This document shows, piece after piece, positions 1 to 64,000 of a stretch of 64,000 nt of DNA. This stretch comes from an uncultured delta proteobacterium (GTDB taxonomy: Bacteria > Myxococcota_A > Polyangia > Polyangiales > Polyangiaceae): positions 3,072,001-3,136,000 of the forward strand of contig CAWAIF010000003.1 of NCBI GenBank assembly GCA_963782055.1. The letters run 5' to 3'. The translations under genes and the position numbers were made by a program. The notes under the pieces are model-generated. The model was not told where the DNA came from. It saw only the letters and a list, made by a program, of their open reading frames with translations, and made no database searches. Positions within the stretch are counted from its first letter, which is position 1. Every line of letters begins with the position of its first letter.

Positions 1-1231
1 GCGGCTGCAGCTCCAGGGCGAATCGAAGGTCGGCAAGGCGCACCTCTTCTCGCAGCTCTCGGTGGGGCAGGACGACTTCGACCTCTCCCTCGGCTCCCTG
101 CTCGACGGCCACAGCACCGCCACGAGGGTGCAGGGCAGGGCGCAGGTGGACGTGGGGCTGGCCCGCGGGGTGAAGCTCTTCGGCGGCATCGACGCCGACG
201 GCGGCGACCTCGACTATGCGCTGTCCTTCCCGGCCATCCCGGTGCCCGACGAGCCGGACACCGGTCCGAGCTTCGGGCGGCGGCGGCTGACCACCTCGCG
301 TCAGGTCGGCTACTTCGACCCTGCGGCCTTCGCCGACCTGGAGGTCTACCCGACGCCGCGCGTGCGTGTCGTCGCGGGCGCGCGGGTGGAGACCTTCGCG
401 CAGACCGCCGGCGCGTACGTCGAGCCGCGGGCGAGCGTGCGCTGGGCGGTGCACGCCGAACAGCCGAAGACGACGCTCAAGGCGGCGGTGGGCCTGTACG
501 CGCAGCCGCCGCAGATCCAGGAGGTGGACCCGGTGTTCGGCACGCCGGGGATCTCCGCCAACCAGGACGTGCAGCTCTCCGCCGGTATCGAGCAGCAGAT
601 CGGCCGGCGGCTGGAGCTGTCCATCGAGCCCTTCTACAAGCAGCTCTTCGACCTGGTGTCGCGGCGGCCGGACGCGGCCTCGCCCAGCGGCTTCCGCTAC
701 GGCAACGAGGGGAGCGGCTTCGCCTACGGCGCGGAGGTCATGCTCAAGCTGCTGCGCGACGCCCGGTGGATGGGCTGGCTCGCCTACACCATCTCCCGCA
801 GCGAGCGGCGCGCGCTGCCGGAGGACGACCTTCGCCTCTTCGAGTACGACCAGACGCACGTGCTCTCCGCGCTCGCCAGCTACCGACCCGGTGGCGGCTG
901 GGAGGTGGGCGCGCGCGTGCGCTACGTGACCGGAGACCCCTACACCGCCATCGGCGGCGGCTACTTCGACGCCGACGCCGGGGACTACGGCCCGGTCGAC
1001 CTGCTGCCCTTGTATTCTGCACGTTATCCGGAGTTCTTCTCCCTGGACGTGCGCGTGGAGAAGCGCTTCCGCATCCTCCGGGACTCCACGCTCGCGGTGT
1101 ACCTGGACATCATGAACGCCACCAACAAGCGCAACGTGGAGAGCCTGACCTACAGCTTCGACTACGGCGCGACGTCGTCGGTCGGCGGCCTGCCCATCCT
1201 CCCCACCCTGGGCGTGAGGCTGGAGCTGTGA
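1..1231 (+). CDS. TonB-dependent receptor, C-terminal beta-barrel (5' end outside window)
   Basis: Alternating beta-strand pattern; EPRAS, YDQTHVL, LDVRVEKRF, LDIMNATN motifs; terminal GVRLEL. Confidence 0.85.
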   Translation, partial: RLQLQGESKVGKAHLFSQLSVGQDDFDLSLGSLLDGHSTATRVQGRAQVDVGLARGVKLFGGIDADGGDLDYALSFPAIPVPDEPDTGPSFGRRRLTTSRQVGYFDPAAFADLEVYPTPRVRVVAGARVETFAQTAGAYVEPRASVRWAVHAEQPKTTLKAAVGLYAQPPQIQEVDPVFGTPGISANQDVQLSAGIEQQIGRRLELSIEPFYKQLFDLVSRRPDAASPSGFRYGNEGSGFAYGAEVMLKLLRDARWMGWLAYTISRSERRALPEDDLRLFEYDQTHVLSALASYRPGGGWEVGARVRYVTGDPYTAIGGGYFDADAGDYGPVDLLPLYSARYPEFFSLDVRVEKRFRILRDSTLAVYLDIMNATNKRNVESLTYSFDYGATSSVGGLPILPTLGVRLEL

Positions 1232-2134
1232 GCCCGCCCAGGTCCACGCGCGCGCGCGCGGCGTTCGCGGTGACGGCGGCCATGGCGGTCTTCGCGGCGT
1301 CGTGCGAGCCGTCCGGCTACGAGCCGCAGAGCGAGGTCGACACCCTCCGCGTCCTCGCCGTGAAGGCGGATCTGCCGTTCGCGCAGCCGGGCGAGAAGGT
1401 GCACCTGACCGCGCTGGTGGCCGACCCGCTCGGCGACGGGCGGGCCGTCTCGATGGCGTGGGGGACGTGCGAGAACCCGGGGTCCGGCGGAGATCCCGGC
1501 GTGCGAGGCGAAGGTGTCCGGGTACACCCTCGGCACGAGGTCTTTCGACGTGACCGTGCCCGCCGACGCGCTGGAGGGGCTGCCGCCGGAGGCGCCTGTC
1601 GGCGAGGTGGGCGTCGTCTTCGCGGCGTGCGCCGGCACCCTGCTGCCCGCGCCCACGCAGACGTCGCCCGTCTCCTGCGTCGACGCCCAGGGCGGCGCGG
1701 TGGGGCGCCAGGGCTTCCTGTGGGGCGGCAAGCGCATCGTGGTGGTGCCCGGGGTGCGCAACCAGAACCCCGCCATCGTCCGCGTGCGGCTAGACGGCGT
1801 GATCTGGAGCGAGTCCTACGTACCGGTCATCGACGGGTGCCCCCGCGCCACGCTGGACGACTGCCCGGACGCCCTGCAGCACGTCTTCACCGTGGAGGTG
1901 ACGCCGGAGAGCCGGGAGACCTACGGCGACCAGACGGAGGACCTGGTGGCGTGGTTCTTCGTCTCGCAGGGCGAGGTGCAGGACGACTACCTCCGGCCGG
2001 GGGACGACTTCGCCGCGGCGACGGCCTTCGCGCCCACCGCGGCGGACCCCTCGCGCCCGGTCGAGGTGTGGTTCGTCGTCCGCGACGACCGGGGGGGCGT
2101 GGACTTCACCCACCGGTCGATGCGCCTGCGATGA
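1228..2134 (+). pseudogene. Lipoprotein associated with the TonB receptor, split by a single extra base near 1485 (real or sequencing error)
   Basis: GTG at 1228 overlaps upstream TGA; lipobox-like FAASC, LRVLAVKADLP in one frame, continuing as AEIPACEAKVSGYTLG...WFVVRDDRGG in the +1 frame (ORF 1514..2134). Confidence 0.7.
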
Positions 2135-2168
2135 CGCCGTCCGGCCGCGGATTTGCTACGGTCGCGGC

Positions 2169-3659
2169 GTGACGACCCTGCGCCTCGTCGAGGTGGAGAA
2201 GCGCTTCGGATCGCTCGTCGCGGTCACCGGGGCGAGCGTGACGTTCGAGCCCGGGCGCATCCACGCGGTGGTCGGCGAGAACGGCGCGGGCAAGAGCACG
2301 CTGCTGCGCGTGGCGGCGGGCACGCTGGCGCCGGACGCGGGGCACGTGGAGATCGACGGCGTGCGGCTCGCCCCTCACACGGCCGCGCAGGCGATCGCGC
2401 GCGGGGTGGGGATGGTGGAGCAGCACTTCCTGCTCATCGACGCGCTCACCGTGCTGGACAACGCGATGCTGGGGGTGGAGCCCACGCGCGGGGTGCGCCT
2501 GGACCGCCCGGCGGCGGCGAGGAAGCTCGACGGCGTGCTCGCCGAGCTGGGCGCGACGCTCGACACGCGCGCGCGGGTGGCGGAGCTCGGCGTGGGGGAG
2601 CGGCAGCGGCTGGAGATCGCGCGCGTCCTCTTCCGCGACGCGCGCGTGGTGATCCTGGACGAGCCCACCGCGGTGCTGACGCCGCAGGAGGCGGAGGCGC
2701 TGTACGCGACGCTCCGCAAGCTGGCGGCCGCCGGGCGCGCGGTCGTCGTGGTGACGCACAAGCTGGACGAGGTCTACGATCACGCCGAGGCGGTGACCGT
2801 GCTCCGCCGCGGCCGGCTGATCGAGACGCGCCCGGTGCACCGGGGGACGCGCGCGGAGGACATGCGCGCGCTCGGGCGCGACGTGATGGGCGCGGAGGCG
2901 CCGGAGGAGGCGCCCACGGCCGCGGCCCCGGCGGGCGAGACGGTGCTGGCGGTGAACGGGCTGGCGTGCGGGCGTGCGCTGCGCGGGGTCACGCTCTCGG
3001 TCGCGCGCGGGGAGATCGTGGGCGTCGCCGGGGTGGAGGGCAACGGCCAGCGGGAGCTGGTGCACGTCCTCGCCGGCCTCGTCGAGGCGACGGCGGGGGA
3101 GGTGCGCGCGTCGGCGCCTGTCGCGGTGGTGCACGAGGACCGGCAGGAGGAGGGGCTGGTGCTGGACGCGTCCCTCTTCGACAACGCGCTACTCGGCGAT
3201 CTCGCGCGCTTCGCCCGCGGCGGGCTGCTGGCGATGGGGCGCGCCGGGGCGGAGGCGGAGCGGCGCCTGCGCGACGGCGGCGTGCGGCCGCGTGATCTGG
3301 AGCTGCCCGCGGTGGCCCTCTCCGGCGGCAACCAGCAGAAGATCGTGGTCGAGCGGGCGATGGCGCGGGCGGACGCGACACGCGGCGCGGCGGCGGCGGG
3401 CGTGCTGGTGCTCGCCCACCCGACGCGCGGCGTGGACCTCGGCGCCGCGCGAGCCATTCGCGCGCGCGTGCGGGCGGCCGCCGCGGCGGGGGCGGGGGTG
3501 CTGGTCTTCGGCGCCGACCTGGACGAGCTGCGCGTGCTCTGCCACCGCATCCTGGTCATCGCGCGCGGTCGCATCGCCGGCGAGCTGCCGCCGAGCGCTA
3601 GCAACGAGGCCATCGGCGCGCTCATGCTCGCGGGCGCGGCGACAGGGGGCGCGGCGTGA
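2169..3659 (+). CDS. Sugar/nucleoside ABC transporter ATP-binding protein (two ATPase domains)
   Basis: Walker A GENGAGKST, ILDEPT, second domain GVEGNGQ, LSGGNQQK, PTRGVD. Confidence 0.92.
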   Translation: MTTLRLVEVEKRFGSLVAVTGASVTFEPGRIHAVVGENGAGKSTLLRVAAGTLAPDAGHVEIDGVRLAPHTAAQAIARGVGMVEQHFLLIDALTVLDNAMLGVEPTRGVRLDRPAAARKLDGVLAELGATLDTRARVAELGVGERQRLEIARVLFRDARVVILDEPTAVLTPQEAEALYATLRKLAAAGRAVVVVTHKLDEVYDHAEAVTVLRRGRLIETRPVHRGTRAEDMRALGRDVMGAEAPEEAPTAAAPAGETVLAVNGLACGRALRGVTLSVARGEIVGVAGVEGNGQRELVHVLAGLVEATAGEVRASAPVAVVHEDRQEEGLVLDASLFDNALLGDLARFARGGLLAMGRAGAEAERRLRDGGVRPRDLELPAVALSGGNQQKIVVERAMARADATRGAAAAGVLVLAHPTRGVDLGAARAIRARVRAAAAAGAGVLVFGADLDELRVLCHRILVIARGRIAGELPPSASNEAIGALMLAGAATGGAA

Positions 3660-4744
3660 GCGCGCGGCGCGCCAGCGGCGCGGCGTGGGAGGCGGACCTG
3701 CTCTCCATGCTGACCGGCGTGCTCGCCGCATGGATCGCCTTCTCCCTGCTGGTGTGGGCCTACGGCGAGTCGCCGCGGGCGATGGGCGCGCTCGTCCTCT
3801 CCGGCACGTGGGGCAGCGCGTACGGCCTCGGCCAGGTGCTCTTCAAGGCGACGCCGCTGCTCTTCTCCGGGCTCGCGGTGCACTTCGCGCTGCGCGCGGG
3901 CCTCTTCAACATCGGCGCGGAGGGTCAGCTCATGGTCTCCAGCCTAGCGGTGGCGACGCTCGGGGCGCGCCTCCCGCCGGGGACGCCGGCCGCGCTCGCC
4001 TGGCCGCTGCTCTTCGTGGTGGCGGCCGCCGCGGGGGCGATCTGGGCCGCGCTGCCGGCGCTGCTGCGCGCGCGCTACGGCGCGCACGAGGTCATCTCCA
4101 CCATCATGATGAACAGCATCGGCAGCGCGCTCGTGGGCTTCCTGCTCGGGCTGGGGCTCGCGCAGAAGGACACCGTGCGCACACCGGACATCGTGCCCGG
4201 CGCGCGGCTGCCGAAGCTGGACCGCTGGGTGGGGGCGCTGCACGGGAGCGCGGCGAGCGTCGCGCTGTTCTTCGGACTGGCGCTGGTGGTGGCGGTGATG
4301 CTCCTGCTGCCGCGCACGCGCGCGGGGCGCGAGCTCGCGCTGGTGGCAGAGAACCCGGTCGCGTGCCGCGCGGAGCGCGTGCCGGTGCGCGCGCGGCTCT
4401 TCCAGGCGCTGGTCGTGTCGGGCGCGCTGGCGGGGCTGGGTAGCCTGCCGACGGTGCTGGGGTACAAGGGCTACTTCGAGCAGGGGCTCGGCGCGGGCGC
4501 AGGGTTCGCCGGGCTGGCGGTGGCGATCCTCGGCCGGGGGCGGATCGCCGGCGTCATCTTCGCCGCGCTGCTCTTCGGGACGCTGGCGCAGGGCGGGCTG
4601 GCGATCAACGCGCACGTCCCCATGGAGGTGATGGACGTCATCCAGGGCGTGGTGGTGGTGGCGGTGGCGCTGGGTGACGCGAGGGTGCGCGCGTGGCTCG
4701 TCGACCGCATGCGCGGGGCGGCGCGACCGGAGGAGGCCTCGTGA
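3656..4744 (+). CDS. Nucleoside/sugar ABC transporter permease
   Basis: Hydrophobic; GLFNIGAEGQ, HEVISTIMMN motifs; coupled to ATPase. Confidence 0.9.
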   Translation: MSARRASGAAWEADLLSMLTGVLAAWIAFSLLVWAYGESPRAMGALVLSGTWGSAYGLGQVLFKATPLLFSGLAVHFALRAGLFNIGAEGQLMVSSLAVATLGARLPPGTPAALAWPLLFVVAAAAGAIWAALPALLRARYGAHEVISTIMMNSIGSALVGFLLGLGLAQKDTVRTPDIVPGARLPKLDRWVGALHGSAASVALFFGLALVVAVMLLLPRTRAGRELALVAENPVACRAERVPVRARLFQALVVSGALAGLGSLPTVLGYKGYFEQGLGAGAGFAGLAVAILGRGRIAGVIFAALLFGTLAQGGLAINAHVPMEVMDVIQGVVVVAVALGDARVRAWLVDRMRGAARPEEAS

Positions 4745-5667
4745 GCGCGCTCGGTGCGGTCTTGTCCCTGGCGATGCTCGGGCAGACCGTGCGCGCGAGC
4801 GTGCCGTACGTGCTGGCGGCGCAGGGCGGCGTGTGGAGCGAGCGCAGCGGCGTGGTGAACATCGCGCTGGAGGGGATGCTCCTGGCCGGCGGGCTCGCCA
4901 GCGTCGCGGTCTCGGTCGCCACGGGGAGCGCGGTGCTCGGCCTGGTGGGGGCGGCGGCGGCGGGGGTGCTGCTCGGCCTGCTCCACGTCACGGTGGTGGA
5001 GCGCGGCCGGGTGGACGCCATCATCAGCGGGCTGGCCATCAACCTCATCGCCGCGGGCGGCACGCGCGTGGTGCTCCGTACCCTGTACAAGTCCAGCTCC
5101 AACTCGCCGGCGATCGAGGGCTTCCGCCGCGTGGCGAGCGGCGGCGTGGGCGCGCTCGTCTCCGCCCTCGTCGACCCCATGACGCTCCTCTGCGTCGCCG
5201 CGGTCGCGGTGACCGTGCTCACCCTGAAGGAGACGCGCCTCGGCCTGCGCGTGCGCGCGTCGGGCGAGGGGCCGGTCGCCGCCGCGGGCGCGGGCGTGCC
5301 GGTCGTCCGCGTCCGCACGCTCGCGGTGGCGATCGGCGGCGCGCTGGCCGGGCTGGGCGGCGCGGCGCTCGCGTACGATCAGCACCAGTTCCAGAGCGGG
5401 ATGAGCGGCGGGCGCGGCTTCATCGCCCTGGCGGCGGTGGTGCTCTCCGGCTGGCGCGCGGGGCGCGCGGCGGCGCTCTGCGTCGCCTTCGCGGTGCTCG
5501 ACGCGCTGCAGGTGGCGCTGCAGGGTCAGACGCGCGCGCTGCAGGACGTGGTGCAGATGCTCCCCTATGCCGCGGCGCTCTTCGCGCTGGGGGCGCTGGC
5601 TCGACCCGGACGCACGCGCCTCTTCGGCGGCCCGCCGCCCGCCGGGCTGGGCAAGCACGCCTCCTGA
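4741..5667 (+). CDS. Nucleoside/sugar ABC transporter permease 2
   Basis: SERSGVVNIALEGMLL, GRGFIALAA, QMLPY motifs; GTG start overlaps upstream stop. Confidence 0.9.
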   Translation: MSALGAVLSLAMLGQTVRASVPYVLAAQGGVWSERSGVVNIALEGMLLAGGLASVAVSVATGSAVLGLVGAAAAGVLLGLLHVTVVERGRVDAIISGLAINLIAAGGTRVVLRTLYKSSSNSPAIEGFRRVASGGVGALVSALVDPMTLLCVAAVAVTVLTLKETRLGLRVRASGEGPVAAAGAGVPVVRVRTLAVAIGGALAGLGGAALAYDQHQFQSGMSGGRGFIALAAVVLSGWRAGRAAALCVAFAVLDALQVALQGQTRALQDVVQMLPYAAALFALGALARPGRTRLFGGPPPAGLGKHAS

Positions 5668-5697
5668 CCCCGCCGCCGGGCTGATATAAAGGACGGG

Positions 5698-6894
5698 ATG
5701 CCCGAGCTGTCCGACGTCGCCCGCGCCATCCGCACCGGCGTCTTCGCCGAGCTGGAGGGCGCCATCGCCGAGCGGCGCGGGCGGGGAGGGGACATCGTGC
5801 CCCTTCACATCGGCGACACGCACCGGGCGCCGCCGGCGCAGGCGCGCTACGAGCGAGCCATCGAGGGCGCCACCGACGAGGCGCTCTACGCCTACGGCGC
5901 GACCGCCGGCGTGGCGGAGCTTCGCGACGCGATCGCCGCCGGGCTGGAGGCGCGCGGCCGCGGGCTGCCCGGCATGAGCGGGGAGGCGCACGTGCTCGTC
6001 GGCGCGGGGGCCACCCACGCCCTCTCCTGCGCGGTGCGCGCCGTCGTGGGGCCGGGCGACGAGGTGGCGCTGGCGTCGCCGTACTGGCCGCTCGCCCACG
6101 GGATCCTGGCGAGCGCGGGGGCGCGCATCCGCGAGGTGCCGCTCACCTCCCGCCTCTACGAGGACCCCTCGCTGGACGCCGCGGAGATCCTCGCCGCCGG
6201 GCTCGGCCCCCGGACGCGCGCCCTCTACCTCATCACCCCCAACAACCCCGACGGCAAGGTGCTCTCCGCCGCGCAGCTCGCCGCGGTGGCGCGGCTGGCG
6301 GTGGAGCGCGACCTGTGGGTGATCGCCGACGAGGTGTATGCAGACTACACGTATCAGGGGGAGCACGTGTCGGTCGCCCGGCTTCCGGGGATGGCGGAGC
6401 GCACCATCACGGCGTACTCCCTCTCCAAGAGCCACGCGCTGGCGGGGGCCCGCATCGGCTACGCGGTCGCGCCGGCGGAGGTGGTGCGCGCGGCGCGGCG
6501 CGTGTCGGTCCACAGCGTCTTCAACGTGCCTGTGGTGGCGCAGCGCGCGGCGCTGGGGGCGGTGCGCTCCGGCGCGGCGTGGATGAGCGAGGCGCGGCAG
6601 GACTACGTGGCGGCGCGCGACGCGGCGGCGGCGGCGCTGGAGGGCTCCGGAGTGCGCTTTCACCTCGCCGAGGGAGGGGTGTACCTCTTTCTGGATTTCC
6701 GGGAGCTGCTGGGAGACCGGCCGCTCCGGGCGCTGATGGAGCCGGCGATCGAGCGCGGGGTGCTGCTCGCGCCGGGGGAGGCGTTCGGGGCGGGGTTCGA
6801 GCGGTTCGCGCGGCTGTGTTACACGAGCGTGCCGCGGGCGCGGGTGGTGGAGGGGATCCGGAGGCTGCGGGAGGCGCTCGGGGCGCTGGGGTGA
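5698..6894 (+). CDS. PLP-dependent aminotransferase class I/II
   Basis: PNNPDG, ADEVY, SLSKSHALAGARIGY (PLP lysine). Confidence 0.92.
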   Translation: MPELSDVARAIRTGVFAELEGAIAERRGRGGDIVPLHIGDTHRAPPAQARYERAIEGATDEALYAYGATAGVAELRDAIAAGLEARGRGLPGMSGEAHVLVGAGATHALSCAVRAVVGPGDEVALASPYWPLAHGILASAGARIREVPLTSRLYEDPSLDAAEILAAGLGPRTRALYLITPNNPDGKVLSAAQLAAVARLAVERDLWVIADEVYADYTYQGEHVSVARLPGMAERTITAYSLSKSHALAGARIGYAVAPAEVVRAARRVSVHSVFNVPVVAQRAALGAVRSGAAWMSEARQDYVAARDAAAAALEGSGVRFHLAEGGVYLFLDFRELLGDRPLRALMEPAIERGVLLAPGEAFGAGFERFARLCYTSVPRARVVEGIRRLREALGALG

Positions 6895-6941
6895 GATCGT
6901 GGACGTGAGCGCGCACGCGCCTCCACTCGTGGGAGGAGCGG

Positions 6942-8528
6942 CTAGCGGGCGGGGATGAGGGACGTGGCGCGCTCCGCCAGGGCGGTGATGGTGAGCGAGG
7001 GGTTCACCCCCGGGTTGGCCGACACGGCGCTGCCATCGATGACGTAGAGGCCCTCGTAGCCGAAGACGCGGTGGGCGTGGTCGATGACGCCGTCGGCGGC
7101 GCCGGAGCCCATGCACGCCCCGCCCAGGATGTGCGCGGTGGAGGGGACCCCGAGGAGCGTCTCGGTCAGCATCGTCGCGGGGACGCCACCCACCTTCTCG
7201 GCGAAGCGCCGCGCCAGGTCCACCGCCTCCGGCATGTTGGCCTGCGGGGCGTGCGCGGGGTCGTCCAGCACGGTCACGAGGCCGCGGCGGAAACCGGTGC
7301 GCGCCCCGCGCCCCAGGCGCATGCGCAGGCTGCCCTCCAGCGTGCGCATGTACAGCAGCACCTGGCTCTGCCTGGCGAAGTCGGCCACGGCGTACGCCTT
7401 CGCCCAGCGCACCGGGTGGGTGATCAGGCTGCGCATCGCGTTGCCCATACGGCCGATCGCGTGCGCGCCCTCCGCCTGCGGCAGGATCATGGTGCGGAAG
7501 AAGCCGGACCCCGCGGCGTAGCGCACCGGCTCGATGTGGCTGTGGTCGTCGGTGTGCAGGATGGAGGTGATGGCGACGCCCTTGGAGAAGTCGGCGTCGC
7601 GGTCCGGGACGATGACGCCGCACAGCGCCTCGCTGTTGGTGCGCACCGCGTCGCCCACGCGATCGGACAGGTGCGGGAGGCCCTCGGGGTCCTCCTTCAT
7701 CGCGAGCAGCAAGGGCACGGTGCCCATCACGCCCCCGGCGAAGATCACGCGGTCCGCCGTGACCGCCTCCTCGCCGCGCGCGCCGCGGGTCTCGACGCGG
7801 TACGGCCCGCGACCCCCGGTACCGGAGCCCCCGGCGGACCCGGGCCGGACCGCCGTCACCTCCGTCTCGGCGCGCACCTCCGCGCCACGCTGCTGTGCAA
7901 GATACAGGTAATTCCAGTCCAGCGTGTTCTTCGCGCCCACCCGGCAGCCGGTCATGCACGCGCCGCAGAAGATGCAGCCGACGCGGTCGGGGCCCTCCCC
8001 GCCGAAGTAGGGATCCGGCACCCGCTTGCCCGGCTCGCCGAAGAAGACGCCGACGTCGGTGGGGTGGAAGTGCTCCTCGCGGCCGAGATCGCGGGCGATC
8101 TCGCGCAGGACCTCGTCGCCGCGGGTCATGAGCGGGTTGCGCGCCGCGCCCAGCATGCGCCTGGCGGTGGCGTAGTGCGGGGAGAGCTCGTCCTTCCAGG
8201 GCGCCAGGCGCGCCCAGGAGTCGGCGGCGAAGAAGTCGTCCTTGGGGACGGGCAAGGTGTTCGCGTAGACGAGGGAGCCGCCGCCAACGCCCACGCCGTG
8301 GAGCACCGTCACGTGCTCCAGGAAGGACATCTGGAAGATGCCGCGCATCCCCGCGGAGGGCATCCACATCCACTTGCGCAGGTCCCAGTTGGACCTGGGG
8401 AAGTCCTCCAGCGCCCAGCGCTTGCCCTTCTCCACCACCAGGACGCGCCAGCCCTTCTCTGCCAGGCGCAGGGCGGAGACGCTGCCGCCGAAGCCGGACC
8501 CGATGACGATGACGTCGAAGTCGCTCAT
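6942..8528 (-). CDS. GMC oxidoreductase, cholesterol oxidase (ChoD)-like
   Basis: GSGFGG FAD motif, GVGGGSLVYAN, CxxCxxCxxGC, TAHILGG, GVNPSLTITALAER. Confidence 0.85.
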   Translation of the reverse strand: MSDFDVIVIGSGFGGSVSALRLAEKGWRVLVVEKGKRWALEDFPRSNWDLRKWMWMPSAGMRGIFQMSFLEHVTVLHGVGVGGGSLVYANTLPVPKDDFFAADSWARLAPWKDELSPHYATARRMLGAARNPLMTRGDEVLREIARDLGREEHFHPTDVGVFFGEPGKRVPDPYFGGEGPDRVGCIFCGACMTGCRVGAKNTLDWNYLYLAQQRGAEVRAETEVTAVRPGSAGGSGTGGRGPYRVETRGARGEEAVTADRVIFAGGVMGTVPLLLAMKEDPEGLPHLSDRVGDAVRTNSEALCGVIVPDRDADFSKGVAITSILHTDDHSHIEPVRYAAGSGFFRTMILPQAEGAHAIGRMGNAMRSLITHPVRWAKAYAVADFARQSQVLLYMRTLEGSLRMRLGRGARTGFRRGLVTVLDDPAHAPQANMPEAVDLARRFAEKVGGVPATMLTETLLGVPSTAHILGGACMGSGAADGVIDHAHRVFGYEGLYVIDGSAVSANPGVNPSLTITALAERATSLIPAR

Positions 8529-8544
8529 CCCTCTGCCCTCTCTC

Positions 8545-9759
8545 TCAGGCTCCGAAGATGGGGTCGCCGTCGCGCAGGACCAGGGCCGCGCGCGGCGTGC
8601 CCCACGGCTGCACGATGGCGATCTCGTGCGGAAGGTCCCACGCCACCAGATCCGCGGGCGCCCCGGCCCGCAGCACGCCGGTGCCCTCGGCCAGGTCCAG
8701 CGATGCCGCCGCGTCTCGCGTCGCCGCGATCAGCGCCTCCTCGGGGGTGAGGCCGTAATGACGCACCGCCAGGGCGAGGGCGAGGGGCAGGCTCTCCGTC
8801 GGGGCGGTGCCCGGGTTGGCGTCGCTGGCGACGAAGAAGCGCACGCCGGCGGACCGCAGGAGCGCGACGGGCGGCGGGGGCTGCGCCAGGGTGAAGCTGG
8901 CGATGGGCAGCAGGCCGGCGACGGTGCCGCTCTCCGCCAGGGCGCGCGCGCCGGCCTCGCCGAGGTGCTCCAGGTGATCGGCGGACCGGGCGCCGAGCTC
9001 GGCGGCGAGCTCCGCACCGCCCACGTCGGAGAACTGCCCGACGTGCAGGCGCACGCCCAGGCCGTGCGCGCGCGCCGCCTCGCCGAGGGCGCGTGCCTCC
9101 GGCACGGTGAAGGCGTGGGCGTCCACGTAGGCGTCCACGAACCGCGCGAGGCCGTCGCGGGCGACCTCCTCCACCATGGCGATCATCTCGGCGACGTAGC
9201 CGTCGCGGTCTTCCTTGCGTGACGGGGGGATGGCGTGCAGGGCGAGGAAGGTGGGCACGACACGCGGCAGACCGGCGCGCGCGGCGACGCGGGCGATGGC
9301 GCGCAGCTGCTTGCGCTCCAGCGCGGGCAGCAGCCCGTAGCCGCTCTTGACCTCCACGGTGGTCACGCCGAGCGCCGCCATGCGCCGCAGGCGCGCCTCG
9401 AGGGCCGCGGCGATCTCGTCCTCCGTCGCGGACTCCACCGCGCGGTGGGTGCTGAGGATGCCCCCTCCCGCCGCGGCGATGGCGACGTAGTCCCCGCCGG
9501 CCATGCGCACCGCGTACTCGGCGTGGCGCGAGCCCGCCCACGCCGCGTGGGTGTGGGCGTCCACCAGCCCGGGGGTGACGAGGTCGAAGGTGCGTGCAGA
9601 GTGCACGTGTTCCGCGGGGAGCTCGGCGCGCGCACCGACCCACGCGACGCGGCCGTCCTCGCCCACCACCAGGGCAGCGTCGTCGAGGGAGGCCCCAGCG
9701 GCGAGGGCAGGGTCAGAGGTGCAGAGGCGCCTCGCCAGAAGGACGTGGCGGGCGGTCAT
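8545..9759 (-). CDS. hutI: Imidazolonepropionase
   Basis: PGLVDAHTH, GGGILST, EVKSGYGL, DHLE, SDANPG motifs; ATG at 9759 overlaps nagZ stop. Confidence 0.88.
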   Translation of the reverse strand: MTARHVLLARRLCTSDPALAAGASLDDAALVVGEDGRVAWVGARAELPAEHVHSARTFDLVTPGLVDAHTHAAWAGSRHAEYAVRMAGGDYVAIAAAGGGILSTHRAVESATEDEIAAALEARLRRMAALGVTTVEVKSGYGLLPALERKQLRAIARVAARAGLPRVVPTFLALHAIPPSRKEDRDGYVAEMIAMVEEVARDGLARFVDAYVDAHAFTVPEARALGEAARAHGLGVRLHVGQFSDVGGAELAAELGARSADHLEHLGEAGARALAESGTVAGLLPIASFTLAQPPPPVALLRSAGVRFFVASDANPGTAPTESLPLALALAVRHYGLTPEEALIAATRDAAASLDLAEGTGVLRAGAPADLVAWDLPHEIAIVQPWGTPRAALVLRDGDPIFGA

Positions 9760-10820
9760 CCGGTGGCCTCGGCGATCGCGCGCTCCAGGTCCCGGGCCTC
9801 CGCCGCGTTCATCGCGGCGGCGAGCGTCTCGCCGGCGAGCGGCGCCGGCGGGCAGGACGCCGCCATGCGCGTCACGCGGGCGTGGGCCTCCTCGCAGCGC
9901 GCGCGGAAGGCGGCGTCGGCGGCGGCGCGGGCGGCGAGCGCGTCGAGCGCTGCGTGGCGCGCCTCCGCGTCGGAGCAGACGAGCAGCGCGTCGCACCCCG
10001 CCTCCACGGCGCGCACCGCGGCGTCGCCGTATCCGTAGCGCGCGGCGACGGCCTTCATCTCCAGATCGTCGGACACCAGCACGCCCTCGTAGCCGAGCTC
10101 ACCGCGGAGCAGCTCGGTGGCGATGCGGTGGGAGAGCGTCGCCGGCACGTCGTCCAGCGCGGGGTAGAGCACGTGGGCGGTCATCATCGAGGGCAGGCCG
10201 GCGCGCGCGGCCTCGCGGAAGGGCAGGAGCTCGACCGCCTCGAGGCGCGCGCGGTCGTGGGTGACGACGGGCAGCTCCAGGTGCGAGTCGGTGGCCGTGT
10301 CGCCGTGGCCGGGGAAGTGCTTGCCGCAGGAGAGGAGGCCGCCGCGCGCCATCCCGCGGGCGAAGGCGAGCGCCACGCGCGCCGCCGCCGCCGGCTCGGT
10401 GCCGAAGGCGCGATCGCCGATGATGGGGTTCGCGGGGTTGGTGTGCACGTCCAGCACCGGAGCGAAGTTCAGCGTGAAGCCGAGGGCGCGGAGCTGGCGA
10501 GCCAGCACCTCGCCGGCGCGCTCGGCCAGCGCCTCCCCGCCGATGCGCGCGAGCTGCAACATGGGCGGGAGGCGGAGCACCGGCGCCCCGACGCGCGCGA
10601 CGCGCCCGCCCTCCTGGTCCACCGCGATGACGGTGGGACCGCTCGCCGCCGCCGCGATGGCGGCGTTGAGGGCGGCGAGCTCGGCCGTGTCGCCCGTCAG
10701 GTTGCGCTTGAAGAGGATGGCTCCACCCACCTCGCCGCGCTGGAGGTCGCGGGCGAAGGCGGCGGGGAGCGCCGTCCCGTGAAACCCGCCGACGAGGAGG
10801 CGACCGCAGAGCTCGCGCAC
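9756..10820 (-). CDS. nagZ: Beta-N-acetylhexosaminidase (GH3)
   Basis: DQEGGRV, NFAPVLD, KHFPGHG, DSH, SDDLEM motifs. Confidence 0.92.
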   Translation of the reverse strand: MRELCGRLLVGGFHGTALPAAFARDLQRGEVGGAILFKRNLTGDTAELAALNAAIAAAASGPTVIAVDQEGGRVARVGAPVLRLPPMLQLARIGGEALAERAGEVLARQLRALGFTLNFAPVLDVHTNPANPIIGDRAFGTEPAAAARVALAFARGMARGGLLSCGKHFPGHGDTATDSHLELPVVTHDRARLEAVELLPFREAARAGLPSMMTAHVLYPALDDVPATLSHRIATELLRGELGYEGVLVSDDLEMKAVAARYGYGDAAVRAVEAGCDALLVCSDAEARHAALDALAARAAADAAFRARCEEAHARVTRMAASCPPAPLAGETLAAAMNAAEARDLERAIAEATG

Positions 10821-10875
10821 CCGCTCCTTGTATCATGATTACCAACGGTCCCGCCCCGTGCTAACCCGATGGATC

Positions 10876-11877
10876 ATGCGACGCGTCGCGGTCCTCGCGC
10901 TCTTCCTCGCGGCCTGCGGCGGCCACGCCACACCCGCCGTCGCGTCGGCCGCGGCGGGCGCGTCCTCGCAGGGCGGGCCCTCGAAGGCAGGCAGCGCGTC
11001 GCCGCCGTCGGCGACGGGTGGCGCGAGCGACGCGCGGCCCTCGGGTCCGGTCGCGCTGGCCGACGCTCGCCGCTACATGCTGCGCCTCATCAACCGCGAT
11101 CGCGCCACCGCGGGGCTGTCGCCGGTCACGCTGGACACCGGGCCGGCCACGCGCGCCGCGCAGCAGCACGCGAGCGACATGGCCCACCTCGCCTACCTGG
11201 GCCACTGGGGGAGCGACGGCTCGGTGCCGGAGCAGCGGCTCACCGCCGCCGGCGGTGCCGACATGGTGCTGGAGAACGCCTTCTGCGTGACCGACGAGAA
11301 GAAGCGTGTGCTCGACCCTTCGCCGCGCATCGACCCGGCCGACGTGGAGAAGGCGGAGAGCATGTTCTTCAACGAGAAGCCTCCCAACGACGGCCACCGG
11401 CAGAACATCCTCAAGCCGCACCACACGAGGGTGGGGATCGGCATCGCCCTGGCGCGGCCGAGCGGCAACGAGATCCTCACGCCCTGCATCGTGCAGGAGT
11501 TCGTCGACGTGCTGGGGACGTACGCGCCGCTCCCGGCCGCGGTGAAGGTGGGCGCCACCATCCACGTCGCGGGCACGCTCGTCGCGGGGGTGCAGGTCGG
11601 CGCGGTGGGGCTGACGCGGCTGCCGGCGCCCAGGCCCATCCCGGTGGACGAGCTCAACCGCCGGCGCTCCTACCCCGTGCCGAAGCCGTACGTGATGTAC
11701 TGGCCGAAGGGTTACGAGACGCCCATCCCGCTGATGGTCAAGGGGCAGTCCTTCTCCATCGACGTGCCCGTCTCCGACGGTGGCAAGCCGGGCCTCTACG
11801 AGGTGAGCGTCTGGGGCAAGCGCCCCGGCGACGCCGACTTCGCGATGGTCAGCCTGCGCACCCTCCACGTCCGGTGA
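10876..11877 (+). CDS. CAP/SCP-domain lipoprotein
   Basis: Lipobox LAAC; LINRDR, AQQHASDMA, GHRQNIL, VGIG motifs. Confidence 0.85.
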   Translation: MRRVAVLALFLAACGGHATPAVASAAAGASSQGGPSKAGSASPPSATGGASDARPSGPVALADARRYMLRLINRDRATAGLSPVTLDTGPATRAAQQHASDMAHLAYLGHWGSDGSVPEQRLTAAGGADMVLENAFCVTDEKKRVLDPSPRIDPADVEKAESMFFNEKPPNDGHRQNILKPHHTRVGIGIALARPSGNEILTPCIVQEFVDVLGTYAPLPAAVKVGATIHVAGTLVAGVQVGAVGLTRLPAPRPIPVDELNRRRSYPVPKPYVMYWPKGYETPIPLMVKGQSFSIDVPVSDGGKPGLYEVSVWGKRPGDADFAMVSLRTLHVR

Positions 11878-11922
11878 GGCTGGGCCTTCGGGCGGACCAG
11901 CGGAGGGACCGTTGCCATGCTC

Positions 11923-13485
11923 TCAGTTGGGCAGGGTGCCGTGGTTCGCCTTCGCGGCGCCCTTGCTCGCGAAGCTGGGGACGTTGGGGGCGGTGACCTG
12001 ACCGACCCAGGTGCCGGCGAAGGCGTCCGGCTCGGCGTACTCGCCGACGGTGACGGGCGCGCTGGCGGTGATGGCGACCTTCATGGAGTCCTGCTGGGAG
12101 ACCGCCACGGCGGAGGACCAGCGTGACGCGAGGCCGTCGGAGCAGAGCCCGGAGACGCACGAGGCGTCGCACTGGCCGTACGCGTATCCGTTGCCTGCGA
12201 GGGACTTGCCGAGCACGTCGCAGTCGATGAGCGTCGCGAGGGCGTCGGGGACGCCCTGCGCGCTGGGCGCGTCGATGTGGGCGCGGATGTCGGCGGCCGC
12301 GCCGACCATCCGCGACGGCGTGATGGCGATGCCGCCCTGGAGATGCACGACGTCCTCGGTGTCGCCCTGCCACGCGAAGGGCGCCGGCGCGGTGACGCCG
12401 GCGTCGGCGGCGTCCATCGGACCGAGGTTGTACAGGGAGAGCAGCGCCTCCCCCTTGTTCTGTCCGGTGACGAGGTGGGCGGTCAGGTTGCCGAGCGTGC
12501 TGGGCAGGCCGTCGGCGAGCCAGGTGGCGACGCGGTCGTGGATCGTCGGGAGGTGCGCGCCCAGGTGGGCGCCCACCGTGGTGTCCCACCCGTTCTGCTG
12601 TCGCGCGGCGGTGAACGCCGACGCGTCGTTGCCCGCCGCGGCAGCCATCGCGTCCAGCAGGACCGCCGACTCCTGCTGCTGCGACGGGAGGAAGCTGGCC
12701 AGCACGCTGTCCGACGCGCTGGACGCGACGGCGAGCCAGGCCGCCTTGTCCGCGGGGGCCGGCGTGAAGGTGAGCAGGGTCTCCAGGTCGGTGCTGGCGA
12801 GGTCGAGGGGGAGGTCGACGACCTTCACCGCGACGTCGCGGGTGGTGTCGGGGACGAGGCTGTCGAGGTCCACGCAGCCGACGGCGTAGTGGCCGATACG
12901 CACCTGCACGGCGACGTGGCCGTCGGCGGGGACCTTGTCGATGACGAGCGGCTCCAGGCCGCTGACCGGCACCAGCGGCGCGCCGTCGGTGACGGTCTTG
13001 CCGCTCAGGTCGGAGCAGACCTTCGCGAGGAAGGTGCTCGCCGCGACGACGGCGACCGGGCGCGAGCCACCGTAGGTCGGGGTGACGCGGAGGGTGACGA
13101 AGCCGTTGTTGCTCACCGACACGTCCAGTCGCGCGGCGGCCACGCCGGCTACCGCGACGATGGAGAAGGTGGCCGCCTGCGTCGGCGCGTGGAGCGTCAC
13201 CGAGGCGTGGCCGTCCTTCGTCGCGGCCTGGTTGCGATCGAGCGCGGCGTCGGCGTAGTCGCCGAGCAAGGTGAGCTGGACGGCCTGAACGCCGGCCGAT
13301 GCGGTGATGCCGATGGGCACGATCTCGCCCGGCTTGGCGGTCAGCACGCCCTGCTCGTCGAAGCTCACGGTCCCGGCGGCGCCGGCGTCCGGCGCGGGGA
13401 GGGGCAGGGCGTCCGCCTTCACCGAGCACGCCGCCAGCCCGAGCAGCACGACCGGCAGGCAGCGCCGGACGAAAGACAAGACCAT
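11923..13485 (-). CDS. Hypothetical lipoprotein, Cys-containing
   Basis: Lipobox LAAC; 520-aa ORF with GC-rich third positions; -10-like TATACT 7 nt upstream. Confidence 0.75.
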   Translation of the reverse strand: MVLSFVRRCLPVVLLGLAACSVKADALPLPAPDAGAAGTVSFDEQGVLTAKPGEIVPIGITASAGVQAVQLTLLGDYADAALDRNQAATKDGHASVTLHAPTQAATFSIVAVAGVAAARLDVSVSNNGFVTLRVTPTYGGSRPVAVVAASTFLAKVCSDLSGKTVTDGAPLVPVSGLEPLVIDKVPADGHVAVQVRIGHYAVGCVDLDSLVPDTTRDVAVKVVDLPLDLASTDLETLLTFTPAPADKAAWLAVASSASDSVLASFLPSQQQESAVLLDAMAAAAGNDASAFTAARQQNGWDTTVGAHLGAHLPTIHDRVATWLADGLPSTLGNLTAHLVTGQNKGEALLSLYNLGPMDAADAGVTAPAPFAWQGDTEDVVHLQGGIAITPSRMVGAAADIRAHIDAPSAQGVPDALATLIDCDVLGKSLAGNGYAYGQCDASCVSGLCSDGLASRWSSAVAVSQQDSMKVAITASAPVTVGEYAEPDAFAGTWVGQVTAPNVPSFASKGAAKANHGTLPN

Positions 13486-13684
13486 GGCAGCCAGTATAGC
13501 AACGAACCCCCCGCGCGGCAGGTTCCCCCTCTCTCTCCTGATCCACCCCTCCCGTCCCGCTCTTTCCCTGCCCGCTTCGCTCCCTGTCCCCCCTGTCCCC
13601 CCTCCCTGTCCCGGGACACCAAACGTCGAACCGCGAGCGTGCTAGCACTCCGACGTTTCCCGCGGAATCGTGGGAGGGGTGGGG

Positions 13685-13700
13685 TGGCATGGGGCGTGCT
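13685..13700 (+). promoter_or_regulatory. Candidate sigma54 -24/-12 promoter
   Basis: TGGCATGGGGCGTGCT = GG-N10-GC upstream of the MarR-like gene. Confidence 0.5.
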
Positions 13701-13711
13701 GCATGGGGGGT

Positions 13712-14308
13712 ATGGACCCTGTGTTCTTCACGATCAAGCGGGCGTATTACGCGACGCTGCGACTCACGCGGCGGGCGCTTCGGGCGATGGGCCTCACGGC
13801 GGCGCGGTTCGACCTTCTCGATGCGCTCTACCGGCTCGGGACGCACACCATCTCCCTTCAGAGCCAGCTCCGGCGGGCGCTGGGTGTCGCGCGCTCCACC
13901 ATCAGCCGCATGATGCAGTCGCTCGAGCAGCTGGGGCTCGTGACGCGGCGGCGCGACGGGCGCGATTGCATCGTCGCGCTCACGCCGCAGGGGCGCCGCA
14001 GCGTCCGCCGTGCCTTCTTCGGGCTGGTGCTCGTCGGGCACGTCGGGCTCGCGCTGGACGGCGCGCTCGCGCCGGGTGAGCGCCGCTGGCCGGCGGCGCG
14101 CGTCTGCGCAGGCGCCCGCAGACACCTCGAGGCGCTCTGCATGCGCATTCGCGTCGGCTTCGGGGACGAGGCCACCCTCGACCGGCTCACCGAGTACGGC
14201 TTCTGGGTCCTGCGGGAGGAGGAGCGCGTGCGCCGCGCGCGCCGTCATGGGGAGCGCTGGCAGCGCGATGTCGACCGCGCGCTGGCCTCCGCGCTGAATG
14301 AAGAATAA
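13712..14308 (+). CDS. MarR-family winged-helix protein
   Basis: GLTAARFDLL, LGVARSTISRMMQSLEQLGLVTR, VALTPQGR. Confidence 0.75.
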   Translation: MDPVFFTIKRAYYATLRLTRRALRAMGLTAARFDLLDALYRLGTHTISLQSQLRRALGVARSTISRMMQSLEQLGLVTRRRDGRDCIVALTPQGRRSVRRAFFGLVLVGHVGLALDGALAPGERRWPAARVCAGARRHLEALCMRIRVGFGDEATLDRLTEYGFWVLREEERVRRARRHGERWQRDVDRALASALNEE

Positions 14309-14364
14309 TCGAGCCCCGCACCATTCCCGCGGCAGGGCAGCGGTAGCCGGGTCGGGCCAACCGA

Positions 14365-15294
14365 TCAGCGCACCGCGGCGCGGGACGCGGCGAGCGCCGC
14401 CGTCCAGTCGGCGGCGCACCTGAGCGGGTCGTCCCCGGGTCGCAGGCCGGCGCAGGCGAGCGTGTCGCGGCGCGGGGCGAGGAGCATGTACTCGCCACGC
14501 GTCACGAAGGGGTAGGTGCCGCGCCAGCCCAGCTCGATCACGGCCTGGTCGTGCTGGGCCCGCTCGCGCACGTCGCTCGCGTGCAGCTCGGCCAGCTTGG
14601 CGGCGATGCCGGCGCGCGTTTGCGGGTCGTCCGCCAGCGCATAGGCGCGCTCCAGCCCGACGATGGCGGCGTTGCGCTGCCCCTGCCGGTCGAGCAGGTA
14701 GGCCGCGCTGATGGAGTGCGACGGGTCGTCGCCCAGCTCCACGGCCCGCGACAGGGCGTGGGCCCCGTCCGCGCGCCAGCGCTCCGCCTCCGCCTTGGAG
14801 GAGAGATACGTCGGCGCCATGAACGCCAGAAACTGCCCGTAGTGCTCCCAGACCTCGTAGTCGTCCGGTCGCTCGCGTGTGCCCCGCTCCAGGATGCGCC
14901 GCGCGGTCCGCACGTCCTGCTCGGTCCCGACAGGGTAGTGATAGACCAGCAGCGTGTCGGCGTAGTGGTAGACCGGCGCGTAATCCGGCTCCAGCTCCAG
15001 GATGGCGTCCATGTAGCGAGACGCGTCCGGGAAGGTGCGCTTCTCCGCCCAGTGCATGCCGTACTCCACCCGCAGCTTGGCCCAGAGCATGTCCACCGTC
15101 GCGGCGTCGTAGCCCAGCGTGGCGAGCTTGAGCTCGGCGGGCGGAGGGAAGAGGTAGACGTCCTGCCGCTCCTTCGTCTCGTGCAGCGTCGTCGCGAGGC
15201 CCGGCTGCGTCGCCGCCACCACCGCCCCGCCAGTCAGCAGGATGAGCACCAGCGCCGGCACCGCGCTCGGCTCGTGCCTCGCGGCGGCGGTCAT
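14365..15294 (-). CDS. Pilin-locus accessory protein with N-terminal TM and TPR-like helices (possibly myxobacterial PilG-like)
   Basis: N-terminal hydrophobic segment, LGYDAATVDMLW, helical repeats; ATG overlaps stop of upstream pilin. Confidence 0.55.
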   Translation of the reverse strand: MTAAARHEPSAVPALVLILLTGGAVVAATQPGLATTLHETKERQDVYLFPPPAELKLATLGYDAATVDMLWAKLRVEYGMHWAEKRTFPDASRYMDAILELEPDYAPVYHYADTLLVYHYPVGTEQDVRTARRILERGTRERPDDYEVWEHYGQFLAFMAPTYLSSKAEAERWRADGAHALSRAVELGDDPSHSISAAYLLDRQGQRNAAIVGLERAYALADDPQTRAGIAAKLAELHASDVRERAQHDQAVIELGWRGTYPFVTRGEYMLLAPRRDTLACAGLRPGDDPLRCAADWTAALAASRAAVR

Positions 15295-15827
15295 TCGAGC
15301 TCCGCCTCCACCCGCATGCCGGGCAGCACGCGCGCGCCCCTGGCGTCGTCCACGCCGTCGATCGCGAAGCTGCTCGTCGTGCCGTCGCCGTCCAGATCCC
15401 CGTGCGCGTGCGCCGAGAAGTGAGCCTGCGTGGCGTCGTGGCTCGCGTCCAGCTCGAAGGAGAAGGCGTGGGGTACGCCGTCCGGTGCAGGCTTGAACCC
15501 GAGCGCCTTCCATGTCGGGTGTTCCCAGAGCGCCGGCGGGTCCGCCACCGGCTTGCCACGCGGCGGCACGGCGGGAGTGAGCGGGGCGGAGCCTGGGAAC
15601 GCCTCGTTCGGCCCCTTGCCCTGCGCGCCCGCGACCGCGGCCTCCCCGATGCGCTTCAGGCCATCCACCGGCTCCGAGAGTCGCGACGCGTGCAGGTTGC
15701 GCACGAAGGCGGGCACCGAGACCGCCAGCAGCGAGCCCACGAGGGCGAAGCCGATGGCCGCCTCCAGCGCCGTCAGGCCTCGCTGCCGGCCGCGCCGGCG
15801 CAGGACGACGATGCGCGCCCTCCGCAT
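15291..15827 (-). CDS. Type IV pilin-like protein (minor)
   Basis: Basic leader RQRG|LTALE, hydrophobic helix, C-terminal AHGDLDGDGTTSSF. Confidence 0.8.
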   Translation of the reverse strand: MRRARIVVLRRRGRQRGLTALEAAIGFALVGSLLAVSVPAFVRNLHASRLSEPVDGLKRIGEAAVAGAQGKGPNEAFPGSAPLTPAVPPRGKPVADPPALWEHPTWKALGFKPAPDGVPHAFSFELDASHDATQAHFSAHAHGDLDGDGTTSSFAIDGVDDARGARVLPGMRVEAELE

Positions 15828-16381
15828 CACTCCTCCGGGTCGATGCGCTCGATCGCCGGGTCCACCTTCGCGGTGAGGGTGGAGTCCGCCGAAACGTGCG
15901 CGCGGAAGGTCGACGTCCTGCCGTTTCCGTCCAGATCGCCGTGGGCCTCGGCCGTGCCCTGCGCGGACGGCCCGCTCCCGCGCGACTCGAACGAGTAAGC
16001 GTAGTACTGCGGCGTGGAGATGGAGAAGCGCATGTCCAGCCACGGAGAGACCGACCAGTCCGCCACGGCGCTCTGGTAACGCTTCCCCCGCACGTCGGTG
16101 AGGTCCGCGGGGACGCTCGCGCGCGAGGACGGCGGGAAGTGCCGCATCGCCTTGGCGGCGTCCGGCTTGGTGCCCGCCGGCTGCAGGCTGTCCGACTCGT
16201 CGTAGTAGACGGCGGCGGCCTGCGCGATGCCCGTCGTCGAGCCCACCGCCTCCGCCGTCTTGCTGTGGCGTACGTAGCGGGCCAGCCCGTACATCGCGAG
16301 CGCCGCGAGCAGGGCGGTGAGGCCGATAAGGTTCATCAGCTCGAGCATGCTGAAGCCTCGCGCGCGGGAGAGCGCGGGCAT
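15827..16381 (-). CDS. Type IV pilin-like protein, paralogue of 23915..24499
   Basis: RARG|FSMLE leader; SKTAEA, PQYYAY, GDLDGNG, terminal PEE shared with the major pilin. Confidence 0.85.
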   Translation of the reverse strand: MPALSRARGFSMLELMNLIGLTALLAALAMYGLARYVRHSKTAEAVGSTTGIAQAAAVYYDESDSLQPAGTKPDAAKAMRHFPPSSRASVPADLTDVRGKRYQSAVADWSVSPWLDMRFSISTPQYYAYSFESRGSGPSAQGTAEAHGDLDGNGRTSTFRAHVSADSTLTAKVDPAIERIDPEE

Positions 16382-16478
16382 GTTAGGACGGTACGCAGGC
16401 GCCGGCACGGAAGCCACGAAGCTACCATAGCGCGGGCCCCCGTCGCCAAGAAGCGCGGCCAGGCCCGCGCCGAGCCCG

Positions 16479-18683
<2,205 letters not shown>

Positions 18684-18705
18684 TCGGCGACGGGCGAGCG
18701 CGATC

Positions 18706-20334
18706 TCACGGGGCGGCCGGGGGGGCGGGGGCGTGGCGCGCCTTGTCCAGCGTCCTTCGCGCCTGCGCGACCTCCGGCGACGATGCGAGCTCCGGGCCCC
18801 AGTCGTCCAGCGCGGCCTGGACGGCGTCCAGATCGCCCGCGGCGAAGAGCGCCGCGAGGTAGGTCCGCCGCGTCGCCGGGTCCGCGAGGTGCTCGTAGGT
18901 GTAGCTGCGCAGGTAGGGGATCGCCTCCTTCGTCTTGCCCTTGCGCAGCAGGCAGGACGCGATGCACCCGTCGGCGCGCCCGGAGGAGGGGAGCTGGTCC
19001 TTGTAGGCCTTGCACAGCGGGTAGGCGTGCTCCACGTCGCCGATGGTGAGCAGCCGGGAGCCCTCCGCGAACTTGGACTGCGGGTCCTCGGGGCGGTCCA
19101 GATACATCTGCCGCTGCAGCGTCGGCTCGTTCACCCAGGTGGCCACGCGCGCCCAGCACGCGGGCGTCGCCACCGCGGCGAAGGCGAGGGGCAGCGATGG
19201 CAGGAAGCGCAGCAGCGGGCTGGGGTCGGAGCGCGCGCCGGCGAGCGACCGGTACGCCGCCTCGGCGAGCGGCGCGCCCAGCAGCGCCGCCGCGAGGACG
19301 GCGCCGTAGGCGTAGCGGTCGGAGACGAAGTCGAAGCGCAGCGCGACCGGGGCGTGCACCGCGGCGGTCCCCCAGAAGAGGGCGAGCGCGCCCAGCGCGA
19401 GCCCGCGGCGGGCGGCGAGCTTGCCGCGCAGCGCGCGCAGCACGAGCACCGGGCTGGCCACCAGCAGCAGGAAGGACAGGACGATGCCCGGCACCGAGAC
19501 GTGCGGCAGGGTGAGGTCGACCACCAGATCGGTGGGGGCCACCACGTCCTTGAGGAGCCGGAAGGTCATGCCCGCGAAGGCCTCCGCCCAGTGGTCACTG
19601 CTCCCCCCGTGGGAGGGCATGGAGAGTCCCACGCCGACCAGCTTGCGCACGAGGAAGACGAGCGCCGCCGCCCCCACGGCGGCCCCGGCGACGAGGCCCG
19701 CCTTGCGCCTGTCGAGGCGACCGTCCGCGGGGCGCAGCGCGGCGACGAGCACCAGCGCGGGCGCCGCGATGACGAAGGCCTCGCGGGAGAAGACGGACAG
19801 GGTGATGCCCGCCAGCGCGGCGCCCATCACGGCGGGCGCCGTCTCCAAGCGACGCACCAGGCGCCAGGCCCCGAGCAGCAGCAGCCACCCCAGCATGTCC
19901 TGCCGTCCGCCGACATACGCCACGATGTCCGCCGTCGCCGGGTGCACGGCGAAGAGCGTCGCCGCGCCCACCGCCGCCTTGCGAGGGACGCCTTCGCCGA
20001 GCAGCACCGCGACGACCAGCGCCGCCACGCCAGCGTGCATCGCCACGTTGAGGGCGTGCTGCGCCGGCGCGCTCGCGTGGAAGAGGTGCCAGGAGACCCA
20101 GTAGAGCAGCGAGGAGAGCGGCCGGTAGTAGTCGGTGCGGATGGGCTGCGCCGCCGTGGCGAACAGGCTGTGCTCGAGCATGGCGCCGAGGCCGGCCCCG
20201 GTGCGCACGTAGGGGTTGTGGACGAGCAGGGTGGCGTCATCCAGCACGAAGCCGTTGCGCAGGGAGAGCGCGTGCGCCACCACCGCCGCCGCGACGGGGA
20301 CGAGCCACGCCGGTCGCTCGCGTCTCGCCATCAT
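18706..20334 (-). CDS. TMTC-like GT-C glycosyltransferase with C-terminal TPR-like region
   Basis: NGFVLDD, YYRPL, HALNVAMH, FAVHPATADIVAYVGGRQDML, DRYAY, W..E..L motifs. Confidence 0.75.
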   Translation of the reverse strand: MMARRERPAWLVPVAAAVVAHALSLRNGFVLDDATLLVHNPYVRTGAGLGAMLEHSLFATAAQPIRTDYYRPLSSLLYWVSWHLFHASAPAQHALNVAMHAGVAALVVAVLLGEGVPRKAAVGAATLFAVHPATADIVAYVGGRQDMLGWLLLLGAWRLVRRLETAPAVMGAALAGITLSVFSREAFVIAAPALVLVAALRPADGRLDRRKAGLVAGAAVGAAALVFLVRKLVGVGLSMPSHGGSSDHWAEAFAGMTFRLLKDVVAPTDLVVDLTLPHVSVPGIVLSFLLLVASPVLVLRALRGKLAARRGLALGALALFWGTAAVHAPVALRFDFVSDRYAYGAVLAAALLGAPLAEAAYRSLAGARSDPSPLLRFLPSLPLAFAAVATPACWARVATWVNEPTLQRQMYLDRPEDPQSKFAEGSRLLTIGDVEHAYPLCKAYKDQLPSSGRADGCIASCLLRKGKTKEAIPYLRSYTYEHLADPATRRTYLAALFAAGDLDAVQAALDDWGPELASSPEVAQARRTLDKARHAPAPPAAP

Positions 20335-22145
20335 CGCACCTGTGCCGCGGGCCACGCGGCGCCCGGGTCGAAGGGGACGAGCGCGAACTGTCGCTCGCCT
20401 GTCGTGACGAAGTGCCGGTAATCCATCCGCAAGACCAGGCTGGAGGTGGCGTGGAGGTGCGCCATCGCCGCGTCGTACTCCGCGCGGCTCTCCGGGAAGA
20501 AGAGGTGGGCGGTGCCGCCGCCGCTGGGGATCTCGTACGGGTAGCCGTAGCCCCAGCCGGCCGCGCCGCGCGCGCGGATCGACGGGACCACCACCGCCGC
20601 GTCACCGGTGCCGGCCTGCGCGATGAAGTCCCACGGCGCCTGGATGGCGGCGGCGAGATCGGTCAGCCGCGCCAGTCGCAGCGGCGTGACGGTGACCGCG
20701 CCGATGGCCACGAAGGCGACGAGCCCCCACTGCAGCCGCTCCTGCGCGCCCGGCCCCATGCCGCCGCAGATCGTCCACGCGCGGTGCAGGCCGCGCACCG
20801 CGAGCGGGATCAAGACGGGGACCAGGACGAAGGCGTAGGTCGGCCCGAAATCCCACGTCCCCGGCGCCGGGACCAGGACGTACGCGACGACGAAGCCGGC
20901 GAAGCACGCGCGGAGCAGCGCATCCCCCGGGGTGGCGTCGCGGCGCAACAGGCCGGCTGCGACGAGCGCGATCCCCCCGGGCAGACCCCAGAGCCACCCG
21001 TCGCAGCGCACGAGCATCGTCGCCTCGATCGCCGCGGCCTGCGCCGCCGTGTGGACGTAGGGGCCGTTGAACGACCGCTGGAAGCCCAGCCGGATGGGGT
21101 TGGGGTCCAGCGCGTAGCCGGTCTTCCAGAAGGAGCCGGTGAGGGCGTGGTCGTACCACGGCACCATCCACGCGACCGCAGCGAAGCCCGCGGCTGCCAG
21201 ACCGATCGCCGCCCATGGCACGCGCCGTCGCCACGCCTGGGCGACGAGCCAGAGCCCCGCAGGCGCGCCCAGCGCCACCGCGTCGTACGGCCGCGTGACG
21301 AAGAGCAGGCCCAGCGCCAGGCCGGCGAAGACGGTAGGGCGCGCCCGCCCGGTCCGCGCCGTCCGCGCCAGGGCCGCGAGCATCCCGGCGAACGCCGCCG
21401 CCGCAGTGCCGAACGCCAGCAATGACGCGTCGACGCACCAGACGAAGGGCGAGAGCGCGGTGAGGCACGCCGCCAGCTCGGCCTGCCGCCGGCCGAACGC
21501 GTCGCGCGTGAAGGACCAGACGGCGAGCACCGTCGCGCCGGCGAGCAGCGGGTGCACGACGTACGGCACCCCCGCGAGCACCCCGAGCGCGAGCACCGCG
21601 GCGTTGCCCGGGAAGTACTTACTGGCCAGCAGCGGGTGCACGATGAACATCTGGTTGCGGAAGGCGGCGGGCAGCCCGGGCTCGCTCACCTTGCCCGCGG
21701 CGAAGAGGTGCGCCTGGAAGAGGTACGCGCGCTCGTCGTCCAGGATGGCGGCCTTCTGGACGAGCGCGTAGGCGACGAAGGCTGCCAGCGCCACCGCGGC
21801 GGCGGCCGCGAGCACCGGCACCGCGCGCTCGTCCTCGCCCAGCGCCGCCTCCAGCCGGGCGAGCGGCGCCGGGTGCCGCCGGAGCGCCGCGGCGGCCAGC
21901 CAGACCGCGGGGAGCAGGAAGAGCGCGGCCACGAGCATCATCGCCGTCTCGTGCGGCGCGAGGAAGCGCGAGGAGTCCATCGTGCGGGGCGCGTCGATGG
22001 GCCGCATCAGGTACGGCGCGTCGAGGAACCAGCCGCACGCCTTCGCCGCGGCCCAGAAGAGGCCCACCAGCGCGATCGCCGCGCCCACCAGTGTGCGCGC
22101 GCGCAGGGGCGATGGTTCCCTTCGGTCGGCGGCCGGATCGGTCAA
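20331..22145 (-). CDS. GT-C (PMT/ArnT-like) membrane glycosyltransferase
   Basis: DDERAYLFQA acidic loop, SKYFPG, LSPF, TRPYDA; many TMs; TTG start overlapping upstream stop is inferred. Confidence 0.7.
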   Translation of the reverse strand: MTDPAADRREPSPLRARTLVGAAIALVGLFWAAAKACGWFLDAPYLMRPIDAPRTMDSSRFLAPHETAMMLVAALFLLPAVWLAAAALRRHPAPLARLEAALGEDERAVPVLAAAAAVALAAFVAYALVQKAAILDDERAYLFQAHLFAAGKVSEPGLPAAFRNQMFIVHPLLASKYFPGNAAVLALGVLAGVPYVVHPLLAGATVLAVWSFTRDAFGRRQAELAACLTALSPFVWCVDASLLAFGTAAAAFAGMLAALARTARTGRARPTVFAGLALGLLFVTRPYDAVALGAPAGLWLVAQAWRRRVPWAAIGLAAAGFAAVAWMVPWYDHALTGSFWKTGYALDPNPIRLGFQRSFNGPYVHTAAQAAAIEATMLVRCDGWLWGLPGGIALVAAGLLRRDATPGDALLRACFAGFVVAYVLVPAPGTWDFGPTYAFVLVPVLIPLAVRGLHRAWTICGGMGPGAQERLQWGLVAFVAIGAVTVTPLRLARLTDLAAAIQAPWDFIAQAGTGDAAVVVPSIRARGAAGWGYGYPYEIPSGGGTAHLFFPESRAEYDAAMAHLHATSSLVLRMDYRHFVTTGERQFALVPFDPGAAWPAAQVR

Positions 22146-23845
22146 CGCGGTCCTCCGTCGAGCTTGGCTAGCAGATCCCGCGCGCCGGCGTGGCCCGGAT
22201 CGTCGGCGAGCGCCGCCCGCGCCTCCGCCCGCGCCTCGTCCAGTCGCCCCATGTTCGCCAGGGCGAGCGCCTTCACGTAGTGGCCGTCGGCATAGTGCGG
22301 CTTGTGCTCCAGCGCGTGGTCGGCGTCGTGGAGCGCGGCGGCGTAGTGGCGCTGCACCAGCCGCGTGTAGCCCAGGTTGATCCACGCGCGCGGGTCGTTG
22401 GCGTTCCACGCCAGCGCGGTCTTGCACTCCGTCACCGCGTCGTCGGGGCGGTTCTCGTTCAGGTACACGTAGCAGAGGGCCACGTCCATGCGCCACGGCA
22501 CCGAGGCGTCTGCCTTGGCGCGCAGCAGCTCCGTCTCCGCCTCGCCGTAGCGTCCCTGCTTCGCGCGCAGCTCCCCGAGCAGCAGCCGCGCCCAGTAGCG
22601 CGACGGGTCGCGGGCGAGCTCCGCCTCGTAGAGCCGCTCCGGCGAGCGCCACTCGTCCAGGCGCGCCGCCAGGATGGGCACGAAGGACGCCGCCGCGCTC
22701 ACCGCCGCGACCGAGAGCAGCGCCCGCGCGCGCCGCCCCAGCGCGCTCGCCCCCGCGAAGAGCACCATGAGCAGGCCGATGGACGGAAAGTAGGCGTAGC
22801 GATCGCCGAGCTGGAAGAGGTGGGGCGCGCCGAGCCCGGCGGGCAGCAGCGCCGCGAGCGTCCACAGCCACCCGAGGAGGGCGACGCGACCGAGGGTCCC
22901 CGGCCCGCCGCGCGCGCTCAGCCGCAGCGGGCCGACCCGCCCCCACGCGGCGAGCAGGAGGGTGACCGCGAGGAGGGCGGCGGCGCCGGCGGCCACGACC
23001 CCGGCGGTCGACGGGCGGTAGACGTGAAAGAGGGAGAGCGTCGCCGGGTCCAGCGTGGCGCGCCCCAGGATGCCGACCGTCACCACGTAGCTCCCCACCG
23101 CGCCCCACAGCGTGCTGCCGGCGGTGACGGAGTCGGAGACGACGTGCAGCACGCGCCGCACGCCGAAGTAGAGCGCCGTGGTCACGACGAGCGCGGCGTA
23201 CTTGGTGAGCATGTCGGCGGAGCGCCGGCGCAGCACCAGCACGTCGTCCAGGAAGAGGAGCGCCGGCACCATCAGGTACGGCTCCTTGCACAGGATGGCG
23301 CCCGCGTAGGAGAGCACCACCAGCCCCACGCGCCCTTGCCGCCGGTTGGCCAGCAGGGCACACACCGCGAGGAGGGTGCCGAGCAGATCGAAGCGGCCGA
23401 CGATCCAGACCACCGCCTCCGAGTTGACCGGGAGCAGGGCGAAGACCAGCGCGCACGCCCACGGCAGCGCGGAGCGCGCGTGGCCTGCGAGCGAGGAGAG
23501 CCAGCGTCGCACCGCGACGGCGCACGCGGCGTGGAGCAGGATGTTACCCAGGTGGTACGAGGCGGAGGTGTTGCCGCCGATCCAGCGGTTCAGCGCGAGG
23601 GAGATCGCGCCGAGGGGCCGGTAGTACCCGCTCGCCTCGCCCTTGGCCGAGGCCACCCAGAGGTCGGAGGTCGCCAGGTGCCAGAGCCCGCCCGCCGAGG
23701 AGAGGTAGGGGTTGCGCGTGGCGATGAACTCGTCGTCCCACACCGGGGCGGCGTGCAGCGCGTGGGCAAAGGCGGCCACGGTGACCGCCGCCAGCAGCAC
23801 ATCCCCCATCGTCGCCTTGCTCGGTGCACGCATCACGTCACGCAC
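22142..23845 (-). CDS. TMTC-like GT-C glycosyltransferase with C-terminal TPR repeats
   Basis: VWDD, YYRPL, YHLGNILLH, PVNSEAVVWIVGRFDLL, CKE, DRYAYFPS; about four TPRs at C-terminus; start may be ATG 23833. Confidence 0.8.
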   Translation of the reverse strand: MRDVMRAPSKATMGDVLLAAVTVAAFAHALHAAPVWDDEFIATRNPYLSSAGGLWHLATSDLWVASAKGEASGYYRPLGAISLALNRWIGGNTSASYHLGNILLHAACAVAVRRWLSSLAGHARSALPWACALVFALLPVNSEAVVWIVGRFDLLGTLLAVCALLANRRQGRVGLVVLSYAGAILCKEPYLMVPALLFLDDVLVLRRRSADMLTKYAALVVTTALYFGVRRVLHVVSDSVTAGSTLWGAVGSYVVTVGILGRATLDPATLSLFHVYRPSTAGVVAAGAAALLAVTLLLAAWGRVGPLRLSARGGPGTLGRVALLGWLWTLAALLPAGLGAPHLFQLGDRYAYFPSIGLLMVLFAGASALGRRARALLSVAAVSAAASFVPILAARLDEWRSPERLYEAELARDPSRYWARLLLGELRAKQGRYGEAETELLRAKADASVPWRMDVALCYVYLNENRPDDAVTECKTALAWNANDPRAWINLGYTRLVQRHYAAALHDADHALEHKPHYADGHYVKALALANMGRLDEARAEARAALADDPGHAGARDLLAKLDGGPR

Positions 23846-23890
23846 AAAAGCACGACGCGCCGCGGGCCGAAGCCCGCAGCGCGCCGAGTG
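23846..23890 (-). terminator. Intrinsic terminator-like hairpin after major pilin
   Basis: Minus strand GCGGGC-TTCG-GCCCGC stem with extension, followed by CTTTTG. Confidence 0.7.
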
Positions 23891-23914
23891 GTGTACTTCG
23901 CAGAGCGAGCGCGC

Positions 23915-24499
23915 TCACTCCTCCGGGTTGGTCTCCAGGGCCTTCGGGGCCACGACGAGCTGGCCGCTCGTGGCGTCCACGTTGCCGGTCAGCACGAACG
24001 AGGACGTCGTGCCGTTGCCGTCCAGGTCGCCCTGGGCGATGGCGGAGAAGGTGGTGCCGATCGTCTGAGCGGCGCAGTTGCCGTCGGACTGGTAGTCGTA
24101 CTGGTAGTACTGCGGCTGCTCGATGTTGTACTTCAGGCAGGTCCAGCCGTTGAGCGAGTCGCCGGTGGCCCAGTCGGACGCCGCCGAGGTGTACTTGGAG
24201 CTCTTGGGCACGGTCGCCGGAACGGGGGACGCCGCCTTGCCGCAGAGGCACTCGTTGATCGGCGTGGTGCCGCCGGCCGACACGAAGGAGCCGGACATCT
24301 TCTCGCGCGTGAACGCTTCCTGCGCGTTCTTGGCCATCTGGCCGACGTTGTTCGTGGCCTCCGCCGTCTTCGACGTCTTGAGGTACTTGCTGACGCCGTA
24401 GATGGCGAGCACCGCGAGGATGCCGATGATCGCGACGACGATCATCAGCTCGATGAGCGTGAAGCCTCGCCGTTTCGCGTTACCAAACATTGCGTTCAT
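23915..24499 (-). CDS. pilA: Type IV pilin, probable major pilin
   Basis: KRRG|FTLIELMIVVAIIGILA; AGGAGA RBS; terminator downstream. Confidence 0.9.
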   Translation of the reverse strand: MNAMFGNAKRRGFTLIELMIVVAIIGILAVLAIYGVSKYLKTSKTAEATNNVGQMAKNAQEAFTREKMSGSFVSAGGTTPINECLCGKAASPVPATVPKSSKYTSAASDWATGDSLNGWTCLKYNIEQPQYYQYDYQSDGNCAAQTIGTTFSAIAQGDLDGNGTTSSFVLTGNVDATSGQLVVAPKALETNPEE

Positions 24500-24564
24500 C
24501 CTGATCTCCTTTCGAGGTCCACACTCTTCGCGACACATCCCGACACACTCGAGATACGTCACAT

Positions 24565-25122
24565 TCACTCGCCGTCTTTATCGATGAAGATTTCTTTTTG
24601 CCACGAGGTGCCCACCGCGGTGCAGTAGACGCCGTTGCCGTCCATGTCGCCCATCGCCGAGACGACGAACCAGTCGGAGGTCATGTCGCTGGCGGCGGGG
24701 AAGGTGATGGTGCTCACCGGCGGCGCGGGGAGGTTGGCGCCGAGCGGACCGGCCATCGTCGCGTAGCCGAAGCGCACCGGCCCGTTGGCGTGCACCGGGA
24801 GGCGCCTCCACCCCTGCGGGTCCGCGCACCAGGAGCAGTCCGCGCCCCAGCCGGTGGCGATGCCGGGGTCGGCGTTGGCGCGCGGGTACAGGTTGCCGAG
24901 GCCGAGGCCGTTGGAGATGTTGGCGTACTGGCCCGTCTCGGCGTGGTACGTCTCCTGGGCGACCTTGATCGAGTTGATCATCTCGGTGGCTTCGGCGGTG
25001 TGGGACGAGGTAACCAGCTTGCGGTAACCGACGACCGCGAGGAACGCGAGGATCGCGATGATGGTCACCACGACCATGAGCTCCACCAGGGTGAAGCCGC
25101 GATCCGCTCGACTGCGTGTCAT
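24565..25122 (-). CDS. Type IV pilin
   Basis: DRG|FTLVELMVVVTIIAILA; C-terminal GDMDGNG. Confidence 0.88.
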   Translation of the reverse strand: MTRSRADRGFTLVELMVVVTIIAILAFLAVVGYRKLVTSSHTAEATEMINSIKVAQETYHAETGQYANISNGLGLGNLYPRANADPGIATGWGADCSWCADPQGWRRLPVHANGPVRFGYATMAGPLGANLPAPPVSTITFPAASDMTSDWFVVSAMGDMDGNGVYCTAVGTSWQKEIFIDKDGE

Positions 25123-25135
25123 CGGTCGAGGCACA

Positions 25136-25151
25136 TGCAGCGGTCGTGCCA
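25136..25151 (-). promoter_or_regulatory. Sigma54 -24/-12 promoter of pilin genes
   Basis: TGGCACGACCGCTGCA, near-consensus, immediately downstream of a sigma54 activator gene. Confidence 0.75.
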
Positions 25152-25250
25152 GAGGCATCTTCCCCCGGATTTCGCGGCAGGTTGGGGCTCCGAGGGGCTC
25201 CGACTGACAATTTCCGTCACCCCGCCCAACAAAGATCGTCACTCGCCGCA

Positions 25251-26735
<1,485 letters not shown>

Positions 26736-26870
26736 CGTCTCAGACTAGCGCCCTGGCGCCGGCGGGGAAAAGCTTTCCTCGGGGGAGCGGGGCACGGTCG
26801 AGGCCGGCGTTTTGCCAGGCCTCAGCTTCCAGATCGAGCGGGGAGGCGGCTTGTGCCGCCGGGAGGTCTT

Positions 26871-29800
26871 CTAGTCCAGGTGGACGATGACGTTCTTGTT
26901 CTCGCCGGCGCCCACGCTGACGTGGACCACCTTCTTCAGGCTCTTGCCGGGGTTGATGAAGATGAGGGTGTGCGACCCGGCCGAGACGGACACGTTCTTC
27001 TTGGGCACCGCGCCGAGCGGCTTGCCGTCCAGCACCACGACCGTACCGCCCATCGGCAGGGCGTTGATGACCGCGAGCTTGGCGCCGCCCGAGGGGGTGA
27101 CGTGGGTCGTCGTGGTGTGGGTGGTCGTGGTGTGGGTCGTGTGGGTGGTCGTCGGGTGGTACGTGGGGGCGGCGCCCTTCGCCTGCAGCTCGACGTTGAA
27201 CACCTTCTCTGCCTGCCCGTCGTCGAAGCTGATGGGCAGCTTGGCTTCCTCGTAGCCGAACTTGGAGGCCTCGATCGTCCAGGTCGCCTTGCTGGTGTCG
27301 ATGTCCACCGAGATCGGGAAGGTGGTGACGTTGCGGCGATCGCCGGTGGAGGACACCAGCGTCACCTTCGCCCCGGGCGTGCCGAGGGTGATCGTCGCCT
27401 TGCCGATGAGCACCTTGAGGGTGACGCTGTCGAGGTCGGTGACCTCGCCCTCCTTCACCGTCACCGTCTTCTCGAGCGGCTCGTAGCGCTGGACCTCCTT
27501 GTGGGTCTTGGCGTCCACCTCCGGCTTGCCGACGAACTTCAGCTGGTGGTCGCCCGGTTTGAGATCGTGCAGCTCCTGCGGGAGGCTGCCGACATCGCTG
27601 CCGTCCACCAGCAGCTTCACGCCGGGCTGCGTGCCGGTCACCTTGAACCCGGTGCCGGCGGCCGCGCCGCCGGAGAGGGCGAAGTCGATCTGCGCGGTCT
27701 TGCCCGACTCCACGGCGATGAGCTTCGGCGCGGGGGTGTCGTAGCCCTTCGCCGTGACCTTCACCTCGTGGGAGCCCGTCTTCACCTTGGTCACCGAGCA
27801 CGGGGCGTGATCGCACACTGTCTTGCCGTCGACGGTGACCTCCAGCGAGCTCACCGCGCCGCCCTTCGAGTCGGCGACGTTGATGGCGATGTTGCCGGTG
27901 TGCGGCATGAGGAACATGTACCCGCCCACGGCGCCGGCGATGACGAGCACCGCCACGAAGAGGCCGATGATGAGGCCGGCCTTGCTGGAGCTCGGCGGGC
28001 GCACCAGCGCCGTCGCCTCCATCGTGCGGGGGGCCTGCTGCATCATCTGCTGCATCTGCGGCTGCTGCATGCCCTGCTGCATCTGCGGCTGCTGCATCTG
28101 CTGCTGCATGCCCTGCTGCGGCATGCCCTGCGCAGGCTGCGTCATCTGGAAGGCGGCGCCCGGTGGGGGCGGCGGCGCCGCCGACGGCGGCCGCGGCGGC
28201 ATCTGCAGCGGCTCGGTGTGGACCTGGCCGGCGAGGTTGCCGACGGGCGGCGCCTGGCCGAGCGGCATCGTCATCCCGTGTGGGTTGATGAGCGGACGCG
28301 GGTCGATCGTGGGCGGGGGCGGCGCCATCGCGCCGGCCGGCGCGGAGGACGCGCGGGCGAAGGCGCTGCCGACCGACGAGGCCGGCGGCGGCGGGGGCAT
28401 CGCGCCGGGCGGCGGGGGCGGCGGCGCGTTCATGGCCATCGTGCGCTGGAAGCCCATGTTGTTGCCGGGGGGCGGGGGCGGCGGCGCGGACTTGTTGAGG
28501 AGGGGCGCGGTGGCCGGCGGCGGGGGCACGGCGCGGGCGCCGGCCGCGGGACGGCCGGCGGCGGGGGCAGGCGCGGGCCCGGCGTGGGAGCCCTCGCTGT
28601 CCTTGTCGAAGATGTGGGTCGCCTCGTCGTCGTCGTCCCAGTCCATGTCCATGCCGCCGCTCGGCGCGGCGGCGTACGGGGCGGGACGTGTGGAGGCGGG
28701 GGGAGGAGCGCTCTTGCTGGGCGGCGGCGCGACGGCGGGCAGGGACCCACGGCCGGCGCCGGGCGGACCGGACCGCGGGGGCGGCACGACGGGCGGGTGG
28801 CCGATGCCGGTCTGCGGCGCAGCGATGCCGAGGAGGGTCTTCTTTCCGAGATCTCCGCTCGTGGGGGGCGGCGGCGGTGCGCCGCGCGAACCCGGAGGCG
28901 GCGGCACGCGTGAAGGTGCGGGCGGGCCGGCAGAAGGACTCTTCTTTCCGAGCCCCTCGAAGATGTCGAGGTCCGAGCCCTTGTTATCAGCAGCCATCGG
29001 TGTCTCCTGCCCTCTTGGGGGCGCCCCTGCGTTATAGCTCATGCCGGCGCCGGAAGCGCGAGAAGCTTGTACGGATCCCGGGGCTTGCGGTTGCCCTCGG
29101 GGTACCTGAGGTGTGGGCCTCGGACCGGAGTGCGAGCCCGGGTCCAGCCCGGTCTTGTCCGCGGCCTCCGCAAAAGCGCGACGCATGTATGCGGCGACCT
29201 CTTCCCGTGCGGCCACCGCCGAGGCGCTCTCGGCGAGGGCGTTGAGATCGCGGTAAAGCTCCTTCGCCGACCGGTAGCGGCCGTCCAGGTCCTTGGAGAG
29301 CGCCTTAAGCACGATGCGGTCGAGCTCGGGCGGCACGGAGGCGTCGAGCGACGACGGCGGCGGGATCTTCAGGTTGCGGATCTTCTCCAGGACGAGGATC
29401 TCGTTCTCGGCGGCGAAGAGGCGCTGCAGCGTGAGCAGCTCCCACATGCTGATGCCGAGGGAGAAGATGTCGGTGCGCTGATCCACCTCCATCCCGCGAA
29501 CCTGCTCGGGGCTCATGTACCCGAACTTGCCCTTGATGGTGCCGACGGCGGTGCGGCTCAACTTCCCGGCGGCCTTGGCGATGCCGAAGTCGATCAGCTT
29601 CACGTCGCCGTCGAACGACACGACGATGTTCTGCGGGCTCACGTCGCGGTGCACGATGGAGACCGGCGCGCCGCTGGCGTCTCTCCGGGCGTGCGCGTAG
29701 GAGAGCCCCTCCCCGATGCGCGCGAAGACGTAGAGCAGGAAGGACAGGGGGATGCGCTCCTTCAGCCGCACCGCGCGCTCGTAGATGGCGCGCATGTCCT

Positions 29801-30080
29801 TGCCGTTCACGTACTCGAAGGCGATGTAGTAGCTCTGGTCGATGGTGCCGAAGTCCAGCGTCCGCGCGATGTGCGGGTGCTCCAGCTGCGAGGCGATGCG
29901 CGCCTCGTCCTCGAACATCTGGATGAACTCCTCGTCTTCCGCGATGTGCGGGAGGATCTTCTTCAGCGCCACCACCTGGCCACCGCGCCTGGCGTCGCGC
30001 GCACGAAACACCTCGGCCATCCCGCCCGCGCTGATGCGATCGAGCAGCTCGTAGCGGCCGAAAGGCTGGGGGCGGTTCAC
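26871..30080 (-). CDS. Ser/Thr protein kinase with Pro/Gln-rich linker, TM and PEGA-like extracytoplasmic domains
   Basis: GGMAEVF, VALKK, HRDVSPQN, DFG, YMSPEQ; TM IIGLFVAVLVIAGAVGGY; GSHEVKVTAKGY; GGAGG upstream of GTG 30080. Confidence 0.88.
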   Translation of the reverse strand: MNRPQPFGRYELLDRISAGGMAEVFRARDARRGGQVVALKKILPHIAEDEEFIQMFEDEARIASQLEHPHIARTLDFGTIDQSYYIAFEYVNGKDMRAIYERAVRLKERIPLSFLLYVFARIGEGLSYAHARRDASGAPVSIVHRDVSPQNIVVSFDGDVKLIDFGIAKAAGKLSRTAVGTIKGKFGYMSPEQVRGMEVDQRTDIFSLGISMWELLTLQRLFAAENEILVLEKIRNLKIPPPSSLDASVPPELDRIVLKALSKDLDGRYRSAKELYRDLNALAESASAVAAREEVAAYMRRAFAEAADKTGLDPGSHSGPRPTPQVPRGQPQAPGSVQASRASGAGMSYNAGAPPRGQETPMAADNKGSDLDIFEGLGKKSPSAGPPAPSRVPPPPGSRGAPPPPPTSGDLGKKTLLGIAAPQTGIGHPPVVPPPRSGPPGAGRGSLPAVAPPPSKSAPPPASTRPAPYAAAPSGGMDMDWDDDDEATHIFDKDSEGSHAGPAPAPAAGRPAAGARAVPPPPATAPLLNKSAPPPPPPGNNMGFQRTMAMNAPPPPPPGAMPPPPPASSVGSAFARASSAPAGAMAPPPPTIDPRPLINPHGMTMPLGQAPPVGNLAGQVHTEPLQMPPRPPSAAPPPPPGAAFQMTQPAQGMPQQGMQQQMQQPQMQQGMQQPQMQQMMQQAPRTMEATALVRPPSSSKAGLIIGLFVAVLVIAGAVGGYMFLMPHTGNIAINVADSKGGAVSSLEVTVDGKTVCDHAPCSVTKVKTGSHEVKVTAKGYDTPAPKLIAVESGKTAQIDFALSGGAAAGTGFKVTGTQPGVKLLVDGSDVGSLPQELHDLKPGDHQLKFVGKPEVDAKTHKEVQRYEPLEKTVTVKEGEVTDLDSVTLKVLIGKATITLGTPGAKVTLVSSTGDRRNVTTFPISVDIDTSKATWTIEASKFGYEEAKLPISFDDGQAEKVFNVELQAKGAAPTYHPTTTHTTHTTTTHTTTTHVTPSGGAKLAVINALPMGGTVVVLDGKPLGAVPKKNVSVSAGSHTLIFINPGKSLKKVVHVSVGAGENKNVIVHLD

Positions 30081-30234
30081 TCTCGCCTCCCGCCCGCGGG
30101 CGCCCGCTGGCAATGAACCCTGACCACGCTTTCCCTGGGATTTTTTGTACCGGCCCGTTCGGGGCCCGGTCAATCGAAAGTCTCGCACAGGGCCGGGATT
30201 TTCGCAGGCTCGAGCGTGCCTTCGACGTCGCGCG

Positions 30235-32934
30235 TCATGGTGTCGCGCCCGTGCCCAGCGAGCGGGAGCCCGATCCCGAGCCTGTTCCGGAGCCTGTCTC
30301 GGCCCCCCCTTCCGGTGCGCCGGCGTCCTTGGGCTTGGGATGGCTGAAGTACCGGACCCGTTGCATCTGCAGCGGCTGCCAAACGCCCGGCCCGACCGGC
30401 GGGGTGTCGAAGAACAGCCGCGCGGCGGGCGTGGAGCCGCGCACCAGCCGAGCCACCAGGCCTTCGGGCGGCACCACCGGGTTGCCTGCGGCGTCCAGCG
30501 TCCCGCCCAGCAGCGCGCGGGCGTCGCCGTCGACCGCCGCGCGCGCGGTGCAGTGCAACGCGTCGAGCAGCGCGCCCATCGCCGCGCGGGTGGAGGCGTC
30601 GGGCGTGGCGTTGGGCGGCAGCTCCACCCAGGCGAGCATGCCGTCCTGGTCGTCGATGCCCACCGCGGCGCGGGGAGGCGGCCCGGCGCCGATCGGCCGT
30701 GTCCGCGCGAGCGCCAGCGCGTGCGGCGAGGGCGGGCCGCCGGCGAGCGCGAAGCGCGACCCGGAGAGCCACACCGCGGGCCCCGGCTGCAGCAGCGCGC
30801 GCGCGCCGGTGAACACCGCGATCGTCGGCGTGGACTCGGTGGTGCCCTCGCTACCCGCCGGCAGCACCGTGCGCGGATCGATGCGCACCACGCGCATCGC
30901 GGCGTCGGCGCGCGCCAGCGACGGTCGTACGGTGGTGATGGCGAGCGCATAGGGGAACCCGTGCTGCGGCAGGCCCTTGGTGCGCCACGCGCCCTCGCCC
31001 GGCTGCGCGGGCGTCACCAGCGGCGTGACGTCGCGGCCCGGCAGCTCCGGGCGGCGCGTGAGGTAGAAGAAGTCGCGCCCGTTCAGGTGCATGTACTCCG
31101 GGAAGTTCTGCTCCGACATCCCGCGGATCATCCGGCGCGCGCGGTAGTGGAAGCCGGGGAGGTGGCTGATGGTGCTCTCGTGCTCCCAGTCGCTCTGCAG
31201 CGGCCGCCCCAGCGGCTTCCACGTGTCCGACGTCTCCACGTCGTAGAACTCGAAGCCGACGAGCCCGGGGTTCATGTCCAGGTGCATGCCGTACTCGCAG
31301 CGCGCCCGGATCATCGCCGCGGCGAGCGCCTGTGCGGAGAGCTCGTTGCCGAAGAAGTACCCGACGAAGTGGTCCTTCGTCATGCAGATGCCGCTGCGCG
31401 TGGTGTGGATGGTGTCCTGCCAGCCGGGCGGCGTGCCTCCCCACCACGTGCGGCGCCACGGGTTGAAGGTGCCGTGCTCCACCAGCGCGGTCAGGTTCTG
31501 CCGGTAGCTCAGGATGTCGGGCGGCACGTCGGTGGTGCCGGGCCACGACCCGAAGGCGGTCGCGCCGTCGCGCAGCTCCATCACCGTGGCGGCGTACGGC
31601 TTGGGGGGCAGGTAGAGCACGCCGTTCGCCTGCATGCCGTACTCGCCGTGCATCGCCTGGAAGCCGCCGTTGAAGCCGCCGACCACCTCGCGCATCACCT
31701 CCGGCTTGCGCGGGATGCACCCGGGGCCCGCCTCGCCCGTCGCGCTGAGCGGCTCCACCGTCCCCGCTTCCATGTGCAGCGCGATCTGCCGCGGGTCCCA
31801 CATGGTGATGTACACGCGCGTCGTCTGCTGATCCCTGTCCGGGCGCAGGAAGGTGGTGACGAAGGCGCCCGGCACGCCCGGCTGCGGGGTGATGAAGGGA
31901 TCGTCGTCCAGGGAGATCCACTTGCCCTCGCCGGCGATCGCCGGGTGGAGCATCGGCGCGATGGGCGCGGGCGGCCAGCCGATGTCGGGGTCGGTGAAGG
32001 TCGGCGTCCCGGCGTGCCCGAGCGTGCCCATCTCCGCCGCCACCTGCGCCGCGCTGTCGCCGGGGCCGAAGACGCGGTTGCGCGCGCGCAGCGCCCACTC
32101 CAGCGCGGTGAAGGCCACGGCCTTGACCACCTGCATGCGCTCCTCGCCCATCCACTCCATGCCGCGCACGCGGTCGACGGACCAGGTGACGAGGTTGCCG
32201 GGCACCGCGCGCTCCCCGGGGGATACGCGCACCCAGCCGGAGCCCTCCACCGCGGCGGGCTTCTCGCCGTCGAGCACGATGCGGCGGCCGTCGGCGGTGA
32301 CGTCGAGCAGGCCGGAGTCCTCGAAGCGCAGCGCCACGTCGGTCGCGACGGGGTCGAGGGAGAAGACGTTGTGCACCACGCCGGCGGTCTGTCCGGTGAG
32401 CTGCAGGTTGGTCAGCGCCGCCTGCCAGCGCTGCACGCGGGTGAAGCCGTCGTAGGCCGACGAGCCCCACCCGCGCAGGTCGACGACGTGCACCGCGGTG
32501 TGGATGTCGCCCGCGCTCGTCGCGTAGGCGATCTCCTCGCCGTGCAGCAGCGGGCGGTCCTCGTCGATGCTGGACGTGCGCGTCAGATCGTAGACGTTGC
32601 CCACCGCGAGCAGCGCGCCCTCCGGGGAGAGGCGCGCGCTCACCAGGTAGATGTCGCTCGGGTCGCTCCCCTTGTGCGCGCGGACCACCGCGCGCGCCCC
32701 GCCCACGAACGCGCCGCGCACGCCGCTCGGCCCGGTCTCCCAGACGACGTCCGCCTCGGTGGTGGACAGGCCGCGCCTCGCCAGCACGTCGACGAGCGCC
32801 GCGGTGCGCGAGCCCGCCGCCTGGTTCACGTCCGACCCGCGCATCCGCGCGATGAGCCACGCGACGAAGATCGCCGCGACGATCGGACGGAAGAGGGGCC
32901 GCTGCAGCCATAGGACGAGAGCGGAGCGGCGCAT
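30235..32934 (-). CDS. Large membrane-anchored protein with phosphodiester-glycosidase (NAGPA/DUF2233)-like domain
   Basis: N-terminal TM; GGFNGGF, RQNL, RSGIC, LDMN motifs; 899-aa ORF with GC-rich third positions. Confidence 0.55.
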   Translation of the reverse strand: MRRSALVLWLQRPLFRPIVAAIFVAWLIARMRGSDVNQAAGSRTAALVDVLARRGLSTTEADVVWETGPSGVRGAFVGGARAVVRAHKGSDPSDIYLVSARLSPEGALLAVGNVYDLTRTSSIDEDRPLLHGEEIAYATSAGDIHTAVHVVDLRGWGSSAYDGFTRVQRWQAALTNLQLTGQTAGVVHNVFSLDPVATDVALRFEDSGLLDVTADGRRIVLDGEKPAAVEGSGWVRVSPGERAVPGNLVTWSVDRVRGMEWMGEERMQVVKAVAFTALEWALRARNRVFGPGDSAAQVAAEMGTLGHAGTPTFTDPDIGWPPAPIAPMLHPAIAGEGKWISLDDDPFITPQPGVPGAFVTTFLRPDRDQQTTRVYITMWDPRQIALHMEAGTVEPLSATGEAGPGCIPRKPEVMREVVGGFNGGFQAMHGEYGMQANGVLYLPPKPYAATVMELRDGATAFGSWPGTTDVPPDILSYRQNLTALVEHGTFNPWRRTWWGGTPPGWQDTIHTTRSGICMTKDHFVGYFFGNELSAQALAAAMIRARCEYGMHLDMNPGLVGFEFYDVETSDTWKPLGRPLQSDWEHESTISHLPGFHYRARRMIRGMSEQNFPEYMHLNGRDFFYLTRRPELPGRDVTPLVTPAQPGEGAWRTKGLPQHGFPYALAITTVRPSLARADAAMRVVRIDPRTVLPAGSEGTTESTPTIAVFTGARALLQPGPAVWLSGSRFALAGGPPSPHALALARTRPIGAGPPPRAAVGIDDQDGMLAWVELPPNATPDASTRAAMGALLDALHCTARAAVDGDARALLGGTLDAAGNPVVPPEGLVARLVRGSTPAARLFFDTPPVGPGVWQPLQMQRVRYFSHPKPKDAGAPEGGAETGSGTGSGSGSRSLGTGATP

Positions 32935-33142
32935 GTCAGTCGGTGGGTTGCCTGGGCACGGTCACGGTCTCCGAGCGGCAAACGCCGCGGCGCGGGCGGG
33001 CATTCTGCGGCGCGAGGCGGCCCTTGGTCCAGGGCGACCACGCCGGTTTCAGCTCCGCCAACTAAGTTGGCAGAATGGAGGCTCCCGGATGGGAAAACAT
33101 GAGCATTTGACCTGGAGCGTTTCGTGCTACATTGTTGTCACC

Positions 33143-33487
33143 ATGTTCCGGAGGGCCCTGTTCGCGCTGCTGCTCGTCGTCGGGGTGACGGCGTGCCTCA
33201 GCCCGACGCTGCCCCTCCCGCCGCCGGAGGCGCCGTCGCAGTCGCTGGGGAACGAGCCGGGGACCGTGCACCTGTCGTCGTTGAACGGCGTGCAGGGCGA
33301 CGCCTTCGTCATCATCGTCAACAGGAGTCTCGCTCCGCCGGGCGACACCGGCGTGGTGACGCAGGCGGACGGCACCGGGTCCTGGCAGGCGGACGTGAAG
33401 GCGGTCAACGGCGACCACCTGAGCATCAGCCAGCAAGTGGGCAACGACGCGAGCGCGTCCAAGGACGTGATCGTCTCGGTCAAGTAG
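33143..33487 (+). CDS. Small hypothetical lipoprotein
   Basis: Lipobox VTAC then LSPTLPLPPP; beta-rich body. Confidence 0.7.
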   Translation: MFRRALFALLLVVGVTACLSPTLPLPPPEAPSQSLGNEPGTVHLSSLNGVQGDAFVIIVNRSLAPPGDTGVVTQADGTGSWQADVKAVNGDHLSISQQVGNDASASKDVIVSVK

Positions 33488-33488
33488 C

Positions 33489-34871
33489 TCAGGTCGAGAG
33501 GATCTTCAGCCCGACGCGCTTGCGCGGCGGCGGCGCGCCGGTCTCGCCGATCACCTCGCCCACCAGATCGTAGTCGCTCGCCTGCGAGACGCGCACGCGC
33601 ACCATCTCCCCGGCGTGGACCTCGCCGCCGGAGAGGTACACCTTGCCGTCGATGTCCGGCGCCTGCCCCATGTGGCGGCCCTCCATCACCAGCTCGTGCT
33701 CCTCGCTCGGGCCCTCCACCAGCACCTCCAGCTCGGTGCCGAGGAGCGTCTGGTTCTTCTTGCGCGCGATGCGCCGCTGCAGGGTCATCAGCTTGCGGTG
33801 GCGGCTCGCGGCGACCTTCGCGCTCACCTTGCCCTCGAGCGCGAAGCTCGCCGAGCTCTCCTCGTCGGAGTAGCGGAAGACGCCCATGCGCTCGAACTCC
33901 GCCCAGCGGACGAAGTCGCACAGCTCCTCGAACTCGTCGTCGGTCTCGCCGGGGTGGCCGACGATGAAGGCGGTGCGGAAGGTGAGGCCGGGGATCTTCT
34001 CCCGCAGGCGCGCGACGACGCGCTTCTGCCGGTCCTTGCCGTGGCCGCGCTTCATGCGCCGGAGCATCGCCTCGGCGGCGTGCTGCAGCGGCATGTCGAC
34101 GTAGCGCGCGACGCGCGGGTGGGAGGCGAGCAGCTCGATGAGCGCCTCGTCGATGGTCTCGGGGTAGAGGTAGAAGAGGCGCACCCAGCGCACGCCGCGC
34201 ACGTCGGCGACGCGGCGCACGACGTCGGCGAGATCGTCGCGCTCCGTCTTCGGGAGATCGCGCCCGTAGGCGACGGTGTCCTGCGAGACCAGGTTGATCT
34301 CCTTGACGCCCTCGGCGACGAGCGTCTCCACCTCCCGCACCACGTCATCGGCCCGGCGGGAGCGCTGCTTGCCGCGGAGCTGCGGGATGACGCAGAAGGA
34401 GCAGGTGCGGTTGCAGCCCTCGGCGATCTTCACGTAAGCGCTGGCGCGCGGCCCGGTGACAACGCGCGGATCGGAGGCGCGCACCACCCACTCCGCCGGG
34501 TTGCCGACGAGCACGCGGTCCGCTTCGCCGCGCAGCACGGTGCCGAGCTTGAGCATGTCGCTCGAGCCCAGGAAGTGATCGACCTCCGGCATCTGCGCGG
34601 CGAGCTCCGTCGGGTAGCGCTGGGAGAGGCAGCCGGCGACGACCAGGCGCTCGCACGCGCCGTGCTCCTTCATCGCGGCGAGCTCGAAGATGGTCTCGAT
34701 GGACTCGCGCTTGGCCTCGCCGATGAAGCCGCACGTGTTGACGACGATGACCTCGGCGTCGGTGGCCTCGTCGGTGGGCTCGTAGCCCGCCTGCCGTGCG
34801 ACGCCGACCATCACCTCGCTGTCGACGCGGTTCTTGGGGCAGCCCAGGCTGACGAAGTGGATCTTGCCCAT
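33489..34871 (-). CDS. rimO: Ribosomal protein S12 methylthiotransferase
   Basis: SLGCPKNRVDSE, NTCGFI, CNRTCSFC radical-SAM motif, APDIDG TRAM domain. Confidence 0.95.
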   Translation of the reverse strand: MGKIHFVSLGCPKNRVDSEVMVGVARQAGYEPTDEATDAEVIVVNTCGFIGEAKRESIETIFELAAMKEHGACERLVVAGCLSQRYPTELAAQMPEVDHFLGSSDMLKLGTVLRGEADRVLVGNPAEWVVRASDPRVVTGPRASAYVKIAEGCNRTCSFCVIPQLRGKQRSRRADDVVREVETLVAEGVKEINLVSQDTVAYGRDLPKTERDDLADVVRRVADVRGVRWVRLFYLYPETIDEALIELLASHPRVARYVDMPLQHAAEAMLRRMKRGHGKDRQKRVVARLREKIPGLTFRTAFIVGHPGETDDEFEELCDFVRWAEFERMGVFRYSDEESSASFALEGKVSAKVAASRHRKLMTLQRRIARKKNQTLLGTELEVLVEGPSEEHELVMEGRHMGQAPDIDGKVYLSGGEVHAGEMVRVRVSQASDYDLVGEVIGETGAPPPRKRVGLKILST

Positions 34872-34873
34872 CG

Positions 34874-36022
34874 TCAGCCGACCATGTCGCGGAAGCGGTT
34901 GAAGAGGTAGAGGGAGTCGTGCGGGCCGGCGGCGGACTCGGGGTGGTACTGCACGCTGAAGGCGCGCAGGTCGGGGGCGCTGAGGCCCTCGCTGGTGCCG
35001 TCGTTGAGGTGGACGTGCGTGGAGCGCACGCCGGCGGGCAGGGTGTCCAGCTCGACGCAGAAGCCGTGGTTCTGGGTGGTGATCTCCACCCGGCCGGTGG
35101 CCAGGTCCTTCACCGGCTGGTTGGCCCCGCGGTGGCCGAACTTGAGCTTGTAGGTCTTCGCCCCGAGGGCGATGGCGAGGAGCTGGTGGCCGAGGCAGAT
35201 GCCGAACAGCGGCTTGTTGCCGAGGAGGGCCTTGATGGTCTCCACGCCGTAGGTGACCGCCGCGGGATCGCCCGGGCCGTTGGAGAGGAAGACGCCGTCG
35301 GGCGACAGCGCGAGGATGTCCTTGGCGCTGGTGGTGGCGGGCACCGCGGTGACGCGGAAGCCCGCGTCGACCAGGCAGCGCAGGATGTTGCGCTTCATGC
35401 CGAAGTCGACGCACACCACGTGCGGGCGGGAATCGCTTGCAGTCTGCAAGCTCTCCGCGCCGGCGCCGGGGGTCCAGTCGCCGCGGCCCTCGGTCCACGC
35501 GTAGGGCTCCTTCGGCGTGACGCGCTTCACCAGGTCGAGGCCCAGCATGGCGGGAGCCTCCCGGGCGAGGCGCAGCAGCTCGTCCTTGCCGGCGGTGCCG
35601 ATGGCGCCGTTCTGCGCGCCGTGATCGCGCAGGTGCCGGGTGAGCTTGCGGGTGTCCACCTCGGTGATGCCGACGACGCCGTGACGCTCCAGGTAGCGGT
35701 CGAGCGGCTCCTCCGCGCGCCAGCTGGAGGAGATGGGGCTGAGATCGCGGACGACGAAGCCGGCCAGGCGGGGCCCGGGATCGCCCCCGGCGGGGTCGAC
35801 CGCCTCGGTGTCGCCGGGGTTGACGCCCACGTTGCCGATCTCCGGGGCGGTCATGGTGACGAGCTGGCCGTAGTACGAGGGATCGGTGAGGACCTCCTGG
35901 TAGCCAGTCAGGGTGGTGGTGAAGACCGCCTCGCCCGTCGTCGTGCCCGCGGCGCCGAAGGCGCGCCCGGGGAAGACGGTGCCGTCGGCCAGGACCAGGA
36001 GGGCGTCGGCGCCGGAGGACAT
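34874..36022 (-). CDS. carA: Carbamoyl-phosphate synthase small subunit
   Basis: GYQEVLTDPSY, LSNGPGDP, GICLGHQ, QNHGF, QYHPE. Confidence 0.97.
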   Translation of the reverse strand: MSSGADALLVLADGTVFPGRAFGAAGTTTGEAVFTTTLTGYQEVLTDPSYYGQLVTMTAPEIGNVGVNPGDTEAVDPAGGDPGPRLAGFVVRDLSPISSSWRAEEPLDRYLERHGVVGITEVDTRKLTRHLRDHGAQNGAIGTAGKDELLRLAREAPAMLGLDLVKRVTPKEPYAWTEGRGDWTPGAGAESLQTASDSRPHVVCVDFGMKRNILRCLVDAGFRVTAVPATTSAKDILALSPDGVFLSNGPGDPAAVTYGVETIKALLGNKPLFGICLGHQLLAIALGAKTYKLKFGHRGANQPVKDLATGRVEITTQNHGFCVELDTLPAGVRSTHVHLNDGTSEGLSAPDLRAFSVQYHPESAAGPHDSLYLFNRFRDMVG

Positions 36023-36206
36023 GGCGGTGAGTTAGCACAGCCCGGGCCCTCCCGGCATGACCCAGGCGGCCCGGATCGCCCGATCGCGAGCATGCTCGCA
36101 GTCGGACGATGTCCGGCGGGGGCCGGGCGGGCCGTCGGAGGGGTGCGCCCTCATGAGCCAGCTTGACCTTTCCCCGGAGGCTAAGTAACCAGGCGTTCCC
36201 ACACTC

Positions 36207-36290
36207 GCGAAGGTGGCGGAATTGGCAGACGCACCAGATTCAGGTTCTGGCGAGGTCACTCTCGTGCGGGTTCAAGTCCCGCCCTTCGCA
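36207..36290 (+). tRNA. tRNA-Leu(CAG)
   Basis: Acceptor GCGAAGG/CCTTCGC, D-loop GG, anticodon arm CCAGA-TTCAGGT-TCTGG, long variable arm, GTTCAAGTC T-loop; followed by CCG so CCA is not fully encoded. Confidence 0.95.
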
Positions 36291-36301
36291 CCGACTGTCT
36301 C

Positions 36302-36324
36302 GGGGGCGGCGCGCGTCGCCCCCC
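36302..36324 (+). terminator. GC hairpin downstream of tRNA
   Basis: GGGGGCGGC...GTCGCCCCC inverted repeat; no clear U-tract. Confidence 0.45.
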
Positions 36325-36425
36325 CTCCGCACGAGTGATTCGCGCGGAGCCTCCCCCCACGCGGGCGCGACTTCGTCGCGCGACGTGCCATCATCGGGCG
36401 TCTCTTCCCTCTCGGGGCGGCACCC

Positions 36426-38219
36426 ATGGGTCTCCGGCTCAAGCTCTTCCTGCTCTCGGTGGCGCTGATCGTCGCGTCGGTCGCCGTGGCGGACGTCTAC
36501 CTGCTCGGGGCGGTCGCGGCCGGCCGCCCCCAGCGTGTGCGGAGCGAGCTGGACGCGCGCGCGTCCCTCGTCGCGGCGCACGCCGCCGCGTCGCCGGCCG
36601 CCGCGGACGATCGCCGCGCCTGGGACGCGTTCGCCCGTCAGGAGGCGCGTCTCGCGGCGGGGCGAGTCACGGTGTTCGCGCCGGACGGGGACGTGGCGGG
36701 GGACTCCGAGACGCACGCGTGGGTGGCGGGCAGCGAGCCGGAGGTGAGCGCGGCGCTCGCGGGCCGTCGCGGGTGGAGCGAGCGCGCGGACGGGCCTTCC
36801 GGCGCGACCGTGAGCTACGTCGCGGCGCCCTTCCACCGGCAGGGCGCGGTGGCCGGCGCGGTGCGCGTGGGTCTGCCGGCGGACGCGGAGGGGACGACCG
36901 CGGCGCTGCGGCGGCTGGTCCTGTTCGCGTCGGCCGCGGTGGTGCTGCTCGGCCTCGTGTTCTCCGGCGTCGCCTCCGACCGCATCTCCGCCTCGGTGCG
37001 ACGGCTGACGGCGGCGGCGCGGGAGATGCGCGCGGGGCAGCTCGACGTGCACACGGGCATGTCCGGTGGCGACGACGTCGCCGAGCTGGGGCTCGCGCTC
37101 GACCGCCTCTCCGGCAGCCTCTCGGCGACGATGAACGAGCTGCGCGCGGAGCGCGGCCTGCACGCGCGGATCCTGGAGGGCATGCAGGACGGCGTGCTCG
37201 TCGTCGACGCCACCGGTCGCCTGGAGCTGGTCAACGCGGCGCTGCGCGGGATGCTGCTGGTCGGCGCCGACGCCGTGGGCAAGCTGGTGATCGAGGTGGT
37301 CCGCCACGCGGGGTTGCAGGACCTGCTGGAGCGTGCGCGAACGACGGGGGAGGTGGCGCGGGGCGAGATCGACCTGCCCGGCATCAAGCCGCGGCGGCTG
37401 CTCGTGCACATAGCCCCGCTCTCCGGCGCGGAGGAAGGACTGCTCGCGGTCTTCGTGGACGTGACCGACCTTCGCCGCCTGGAGACGCTGCGCCGCGACT
37501 TCGTCGCCAACGTCTCGCACGAGCTGAGCACGCCGGCCATCGCGGTGCGCGACGCGGTGACGACGCTGCGGCAGGCGATGCCGGTGGACCGGCGGGCGGC
37601 GATGACGCAGGTCGAGATCATCGAGCGCCACGCCGAGCGGCTCAAGGATCTCATCGAGGACCTCCTGGACCTCTCCCGCTTCGAGTCGAAGGAGTTCCGC
37701 CTCAAGCGTGAGCCGGTCGACCTGGACGCGGTGGTGCACATCGTCGCCAGTCGCTTCCACGGCCGGGCGGCGGCGAAGGGCGTGACGCTCTCGGCCAGGG
37801 TGGAGGAGGGGTTGCCGCGACTGGAGAGCGACCAGCGCGCGGTCGAGCAGGTCCTGAGCAACCTGGTGGACAACGCGGTCAAGTACTGCCCGGCGGGTGC
37901 GTCGGTGTCGGTGACCATCGCCTCCGAGGACCAGCGCGTGCGAATGAGCGTCTCCGACACGGGGCCGGGCATCGCGCCGCAGCACCTCCCCCGCCTCTTC
38001 GAGCGGTTCTATCGCGTCGACCCTGACCGTTCGCGCGCGCTCGGCGGCACCGGCCTGGGCCTCTCCATCGTCAAGCACCTGGTGGAGGCGATGGGCGGAA
38101 CCGTCTCGGTGGAGAGCGACGTCGGCAGGGGGACCACCTTCGTCATCGTCCTCTCCGGCACCCGCCGGGTGCCTGGCCCCGGGCCGTCCGAACCCTCCGT
38201 GGGCGCGATTTCCCCCTGA
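36426..38219 (+). CDS. phoR: Sensor histidine kinase, PhoR-like (2 TM, HAMP, PAS, HisKA, HATPase)
   Basis: [41 protein letters not shown]; upstream of pst genes. Confidence 0.82.
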
Positions 38220-38242
38220 AATTCCCGGGCAAGCGCCCCTAC

Positions 38243-38275
38243 GTCACACGATCGTCACAGAGCCTTCACGTTCAG
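38243..38275 (+). promoter_or_regulatory. Pho-box-like 11-bp direct repeats upstream of pstB
   Basis: GTCAC at 38243, GTCAC at 38254, TTCAC at 38265. Confidence 0.75.
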
Positions 38276-38302
38276 CTCGCATCCGAATCCCAAAGTGCCG
38301 CC

Positions 38303-39097
38303 GTGAACCAGCCCGCGGAGCCGTCTTCCCCGAGCGTCGCGCCGGCCGTGAAGATGCGGACGAAGGACCTCACCGTCCGCTACGGCCAGAAGGTCGCTGT
38401 GAAGGACGTGTCGCTCGACGTCCGCACCAACGAGGTGCTGGCGCTCATCGGGCCGAGCGGCTGCGGCAAGAGCACCTTCCTGCGGTCCCTCAACCGGATG
38501 AACGACACCATCGCCAGCGTCCACGTCACCGGCCAGGTGGAGCTGGACGGCGAGCTCATCTATGGTCCCAACGTCGACCCGGTCCTCGTCCGGCGTCGGG
38601 TGGGGATGGTCTTCCAGCGCTCCAACCCCTTCCCCAAGTCCATCTTCGAGAACGTGGCGTACGGCCTGCGGGTGGCCGGCGTCCACGCCCGCGCCAACCT
38701 CGCCGAGCGCGTCGAGCGCGCCCTGCGCCACGCCGCCCTCTGGGACGAGGTGAAGGATCGCCTCCACGAGTCGGGCACCGGTCTCTCCGGCGGGCAGCAG
38801 CAGCGCCTGTGCATCGCCCGCGCGCTCGCGGTGGAGCCGGAGGTGCTGCTCATGGACGAGCCGGCGAGCGCGCTCGACCCCATCGCCACCGCGAAGGTGG
38901 AGGACCTGGTGTCGGAGCTGCGCGAGACGCTGACGATCGTCATCGTCACCCACAACATGCAGCAGGCGGCGCGCGTGTCGCAGCGCACCGGCTTCTTCTA
39001 CCTGGGGCGGCTGGTGGAGGTGGGAGACACCACCGACATCTTCACCCGCCCGCACGAGCGCGAGACCGAGGATTACATCACAGGACGATTCGGATGA
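38303..39097 (+). CDS. pstB: Phosphate ABC transporter ATP-binding protein
   Basis: [40 protein letters not shown]. Confidence 0.97.
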
Positions 39098-39807
39098 GGG
39101 GTGACGACGTGCCGCAAGCGCATACCAGCCGAGATTTCGAGTCGGAGCTCCGGGAGCTCCGCGCCCATTCCCTCGCCATGGGCGCCCGCTGCGAGCGCGC
39201 GCTGCAGGTCGCCCTGCAGGCGTTCTGGGAGGGATCGGCGCAGGTCGCCGCGGAGGTGGAGGAGATCGATCGACACATCGACCGCGACGAGATGGACATC
39301 GACGCGCTGGTGCTGCGGATCCTGGCGCTGCGGCAGCCCGTCGCCTACGACCTGCGCTTCCTCGCCGGCGCGCTGCGCCTCGTGACCGACCTGGAGCGCG
39401 TGGGCGACGAGGCGGTCAACATCGCCGAGCGCGCCAAGGAGGAGCACGGCACCGCCAAGGACCAGGTGAAGGAGGAGCTCAAGGCGATGGGGGAGCAGTC
39501 GCAGGAGATGCTCCGCGACGCGCTCGACGCCTTCGTCCAGGGCGAGCCCTCGCGCGCCGAGCAGGTGCTCGCGCGCGACGACGCGGTGGACGCGCTCTAC
39601 GGCAAGATCATCCGCGCCATGACCGCCTTCATGCAGCAGCACCCGCCGCAGGTGGCCGAGGCCATCCGCGTCATCCACGTCTCGAAGTACCTCGAGCGGG
39701 TGGCGGACCACGCCACCAACATCGCCGAGGAGGTCATCTTCATGGTCCGCGGCGAGGATGTCCGGCACGTCCGGACGCACCCGCCGCCGCTCGTGGGTGA
39801 CCGCTAG
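39094..39807 (+). CDS. phoU: Phosphate signalling complex protein PhoU (copy 1)
   Basis: [35 protein letters not shown]. Confidence 0.95.
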
Positions 39808-39832
39808 GCCGACACAGCACGAAAGGACTCTC

Positions 39833-40909
39833 ATGATCCGTCTTCGCATCGCCGTCGCCGCCTGCGCCGCCCTGGTGGCTCTGTCCGCCGCCTCCTGCAA
39901 GAAGTCCACGCCGACATCCGGGGGCGGCGACAAGTCGGGCTCGTCCACGGTCGCGCTCAACGGCGCCGGCTCCACCTTCGTCTACCCGGTGATGTCGCGG
40001 TGGTCGAGCGAGTACCAGAAGGTCGCGCCCAACGTGCAGGTCAACTACCAGTCCATCGGGTCCGGGGGCGGCATCCGGCAGCTCATCGCGCACACCGTGC
40101 AGTTCGGCTGCACCGACGGCCCGATGACCGACAGCCAGCTGAAGGAGGCCAAGTCGCCGGTCATCCACGTGCCGCTGGTGATGGGCGCGGTGGTGCCCAC
40201 GTACAACCTGCCCGCGCTCGCGCACGCCATCAAGTTCACGCCGGAGGTGCTCGCCGGGATCTACCTCGGCGAGATCAAGACCTGGAACGACCCCAAGCTC
40301 ACCGCCGACAACGCCGACCTGAAGCTCCCGGCGACGTCCATCGTCGTGGTGCATCGCTCCGACGGCAGCGGCACCACCTACGTGTGGACCGACTACCTGT
40401 CCAAGGTCTCGCCCGACTGGAAGAGCAAGGTGGGCTTCGCCACGTCGGTCAAGTGGCCGACCGGCCTCGGGGGCCGCGGCAACGAGGGCGTCTCGGGCAC
40501 GGTGCGCCAGACGCCCGGGGCCATCGGCTACGTGGAGCTCACCTACGCGATCCAGAACAAGATGCCCTTCGGCCAGGTGAAGAACGCCGCGGGCCAGTTC
40601 GCCACCGCGAGCGTCGACGCCGTCACCGCGGCCGCCGCGGGCGCCGTCGCCACCCTGCCGGAGGACCTGCGCTACTCCATCACCAACGCCCCGGGCGACA
40701 AGGCGTGGCCCATCAGCGGCACCACCTGGGCCGTGCTCTACAAGGACATGCCCGCCGGGCCGGAGCGCACCGCGGTGGTGTCGTATCTCCGCTGGGCCAT
40801 CCACGACGGGCAGAAGTTCTGCGGGCCTCTGGACTACGCGCAGCTCCCCCCGGAGCTGGTGAAGCGCGCGGAGGCGAAGCTCGATCAGGTGGAGCCGGCG
40901 AAGAAGTAG
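39833..40909 (+). CDS. pstS: Phosphate ABC transporter substrate-binding lipoprotein
   Basis: GAGSTF, YQSIGSGGG, RSDGSGTT, IGYVE; AAAGGA RBS. Confidence 0.96.
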   Translation: MIRLRIAVAACAALVALSAASCKKSTPTSGGGDKSGSSTVALNGAGSTFVYPVMSRWSSEYQKVAPNVQVNYQSIGSGGGIRQLIAHTVQFGCTDGPMTDSQLKEAKSPVIHVPLVMGAVVPTYNLPALAHAIKFTPEVLAGIYLGEIKTWNDPKLTADNADLKLPATSIVVVHRSDGSGTTYVWTDYLSKVSPDWKSKVGFATSVKWPTGLGGRGNEGVSGTVRQTPGAIGYVELTYAIQNKMPFGQVKNAAGQFATASVDAVTAAAAGAVATLPEDLRYSITNAPGDKAWPISGTTWAVLYKDMPAGPERTAVVSYLRWAIHDGQKFCGPLDYAQLPPELVKRAEAKLDQVEPAKK

Positions 40910-40913
40910 GACG

Positions 40914-41924
40914 ATGGCGATGAACCTGCAGGCCGTGGGGCGCGTGAGCGGCCCCTCGCGGCGATCGCGCTCGCTGCGTCGCTGGGGCCCCCACTGGCTC
41001 CACGGCTGGACGAGCGCGGACGCCATCTTCCGCAAGGCCTGTGCGGCCGTCGCCGCGTCCATCGTCGTGCTTCTCACCCTGCTCATCTACGAGCTGGTGC
41101 GCGGGTCGAAGCTGTCGCTCGTCAAGTTCGGCCTGCACTTCCTGGTCGACAAGGTCTGGGACCCGGTCGCCGAGCAGTTCGGCGCGGCGACCTTCGCCTA
41201 CGGCACCGTGGTGACCTCGACGATCGCGCTGCTGCTCGCGGTGCCGCTCGGCGTGGGGATCGCCATCTTCCTCGTGGAGATGGCGCCGCGGCGGCTGGGC
41301 GCGGCCGTCGGGTTCCTCGTCGAGCTCCTGGCGGCGATCCCGTCCATCGTCTACGGCCTCTGGGGCCTCTTCGTGCTGGCGCCCTTCGTGCGCGACGTCG
41401 TCGCCCCCTTCCTGCACGCGACCCTGGGCTTCTTGCCGATCTTCGCCGGGCAGTCGCACGGCGTCGGCATGCTGACCGGCGGCATCATCCTGGCGGTGAT
41501 GATCCTGCCGTTCATCGCCGCGGTCTCGCGCGACGTCCTCTCCGCCGTGCCGCAGACGCAGCGGGAGGCGTCGCTCGCCCTGGGCGCCACCAAGTGGGAG
41601 ACCATCTGGCACGTGGTGTTGCCGTACGGGCGCGCGGGCATCGCCGGCGCCGTGATCCTCGCCCTGGGTCGTGCGCTCGGCGAGACGATGGCCGTCACGA
41701 TGGTCATCGGCAACAACCCGCAGATCGTCGCCTCCCTCTTCGAGCCCGGCTACACCATGTCGTCGGTCATCGCCAACGAGTACGCCGAGGCCTCCGGCCC
41801 CATGTACCTCTCCGCGCTGACGGAGGTGGGCCTCTTCCTCTTCCTCATCACCTTCGCGGTCAACGGCGTCGCGCAGCTGCTCATCTGGCGGATGACGCGC
41901 GGCAGGGAAGGGGGCGCCGCGTGA
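40914..41924 (+). CDS. pstC: Phosphate ABC transporter permease
   Basis: ELLAAIPSIVYGLWG, ALGRALGETMAV. Confidence 0.95.
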   Translation: MAMNLQAVGRVSGPSRRSRSLRRWGPHWLHGWTSADAIFRKACAAVAASIVVLLTLLIYELVRGSKLSLVKFGLHFLVDKVWDPVAEQFGAATFAYGTVVTSTIALLLAVPLGVGIAIFLVEMAPRRLGAAVGFLVELLAAIPSIVYGLWGLFVLAPFVRDVVAPFLHATLGFLPIFAGQSHGVGMLTGGIILAVMILPFIAAVSRDVLSAVPQTQREASLALGATKWETIWHVVLPYGRAGIAGAVILALGRALGETMAVTMVIGNNPQIVASLFEPGYTMSSVIANEYAEASGPMYLSALTEVGLFLFLITFAVNGVAQLLIWRMTRGREGGAA

Positions 41925-42802
41925 CCACCGTCGCCACGCCGCCGCCGCGCCGCACGCTCGCCATCTCGCCGCGGCGCAAGCTGACCAACCACGTGATGCT
42001 CGGCCTCTGCATCCTCGCCACGATCGTGGCGCTGGTCGTGCTCGTGCTCATCTTCGGCTACGTGCTCATGCAGGGCGCGCGCTTCGTCAACCTGGCCTTC
42101 TTCACGCAGCTCCCCACGCCGGTGGGCGTTCCGGGCGGCGGGTTCCTCAACTCGCTGGTGGGCACCGGCATCATGGTGGGCGTCGCCTCTGCCATGAGCA
42201 TCCCGGTGGGCCTGTTCGCGGGCATCTACCTGGCGGAGTTCGGCAAGGGGTGGTTCGCGCGGGCGGTGCGCTTCGTCAACGACAGCCTCAACGCGACGCC
42301 CTCCATCGTCGCCGGGCTCTTCGCCTACACCCTCATCGTCCTGGAGACCCACCACTTCTCCGGCTTCGCCGGGAGCGTGGCGCTCGCCGTGCTGATGGTG
42401 CCCACCATCACCCGCACCACCGAGGAGATGTTCCGCCTGGTGCCGCGCACCCTGCGTGAGGCGGCGCTGGCGCTCGGCGTCCCGGAGTGGCGGATGACGA
42501 TGCAGATCGTCCTGCGCGCCGCGGCGCCCGGGGTCATCACAGGCGTCATGCTGGCGGTCGCGCGGGTGTCCGGCGAGACGGCGGCCCTGCTCTTCACCGC
42601 CTTCAACAACCGCTTCCTCTCCACCTCGCTCGACCAGCCGATGAGCAGCGTCCCGGTGCAGGTCTACACCTACGCCGTGGCCCCCTACGACGACTGGCAC
42701 CACCAGGCATGGGCGGGGGCCCTGGTGCTGGTCTCGCTCGTCGCGCTCTTCAGCGCGGCCGTGCGCCTGGCGACGCGCAGCCGCCACCGCTCGAGCGGCT
42801 GA
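41921..42802 (+). CDS. pstA: Phosphate ABC transporter permease
   Basis: PSIVAGLF, REAALALG, ARVSGETAALLFT. Confidence 0.95.
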   Translation: MTTVATPPPRRTLAISPRRKLTNHVMLGLCILATIVALVVLVLIFGYVLMQGARFVNLAFFTQLPTPVGVPGGGFLNSLVGTGIMVGVASAMSIPVGLFAGIYLAEFGKGWFARAVRFVNDSLNATPSIVAGLFAYTLIVLETHHFSGFAGSVALAVLMVPTITRTTEEMFRLVPRTLREAALALGVPEWRMTMQIVLRAAAPGVITGVMLAVARVSGETAALLFTAFNNRFLSTSLDQPMSSVPVQVYTYAVAPYDDWHHQAWAGALVLVSLVALFSAAVRLATRSRHRSSG

Positions 42803-42886
42803 CCCCCGCCCCTCCCCAGGCGCCAGGGAGCCTGGGCGTTCTCACGTCGCGCTCTGCGTCCGACGGTGGCATCCTACGGGGAGAGT

Positions 42887-43585
42887 ATGCCCGGCACCCA
42901 CACCAGCCGCGACTTCGAGGCGGAGCTCCGCGAGCTCCGGGCCCACACCCTCGCCATGGGCGCGCGCTGCGAGCGCAGCCTGCAGCTCGCGCTCGAGGCC
43001 TACTGGCAAGGCTCGACCGAGCTCGCCGAGGAGGTGGTGGAGCTGGACCGACACATCGACCGCGACGAGATGGACATCGACGCGCTGGTGCTCCGCATCC
43101 TCGCCCTGCGGCAGCCGGTGGCCTACGACCTGCGCTTCCTGGCCACCGCGCTCAAGCTGGTGACCGACCTGGAGCGCATCGGGGACGAGGCGGTCAACAT
43201 CGCCGAGCGCGCGCGGGAGGGGAAGGGCGTCGCCCGCAACCAGGTGCGTGACGCGCTGCGGTCCATGTGCGAGCAGGCCCAGCAGATGCTCCGCGACGCC
43301 CTGGACGCCTTCGTCCAGGCGGAGGTCACCCGCGCCGAGCAGGTGCTGGTCCGCGACGACATCGTGGACGCCGCCTACGGGCAGATCCTCCGCACCATGA
43401 TGCAGTTCATGGAGGAGAACCCGAACGAGGTGCCTCCGGCCGTGCGCGTCACCAAGGTCGCCAAGTGCATCGAGCGGGTCGCCGACCACGCCACCAACAT
43501 CGCCGAGGAGGTGATCTTCATGGTGCGCGGGGAGGACGTGCGCCACCACCGGACGCACCCCCCGCCCCCCGCCCGGGAGGGGTGA
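42887..43585 (+). CDS. phoU: Phosphate signalling complex protein PhoU (copy 2)
   Basis: Same motifs as copy 1; visibly high DNA and protein similarity. Confidence 0.95.
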   Translation: MPGTHTSRDFEAELRELRAHTLAMGARCERSLQLALEAYWQGSTELAEEVVELDRHIDRDEMDIDALVLRILALRQPVAYDLRFLATALKLVTDLERIGDEAVNIAERAREGKGVARNQVRDALRSMCEQAQQMLRDALDAFVQAEVTRAEQVLVRDDIVDAAYGQILRTMMQFMEENPNEVPPAVRVTKVAKCIERVADHATNIAEEVIFMVRGEDVRHHRTHPPPPAREG

Positions 43586-43640
43586 CGGCGTCATCAGGCC
43601 GCTGCCAGAGCGTCACCGTCGCAACGCGGGCGCCGCAAGT

Positions 43641-43687
43641 TTCACAGTATCGTCCCGAAGTTCACAGAGCCGTCACGATGTCGTCCG
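43641..43687 (+). promoter_or_regulatory. Pho-box-like repeats upstream of porin gene
   Basis: TTCACAGAGCCGTCACG (43661) nearly identical to GTCACAGAGCCTTCACG before pstB; further TTCAC/GTCCC pair at 43641/43652. Confidence 0.7.
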
Positions 43688-43716
43688 AGGGTGCAGGGCC
43701 GGAAGGGGCCACACCC

Positions 43717-45390
43717 ATGAACCGACGATTCGCGACCCGATGCTTCGCCTTGATGCTCACCGCCGGGGGCGCCGCGAGCGCGCAGACGCCGCCGCCCGCC
43801 GCCACGCCGCCCGCCGCCACCGCGCCCGCCGCCACGGCTCCGGCTCCTGACGCCGGTGCGGCGCCGGGTGTGGGGACCGCGCCGCCGCCGGTCGCCGCCG
43901 CGCCGCCGCCGCCGCTGCCCGCACCACCGCCGCCGCCTCCACCTCCGGCCCCCGCCTCCTCCGGCGGAGGCGTGGCCACACCCCCGGCGAGCGCCGGGAC
44001 GGGCGCCGGCTTCATGTCGCTGCGGCTGATGCGCGAGAAGGGCATCATCACGCAGGCCGAGTACGACAGCGCCATCCACGACCTCTCCGAGAGCGTCGGC
44101 CGCGCGGCCCCCGACGGCCTGTCCTTCGTCCTCGGCAAGTGGTCGACCACGATGTACGGCTTCGTGGAGGCGGACGGCATCTGGGACTCCACCCGCAGCT
44201 TCAACGACATCGCCGGCAGCGGTCAGGTGGCGCGCTCGGGCACCATCCGCGGCGACAACTCCCGCTTCATGATGAGCGTGCGCAACTCGCGCATCGGCTT
44301 CCGCCTGCGCGCGCCGGAGACGCACGGCATCCGCGCGAGCGCCAAGCTGGAGATGGACTTCCTCGGCACCGAGCTCCCCATCGGGGCGGGGCAGCCCTAC
44401 TTCGGCAGCGAGGGCGCCTACTTCACCAACCCGACCTTCCGCATCCGCCACTTCAACCTGAAGCTGGAGACGCCCATCGTCGACGTGCTCATCGGCCAGT
44501 CGTGGCAGCTCCTCGGCTGGCAGGGCATGTACCAGCCCAACACCGTCGAGTACCAGGGCGTGCCGGGTGAGCTCTACGCCCGCACGCCGCAGCTGCTGGT
44601 CCAGAAGACCATCAAGACGCACGCGGTGACGGTGGACGTCGCGGCGGCGCTCGCCCGGCCGGTGCAGCGCGACTCCTCGGTGCCCGACGGGCAAGCGGGC
44701 GTGCGCCTGGCGATCAACCAGTGGACGGGCTGGACCACCAACGGATCCACCGGCACCAACCTGCAGCCCGCCTCCATCGCGCTCACCGGCAACGTGCGGA
44801 AGATCAGCGTGGACGAGTGGTCGGCCGCGCCGAAGAACACCGTCGACAAGTGGGCGTCGGCCATGGCGGTCGACCTCTTCGTGCCGGTGCTGCCCGGGAC
44901 CAAGACCAAGAAGGCCAACGTCCTCTCGCTCACCGGCGAGTTCGCCTACGGCTACGGCGACTCCGACTTCTACACCGGCCTCTCCGGTGGGGTGACCTTC
45001 CCGGCGCCTCCCAACCCGACGGGCGCGAGCCCCGCGCCCACCTACCCGCAGAACATCGACAACGGCATCGCGACCTACGACCTGGCGGGGGGCCTGCACA
45101 CCATCCAGTGGACGTCCTTCTTCGTGGGCGCGCAGTACTACCTGCCCATCCTGGATGGGCGCGTGTGGGTCTCCGGCAACTACTCGCACATCGGCTCGAA
45201 CAACACGCAGTTCTACGGCGCGGCGAGCAAGACGCGGTCGTCGGAGGACTGGTTCGACGCCAACGTCTTCGCCGATCTCACGCGCGCGGTGCGCTTTGGC
45301 GTGGAGTACGCGCACATCGACGACCACTACAACGACGGCGCCACCGCCACCAACCACCGGGTGCAGCTCTCGGCCTTCTACATCTTCTGA
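43717..45390 (+). CDS. Outer-membrane beta-barrel porin (DcaP-like), Pro-rich N-terminus
   Basis: Signal peptide, YGFVEAD, SRIG, RIRH, IGQSW motifs, terminal Phe (LSAFYIF). Confidence 0.7.
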   Translation: MNRRFATRCFALMLTAGGAASAQTPPPAATPPAATAPAATAPAPDAGAAPGVGTAPPPVAAAPPPPLPAPPPPPPPPAPASSGGGVATPPASAGTGAGFMSLRLMREKGIITQAEYDSAIHDLSESVGRAAPDGLSFVLGKWSTTMYGFVEADGIWDSTRSFNDIAGSGQVARSGTIRGDNSRFMMSVRNSRIGFRLRAPETHGIRASAKLEMDFLGTELPIGAGQPYFGSEGAYFTNPTFRIRHFNLKLETPIVDVLIGQSWQLLGWQGMYQPNTVEYQGVPGELYARTPQLLVQKTIKTHAVTVDVAAALARPVQRDSSVPDGQAGVRLAINQWTGWTTNGSTGTNLQPASIALTGNVRKISVDEWSAAPKNTVDKWASAMAVDLFVPVLPGTKTKKANVLSLTGEFAYGYGDSDFYTGLSGGVTFPAPPNPTGASPAPTYPQNIDNGIATYDLAGGLHTIQWTSFFVGAQYYLPILDGRVWVSGNYSHIGSNNTQFYGAASKTRSSEDWFDANVFADLTRAVRFGVEYAHIDDHYNDGATATNHRVQLSAFYIF

Positions 45391-45420
45391 TGGGCGCGCC
45401 GGCGGCTGGCCGGTCGCGCG

Positions 45421-46089
45421 TCAGACCAGGCCCATCCGCCGCAGGGCGGCGGTCGCGCGGAGCCGGCCGCGCAGGCCGAGCACGAAGAGGAGCACACCCG
45501 GGACGCCGCAGAGGACGGAGAAGAGCAGCGTCTCCACGCCGGCGAGGGTGTCCGCGCCCTGCGTCCACGTCGCCCCGACGACGGCCAGCGGCGCGGCGCC
45601 TGCGCACAGCACCACGCCGAGCACGACGAAGGCGAGGCCGCGCGCGCGGCGCCGCCGCAGCGTGGTCACCCCCGCCGGCGGCGTGGGGGCGACGAGCGGT
45701 CCCTCGTAGCGGACCTGCGGTGCGGGAGCCGCGCCCATCCCGGCCACCGGGGCGAAGCGCGAGGGCATGGTGCCGCTGGGATCGCCCCCGGGCTGCGCCG
45801 GCGCGGGGGAGGGCGCGACGGGCGCGGCGGAAGGACCCGCGGCCGGGCGCGCGCCCACCTGCGGGACGTTGGAAGGAAGGGTGGAGCCGACGGCGGAGGG
45901 GCCTGCCGGAGGGGGCGCCGCGGCCACCGCCGGGGCGAGCGCCTGCACCTCGTAGCCGCCCTGCGCGAGCGGCACGACCTGCACCGTGAGCCCCTGCGCC
46001 GCGGCGTGCGCGCGGTGCTGCTCGACGAGCTGAAGGTCCGCCTGCGGGTTGCCGGTGCGAACCGTCGTCCTCCACCCCTGGCCGCTCAT
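45421..46089 (-). CDS. Hypothetical membrane protein, Pro/Ala linker and two C-terminal TMs
   Basis: ORF from ATG 46089; two hydrophobic segments at C-terminus. Confidence 0.6.
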   Translation of the reverse strand: MSGQGWRTTVRTGNPQADLQLVEQHRAHAAAQGLTVQVVPLAQGGYEVQALAPAVAAAPPPAGPSAVGSTLPSNVPQVGARPAAGPSAAPVAPSPAPAQPGGDPSGTMPSRFAPVAGMGAAPAPQVRYEGPLVAPTPPAGVTTLRRRRARGLAFVVLGVVLCAGAAPLAVVGATWTQGADTLAGVETLLFSVLCGVPGVLLFVLGLRGRLRATAALRRMGLV

Positions 46090-46258
46090 CGCACGCGCTC
46101 GCGCCCCGTCATGCGCGCCATCATGGCAGACGCGGAGGGCCCACGGAAGCGAGCCCAAGGCGCGCCGCGGGAGGGGTGTCTCACCGTTGCGCGCTGCGGG
46201 CGCCGCGGTCACCGCGGCGTCGGGCTTCGGCGTCGCACACCCGAAAAGGAGAAGACCG

Positions 46259-46534
46259 ATGACGGGCAACTGGAAGGCGGGCGCCCTCGCGCTCGCGCTG
46301 GCAGGGGCATGTCTGTTCGCCGCCACGAGCGCGCGCGCCGACGACACCACCTACAACGAGACGAGCAACGGCTCCGGGCAGAACGTCGTCTTCAAGGACG
46401 ACCCGCTCGCCGCCGGCGGCTTCGGGCCGAATGACGCGCTCCTTCACGTCCCGGGCACGCCCAAGCGCGTGATGCTGCTCCGGCCGCGCACGCAGTTCAT
46501 CCCCGAGCTGCTCAAGTCGGTGGAGAACCTCTGA
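46259..46534 (+). CDS. Small secreted protein, CglF/GltF-like (gliding motility)
   Basis: AAAGGAG RBS, signal peptide, FKDDPL and terminal LLRPRTQFIPELLKSVENL. Confidence 0.65.
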   Translation: MTGNWKAGALALALAGACLFAATSARADDTTYNETSNGSGQNVVFKDDPLAAGGFGPNDALLHVPGTPKRVMLLRPRTQFIPELLKSVENL

Positions 46535-46548
46535 GCGCCTGAAGCGCG

Positions 46549-47322
46549 CTACTTGAAGAACAGGTAGATCACCAGGCCGAGGATCCCGAGCAGGGACAGG
46601 CCGACGGCGATCGCGCAGCCGATGCCGGTGATGCCCAGCACCGAGGACGAGGAAGAGGACGCCGCGCCCACGTTGGTGTCGGCGCGGAGCATCGCCTCTC
46701 CCTGGGCGAGCGACACCAGCACGTTGAACGGCCGCCCCTGACGCGTGCCGTCCACGCGGACGCCGAGCTGCGCGCGGTGCTTCTGGTCACCCTCGCCCCG
46801 CTCCACCCAGCACACCGCCCCGCAGCGGCGGCAGCGCACGGCGGGGTCGTCGGCCGGCGTGGGGGCACCGCACCCGGCGCACCCCGCGGTGATGCCGGTG
46901 GAGTCGTCCACCCAGGCGAGGCGGTACTCGAGCGAGAGGCCGCCGCCCTCCGCGCGTGTCCAGGGCTCCACCCACTGGTCCAGCAGCAGCTCCTCCGCCT
47001 TGCCCTCCAGGGGCTTCTTGCAGTGAGGGCAGGGCAGGGAGACCTGCTGCTTGGAGGAGATGGCCATGGGCATCCCGCAGGAGCCGCAGAAGCCCACGGC
47101 CAGCCCCGGGGTGCCGCTCGCCATCGCCCGCCGCGCCGCCGAGAACCATGTCTGCAGGCGCTGCGGGGTGAAGCTCGCGTCGAAGTCGACGGGGGTACCG
47201 TCGGCGGCGAAGACGAGCGACGACCCGCGCCCGCAGAACTGGCAGCCCATCGGCACGTGGATGTGCGGAGGGTCCGCCAGCGGCTCGGAGCACTCGGGAC
47301 AGCGCGCGCGCGCGAGGGGCAT
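46549..47322 (-). CDS. Multi-zinc-ribbon protein with C-terminal TM
   Basis: Six CxxC motifs (CPEC, CQFC, CGSC, CPHC, CAGC, CRRC); hydrophobic C-terminus. Confidence 0.7.
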   Translation of the reverse strand: MPLARARCPECSEPLADPPHIHVPMGCQFCGRGSSLVFAADGTPVDFDASFTPQRLQTWFSAARRAMASGTPGLAVGFCGSCGMPMAISSKQQVSLPCPHCKKPLEGKAEELLLDQWVEPWTRAEGGGLSLEYRLAWVDDSTGITAGCAGCGAPTPADDPAVRCRRCGAVCWVERGEGDQKHRAQLGVRVDGTRQGRPFNVLVSLAQGEAMLRADTNVGAASSSSSSVLGITGIGCAIAVGLSLLGILGLVIYLFFK

Positions 47323-47334
47323 CGAACGGGAAGC

Positions 47335-47979
47335 TTACTTCGTCGCGGGCGCGGCGCTGCCCGAGGCGGCGGGCGCCGGTGCGGCGGCGGCGGCCATGGG
47401 CTTGCCGTTCATCTCCTCGATGTGGAACTCGGTGCGGCGGTTCTCCGCGCGGCCCGCCTCGGTGTCGTTGGGCTTGAGCGGCTTGGTGTCGCCGAAGCCG
47501 ACGGTGTGCAGGCGGCCCGCGGCGATGCCGTGATCGGTCAGCCACTTGGCCACCGCGTCGGCGCGCTCCTGCGAGAGCTTCATGTTGGCGTCCGCCTTGC
47601 CGACGTTGTCGGTGTGCCCCTCGATACGCAGCTTGGTGACCGCCGCGTTCTGATCCAGGAAGGTCTTGAGGGTGTTGAGGATCGTCTTGTTGGGATCCTT
47701 GGTGTCGTTGAGCGCGTACTTGTTGGTGGCGAACTGGATCTGACCGGGGATGGAGACCTTGTCGCCCTCCAGCTTCACGCCCTTGACCGCGCGCATCGCC
47801 ACGTGGTGCGGGGCCGGGGCGGGCGTCGGGGTCGGGGTGGGCGTCGGGGTCGGGGTGGGCGTCGGGGTCGGGGCCGGCTCCGCCTGGTTGGTCTGCATCT
47901 TTACCTCGCAGGCCGAGATGGCGTAGCCGCCGGTGAGCGCCGCGAGCATGAACGTGGTGACGATGAGCTTTCGAGCCAT
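47335..47979 (-). CDS. OmpA-family peptidoglycan-binding lipoprotein
   Basis: ISAC lipobox, (PT)n linker, IEGHTD, LSQERADAV, NRRTEF. Confidence 0.92.
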   Translation of the reverse strand: MARKLIVTTFMLAALTGGYAISACEVKMQTNQAEPAPTPTPTPTPTPTPTPTPAPAPHHVAMRAVKGVKLEGDKVSIPGQIQFATNKYALNDTKDPNKTILNTLKTFLDQNAAVTKLRIEGHTDNVGKADANMKLSQERADAVAKWLTDHGIAAGRLHTVGFGDTKPLKPNDTEAGRAENRRTEFHIEEMNGKPMAAAAAPAPAASGSAAPATK

Positions 47980-48140
47980 GGGTTCGGTCCTCCCTGATCC
48001 CGCGAAAGACGGTCTGGACGCCGACCCGATGCGAAGCTCGGGTCTCGGGCGCACGGCGGGGAGGGTAGGCAAGTCGGCGGGCTTTGGGAAGCGGGTTTAC
48101 CGGCGGCGCCCCGCGGGCGTTCTTTGCTAGAACGCACGGC

Positions 48141-50819
48141 GTGCCCACCACCGCCGCGCGCGCCGACAGCCACGGCCTCGCTTCCCGCGTGCGGGAGGAG
48201 CTCGCCGCGCAGGACGCCGAGCTGGCGGCCATGCTCGCCGCGGGCCAGGACGGCCGCGCGCTGGGAGAGGCGCGCGCCGCCGCCCTGGACGCCATGTTCG
48301 GCTGGGTGTTCGAGGCCGCCTGCGAAGCGCACGGGTGCGATCCGGCCCGCGCGCCCCTCACCCTCGCTGCCGCCGGGAGCTACGGCCGCGGCGCGCTCGC
48401 CGCGCGGAGCGACGTGGACGTCCGCCTCGTGGTGCGCGACCGGCCCCGGCGCGCCGCGGGCCTGGCAGACGCCATCCTCTACCCGCTCTGGGACGCCGGG
48501 ATGGTGCTGGGGCACCAGATCGTGCAGCCGCGGGAGGTGCTCACCCTCGCGCGGACGGATCTGGCGACGGCGACGTCCCTGTTCGACCTGCGACCCATCG
48601 CCGGGGACGCGGAGCCGGTTCGGCGGCTTGTCGCGCGGTTCGTCGGCGGGATGCGGGAGCGGCCTGCCATCGACTTCGCCGCGCGGCTGGCGGCGGACAT
48701 CGCCGAGCGGCACGCGCGCTTCGGCACGTCGGTCTACCTGCTGGAGCCGGACGTGAAGAACGGCGCCGGCGGCGCGCGCGATCTGGAGTGCGCCCGCTGG
48801 GCGGCCAAGGCCCGCTTCCCGGCGGCGCGCGAGGGTGACGCGCTGGCGGCGCTCATCGGCATCGGGGTGCTCGACGCGCGCGAGCTCGCGGCGGTGGCCG
48901 CCGCCGACGAGTTCCTCTGGCGGGTGCGCAACCGCCTCCACACGATGGCCTCGCGCCGCAGCGAGCGTCTCACCTTCGAGGCGCAGGAGGCGGTCGCGCT
49001 CGCCGTGGGCTACGACCAAGACGACGGTCGCGCGGCCGCCGCGGAGCGGATGATGCAGGACTACTACCTGCACGCGCGCGCCATCGGCCGCGTGTGCGAC
49101 CGCGTCGTCGCCCGGGCCGGGGCGCGACCTCGCGGTCGCGTGCGCGTCGTGGATCTGGGCGGGGGACTGCTGCTGCGCGGTGGGGAGGCCGCCGTCGCGC
49201 GGCCGGAGGCGCTGCGCGAGGAGCCGGTGCTCGCGCTGCGTGTCCTCGGCGTCTGCGCGCGCCGCGGCGTGCCGCTCGCCCAGGAGGCGCAGGGCGCCGT
49301 CGCGCGCGCGGCGCAGGACCCGGCGTTCGGCGCGGCCCTCCGCGCGAGCCCGGAGGCCGCCTCGCTCTTCGTCGAGCTGCTGTGCACCGTGGCCGACACC
49401 CCCGTCTCCGGCGGGTCGGTCGTGCGGGAGATGCACGAGCTCGGCCTCCTGCTGGCGATGATCCCCGAGTTTGTCCCCGTGACCGGCCGCGTGCACCACG
49501 ACGTCTACCACGTGCTCACCGTCGACGTGCACAGCGTGGCGACCGTCGACTGCCTGCGCGCGCTGGCCCGCGGAGAGCTCGCGGCGGAGCACACCCTGGC
49601 GTCGCGCCTCGCGGCGGAGGTGGCGCGGCCGCGCCCGCTCTTCCTCGCCGCGCTCCTGCACGACGTGGGCAAGGGGTACCCGGACGCCTCCGGGTCGCGC
49701 CGGAACCACTCGCAGGCCGGCGCGGATCTGTGTGACGTCGTGCTTCCGCGGCTGGGGCTGCGGCCGGAGGAGGTGGCGGAGACGCGCGCCCTGGTGCTCC
49801 ACCACCTGGCGATGTACCACGCCGCCACGCGCCGGGACCTGGACGACCCCGCCACCATCGCCGAGTTCGCGCGGCTGGTGCGCGGCCGCGAGGGCCTGCG
49901 CGATCTGTACCTGCTCACCCTCGCCGACATCAGCACGACCTCCCCGCAGGCGATGACGTCCTGGAAGGCGCGCATGCTGGAGGAGCTGTACCTGCGCGCC
50001 GACGAGCACCTCGCCGGAGCGCGCGATCACGTCTACGACGACGAGCGCGTGGCGCGGCTCCGGGAGGAGGCGCACGCCCTCTTCGAGGGGGACGCTGCCG
50101 AGCTCGACGCCTTCGTCGCTGCCATGCCGATGCGCTACCTGCTCGCCACGCCGCCGGCGGCGGTGGCGGCGCACGCCCGCACCGTGCGCGAGGCCGACGG
50201 CAAGCCGGTCCACGTGGCGCTGGGGCCGGCGCGCCACGCCGACACGGCGGAGCTGGTGGTGGTGGCGGCCGATCGCCCCGGGCTGCTCGCCCGCATCGCC
50301 GCCGCGCTCACCGCGTCGCGGCTGCAGGTGCACGCCGCCGAGATCCACGGCGCCTCCCTCGGCGGGCGGGCGGTGGCGGTGGATGTCTTCTTCGTGCGCG
50401 ATCCGGTGGACGGCGCCGCGGGCGCGGCGCGCAGGCTTCCGCGCGTGCGCGCCGACCTCACCGCCCTGTGCGAGGGGCGGACCACCCCGGAGGAGCTGCT
50501 GGAGGCGCGCACCGGGTCCCGCTCGCCGTGGCGCGAGCGCCCGACGCCCGCGGTGCCCAGCAAGGTCGTCATCGACGAGCGCGGGTCGAGCCGCCACACC
50601 ATCGTCGAGGTCTTCGCGAAGGACCAGCCCGGCCTGCTCTTCCGCCTCGCCCGCGCGCTGGAGCAGCTCGGGCTCTCCATCACGCTGTCCAAGATCAACA
50701 CCGAGGGCACCAAGGTCGCCGACGTGTTCTACGTCAACGAGCTGGACGGCTCGAAGGTCGAAGGCAGGGAGCGCCTCGCGGCGATTCGCGATAGGCTCCT
50801 CTCCGCCACCGGGGAATGA
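48141..50819 (+). CDS. glnD: [Protein-PII] uridylyltransferase/uridylyl-removing enzyme
   Basis: GSYGR...SDVD NTase, LEPDVKNGAGG, YHVLTVDVH, LHDVGKG HD domain, two ACT domains (DRPGLL, DQPGLL). Confidence 0.92.
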   Translation: MPTTAARADSHGLASRVREELAAQDAELAAMLAAGQDGRALGEARAAALDAMFGWVFEAACEAHGCDPARAPLTLAAAGSYGRGALAARSDVDVRLVVRDRPRRAAGLADAILYPLWDAGMVLGHQIVQPREVLTLARTDLATATSLFDLRPIAGDAEPVRRLVARFVGGMRERPAIDFAARLAADIAERHARFGTSVYLLEPDVKNGAGGARDLECARWAAKARFPAAREGDALAALIGIGVLDARELAAVAAADEFLWRVRNRLHTMASRRSERLTFEAQEAVALAVGYDQDDGRAAAAERMMQDYYLHARAIGRVCDRVVARAGARPRGRVRVVDLGGGLLLRGGEAAVARPEALREEPVLALRVLGVCARRGVPLAQEAQGAVARAAQDPAFGAALRASPEAASLFVELLCTVADTPVSGGSVVREMHELGLLLAMIPEFVPVTGRVHHDVYHVLTVDVHSVATVDCLRALARGELAAEHTLASRLAAEVARPRPLFLAALLHDVGKGYPDASGSRRNHSQAGADLCDVVLPRLGLRPEEVAETRALVLHHLAMYHAATRRDLDDPATIAEFARLVRGREGLRDLYLLTLADISTTSPQAMTSWKARMLEELYLRADEHLAGARDHVYDDERVARLREEAHALFEGDAAELDAFVAAMPMRYLLATPPAAVAAHARTVREADGKPVHVALGPARHADTAELVVVAADRPGLLARIAAALTASRLQVHAAEIHGASLGGRAVAVDVFFVRDPVDGAAGAARRLPRVRADLTALCEGRTTPEELLEARTGSRSPWRERPTPAVPSKVVIDERGSSRHTIVEVFAKDQPGLLFRLARALEQLGLSITLSKINTEGTKVADVFYVNELDGSKVEGRERLAAIRDRLLSATGE

Positions 50820-51859
50820 GGACCATGTACTCTACAAATATCTCTCGCGTCGCGATGCTCCTGGCCTTCGGCCTGACCGTGACGGCCTGCGGGCCGGACA
50901 AGCCCGCCAACACCGAGGGCACGCCCCCCGAGCCCTCGGCCACCGCCACGCAGACGGCGGCGCCCCCGCCCAGCGCGACGGCCGCCGCCCCCAGCTCGCC
51001 GGACACGGCGAAGGGAATGAAGGCCCTGCAGTCCGGCGATCTCGCCGGCGCCAAGGCCGCCTTCGAGGCGGCGCTCCAGAGCAACCCGAAGGACGCCGAC
51101 GCCACGTTCTACCTGGGCGTCACCCTGGACAAGGGCGGCGACAAGGCGGGCGCAGAGAAGAACTACGCCGCCGCGCTGCAGCTCCGCCCCGACTTCCCGG
51201 AGGCCGCGCAGAACCTCGCGGCCATCGACATCGAGGCGAAGAAGTGGGACGCGGCCATCATGCTGCTGCGGCCGCTCGCCCAGAAGCGCGCCAACGATCC
51301 CGCCGTCCACGAGAACCTCGCCCTGGCCCTCGCCGGCAAGGGGGACCAGGCGGGCGCGACCAAGGAGTTCGAGGCCGCGCAGCACGCGTCGCCCAACGAC
51401 GCGATGCTCCTGTACACCTACGGCCATCAGCTCGCCGTCTGGAGGGATCCGGGCGCCGTGGCGAAGCTCACCGCCGCGCGCGACGCGGCCACGGACGCCG
51501 ATCTGCTCGCCTCCATCGGGCACGACCTGCTCCTGCTGCGCGCGGTGCCGCAGTGCATCGCCACCTTCGACAAGGCCATCAAGGTCAAGGACAGCGCGCC
51601 TTCCCGCACCGAGCGCGGCCTCTGCAAGATGGCCAGCAAGGACGAGGCGGGCGCCGCCGCGGACCTGCAGGCCGCGATCAAGGCCGACCCGAGCTACGCG
51701 CTCGCGCACTACTGGCTCGGCGCGCACTACGGCCAGTCCAAGAAGTGGAAGGACGCCATCAAGGAGTTCGAGGCCTACCTTAAGATCGCGCCGGACGGCC
51801 CCAAGGCCAGGGCCGCGAAGGCGGCGATCGCCCGCGCCAAGAAGAAGGGCAAGAAGTAG
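50816..51859 (+). CDS. TPR-repeat lipoprotein
   Basis: VTAC lipobox; multiple TPR motifs. Confidence 0.85.
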   Translation: MRTMYSTNISRVAMLLAFGLTVTACGPDKPANTEGTPPEPSATATQTAAPPPSATAAAPSSPDTAKGMKALQSGDLAGAKAAFEAALQSNPKDADATFYLGVTLDKGGDKAGAEKNYAAALQLRPDFPEAAQNLAAIDIEAKKWDAAIMLLRPLAQKRANDPAVHENLALALAGKGDQAGATKEFEAAQHASPNDAMLLYTYGHQLAVWRDPGAVAKLTAARDAATDADLLASIGHDLLLLRAVPQCIATFDKAIKVKDSAPSRTERGLCKMASKDEAGAAADLQAAIKADPSYALAHYWLGAHYGQSKKWKDAIKEFEAYLKIAPDGPKARAAKAAIARAKKKGKK

Positions 51860-51866
51860 GAAGGGA

Positions 51867-52724
51867 TCAGCCGCGGAAGCCGCGCACCACGCGGCCCACG
51901 CCCTCGGTCAGCTCGCCGAGCGCCACCAGCCGTCCGCCGGCGTCCACCCACGCGTGCACGCCGGGCGCGGTGGGCGCCAGGTCCGCCGGGTCGACCGGCT
52001 TGCCCACGCGCGCGTGCGCCACGCCTCGCTCGGTCAGCGTCGCGACAGGCAGCACGCGCGCGGCGGCGAGGTGCAGCGGGACGAGGGGAGGGGGGGGCTC
52101 GAGGGGCGAGGCGTCGGCCAGCGAGAAGGCTCCGGAGCGCAGCCGGCGCAGCGCCACCAGGTGCCCCACGGTGCCCAGACGCGCCGCGAGATCGCGCGCG
52201 AAGGCGCGCACGTAGTAGCCCTTCGCGACGACCAGACGCACGCGCACCTCGTCGTCCTCCGTGCCGAGCAGCTCGATCGCGCGCGCCGCCACCTCCCGCG
52301 GGGCGAGCTCCGGGGCCTCCCCCCGCCGGGCGAGCTGGTGCGCCCGCACGCCGCCGGCGTGGATGGCGGAGTACGCCGGCGGCACCTGCGCCGATCGCGC
52401 GCGCTCCGCCTCCAGCGCGGCCGGCAGCACCTCCCGCCACCCCGGCGGCGGCGGCACTTGACGGGTCACGCGTCCCTCGGCGTCGAGCGTGTCGGTCTCG
52501 GCCCCGAGCCGCACCGTGGCCTCGTACTCCTTCTCGTCGGCGGTGAGGTACGGCACCAGCTTGGTGGCCTCGCCCACCGCCACCACGAGCACCCCCGTCG
52601 CCATCGGGTCCAGCGTCCCGGCGTGGCCCACCGCGCGCGTCCCGAGCGCCTTGCGCACCCGCGCCACCACGTCGTGGCTGGTGGGTCCGCGCGGCTTGTC
52701 GACGACGAGGACGCCGTCCCGCAT
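51867..52724 (-). CDS. truB: tRNA pseudouridine(55) synthase
   Basis: DKPRGPTSHDVV, GHAGTLDPMATGVL, QVPPAYSA, KGYYVR. Confidence 0.95.
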   Translation of the reverse strand: MRDGVLVVDKPRGPTSHDVVARVRKALGTRAVGHAGTLDPMATGVLVVAVGEATKLVPYLTADEKEYEATVRLGAETDTLDAEGRVTRQVPPPPGWREVLPAALEAERARSAQVPPAYSAIHAGGVRAHQLARRGEAPELAPREVAARAIELLGTEDDEVRVRLVVAKGYYVRAFARDLAARLGTVGHLVALRRLRSGAFSLADASPLEPPPPLVPLHLAAARVLPVATLTERGVAHARVGKPVDPADLAPTAPGVHAWVDAGGRLVALGELTEGVGRVVRGFRG

Positions 52725-53980
52725 CAGCCGAAGAACACGCTCCGCCGCTCCCGCACGGCGCCGTCGAGCATGGCCTGGATCGCCCCGCGCACCCGCTCGG
52801 CGAGGCGGCCGACCAGAAGCTCGTCGCCCTCGGCCTCCGGGCCGTAGCCCTTGGTCTCGATGACCTCGCCGAAGAGGATCTTCCACTTGGTGGGTGCCGG
52901 GAGCAGACCGAACGGCCCGAGCCACGGGAAGGTGGGGGTCACCGGCACGTACGGCACACCGAGCACCTTGTTGAGCGACTCCACGCGCACCAGCAGCGGG
53001 TTGGTCTCCTCCGCTCCGACGATCGCGACGGGCACCATGGGCGACTCGGTCCGCAGCGCCAGCTTGACGAAGCCTCCGCGCCCGAAGCGCTGCAGCTGGT
53101 AGCGCTCCCTGAAGAGCTTGCCGATGCCCTTCACGCCCTCCGGGAACACGCCGACGAGCGCGTCCTGGCGCAGCAGGCGCTCGGCGTTCTCCTGGCAGGC
53201 GCGCACCGCGCCGACGCGGTTGGTGAAGCTGCCGATGAAGGGGAAGTGGAAGACGAAGTCCTCCGCCAGCCAGCGGAGGTCGCGCTTCGCCTCGTGCTCG
53301 CGCTTGAAGGCGATCTTGAGCATCGCCCCGTCGAAGGGGACCGTGCCGGAGTGGTTGGCGACGAGCATGCACCGGCCGGTGCGCGGGACGTGCTCGATGC
53401 CCGCGCAGTCCACGCGGAAGTAGTGGTCGTAGAGGAAGTCGAAGAGCGGCCTGACCTTCTCGTCGTAGACCGGGTCGTAGCCGAAGTCGTCCACCTCCTC
53501 CGAGCGGTTGCGCATCCCGAGGCGTCCCCACTTGCGCAGGTAGAAGTCGGTGGAGAGCAGCTCGCGCGCGGTGTCGAACACGGTGGGGTCGGCGTCCGGC
53601 GGCTCGCTGCGCAGGGAGGGGAGCGCGCGCATGGACGGGGGTGGTGGGGAGTCCTCGCTCGGCTGGTGCGCCGCCTCGTCGATGAGGCGGTCCAGGCGCT
53701 CCTCCAGCTCGTGGATCTGGGCGGCGACCTCTCGCCGGCTCTCCGCCTTCGCCCCGGGCGTGGGCTCTGCGGCGAGCGCCTCCTGCTGCGGCGCGGCGGT
53801 CTCCTTCGGCGTGGCCGTCTCCTTCGGCGCGGCCGCCTTCTTCGGCGCGGCCGCCTTCTTCGGCGCGGCCGTCTTCTTCGGCGCGGCCGTCTTCTTCGCC
53901 GTCTTCTTCGGCGCGGCCGTGGCCATGGCGGCGGGCGCGGGCTTCTTTGCTGGCGTCTTGCGCGGCTTCGGGCTCGTCAT
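52724..53980 (-). CDS. Lysophospholipid/glycerol acyltransferase with N-terminal Lys/Ala/Pro repeats
   Basis: VDDFGYDP, ANHSGTVPFD, VFPEG, FGRGGFV. Confidence 0.85.
   Translation of the reverse strand: MTSPKPRKTPAKKPAPAAMATAAPKKTAKKTAAPKKTAAPKKAAAPKKAAAPKETATPKETAAPQQEALAAEPTPGAKAESRREVAAQIHELEERLDRLIDEAAHQPSEDSPPPPSMRALPSLRSEPPDADPTVFDTARELLSTDFYLRKWGRLGMRNRSEEVDDFGYDPVYDEKVRPLFDFLYDHYFRVDCAGIEHVPRTGRCMLVANHSGTVPFDGAMLKIAFKREHEAKRDLRWLAEDFVFHFPFIGSFTNRVGAVRACQENAERLLRQDALVGVFPEGVKGIGKLFRERYQLQRFGRGGFVKLALRTESPMVPVAIVGAEETNPLLVRVESLNKVLGVPYVPVTPTFPWLGPFGLLPAPTKWKILFGEVIETKGYGPEAEGDELLVGRLAERVRGAIQAMLDGAVRERRSVFFG
53788..53920 (-). repeat. 18-bp tandem repeat encoding K(K/E)(T/A)AAP
   Basis: Repeated TTCGGCGCGGCCG(C/T)CTTC on + strand. 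Confidence 0.85.
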
Positions 53981-55050
53981 GTGGGGGTCTCCTGCAAGAG
54001 CTTGACGTCGCGCAGCCGCTGGGCGCTCACGAAGTCGATCAGCGCCTCGCGCGTGGTGTACGCCGGGAGGAAGCCCATCCCCTGCCGCGCGCGCGCGCCG
54101 TCAGCCACGCAAAGGAAGCGCAGGTAGGGCAGGAAGGTGGGCGGCGCGGGGACGAGCTGCGCGAGCCACCCGAGGGAGGTCAGCGTCTCGGCGAGGGGGT
54201 GCGGGATGGGCAGCGCCACACGGCCCGCGAGCTTGATGACGGTGGAGAGCGGCAGCACGCCGTCGCCCACGATGTTGAACGTCCCGGGCACGTCGCGCTC
54301 CACCGCGAGCTTGAAGGCGGCGATGGCGTCCACCTCGTGGACGAACTGCAGCAGGGGATCGTAGCCCATCATGGTGGGCACGAGCCGGCGGGAGAGGTAG
54401 CGCGTCAGGTAGGAGCGCACGGTGGGGCCGAGCACCGGCGCGGTGCGCAGGATCGTCACGACGGCGCCTTGCGCGCGCTCGGCGAAGCGGGCCGCCTCCT
54501 CCTCCGCCTCGATCTTGTCGGCGAAGAAGGGCTCTCGCCGGGGAGCGCGGGTGGGGTGGCGCTCGGAGAGGAAGTTGGGGTTGGAGGGGTGCGCGCCGTA
54601 GAGCAGCGTCGTCGACTTCATCACCACCTTGCGGACGTGCGCTTGCCGCGCCGCCACCAGCAGGTGCATGGTCCCCACGCTCTCCAGCTCGTGCGCGTAG
54701 GCCACGGCGGGGGTCGGGGAGGAGAGGAAGGCGAGGTGCACCAGGGTGTCGGCGCGCTCGGCCGCCAGGATCTCCGCCAGGCGCGCCTCGGCCGCGGGCT
54801 GGGTCAGGTCCACGTCGTAGGCGCGCGTCTTCTTGCCCGCGGTGGACGGCGGGCGGGCGTCGATCGCCGTGATGCGCGCGACGCGCGGGTCCTCCTCGAG
54901 CAGACCGATGAGGTTGGCGCCCAGGAAGGAGGAGGCGCCGGTGACGACCACGCTCTGGCCGGACCGGCCGCGCGCGGTCGGGTGAGCCGAGCCGGTGCGC
55001 GAGAGGCCCCCCGGCGGTCGGGATGGCGTTTTGTTGGGCGTGCGGGCCAC
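53977..55050 (-). CDS. Extended SDR / NAD-dependent epimerase-dehydratase family protein
   Basis: VVTGASSFLG, VHLAF, QFVHEVD, GTFNI. Confidence 0.85.
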   Translation of the reverse strand: MARTPNKTPSRPPGGLSRTGSAHPTARGRSGQSVVVTGASSFLGANLIGLLEEDPRVARITAIDARPPSTAGKKTRAYDVDLTQPAAEARLAEILAAERADTLVHLAFLSSPTPAVAYAHELESVGTMHLLVAARQAHVRKVVMKSTTLLYGAHPSNPNFLSERHPTRAPRREPFFADKIEAEEEAARFAERAQGAVVTILRTAPVLGPTVRSYLTRYLSRRLVPTMMGYDPLLQFVHEVDAIAAFKLAVERDVPGTFNIVGDGVLPLSTVIKLAGRVALPIPHPLAETLTSLGWLAQLVPAPPTFLPYLRFLCVADGARARQGMGFLPAYTTREALIDFVSAQRLRDVKLLQETPT

Positions 55051-55136
55051 GGCGAGGGAAGCTACATCGAACGGGACGGGCGAAAAAGGGGCCCCATGGC
55101 GGGCCCGCGACCAAATGGTGATACGGTGACCAAAGA

Positions 55137-57158
55137 GTGAGCGGTCCTTCGGCCCCCGCGCCTACGAGGCTCGGCCCCTACGAGCTGCTCGAACGCATCG
55201 CCACCGGCGGCATGGCCGAGGTGTACCTCGCGCGCCGGGCCGGCCCGCGCGGCTTCCAGAAGATGGTGGCCGTCAAGCGCATCCTCCCCCAGCTCGCCAG
55301 CGACGCCGATTTCGTCTCCATGTTCGTCGACGAGGCCCGGGTGTGCGCGCGCCTCGCCCACCCGAACATCGTGCAGGTCTTCGACTTCGGCGAGGAGGAC
55401 GGCGAGCTGTTCATGGCGATGGAGTTCGTCGACGGCACGACCGGGGCGCGCCTCATCCGCGCCGCTGCCTCGCGCGGGGAGGACATCCCGCTGGAGGTCT
55501 CCCTCCACGTCGCGCTCAGCGTGCTGCGCGGCCTGGACTACGCCCACAACGCCCGCGATGACGCCGGCAAGCCGCTGCGATTGGTTCACCGCGACGTATC
55601 GCCGGGCAACGTGCTCATCGACCGCTCCGGCGCGGTGAAGCTGACCGACTTCGGCATCGCGCGTGCCGCCGAGTTCGAGCGACGCACCGACGCCGGGCAG
55701 CTCAAGGGCAAGCTCGGGTACATGTCGCCGGAGCAGGTCGTGGGGCGCGAGCTCGACGCCCGCAGTGATCTCTTCACGCTGGGGATCGTGCTCGCCGAGA
55801 TGGTCACCGTGCGGCCGCTCTTCTCCGGCGGCCGCGAGCTGGACGTGCTCCTGCGCATCCGCGACGCCGACCTGTCCGCCATCGATCGCAACGCCGGCCG
55901 CGTCCCGGAGGACGTCCGCATGGTGCTGGTGCGAGCGCTCGCGAAGGACCCCGGGATGCGCTACCCGACGGCGGCCTCCTTCGCCGACGCCCTCGAGGAG
56001 ATCATCCGGCGCCGTCGCCTCAACGTGGGCCCCTCGCGGACGGCGGCGTGGATCGACCGGCTGGGGCTCACCACCGGCGGGAGCAAGACCGCCGAGGCGG
56101 AGGGGGACGGCGAGGACACGGGCGACACCGGTCGCCGCGTCACGGCGGTGCTGGAGCTGGACACGGGGACGGTGCGCTCCGGGAGCGAGTCGGAGCGGCC
56201 GACCAACCCTCAGGAGGCGCGCGACGTCTCCCCGCAGATCTACCGCGTCAAGATGGGCGACGGCACGGTGCTCGGCCCCATGTCCTACCCGCGCCTGGTG
56301 GAGCTCTTCGCGACAGGGTACATCGGCGGCCAGAGCACCATCTCGCGCGAGGGCGGCACCTTCAAGGAGGCCTCGCACTACGCCGAGTTCACGCGGTTCG
56401 TCACCAGCCCCGCGCTGCGCTGGGACGACGATCCCCCGCGCGACGCGGCCTTCCGCGGCCCCATCGAGCGGCGCAAGCTGCCCGGCCTGCTCTTCCAGCT
56501 CGCCGAAGGTCGCGAGGTGGGCGTGCTGGTGCTGCGCGACGGCCCCAAGCGCAAGAAGATCTACCTCGTGGAGGGCGCGCCGGAGTTCGTCGCCTCGACG
56601 GACAAGAGCGAGCTGCTCGGCGAGCACCTCGTCGCCCGCGGGCAGGTGCTGCGGATGGAGGTGGACATGGCGCTCGCGATGCTCCCGCGCTTCGGCGGCC
56701 GGCTGGGCGACGCGCTGGTGGGGCTGGGCGTGCTGCGCCCCATCGAGCTCTTCCGCGCCATCCACGAGCAGACGCAGCAGCGCTACCTGGAGGTGTTCCG
56801 GTGGAAGAAGGGGGAGCTCGCCTTCGTCAGCGGCGCGCGCTCCCACGAGGAGACCTTCCCCCTGGGCGTCGACCCCTACGAGCTCATCGCCCGCGGCGTG
56901 TCGGGCGGCTACGACGCGGCCGAGATCGAGGCGCTGCTTGCACCCATCGCCGAGGAGGTCCTGCAGCCGGTGGTGCTGCCCCCCGTGCGGCTGGAGGCCT
57001 TCCGGCTGCCCGAGCGTCAGGCGCGCGTCGTGCGGCGCGTGGACGGCACCCTCACCCTCCGCGCGCTGCTGGCCGACGCCTCGCTCGACCCCACCGACGT
57101 GCTCTTCGCCGTCTTCACCGGCCTCTCCTGCCAGCTCCTGAAGGCGGACGGCTTCTGA
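55137..57158 (+). CDS. Cytoplasmic Ser/Thr protein kinase with GYF-like and DUF4388-like C-terminal domains
   Basis: GGMAEVY, VAVKR, HRDVSPGN, DFG, YMSPEQ; GTVLGPMS; GVLVLRDG..KKIYL, LLGEHLV, RLGDALV. Confidence 0.85.
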   Translation: MSGPSAPAPTRLGPYELLERIATGGMAEVYLARRAGPRGFQKMVAVKRILPQLASDADFVSMFVDEARVCARLAHPNIVQVFDFGEEDGELFMAMEFVDGTTGARLIRAAASRGEDIPLEVSLHVALSVLRGLDYAHNARDDAGKPLRLVHRDVSPGNVLIDRSGAVKLTDFGIARAAEFERRTDAGQLKGKLGYMSPEQVVGRELDARSDLFTLGIVLAEMVTVRPLFSGGRELDVLLRIRDADLSAIDRNAGRVPEDVRMVLVRALAKDPGMRYPTAASFADALEEIIRRRRLNVGPSRTAAWIDRLGLTTGGSKTAEAEGDGEDTGDTGRRVTAVLELDTGTVRSGSESERPTNPQEARDVSPQIYRVKMGDGTVLGPMSYPRLVELFATGYIGGQSTISREGGTFKEASHYAEFTRFVTSPALRWDDDPPRDAAFRGPIERRKLPGLLFQLAEGREVGVLVLRDGPKRKKIYLVEGAPEFVASTDKSELLGEHLVARGQVLRMEVDMALAMLPRFGGRLGDALVGLGVLRPIELFRAIHEQTQQRYLEVFRWKKGELAFVSGARSHEETFPLGVDPYELIARGVSGGYDAAEIEALLAPIAEEVLQPVVLPPVRLEAFRLPERQARVVRRVDGTLTLRALLADASLDPTDVLFAVFTGLSCQLLKADGF

Positions 57159-57170
57159 CCTCCGCCTCGA

Positions 57171-58628
57171 TCAGCGATCCAGCTCGACCTGGTCGATCAC
57201 GTCGTCGCCCGCCACGCCGCCGCCGGAGGCCTTGAGCCCGTAGGCCTTGAGCGTGAGCTTGTGCGCCTCCAGCGTGACGAGTGAGTAGACGCCGACGTAG
57301 GGCGTGCCGCCGCCGAAGCCCATGTTGAAGGCGCGGTACGGCGCCGGGGCGGTGCCGGGGGCGTAGCCGTTCGCCCCCGCGCCCGCGCACACGACGTAGG
57401 TGGTGCCGTCGGTGGTGGAGGTCTGCACGACCGGAGCGTCGGCCGGGCCGGTGATCGGCTTGGTGCGCTCGTAGTTGTGATCGTGGCCGTTGAGCACCAG
57501 GTCCACGTGGTGCTTGTCCCAGATGGGCACGAGCGCGTCGCGCGTGCGGATCACGTCGGCGTCGCTGCCGTGGTTGGCGGTGGAGAACTCCCCGCGGTGG
57601 TGCACCACGATCAAGAAGGGGCGCGACGCGCGGTCCTGCTCCGCCTTGCCGAGGTCGGCGTCCAGGAAGGCGAGCTGCGCCTTGGCCGCGTCGCCCGTGG
57701 GGTCCTCCGCGATGGCCTGGTCGTCGAGCAGCACGATGTGGGCGGAGCCCACGTCCACCGAGGCGAAGGACTCGGCGTAGGGCCCGTCCCCCGGGAGCGC
57801 GAAGTTGCCGTAGAACTGCGAGGAGCTGTTCTCGTGGTTGCCGGGGACCGGCAGGATCATCTGCTGGCCGAGGGTGAGGAACTTGCTCGCGTCGTTGGGA
57901 TCCTTCCACGCGGCGTCCAGCCACTGGCCGTACAGCGACTCCTGCGCGCCCCACAGCACGAAGTCGCCGGAGAAGAGCTGCAGGCTGACGCCGGCGTCCA
58001 GCATGCGCTCCTGCACGAGCTGGTAGACGTTCTTGTCGTCGCGGGAGTCCCCGGAGACGCCGAGGGTGATGGCCCCCGAGGAAGGCACCGTCGTGAAGGA
58101 CTGCGTGGCGCTCCACACCTCGGCCCCCGCCGCGCCGCCGCCGACCTGGTAGTAGTAGGTCGTGCCGGGCTGCAGGCCGCAGACGTGGACCTCGTGCATG
58201 TAGGTGTCCGGCTCGCCGGTGCCGAAGCCCACGGTGGGCGCGGGGGTCGTCCACGAGTAGCCGGCGTGGACGTCGGCGAGGTCGGAGGGGGAGCTGCCCA
58301 GCTTCACCCGCGCGGCGGAGCCCTGCGCGGGCGTCTCCCAGGTGAACGCGGCGGTGGTCGTCGGGTCGGCGTCACCGGAGGCGCCGCCCAGGCCGAGACG
58401 CACCCGCGTGGGGGTGGCGCCGGCGGTGTCGGTGATGGCCTGGCCGTCATCCAGCGTCGCGCCCACGAAGCCACGCACCTCGGGGAGCTGCACGGTGTAC
58501 GAGCAGCCGGCCGGCGTGTAGCTGAAGGTCGTCGCGGCGTCGGCCCCGGCGTCGGGAGCCGGCGTGGTGCCGTCAGGGGAGCTGCAGGCGAGAAGGAAGG
58601 CGGGGGCGGCGAGGAGCAGGCGATGCAT
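57171..58628 (-). CDS. Metallophosphoesterase lipoprotein, purple-acid-phosphatase-like with FN3-type N-domain
   Basis: LLAC lipobox; HEVHVCGLQPGTTYYYQVG; GDSR, GDFV, GNHE, HH, GHDHNYER. Confidence 0.88.
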   Translation of the reverse strand: MHRLLLAAPAFLLACSSPDGTTPAPDAGADAATTFSYTPAGCSYTVQLPEVRGFVGATLDDGQAITDTAGATPTRVRLGLGGASGDADPTTTAAFTWETPAQGSAARVKLGSSPSDLADVHAGYSWTTPAPTVGFGTGEPDTYMHEVHVCGLQPGTTYYYQVGGGAAGAEVWSATQSFTTVPSSGAITLGVSGDSRDDKNVYQLVQERMLDAGVSLQLFSGDFVLWGAQESLYGQWLDAAWKDPNDASKFLTLGQQMILPVPGNHENSSSQFYGNFALPGDGPYAESFASVDVGSAHIVLLDDQAIAEDPTGDAAKAQLAFLDADLGKAEQDRASRPFLIVVHHRGEFSTANHGSDADVIRTRDALVPIWDKHHVDLVLNGHDHNYERTKPITGPADAPVVQTSTTDGTTYVVCAGAGANGYAPGTAPAPYRAFNMGFGGGTPYVGVYSLVTLEAHKLTLKAYGLKASGGGVAGDDVIDQVELDR

Positions 58629-58632
58629 CCGG

Positions 58633-58665
58633 CCGATTGTGACACGAAAGTGTCATCCTGGTAAC
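58633..58665 (-). promoter_or_regulatory. Pho-box-like 11-bp repeats
   Basis: Minus strand GTTAC-N6-GACAC-N6-GTCAC, 10 nt before the ATG. Confidence 0.65.
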
Positions 58666-58733
58666 GGACGAAAGGCGAGCCGGTGAACAGGCCGCGGGTC
58701 CCTCGCGACCCCGGGCTCCTCTCACCTCGGGGG

Positions 58734-60374
58734 TCAGAAGACGAAGAAGGCGGAGACCTGGCCGCGGTGGTTGACGGAGTGGGCGCCGTCGACGAACCGG
58801 TCGTTGAAGTAGGCGTACTCCAGCCCCACGCGCACGCCGGGCAACGGGTCGAAGAAGGCATTCACGTCGAAGAAGTCCTCGAACTTCCGGACCGCCGCCG
58901 CCGAGACGTAGTCGGAGTTGTTGGGGTTGGGCAGCACGCTGACCGGCCGGGTGTACAGCTCGATGTTGGGCGACTCGGTGTGGGAGTAGTTGCCGGAGAT
59001 CCAGACGCGCCCCTTCAGGCCGGGCAGGTAGTACTGGAGCCCCACCATGAAGGTGTTCCACTGGATGGGGTGCAGGTCCTGGTTGACGTTGTCGAAGACC
59101 ACCAGGCCGTTGTCGATGTTCTGAGGGTAGGCGGGCGGAGGGTTGAGTCCCGTCTTGTTGGGCAGCGTGGGGAACGTCAGCCCGCCCGTCAGCCCGGTGT
59201 ACAGGTCGGCGATCCCGCTGCCCATGACCACCTCGCCGGTGAGCGACAGCGAGTTGCCCATCTTCTTCTTCGTCGCCGGGATGACGGGGAGGAAGACGTC
59301 GCCCGCGACCGAGGCCGTGGTGAGGGTGACGCCGTCGGTCGGCACCTGCGCGAAGGACGGCAGCACGAAGGTGCGCATGTCGCCGGTCACCGCGATGGCG
59401 GCGGGGCGGATGCTGGTGCCGGTGGAGCCGCTGGTGGCGAGCCCCGTCCACTCGTCGATGGCGAAGCGCAGGCCGGCGACGCCGTCGGGGATCATGGAGT
59501 CGCGCTCCGGCGGACGCAGCGCCGCGGCGGCGAGCTCCAGCGTCGTGGGGCCGAGCTTGAAGGCGTGGGAGAGCCGGATCTGCGGTGTGCGCGCGTAGAG
59601 CTGCCCCGGCAGCCCCTGGATCTGCACCGAGTTGGGGTGGAAGTCCGACTGCCAGCCGAACAGGTGCCAGTACTGGCCGATGAGGACGTCCACGATCGGC
59701 GTCTCGATCTTCACGTTGGCGTGGCGGACGCGGAGCGTGGGGCTGGTGAAGACGGCGCCCTCGCTGCGGCCGGAGCCGGAGCCGTAGCTCGGGCCCGGGT
59801 CGTAGCCCATGAAGTCCATCTCCAGCGTGGCGCTGGCGCGGACGTGGCTCACCTCCGGCGCGCGCAGCCGGAGGCCGAAGCGGCTGTTGCTGACGCCGAA
59901 CTGCACGCGGCCGTTCTCCGCCGTGTACGTGGACTGCGTCGCGGGCAGCGGCGCTGGATGCCCGGAGGGGCGCACCAGCACCGCGTTGCCGGCGAGCGCG
60001 CCGAAGCTCTGCGTGGAGTCCAGGATGCTGTCGGCCTCCACGAAGCCGTAGAGGCTGAGCGACCACCTGCCCATCACCACGCTGTTGGCGTCGGCGGCGC
60101 GCGCGCCGGTGGAGTCGCCCACGTCGTGCAGCGCGGAGGCGTACTCGGCGTCGGTGAGGATGCCCTTGTCGTGCATCACCCGCAACGTCGACAGCCCCAC
60201 GGGCGAGCGCCTCGTCGCCGGCGGGGGCGCGGCCGGGGCGGGCGGCGGCGGCGTGGCGGCGGGGGGCGGCGTGGCCGTCCCGCCGTCGGGCGCCGGGTCC
60301 TGCGCGAGCGCGGCGCTCGTGAGCGTGAGACAGACCGAGGCCGCGGTGAACGCGGCGGCGAGCGATGCGCGCAT
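58734..60374 (-). CDS. Outer-membrane porin, paralogue of 43717..45390
   Basis: Shared YGFVEAD, LEMDF, ETPIVDVLIGQ, YPQNIDNG; terminal VSAFFVF. Confidence 0.72.
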   Translation of the reverse strand: MRASLAAAFTAASVCLTLTSAALAQDPAPDGGTATPPPAATPPPPAPAAPPPATRRSPVGLSTLRVMHDKGILTDAEYASALHDVGDSTGARAADANSVVMGRWSLSLYGFVEADSILDSTQSFGALAGNAVLVRPSGHPAPLPATQSTYTAENGRVQFGVSNSRFGLRLRAPEVSHVRASATLEMDFMGYDPGPSYGSGSGRSEGAVFTSPTLRVRHANVKIETPIVDVLIGQYWHLFGWQSDFHPNSVQIQGLPGQLYARTPQIRLSHAFKLGPTTLELAAAALRPPERDSMIPDGVAGLRFAIDEWTGLATSGSTGTSIRPAAIAVTGDMRTFVLPSFAQVPTDGVTLTTASVAGDVFLPVIPATKKKMGNSLSLTGEVVMGSGIADLYTGLTGGLTFPTLPNKTGLNPPPAYPQNIDNGLVVFDNVNQDLHPIQWNTFMVGLQYYLPGLKGRVWISGNYSHTESPNIELYTRPVSVLPNPNNSDYVSAAAVRKFEDFFDVNAFFDPLPGVRVGLEYAYFNDRFVDGAHSVNHRGQVSAFFVF

Positions 60375-60387
60375 GGGTTCCGGCGGT

Positions 60388-61875
60388 TCAGTGGGTGAGC
60401 TGTACCGTGTCGAGTACGTCGTCGTCGGCGACCTTGGTGCCCGAAGCCTTCAGCCCGTAGGCGTTGAGCGTGAGCTGGTTGCCCGAGAGCGTCAGCAGGG
60501 CGTAGGTGCCGATGTAGCTGGTGCCGTTGCCGAAGGCGGCGTTCTTCTCGCGGAAGGTGGAGGCGGTGGTGCCGACGGCGTACGGGTCGGCGCCGGCGCC
60601 GGCGCAGATGACGTAGACGGTGCCCTTGCCGACGACCGGATCGCCGCTCGGCGGGCTGCCCGCCTGGAGGGGCTTGGAGCGCTCGTACTCGTGGTCGTGG
60701 CCGTTGATGACCACGTCCACCTTGTACTTGTCGAACACCGGCGCGAGCTGCGAGCGCGCGTAGAGCACGTCGCCGTCGGTCGAGTGGTTGGAGGTCGAGT
60801 ACAGGCCGCGGTGGCTGATGACGACGATGAAGGGCACCTTGGCGCGGTTGGCGTCGGCGCGGGAGAGATCGCCGTCGAGCCAGCTCAGGATGGCGGCGCC
60901 GCCGGTGCTGCCTTCCTGCGAGACGGGCTGATCGTCGACCAGGACGAAGTGCGTGTTGCCCACGTCGAAGGACGCGTACTGCTCGGCGTAGTCCGGGTCG
61001 TCGCCCGGGATGGCGAAGTTCGCGTAGAACTGCGACGCCTCGTTCTCGTGGTTGCCGGCGATGGGCACCATCATCTGCTGGCCGAGCGTGATGAACTTGC
61101 CGCTCGCGTCGGGGTCCTGCCAGATGGCGTCGAGCCACTGGTCGTAGAGGTTGGACAGCGAGCCGATGTCGACGACGTCGCCGCCGACGAGCTGCATGGC
61201 GGCGCCGGCGTCGAGCATCCGGCGCTGCACGAGCTGCCAGGTGGAGACCTTGTCGCGCGCGTCGCCCAGCACGCCTACGGTGATGCTGCCGCTGTCGGGC
61301 ACCGTGGTGAAGGACTGCGTCGCGCTCCACACCTCCGAGCCCGTGGGGCCGCCGCCGACCTGGTAGTAGTAGGTCGTGGCGGGCTGGAGCCCGCAGACGT
61401 GGACCTCGTGCATGTACTCCGGCACGCCGGAGCTGAAGCCGATGGTCGGCGGAGGCGTGGTCCACGAGTAGCCCGCGTGGACGTCGGAGAGGGTGCCCGG
61501 GTCGGTGCCCATCTTCACCTTCGCCGCGTGGTCGGGCGCGGCCGTCTCCCAGGTGAAGGCGGCGGTGGTCGTGGGGTCGGCGTACCCCGCCTGCCCGCTG
61601 GTGGTGCCGCCACCCAGCCCGACGCGCACGCGCATCGGCGTGGCCTTGCTCGCGTCGTCGAAGGCGGAGGTGTCGTCGGCGGCCATGTCGGTGTAGCCGC
61701 GCGTCGCCGGGGGCGTCACCGTGTAGGCGCACCCGGCTGGCGAGTAGGTGAAGGAGGCGGTGCCCCCGTCGGCGCCGGTGCCGGCGTCGTCGCCGGTGTC
61801 ATGATTGGATTTTCCGGACCCGCAGCTCGTGACCGCGACGAGCAAGCCCAGCGAAGCCCACGTCAAAGCGCGCAT
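60388..61875 (-). CDS. Metallophosphoesterase lipoprotein, paralogue of 57171..58628
   Basis: VTSC lipobox; GDAR, GDVV, GNHE, SH, GHDHEYER. Confidence 0.88.
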   Translation of the reverse strand: MRALTWASLGLLVAVTSCGSGKSNHDTGDDAGTGADGGTASFTYSPAGCAYTVTPPATRGYTDMAADDTSAFDDASKATPMRVRVGLGGGTTSGQAGYADPTTTAAFTWETAAPDHAAKVKMGTDPGTLSDVHAGYSWTTPPPTIGFSSGVPEYMHEVHVCGLQPATTYYYQVGGGPTGSEVWSATQSFTTVPDSGSITVGVLGDARDKVSTWQLVQRRMLDAGAAMQLVGGDVVDIGSLSNLYDQWLDAIWQDPDASGKFITLGQQMMVPIAGNHENEASQFYANFAIPGDDPDYAEQYASFDVGNTHFVLVDDQPVSQEGSTGGAAILSWLDGDLSRADANRAKVPFIVVISHRGLYSTSNHSTDGDVLYARSQLAPVFDKYKVDVVINGHDHEYERSKPLQAGSPPSGDPVVGKGTVYVICAGAGADPYAVGTTASTFREKNAAFGNGTSYIGTYALLTLSGNQLTLNAYGLKASGTKVADDDVLDTVQLTH

Positions 61876-61913
61876 TCGATGCCTCCGCCGCCAGTCTCTT
61901 GCGGTGGCACGTC

Positions 61914-61946
61914 AAAGGGATGACGAGCGTGTGGCGGTCGTGTGTC
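61914..61946 (-). promoter_or_regulatory. Pho-box-like 11-bp repeats
   Basis: Minus strand GACACACGACC GCCACACGCTC GTCATCCCTTT, similar to GTCACACGATC before pstB. Confidence 0.55.
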
Positions 61947-61980
61947 GCCACCCGGATGTCACGCGCGCGACGTCGCGTCG

Positions 61981-62574
61981 TCACGTCCCCAGGCGGCGTC
62001 GCAGCACGGGGTAGGGCCCGTCGTCGTGGACGGTCGCGTAGCCCGCCTCCACGAACACCTCGAGCGGCCCCATCCACCGCTCCTCGTCGTGGATGGGGGC
62101 CTCCGCGCGCCGGGGGTACGCCTCGAGCGCCTGGCCGCCGCGCGCCCGCACGTAACCCTCCGCGCCGGCGACCAGGGCGCGAGCCACTCCGCGGCGCCGG
62201 TGGGCGGGGTCCACCAGGAAGCACCCCACCGACCACACCCCTTCGTCCGCGCCGAGGTCCAGCGCGCGGTAGACCGGCAGACCGCGCAGCCGGGGCAGCG
62301 CGCGCCGGGGAGCCAGCTTCATCCAGCCGACCGCGTCCTCGCCGAGCATCGCCACGAGGCCGCCGCCCGCCGGGTCCTCGTCGCGCACCAGCGCGGACTG
62401 CTCCTCCAGGCTGCGCTCCGGCTCGAAGGCGCACCGCGCGAGCCAGTCGTTCTTGTGCCCCTCGAAGTGCCAGTAGCGGCAGTAGCAAGGGCAGCTGGCG
62501 CGCTCGAAGAGCGCCGCCCAGGTGCCCAGCAGCCGGGCGTCGAGCGGGACGACGCGCAGATCGTCGGCGGTCAT
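61981..62574 (-). CDS. GNAT-family N-acetyltransferase
   Basis: CYCRYW N-terminal motif, CFLVDPAHRRRGVARAL acetyl-CoA motif, EAYP. Confidence 0.85.
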   Translation of the reverse strand: MTADDLRVVPLDARLLGTWAALFERASCPCYCRYWHFEGHKNDWLARCAFEPERSLEEQSALVRDEDPAGGGLVAMLGEDAVGWMKLAPRRALPRLRGLPVYRALDLGADEGVWSVGCFLVDPAHRRRGVARALVAGAEGYVRARGGQALEAYPRRAEAPIHDEERWMGPLEVFVEAGYATVHDDGPYPVLRRRLGT

Positions 62575-64000
62575 CTCGGGTCGGGGGCCGCGCGCGGCGC
62601 GTGGTGGCGCTCGCAGGCGGCGGCGAGGGCGAGCAGCGTCTCCTCGCCCAGGTGCTTGCCGATGATTTGGAGGCCCACCGGCAAGCCCCCCGACGTCGGC
62701 GCGCACGGCACGCTGACGGCGGGCAGCCCGGCGAGGCTCGGCGGCAGGGTGCACACGTCGGACATGTACATGGAGAGCGGGTCGCTCACCTTCTCGCCGA
62801 GCAGGAACGCGGGGGTGGGGGAGGTCGGGCACACCACCGCGTCGACGCCGGCGAAGGCGGCGTCGAAGTCGCGGCGGATGAGGGTGCGGACCTTCTGCGC
62901 CTTGAGGTAGTAGGCGTCGTAGTACCCGGCGGACAGCACGAAGGTGCCGAGCAGGATGCGCCGCTTCACCTCCCGCCCGAAGCCCGCGTCGCGCGTGTCG
63001 CCGTAGATCTGCTTCAGGTCGCGGCTTCGCTCGACGCGCAGGCCGTAGCGGATGCCGTCGAAGCGCGCCAGGTTGCTCGAGGCCTCCGCGGTGGCGATCA
63101 CGTAGTACGTGGCCACGGCGTGGCGCGTGTGCGGCAGGGTGATGGGCTTCACCTCGCAGCCGTCCTTCTGCAGCTCGGCGATGGCGGCGCGCACGCTGGC
63201 CTCCACCTCGGCGTCCACGCCCTCGCCGAAGTACTCGGCGGGGACGCCCAGGCGCAGGCCCTTCACCGCCCCGTCGCACGCGGCCTCGAAGCGGCCGACC
63301 GGCGCGGTGAGCGAGGTGGCGTCCTTGGGGTCGTGGCCGGCGATCACCTCCAGGATGCGCGCGGCGCCGCGCACGTCGCTGGCGAAGGGGCCGACCTGGT
63401 CCAGGCTGGAGGCGAAGGCGATGAGGCCGTAGCGCGACACCCGCCCGTAGGTGGGCTTGATGCCGACGACGCCGGTCAGGGCTGCGGGCTGCCGGATGGA
63501 CCCGCCGGTGTCGCTCCCCAGCGAGCCCGGTGTCATGCGCGCGGCCACCGACGCCGCGCTCCCGCCGGACGACCCGCCGGGGATGCGCGCGGTGTCCCAC
63601 GGGTTTTTGCACGGCCCGTAGGCGCTGTTCTCGTTGGACGAGCCCATCGCGAACTCGTCCATGTTGGTCTTGCCGGGGAGCAGCGCGTCCGCGGCGCGCA
63701 GCCGCGCGACCACCGTGGCGTCGTACGGCGGCACGTAGCCCTCGAGGATCTTGGAGCCGCTGGAGGTCGTCATCCCGCGGGTGCACAGCGCGTCCTTGAT
63801 CGCCACCGGCACGCCGGCGAGCGGTCCGAGCGCCTCGCCGCGCGCGCGCTTCTCGTCGACGGCCTTCGCCTGCGCCATCAGCGACTCGCGGGAGGTGGTG
63901 AGGAAGGCGTGGATGCCGGGGTCGATCCTCTCGATGCGCGCCAGCGCGGCCTCGGCGACGTCCTGCGCGCGCACCTCGCCTTGCTTCACCTTCGCGGCGA
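62571..64000 (-). CDS. gatA: Asp/Glu-tRNA amidotransferase subunit A (5' end outside window)
   Basis: GKTNMDEFAMGSS, GGSSGGSAA, GSDTGGSIRQPA, SNLARFDG, EVKRRILLG. Confidence 0.95.
   Translation of the reverse strand, partial: AAKVKQGEVRAQDVAEAALARIERIDPGIHAFLTTSRESLMAQAKAVDEKRARGEALGPLAGVPVAIKDALCTRGMTTSSGSKILEGYVPPYDATVVARLRAADALLPGKTNMDEFAMGSSNENSAYGPCKNPWDTARIPGGSSGGSAASVAARMTPGSLGSDTGGSIRQPAALTGVVGIKPTYGRVSRYGLIAFASSLDQVGPFASDVRGAARILEVIAGHDPKDATSLTAPVGRFEAACDGAVKGLRLGVPAEYFGEGVDAEVEASVRAAIAELQKDGCEVKPITLPHTRHAVATYYVIATAEASSNLARFDGIRYGLRVERSRDLKQIYGDTRDAGFGREVKRRILLGTFVLSAGYYDAYYLKAQKVRTLIRRDFDAAFAGVDAVVCPTSPTPAFLLGEKVSDPLSMYMSDVCTLPPSLAGLPAVSVPCAPTSGGLPVGLQIIGKHLGEETLLALAAACERHHAPRAAPDPR

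Follow-up and report, generated by a model that had tools for sequence, protein, structure and literature searches.

Our analysis of the window, that is, the whole 64,000-nucleotide stretch of DNA, gives slightly better than even confidence that PAP2 and porin A make up a conserved unit of two genes for the entry and hydrolysis of organophosphates, its induction by phosphate starvation being a prediction, with PAP1 as a separately promoted paralogue. The adjacency of the two genes, their conservation, the folds, the active-site motifs, the lipobox and the Pho-box-like repeats are what the sequence contributes to this reading. The three genes, all intact and all on the minus strand, are PAP2 (60388-61875, 495 aa), porin A (58734-60374, 546 aa) and PAP1 (57171-58628, 485 aa), with 13 nt from PAP2 to porin A and 105 nt from porin A to PAP1, and the cassette is flanked by GNAT and kinase genes. 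A sigma-70 scan found neither promoter nor terminator between the three genes, a result that is uninformative at 72% GC. The two enzymes are paralogues with 56-58% identity, while porin A is 49% identical to its paralogue porin B (43717-45390, plus strand), which has short L1 and L7 loops and closes the pst cluster. These coordinates and identities agree with the initial annotation, in which two paralogous lipoprotein metallophosphoesterases flanked a paralogue of the pst-linked porin, co-oriented and with 13 nt between the second phosphatase and the porin. The open reading frames at 36426-43585 (plus strand) we take, from sequence motifs and not from a library scan, to be phoR, pstB, phoU, pstS, pstC, pstA and a second phoU, and the phosphate context assigned earlier to the cassette is supported.

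The linkage of the cassette, which had been proposed to be conserved, stands for the enzyme-porin pair and falls for the triple. Of 80 porin loci, 14 have a PAP gene immediately upstream, and since the triple appears in only two of these 14 enzyme-linked loci, the three-gene cassette was rejected as a conserved unit; the conserved unit is the PAP2-porin A pair. The enzyme-linked porins make up one clade of 17 rows in a quick tree (support 84), 15 with the enzyme, one at a contig edge and one without it. Seen from the enzyme, the PAP2 clade (support 96) comprises 30 rows from metagenomes, found with the enzyme as the only query, in which the porin is downstream in 20, upstream in one and absent in none, the other nine ending at a contig edge, so that a porin adjoins in all 21 informative rows. 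The gaps between enzyme and porin range from -4 to 159 nt (24 pairs), and in one locus (L050) the order PAP2-porin-pstB-pstS-pstC-pstA-phoU runs in a single direction. Pairwise distances over 25 enzyme-porin pairs correlate with r = 0.85, which, having no control gene beside it, is not counted as co-evolution. The sister clade of PAP2 is orphan in eight of nine cases. The PAP2-porin A pair may have a single origin, and its kin are not independent.

PAP1, for its part, is best explained as a paralogue in the same Pho island that probably has its own promoter and is normally tied to DUF47-Pit. Its orthologues mostly precede DUF47-Pit and have no porin, which together with PAP1's own box argues that the triple is not a conserved unit. 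DUF47-Pit itself appears to be absent from this genome.

The Pho box is defined as an 11-nt repeat in the available part of PMC4415409, and upstream regions were scored for three units at an 11-nt period with a matrix trained only on seven pstB promoters of other genomes. Among the 6,222 upstream regions, the box before pstB (38242-38274) ranks first, the box predicted to drive the PAP2-porin A operon (61915-61947, minus strand) third, the repeat upstream of porin B (43660-43692, plus strand) seventh, and the weaker triple repeat that is PAP1's own predicted promoter (58634-58666, minus strand) 45th. The Pho-box-like repeats reported before both phosphatases were thus recovered, that of PAP1 being the weaker, and the tandem 11-nt direct repeats of a Pho regulon are present upstream, with PhoB binding as a prediction. 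When the period was set to 9, 10, 12 or 13, the rank became 1,635-3,303 for the PAP1 box and 47-3,696 for the PAP2 box, and the PAP1 box ranked 820 with two units; counterparts of similar sequence and position are found in L051 and L061. Moreover, nine of 14 PAP2-orthologous promoters fall in the top 2%, compared with a base rate of about 3%, as do three of seven PAP1-like promoters. A box of their own is carried by three of 13 porins downstream of PAP2, compared with 28 of 41 orphan and 10 of 12 pst-linked porins, as is expected if PAP2 and its porin are co-transcribed, and by these counts the porin A family looks Pho-regulated even in its orphan copies. Matches at a 12-nt period upstream of enzyme-linked porins (10/13) lie inside the PAP2 coding sequence and were discarded as codon artefacts.

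Porin A is predicted to be a 16-stranded outer-membrane barrel of the DcaP fold, with a signal peptide, an N-terminal helical (SHOCT-like) extension, a Phe at the C-terminus and long loops L1 and L7. Its predicted model (pLDDT 89.9) aligns with DcaP of A. baumannii (PDB 6eus) over 336 residues (Z 33.5, rmsd 2.3, 17% identity), Foldseek gives E 3.8e-18, and the nearest named Atlas clusters are DcaP as well (score 0.96). Pseudomonas OprP and OprO and E. coli PhoE, which are phosphate-starvation porins, come well below DcaP in this fold search. Orthology with OprP, whose features are given in the available text of PMC5877670, was rejected, because the OprO/P profile PF07396 is unmatched by the porins of the window, with none found in the genome, and because the DcaP fold is best. 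The model reproduces the geometry described for DcaP in the available parts of 10.1101/306035 and PMC12338516, namely 16 strands and a periplasmic N-terminal helical extension, and there are several conserved Arg in both. In contrast to DcaP, which takes di- and tricarboxylates, the porin A family is found at pst clusters behind Pho-box-like repeats, and the DcaP profile PF19577 gave no match to porin A at E <= 0.1. A sequence search of the PDB with the porin found nothing significant, and the family is unannotated, with no Pfam name and with members labelled hypothetical. Arg is conserved to at least 90% at nine positions across all three porin groups, which is only suggestive of anion selectivity; DcaP is a strongly anion-selective trimer in the portion of bioRxiv 10.1101/306035 available.

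Both PAP1 and PAP2 match Pur_ac_phosph_N (PF16656) and Metallophos (PF00149) above the Pfam cut-off, while the NCBIfam search gave no name above cut-off for PAP2, porin A or PAP1. The predicted PAP2 model (pLDDT 90.9) fits kidney bean PAP over 370 residues (Z 37.2, rmsd 2.7, 21%), so that an FN3-like N-domain and a calcineurin-like catalytic domain are present, as in the high-molecular-weight PAPs of plants and the bacterial Rv2577 (available text of PMC7642983). The motifs read GDAR, GDVVD, GNHE, SHR and GHDH in PAP2 and GDSR, GDFVL, GNHE, HHR and GHDH in PAP1, and the calcineurin-like metal-binding pattern (D, GD, GNH, H, GHxH) with its Asp, Asp, Asn, His, His and His ligands is conserved in all 37 aligned homologues (D205, D233, N275, H276, H355, H393 and H395 being invariant). 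Unlike the high-molecular-weight PAPs, none of the 37 has the Tyr ligand at the GDxxY column (motif as defined in the part of PMC2553084 available), the first motif DxG is replaced by DxR in all 37, and the enzymes are lipoproteins with an invariant Cys pair. PAP1 and PAP2 have the purple-acid-phosphatase fold without its Tyr; the name purple acid phosphatase was rejected on account of the Tyr (0/37) and the DxR, and a phytase identity was also rejected, with nothing for it beyond the common fold. A lipobox Cys follows a hydrophobic leader in both enzymes (C18 in PAP2) and stands at the aligned column in 35 of 37 homologues, as called by pattern without a dedicated predictor. As for sorting, the available part of PMC3222651 gives +2 Lys for the inner membrane and +7 Ala for the matrix in M. 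xanthus, and neither residue is found in PAP1 or PAP2. These M. xanthus rules may not apply to Polyangiaceae.

Under the two-gene reading, PhoB would switch on a PAP2-porin A transcript in phosphate starvation, porin A would likely let small anionic organophosphates into the periplasm, where PAP2, anchored in the outer membrane and presumably facing the periplasm, would likely cleave them, the freed phosphate being then imported by Pst or Pit. No stable complex would be required. Given that the Tyr of purple phosphatases is missing, the expected substrates would be phosphodiesters, or mixed mono/diesters, and not phytate. Several facts count against the pair as such a module: no porin adjoins the enzyme in 41 of 60 phylum-wide loci and the sister clade is mostly orphan, so that the enzymes can evidently do without one; the extracellular L1/L7 insertions would be out of reach of an enzyme in the periplasm; and position 162 is Ser in the porin A of the window, whereas Arg stands there in 14 of the 15 enzyme-linked porins and in all the others.

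These insertions would be accounted for by a docked complex, which we judge unlikely, where a surface-exposed PAP2 sits on the lengthened extracellular L1/L7 of the porin A trimer, hydrolyses at the pore mouth and channels phosphate inward. In fact L1 is 39-53 aa and L7 28-49 aa in all 15 enzyme-linked porins, compared with 28 aa (one truncated) and 15-20 aa in 14 pst-linked ones, the insertions lie on the extracellular side and contain conserved Pro and Tyr, a disordered tether of 14-62 aa comes after the lipid anchor of the enzymes, and the PAP2 clade is always with a porin in the informative rows. However, the insertions have a single origin and also occur in porins without an adjoining enzyme (L052, L055), and a known surface-export signal was looked for and none was found. 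Moreover, other lineages pair the enzyme family with an unrelated barrel. In 15 of 60 phylum-wide enzyme loci, from 11 family codes, the next gene upstream, in the same orientation, is a Pfam Porin_O_P gene, which is divergent in two more; the same neighbour is seen in three of 20 further loci. These substitute porins match PF07396, and the gene order is opposite to that of PAP2-porin A. Judged by profile matches, the enzyme and porin pairing recurs in the phylum, the channels belonging to two families that are unrelated, which favours the two-gene reading; the swap of both porin family and gene order argues against one conserved interface. The fuller version, a porin-based utilisome whose surface-exposed non-purple PAP-fold lipoprotein on the loops of a DcaP-fold trimer couples hydrolysis to uptake without TonB energy, other myxobacterial lineages having recruited the same enzyme family to OprO/P porins, is improbable to the same degree.

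It is distinctly unlikely that regulation is all that the genes share, with porin A as a second inorganic-phosphate porin and independent enzymes clustered through a common Pho promoter in a phosphate island. Boxes do occur across the whole porin family with or without enzyme, the island neighbours vary in order (pst, DUF47-Pit, PhoD, lipid genes), and many enzyme homologues stand alone. Yet the immediate neighbour is a porin of either of two unrelated families, and a second copy with distinct loops is kept despite porin B at the pst cluster. Very unlikely, finally, is a role in lipid recycling, in which Tyr-less phosphodiesterases act on phospholipid or sphingolipid head groups, of the own membrane or of prey, with nearby GT21, LPG-synthase-like and small metallophosphoesterase genes, and the porin carries the products. 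A GT21, LPG_synthase_TM or ~245-aa Metallophos gene adjoins either the enzyme or the porin in L051, L053, L058, L129, L140, L147, L253, L254 and L259, and a missing Tyr is described as typical of phosphodiesterases in the available part of PMC7642983; but the PAP2 fold is much nearer to plant PAPs, at Z 37, than to GpdQ, at Z 22, or to sphingomyelinase-like proteins, at Z 17-19, no such lipid genes flank the cassette here, and the GT21 and LPG-synthase queries had no match in the genome.

Among known systems, the logic of the cassette is already known from the phosphate utilisation systems (PUS) of Flavobacterium, there via SusCD and not porins. According to the available text of Lidbury et al. 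(PMC8115612), PUS I-IV are low-phosphate clusters of an outer-membrane transporter and predicted periplasmic phosphomono- or diesterases, with a PF00149 enzyme in PUSI, and the PAP2-porin loci likewise have an outer-membrane channel co-located with phosphoesterase genes. Whereas PUS has a TonB-dependent SusC and a binding lipoprotein SusD, here there is a passive 16-stranded 546-aa porin, no SusD-like gene, and a lipoprotein that is itself the enzyme. In other Myxococcota, genes of the OprO/P family replace porin A next to these enzymes. In Geobacter, the lipoprotein ExtH depends on ExtI. The available part of PMC5877670 describes extH-extI as a conserved cluster with a rhodanese gene directly beside an OprO/P-like porin gene, which resembles the PAP2-porin pair in that an enzyme-like gene adjoins a porin gene, and differs from it by a selenite/tellurite and cytochrome context and by ExtI being unchanged under phosphate limitation. 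Literature searches found no report of OprP, OprO or PhoE forming a unit of two genes together with a PAP-like lipoprotein; and, in a coverage that took in few subscription papers, no description of this porin family or of the porin-PAP pair, in line with the earlier statement that the system was not recognised as a described one.

The porin A family is likely the phosphate-starvation channel of many Polyangia, and would add a third structural route to those of OprP and PhoE. A plasmid search with a distant homologue gave two partial matches. The probable porin-plus-phosphoesterase module is phylum-wide, in soil and freshwater myxobacteria, and offers targets for studying their organic phosphorus recovery, together with a family of Tyr-less PAP-fold enzymes that have an invariant Arg (Arg207). 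Docking, if true, would carry the principle of an enzyme placed on a transporter over from TonB systems to simple porins.

The three genes lie on the minus strand, where the initial annotation had placed them: PAP2, encoding a lipoprotein metallophosphoesterase (60388-61875), the channel gene porin A (58734-60374), and PAP1 (57171-58628), whose product is 56-58% identical to PAP2. The gap is 13 nt between PAP2 and porin A and 105 nt between porin A and PAP1, and on one side of the trio lies a GNAT gene, on the other a convergent Ser/Thr kinase gene. The single paralogue of porin A in this 7.58-Mb genome, porin B (43717-45390, plus strand; 49% identity), ends a cluster 13 kb away whose genes, by their motifs, we take to be phoR-pstB-phoU-pstS-pstC-pstA-phoU. 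There (36207-43585) a tRNA-Leu precedes phoR and the pst genes, with pstB first and two phoU copies, and no phoB adjoins phoR.

The feature is real and conserved, and broader than the initial annotation had envisaged. Porin loci were compared in genomes that represent their species (80 loci, many lying on short contigs): in 14 the gene immediately upstream is of the PAP2 type and 17 contain pst/phoU genes, with 3 having both; the enzyme-linked porins form one clade (17 rows, support 84 in a quick tree). So as not to select on the porin, 78 metagenome loci were retrieved by the enzyme alignment, and 54 long, close metagenome rows entered an enzyme tree from which 21 distant loci and fragments were excluded. 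In its PAP2 clade (30 metagenome rows, a few of them duplicates) the porin is downstream in 20, one being a weak, edge-cut match, and upstream in 1, while 9 reach a contig edge; none of the other rows lacks the porin. The PAP1 clade (13 metagenome rows) has no porin in 8, a porin upstream in 2 and a contig edge in 3, and the sister clade (9 rows) has a porin in 1 and none in 8. The typical context of PAP1 orthologues is gatA-GNAT-PAP1-DUF47-Pit, where Pit is a phosphate transporter, and the locus L254 reads PAP2-porin-PAP1-DUF47-Pit; no Pit partner of PAP1 was found in the window's genome. As a unit the three-gene cassette is incidental, since a second enzyme follows the porin in only 2 of the 14 PAP2-linked loci, and the triple is best read as a PAP2-porin pair set before a putatively separately promoted PAP1. 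At L135:6491-7979 (genome G001) a frameshift, possibly an assembly error, interrupts a PAP1 orthologue that stands before DUF47, some 12 kb away from the PAP2-porin pair.

Both enzymes match Pur_ac_phosph_N and Metallophos in Pfam. The predicted structure of PAP2 (pLDDT 90.9) matches plant purple acid phosphatases with Z 37.2 over 370 aligned positions (rmsd 2.7, 21%), with lower matches to PhoD (Z 23.8) and GpdQ (Z 22.4). In an alignment of 37 homologues, six metal ligands, the catalytic His and a Cys pair are invariant, every sequence has DxR as its first motif, and the lipobox Cys, kept in 35, leads into a disordered tether 14-62 aa long. The GDxxY Tyr is present in none of the 37; since this residue is the defining feature of the purple class in one study (PMC2553084), and is described as missing from phosphodiesterases in another (PMC7642983), the enzymes are, by sequence, non-purple PAP-fold phosphoesterases with candidate substrates only. 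The second motif is GDxxD in the PAP2 clade (14/15) and GDxxL/I/F in the PAP1 clade, which hints that the two may differ in substrates.

Apart from a weak SHOCT match, porin A has no Pfam or NCBIfam name; 710 relatives at E <= 1e-10 occur among 8,000 scored candidates, and the family is present in at least 14 of 401 phylum genomes by a stricter search and in 17 of 61 relatives, 3 weak partial matches included. The model (pLDDT 89.9) is a 16-stranded barrel with a helical extension at the N-terminus, and its top match is DcaP (Z 33.5, rmsd 2.3, 336 aligned, 17%), with general porins and PhoE far below (Z about 25) and OprO and OprP at Foldseek ranks 16 and 18. A preprint (bioRxiv 10.1101/306035) describes DcaP as a trimer with strong anion selectivity. 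In the porin A family, whether enzyme-linked, pst-linked or neither, Arg is conserved to at least 90% at nine positions. In porin A, Ala126 and Ser162 replace a near-invariant Asp and Arg, possibly an ion pair lost together with altered selectivity. Two members of 728-770 aa (P0127, P0128) carry an N-terminal FecR domain, and this fusion of an anti-sigma-type periplasmic domain with a simple porin could point to signalling.

For the Pho-box-like repeats, a matrix trained solely on 7 pstB promoters from other genomes was scanned over the 200 nt preceding each of 6,222 genes predicted with a codon-score script. With three units at an 11-nt period, pstB ranks 1, PAP2 3, porin B 7 and PAP1 45, a pattern that other periods did not reproduce. 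Rank 2 is a PF04185 phosphoesterase lipoprotein (G000:C3:562050-563378); SurE ranks 10, a PF01663 phosphodiesterase 28, a second PF04185 gene 30 and a PhoB-like regulator (G000:C3:5551610) 33, where 10 of the top 45 genes were checked and several others appear unrelated. In other genomes, top-2% boxes (base rate about 3%) precede 9/14 PAP2, 3/7 PAP1-like and 8/20 OprO/P-before-enzyme genes; for the porins, 14 of the 80 loci having no usable start, they precede 28/41 orphan, 10/12 pst-linked and 3/13 genes behind PAP2. From these counts by porin group, Pho regulation is predicted for the family as a whole, and transcription from the PAP2 promoter for porin A. A moderate box (rank 68) also stands before an unnamed secreted protein heading G000:C3:2130626-2136415, behind which run a barrel-like gene and presumably ExbB/ExbD/TonB-like genes; a homologue of this protein lies directly behind the porin in L103 (L103:9574-10833).

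The enzyme family is also found beside another channel, OprO/P (Porin_O_P, PF07396), of which no gene was found in the window's genome (97% complete). Of 401 phylum genomes, 84 have homologues of the enzyme (103 matches). From these, 60 loci, covering 64 matches, were added, with score and distance to the contig ends as the main criteria; 8 more matches were already part of the data set. The co-oriented gene immediately upstream is Porin_O_P at or above the Pfam cut-off in 15 (11 family codes); 2 have a divergent Porin_O_P, 1 is recognised by the local profile only, 1 is a DcaP-type pair, and 41 have no adjoining porin. Closer relatives show the OprO/P-enzyme arrangement in 3 of 20 loci (19.6-21.3 bits; one then PhoD), and distant metagenome loci have OprO/P upstream in 7 and downstream in an eighth. 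Because there are only few such porin genes per genome, we infer an adjacency far above chance, even though the relatives are not independent. On the enzyme tree OprO/P neighbours are scattered over many branches, and DcaP-type neighbours fall in a single clade (16 rows, most of them chosen through the porin). In L087, L110 and L112 a Porin_O_P gene adjoins a DcaP-fold member, thus both types can coexist at one locus.

We lean, at slightly better than even confidence, towards PAP2 and porin A being a co-regulated module of organophosphate entry and hydrolysis: at low phosphate PhoB would switch on the pair, organophosphates would enter through the anion-preferring pore, the tethered enzyme would free phosphate at the periplasmic face, and Pst or Pit would import it. 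The surface-docked enzyme-porin complex, as the initial annotation had it, seems unlikely. L1 measures 39-53 aa in all 15 enzyme-linked porins against 28 aa in 14 pst-linked ones, and L7 28-49 against 15-20 aa; both loops are probably extracellular, given the model's topology and the periplasmic N-terminus of DcaP, and could form a vestibule for bigger substrates or a docking face. As the long loops have a single origin and occur in a few porins without an adjoining enzyme, they do not discriminate between the two. Shared regulation without functional coupling is a little less probable than docking, and recycling of lipid head groups is the least probable of these readings. The module would work like the phosphate utilisation systems of Flavobacterium, which have SusC and SusD (PMC8115612); neither is present at PAP2-porin A, which is therefore not such a system. 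In the partial texts that our literature search covered, no description of the porin family or of a porin-PAP pair was found.

Besides, genes for glycosyltransferase-21, for LPG-synthase-like proteins and for metallophosphoesterases of roughly 245 aa turn up repeatedly in the phosphate islands (L051, L053, L058, L067, L069, L075, L090, L129, L140, L147, L253, L254 and L259), a set which resembles that of phosphorus-free lipid remodelling of the PlcP type.
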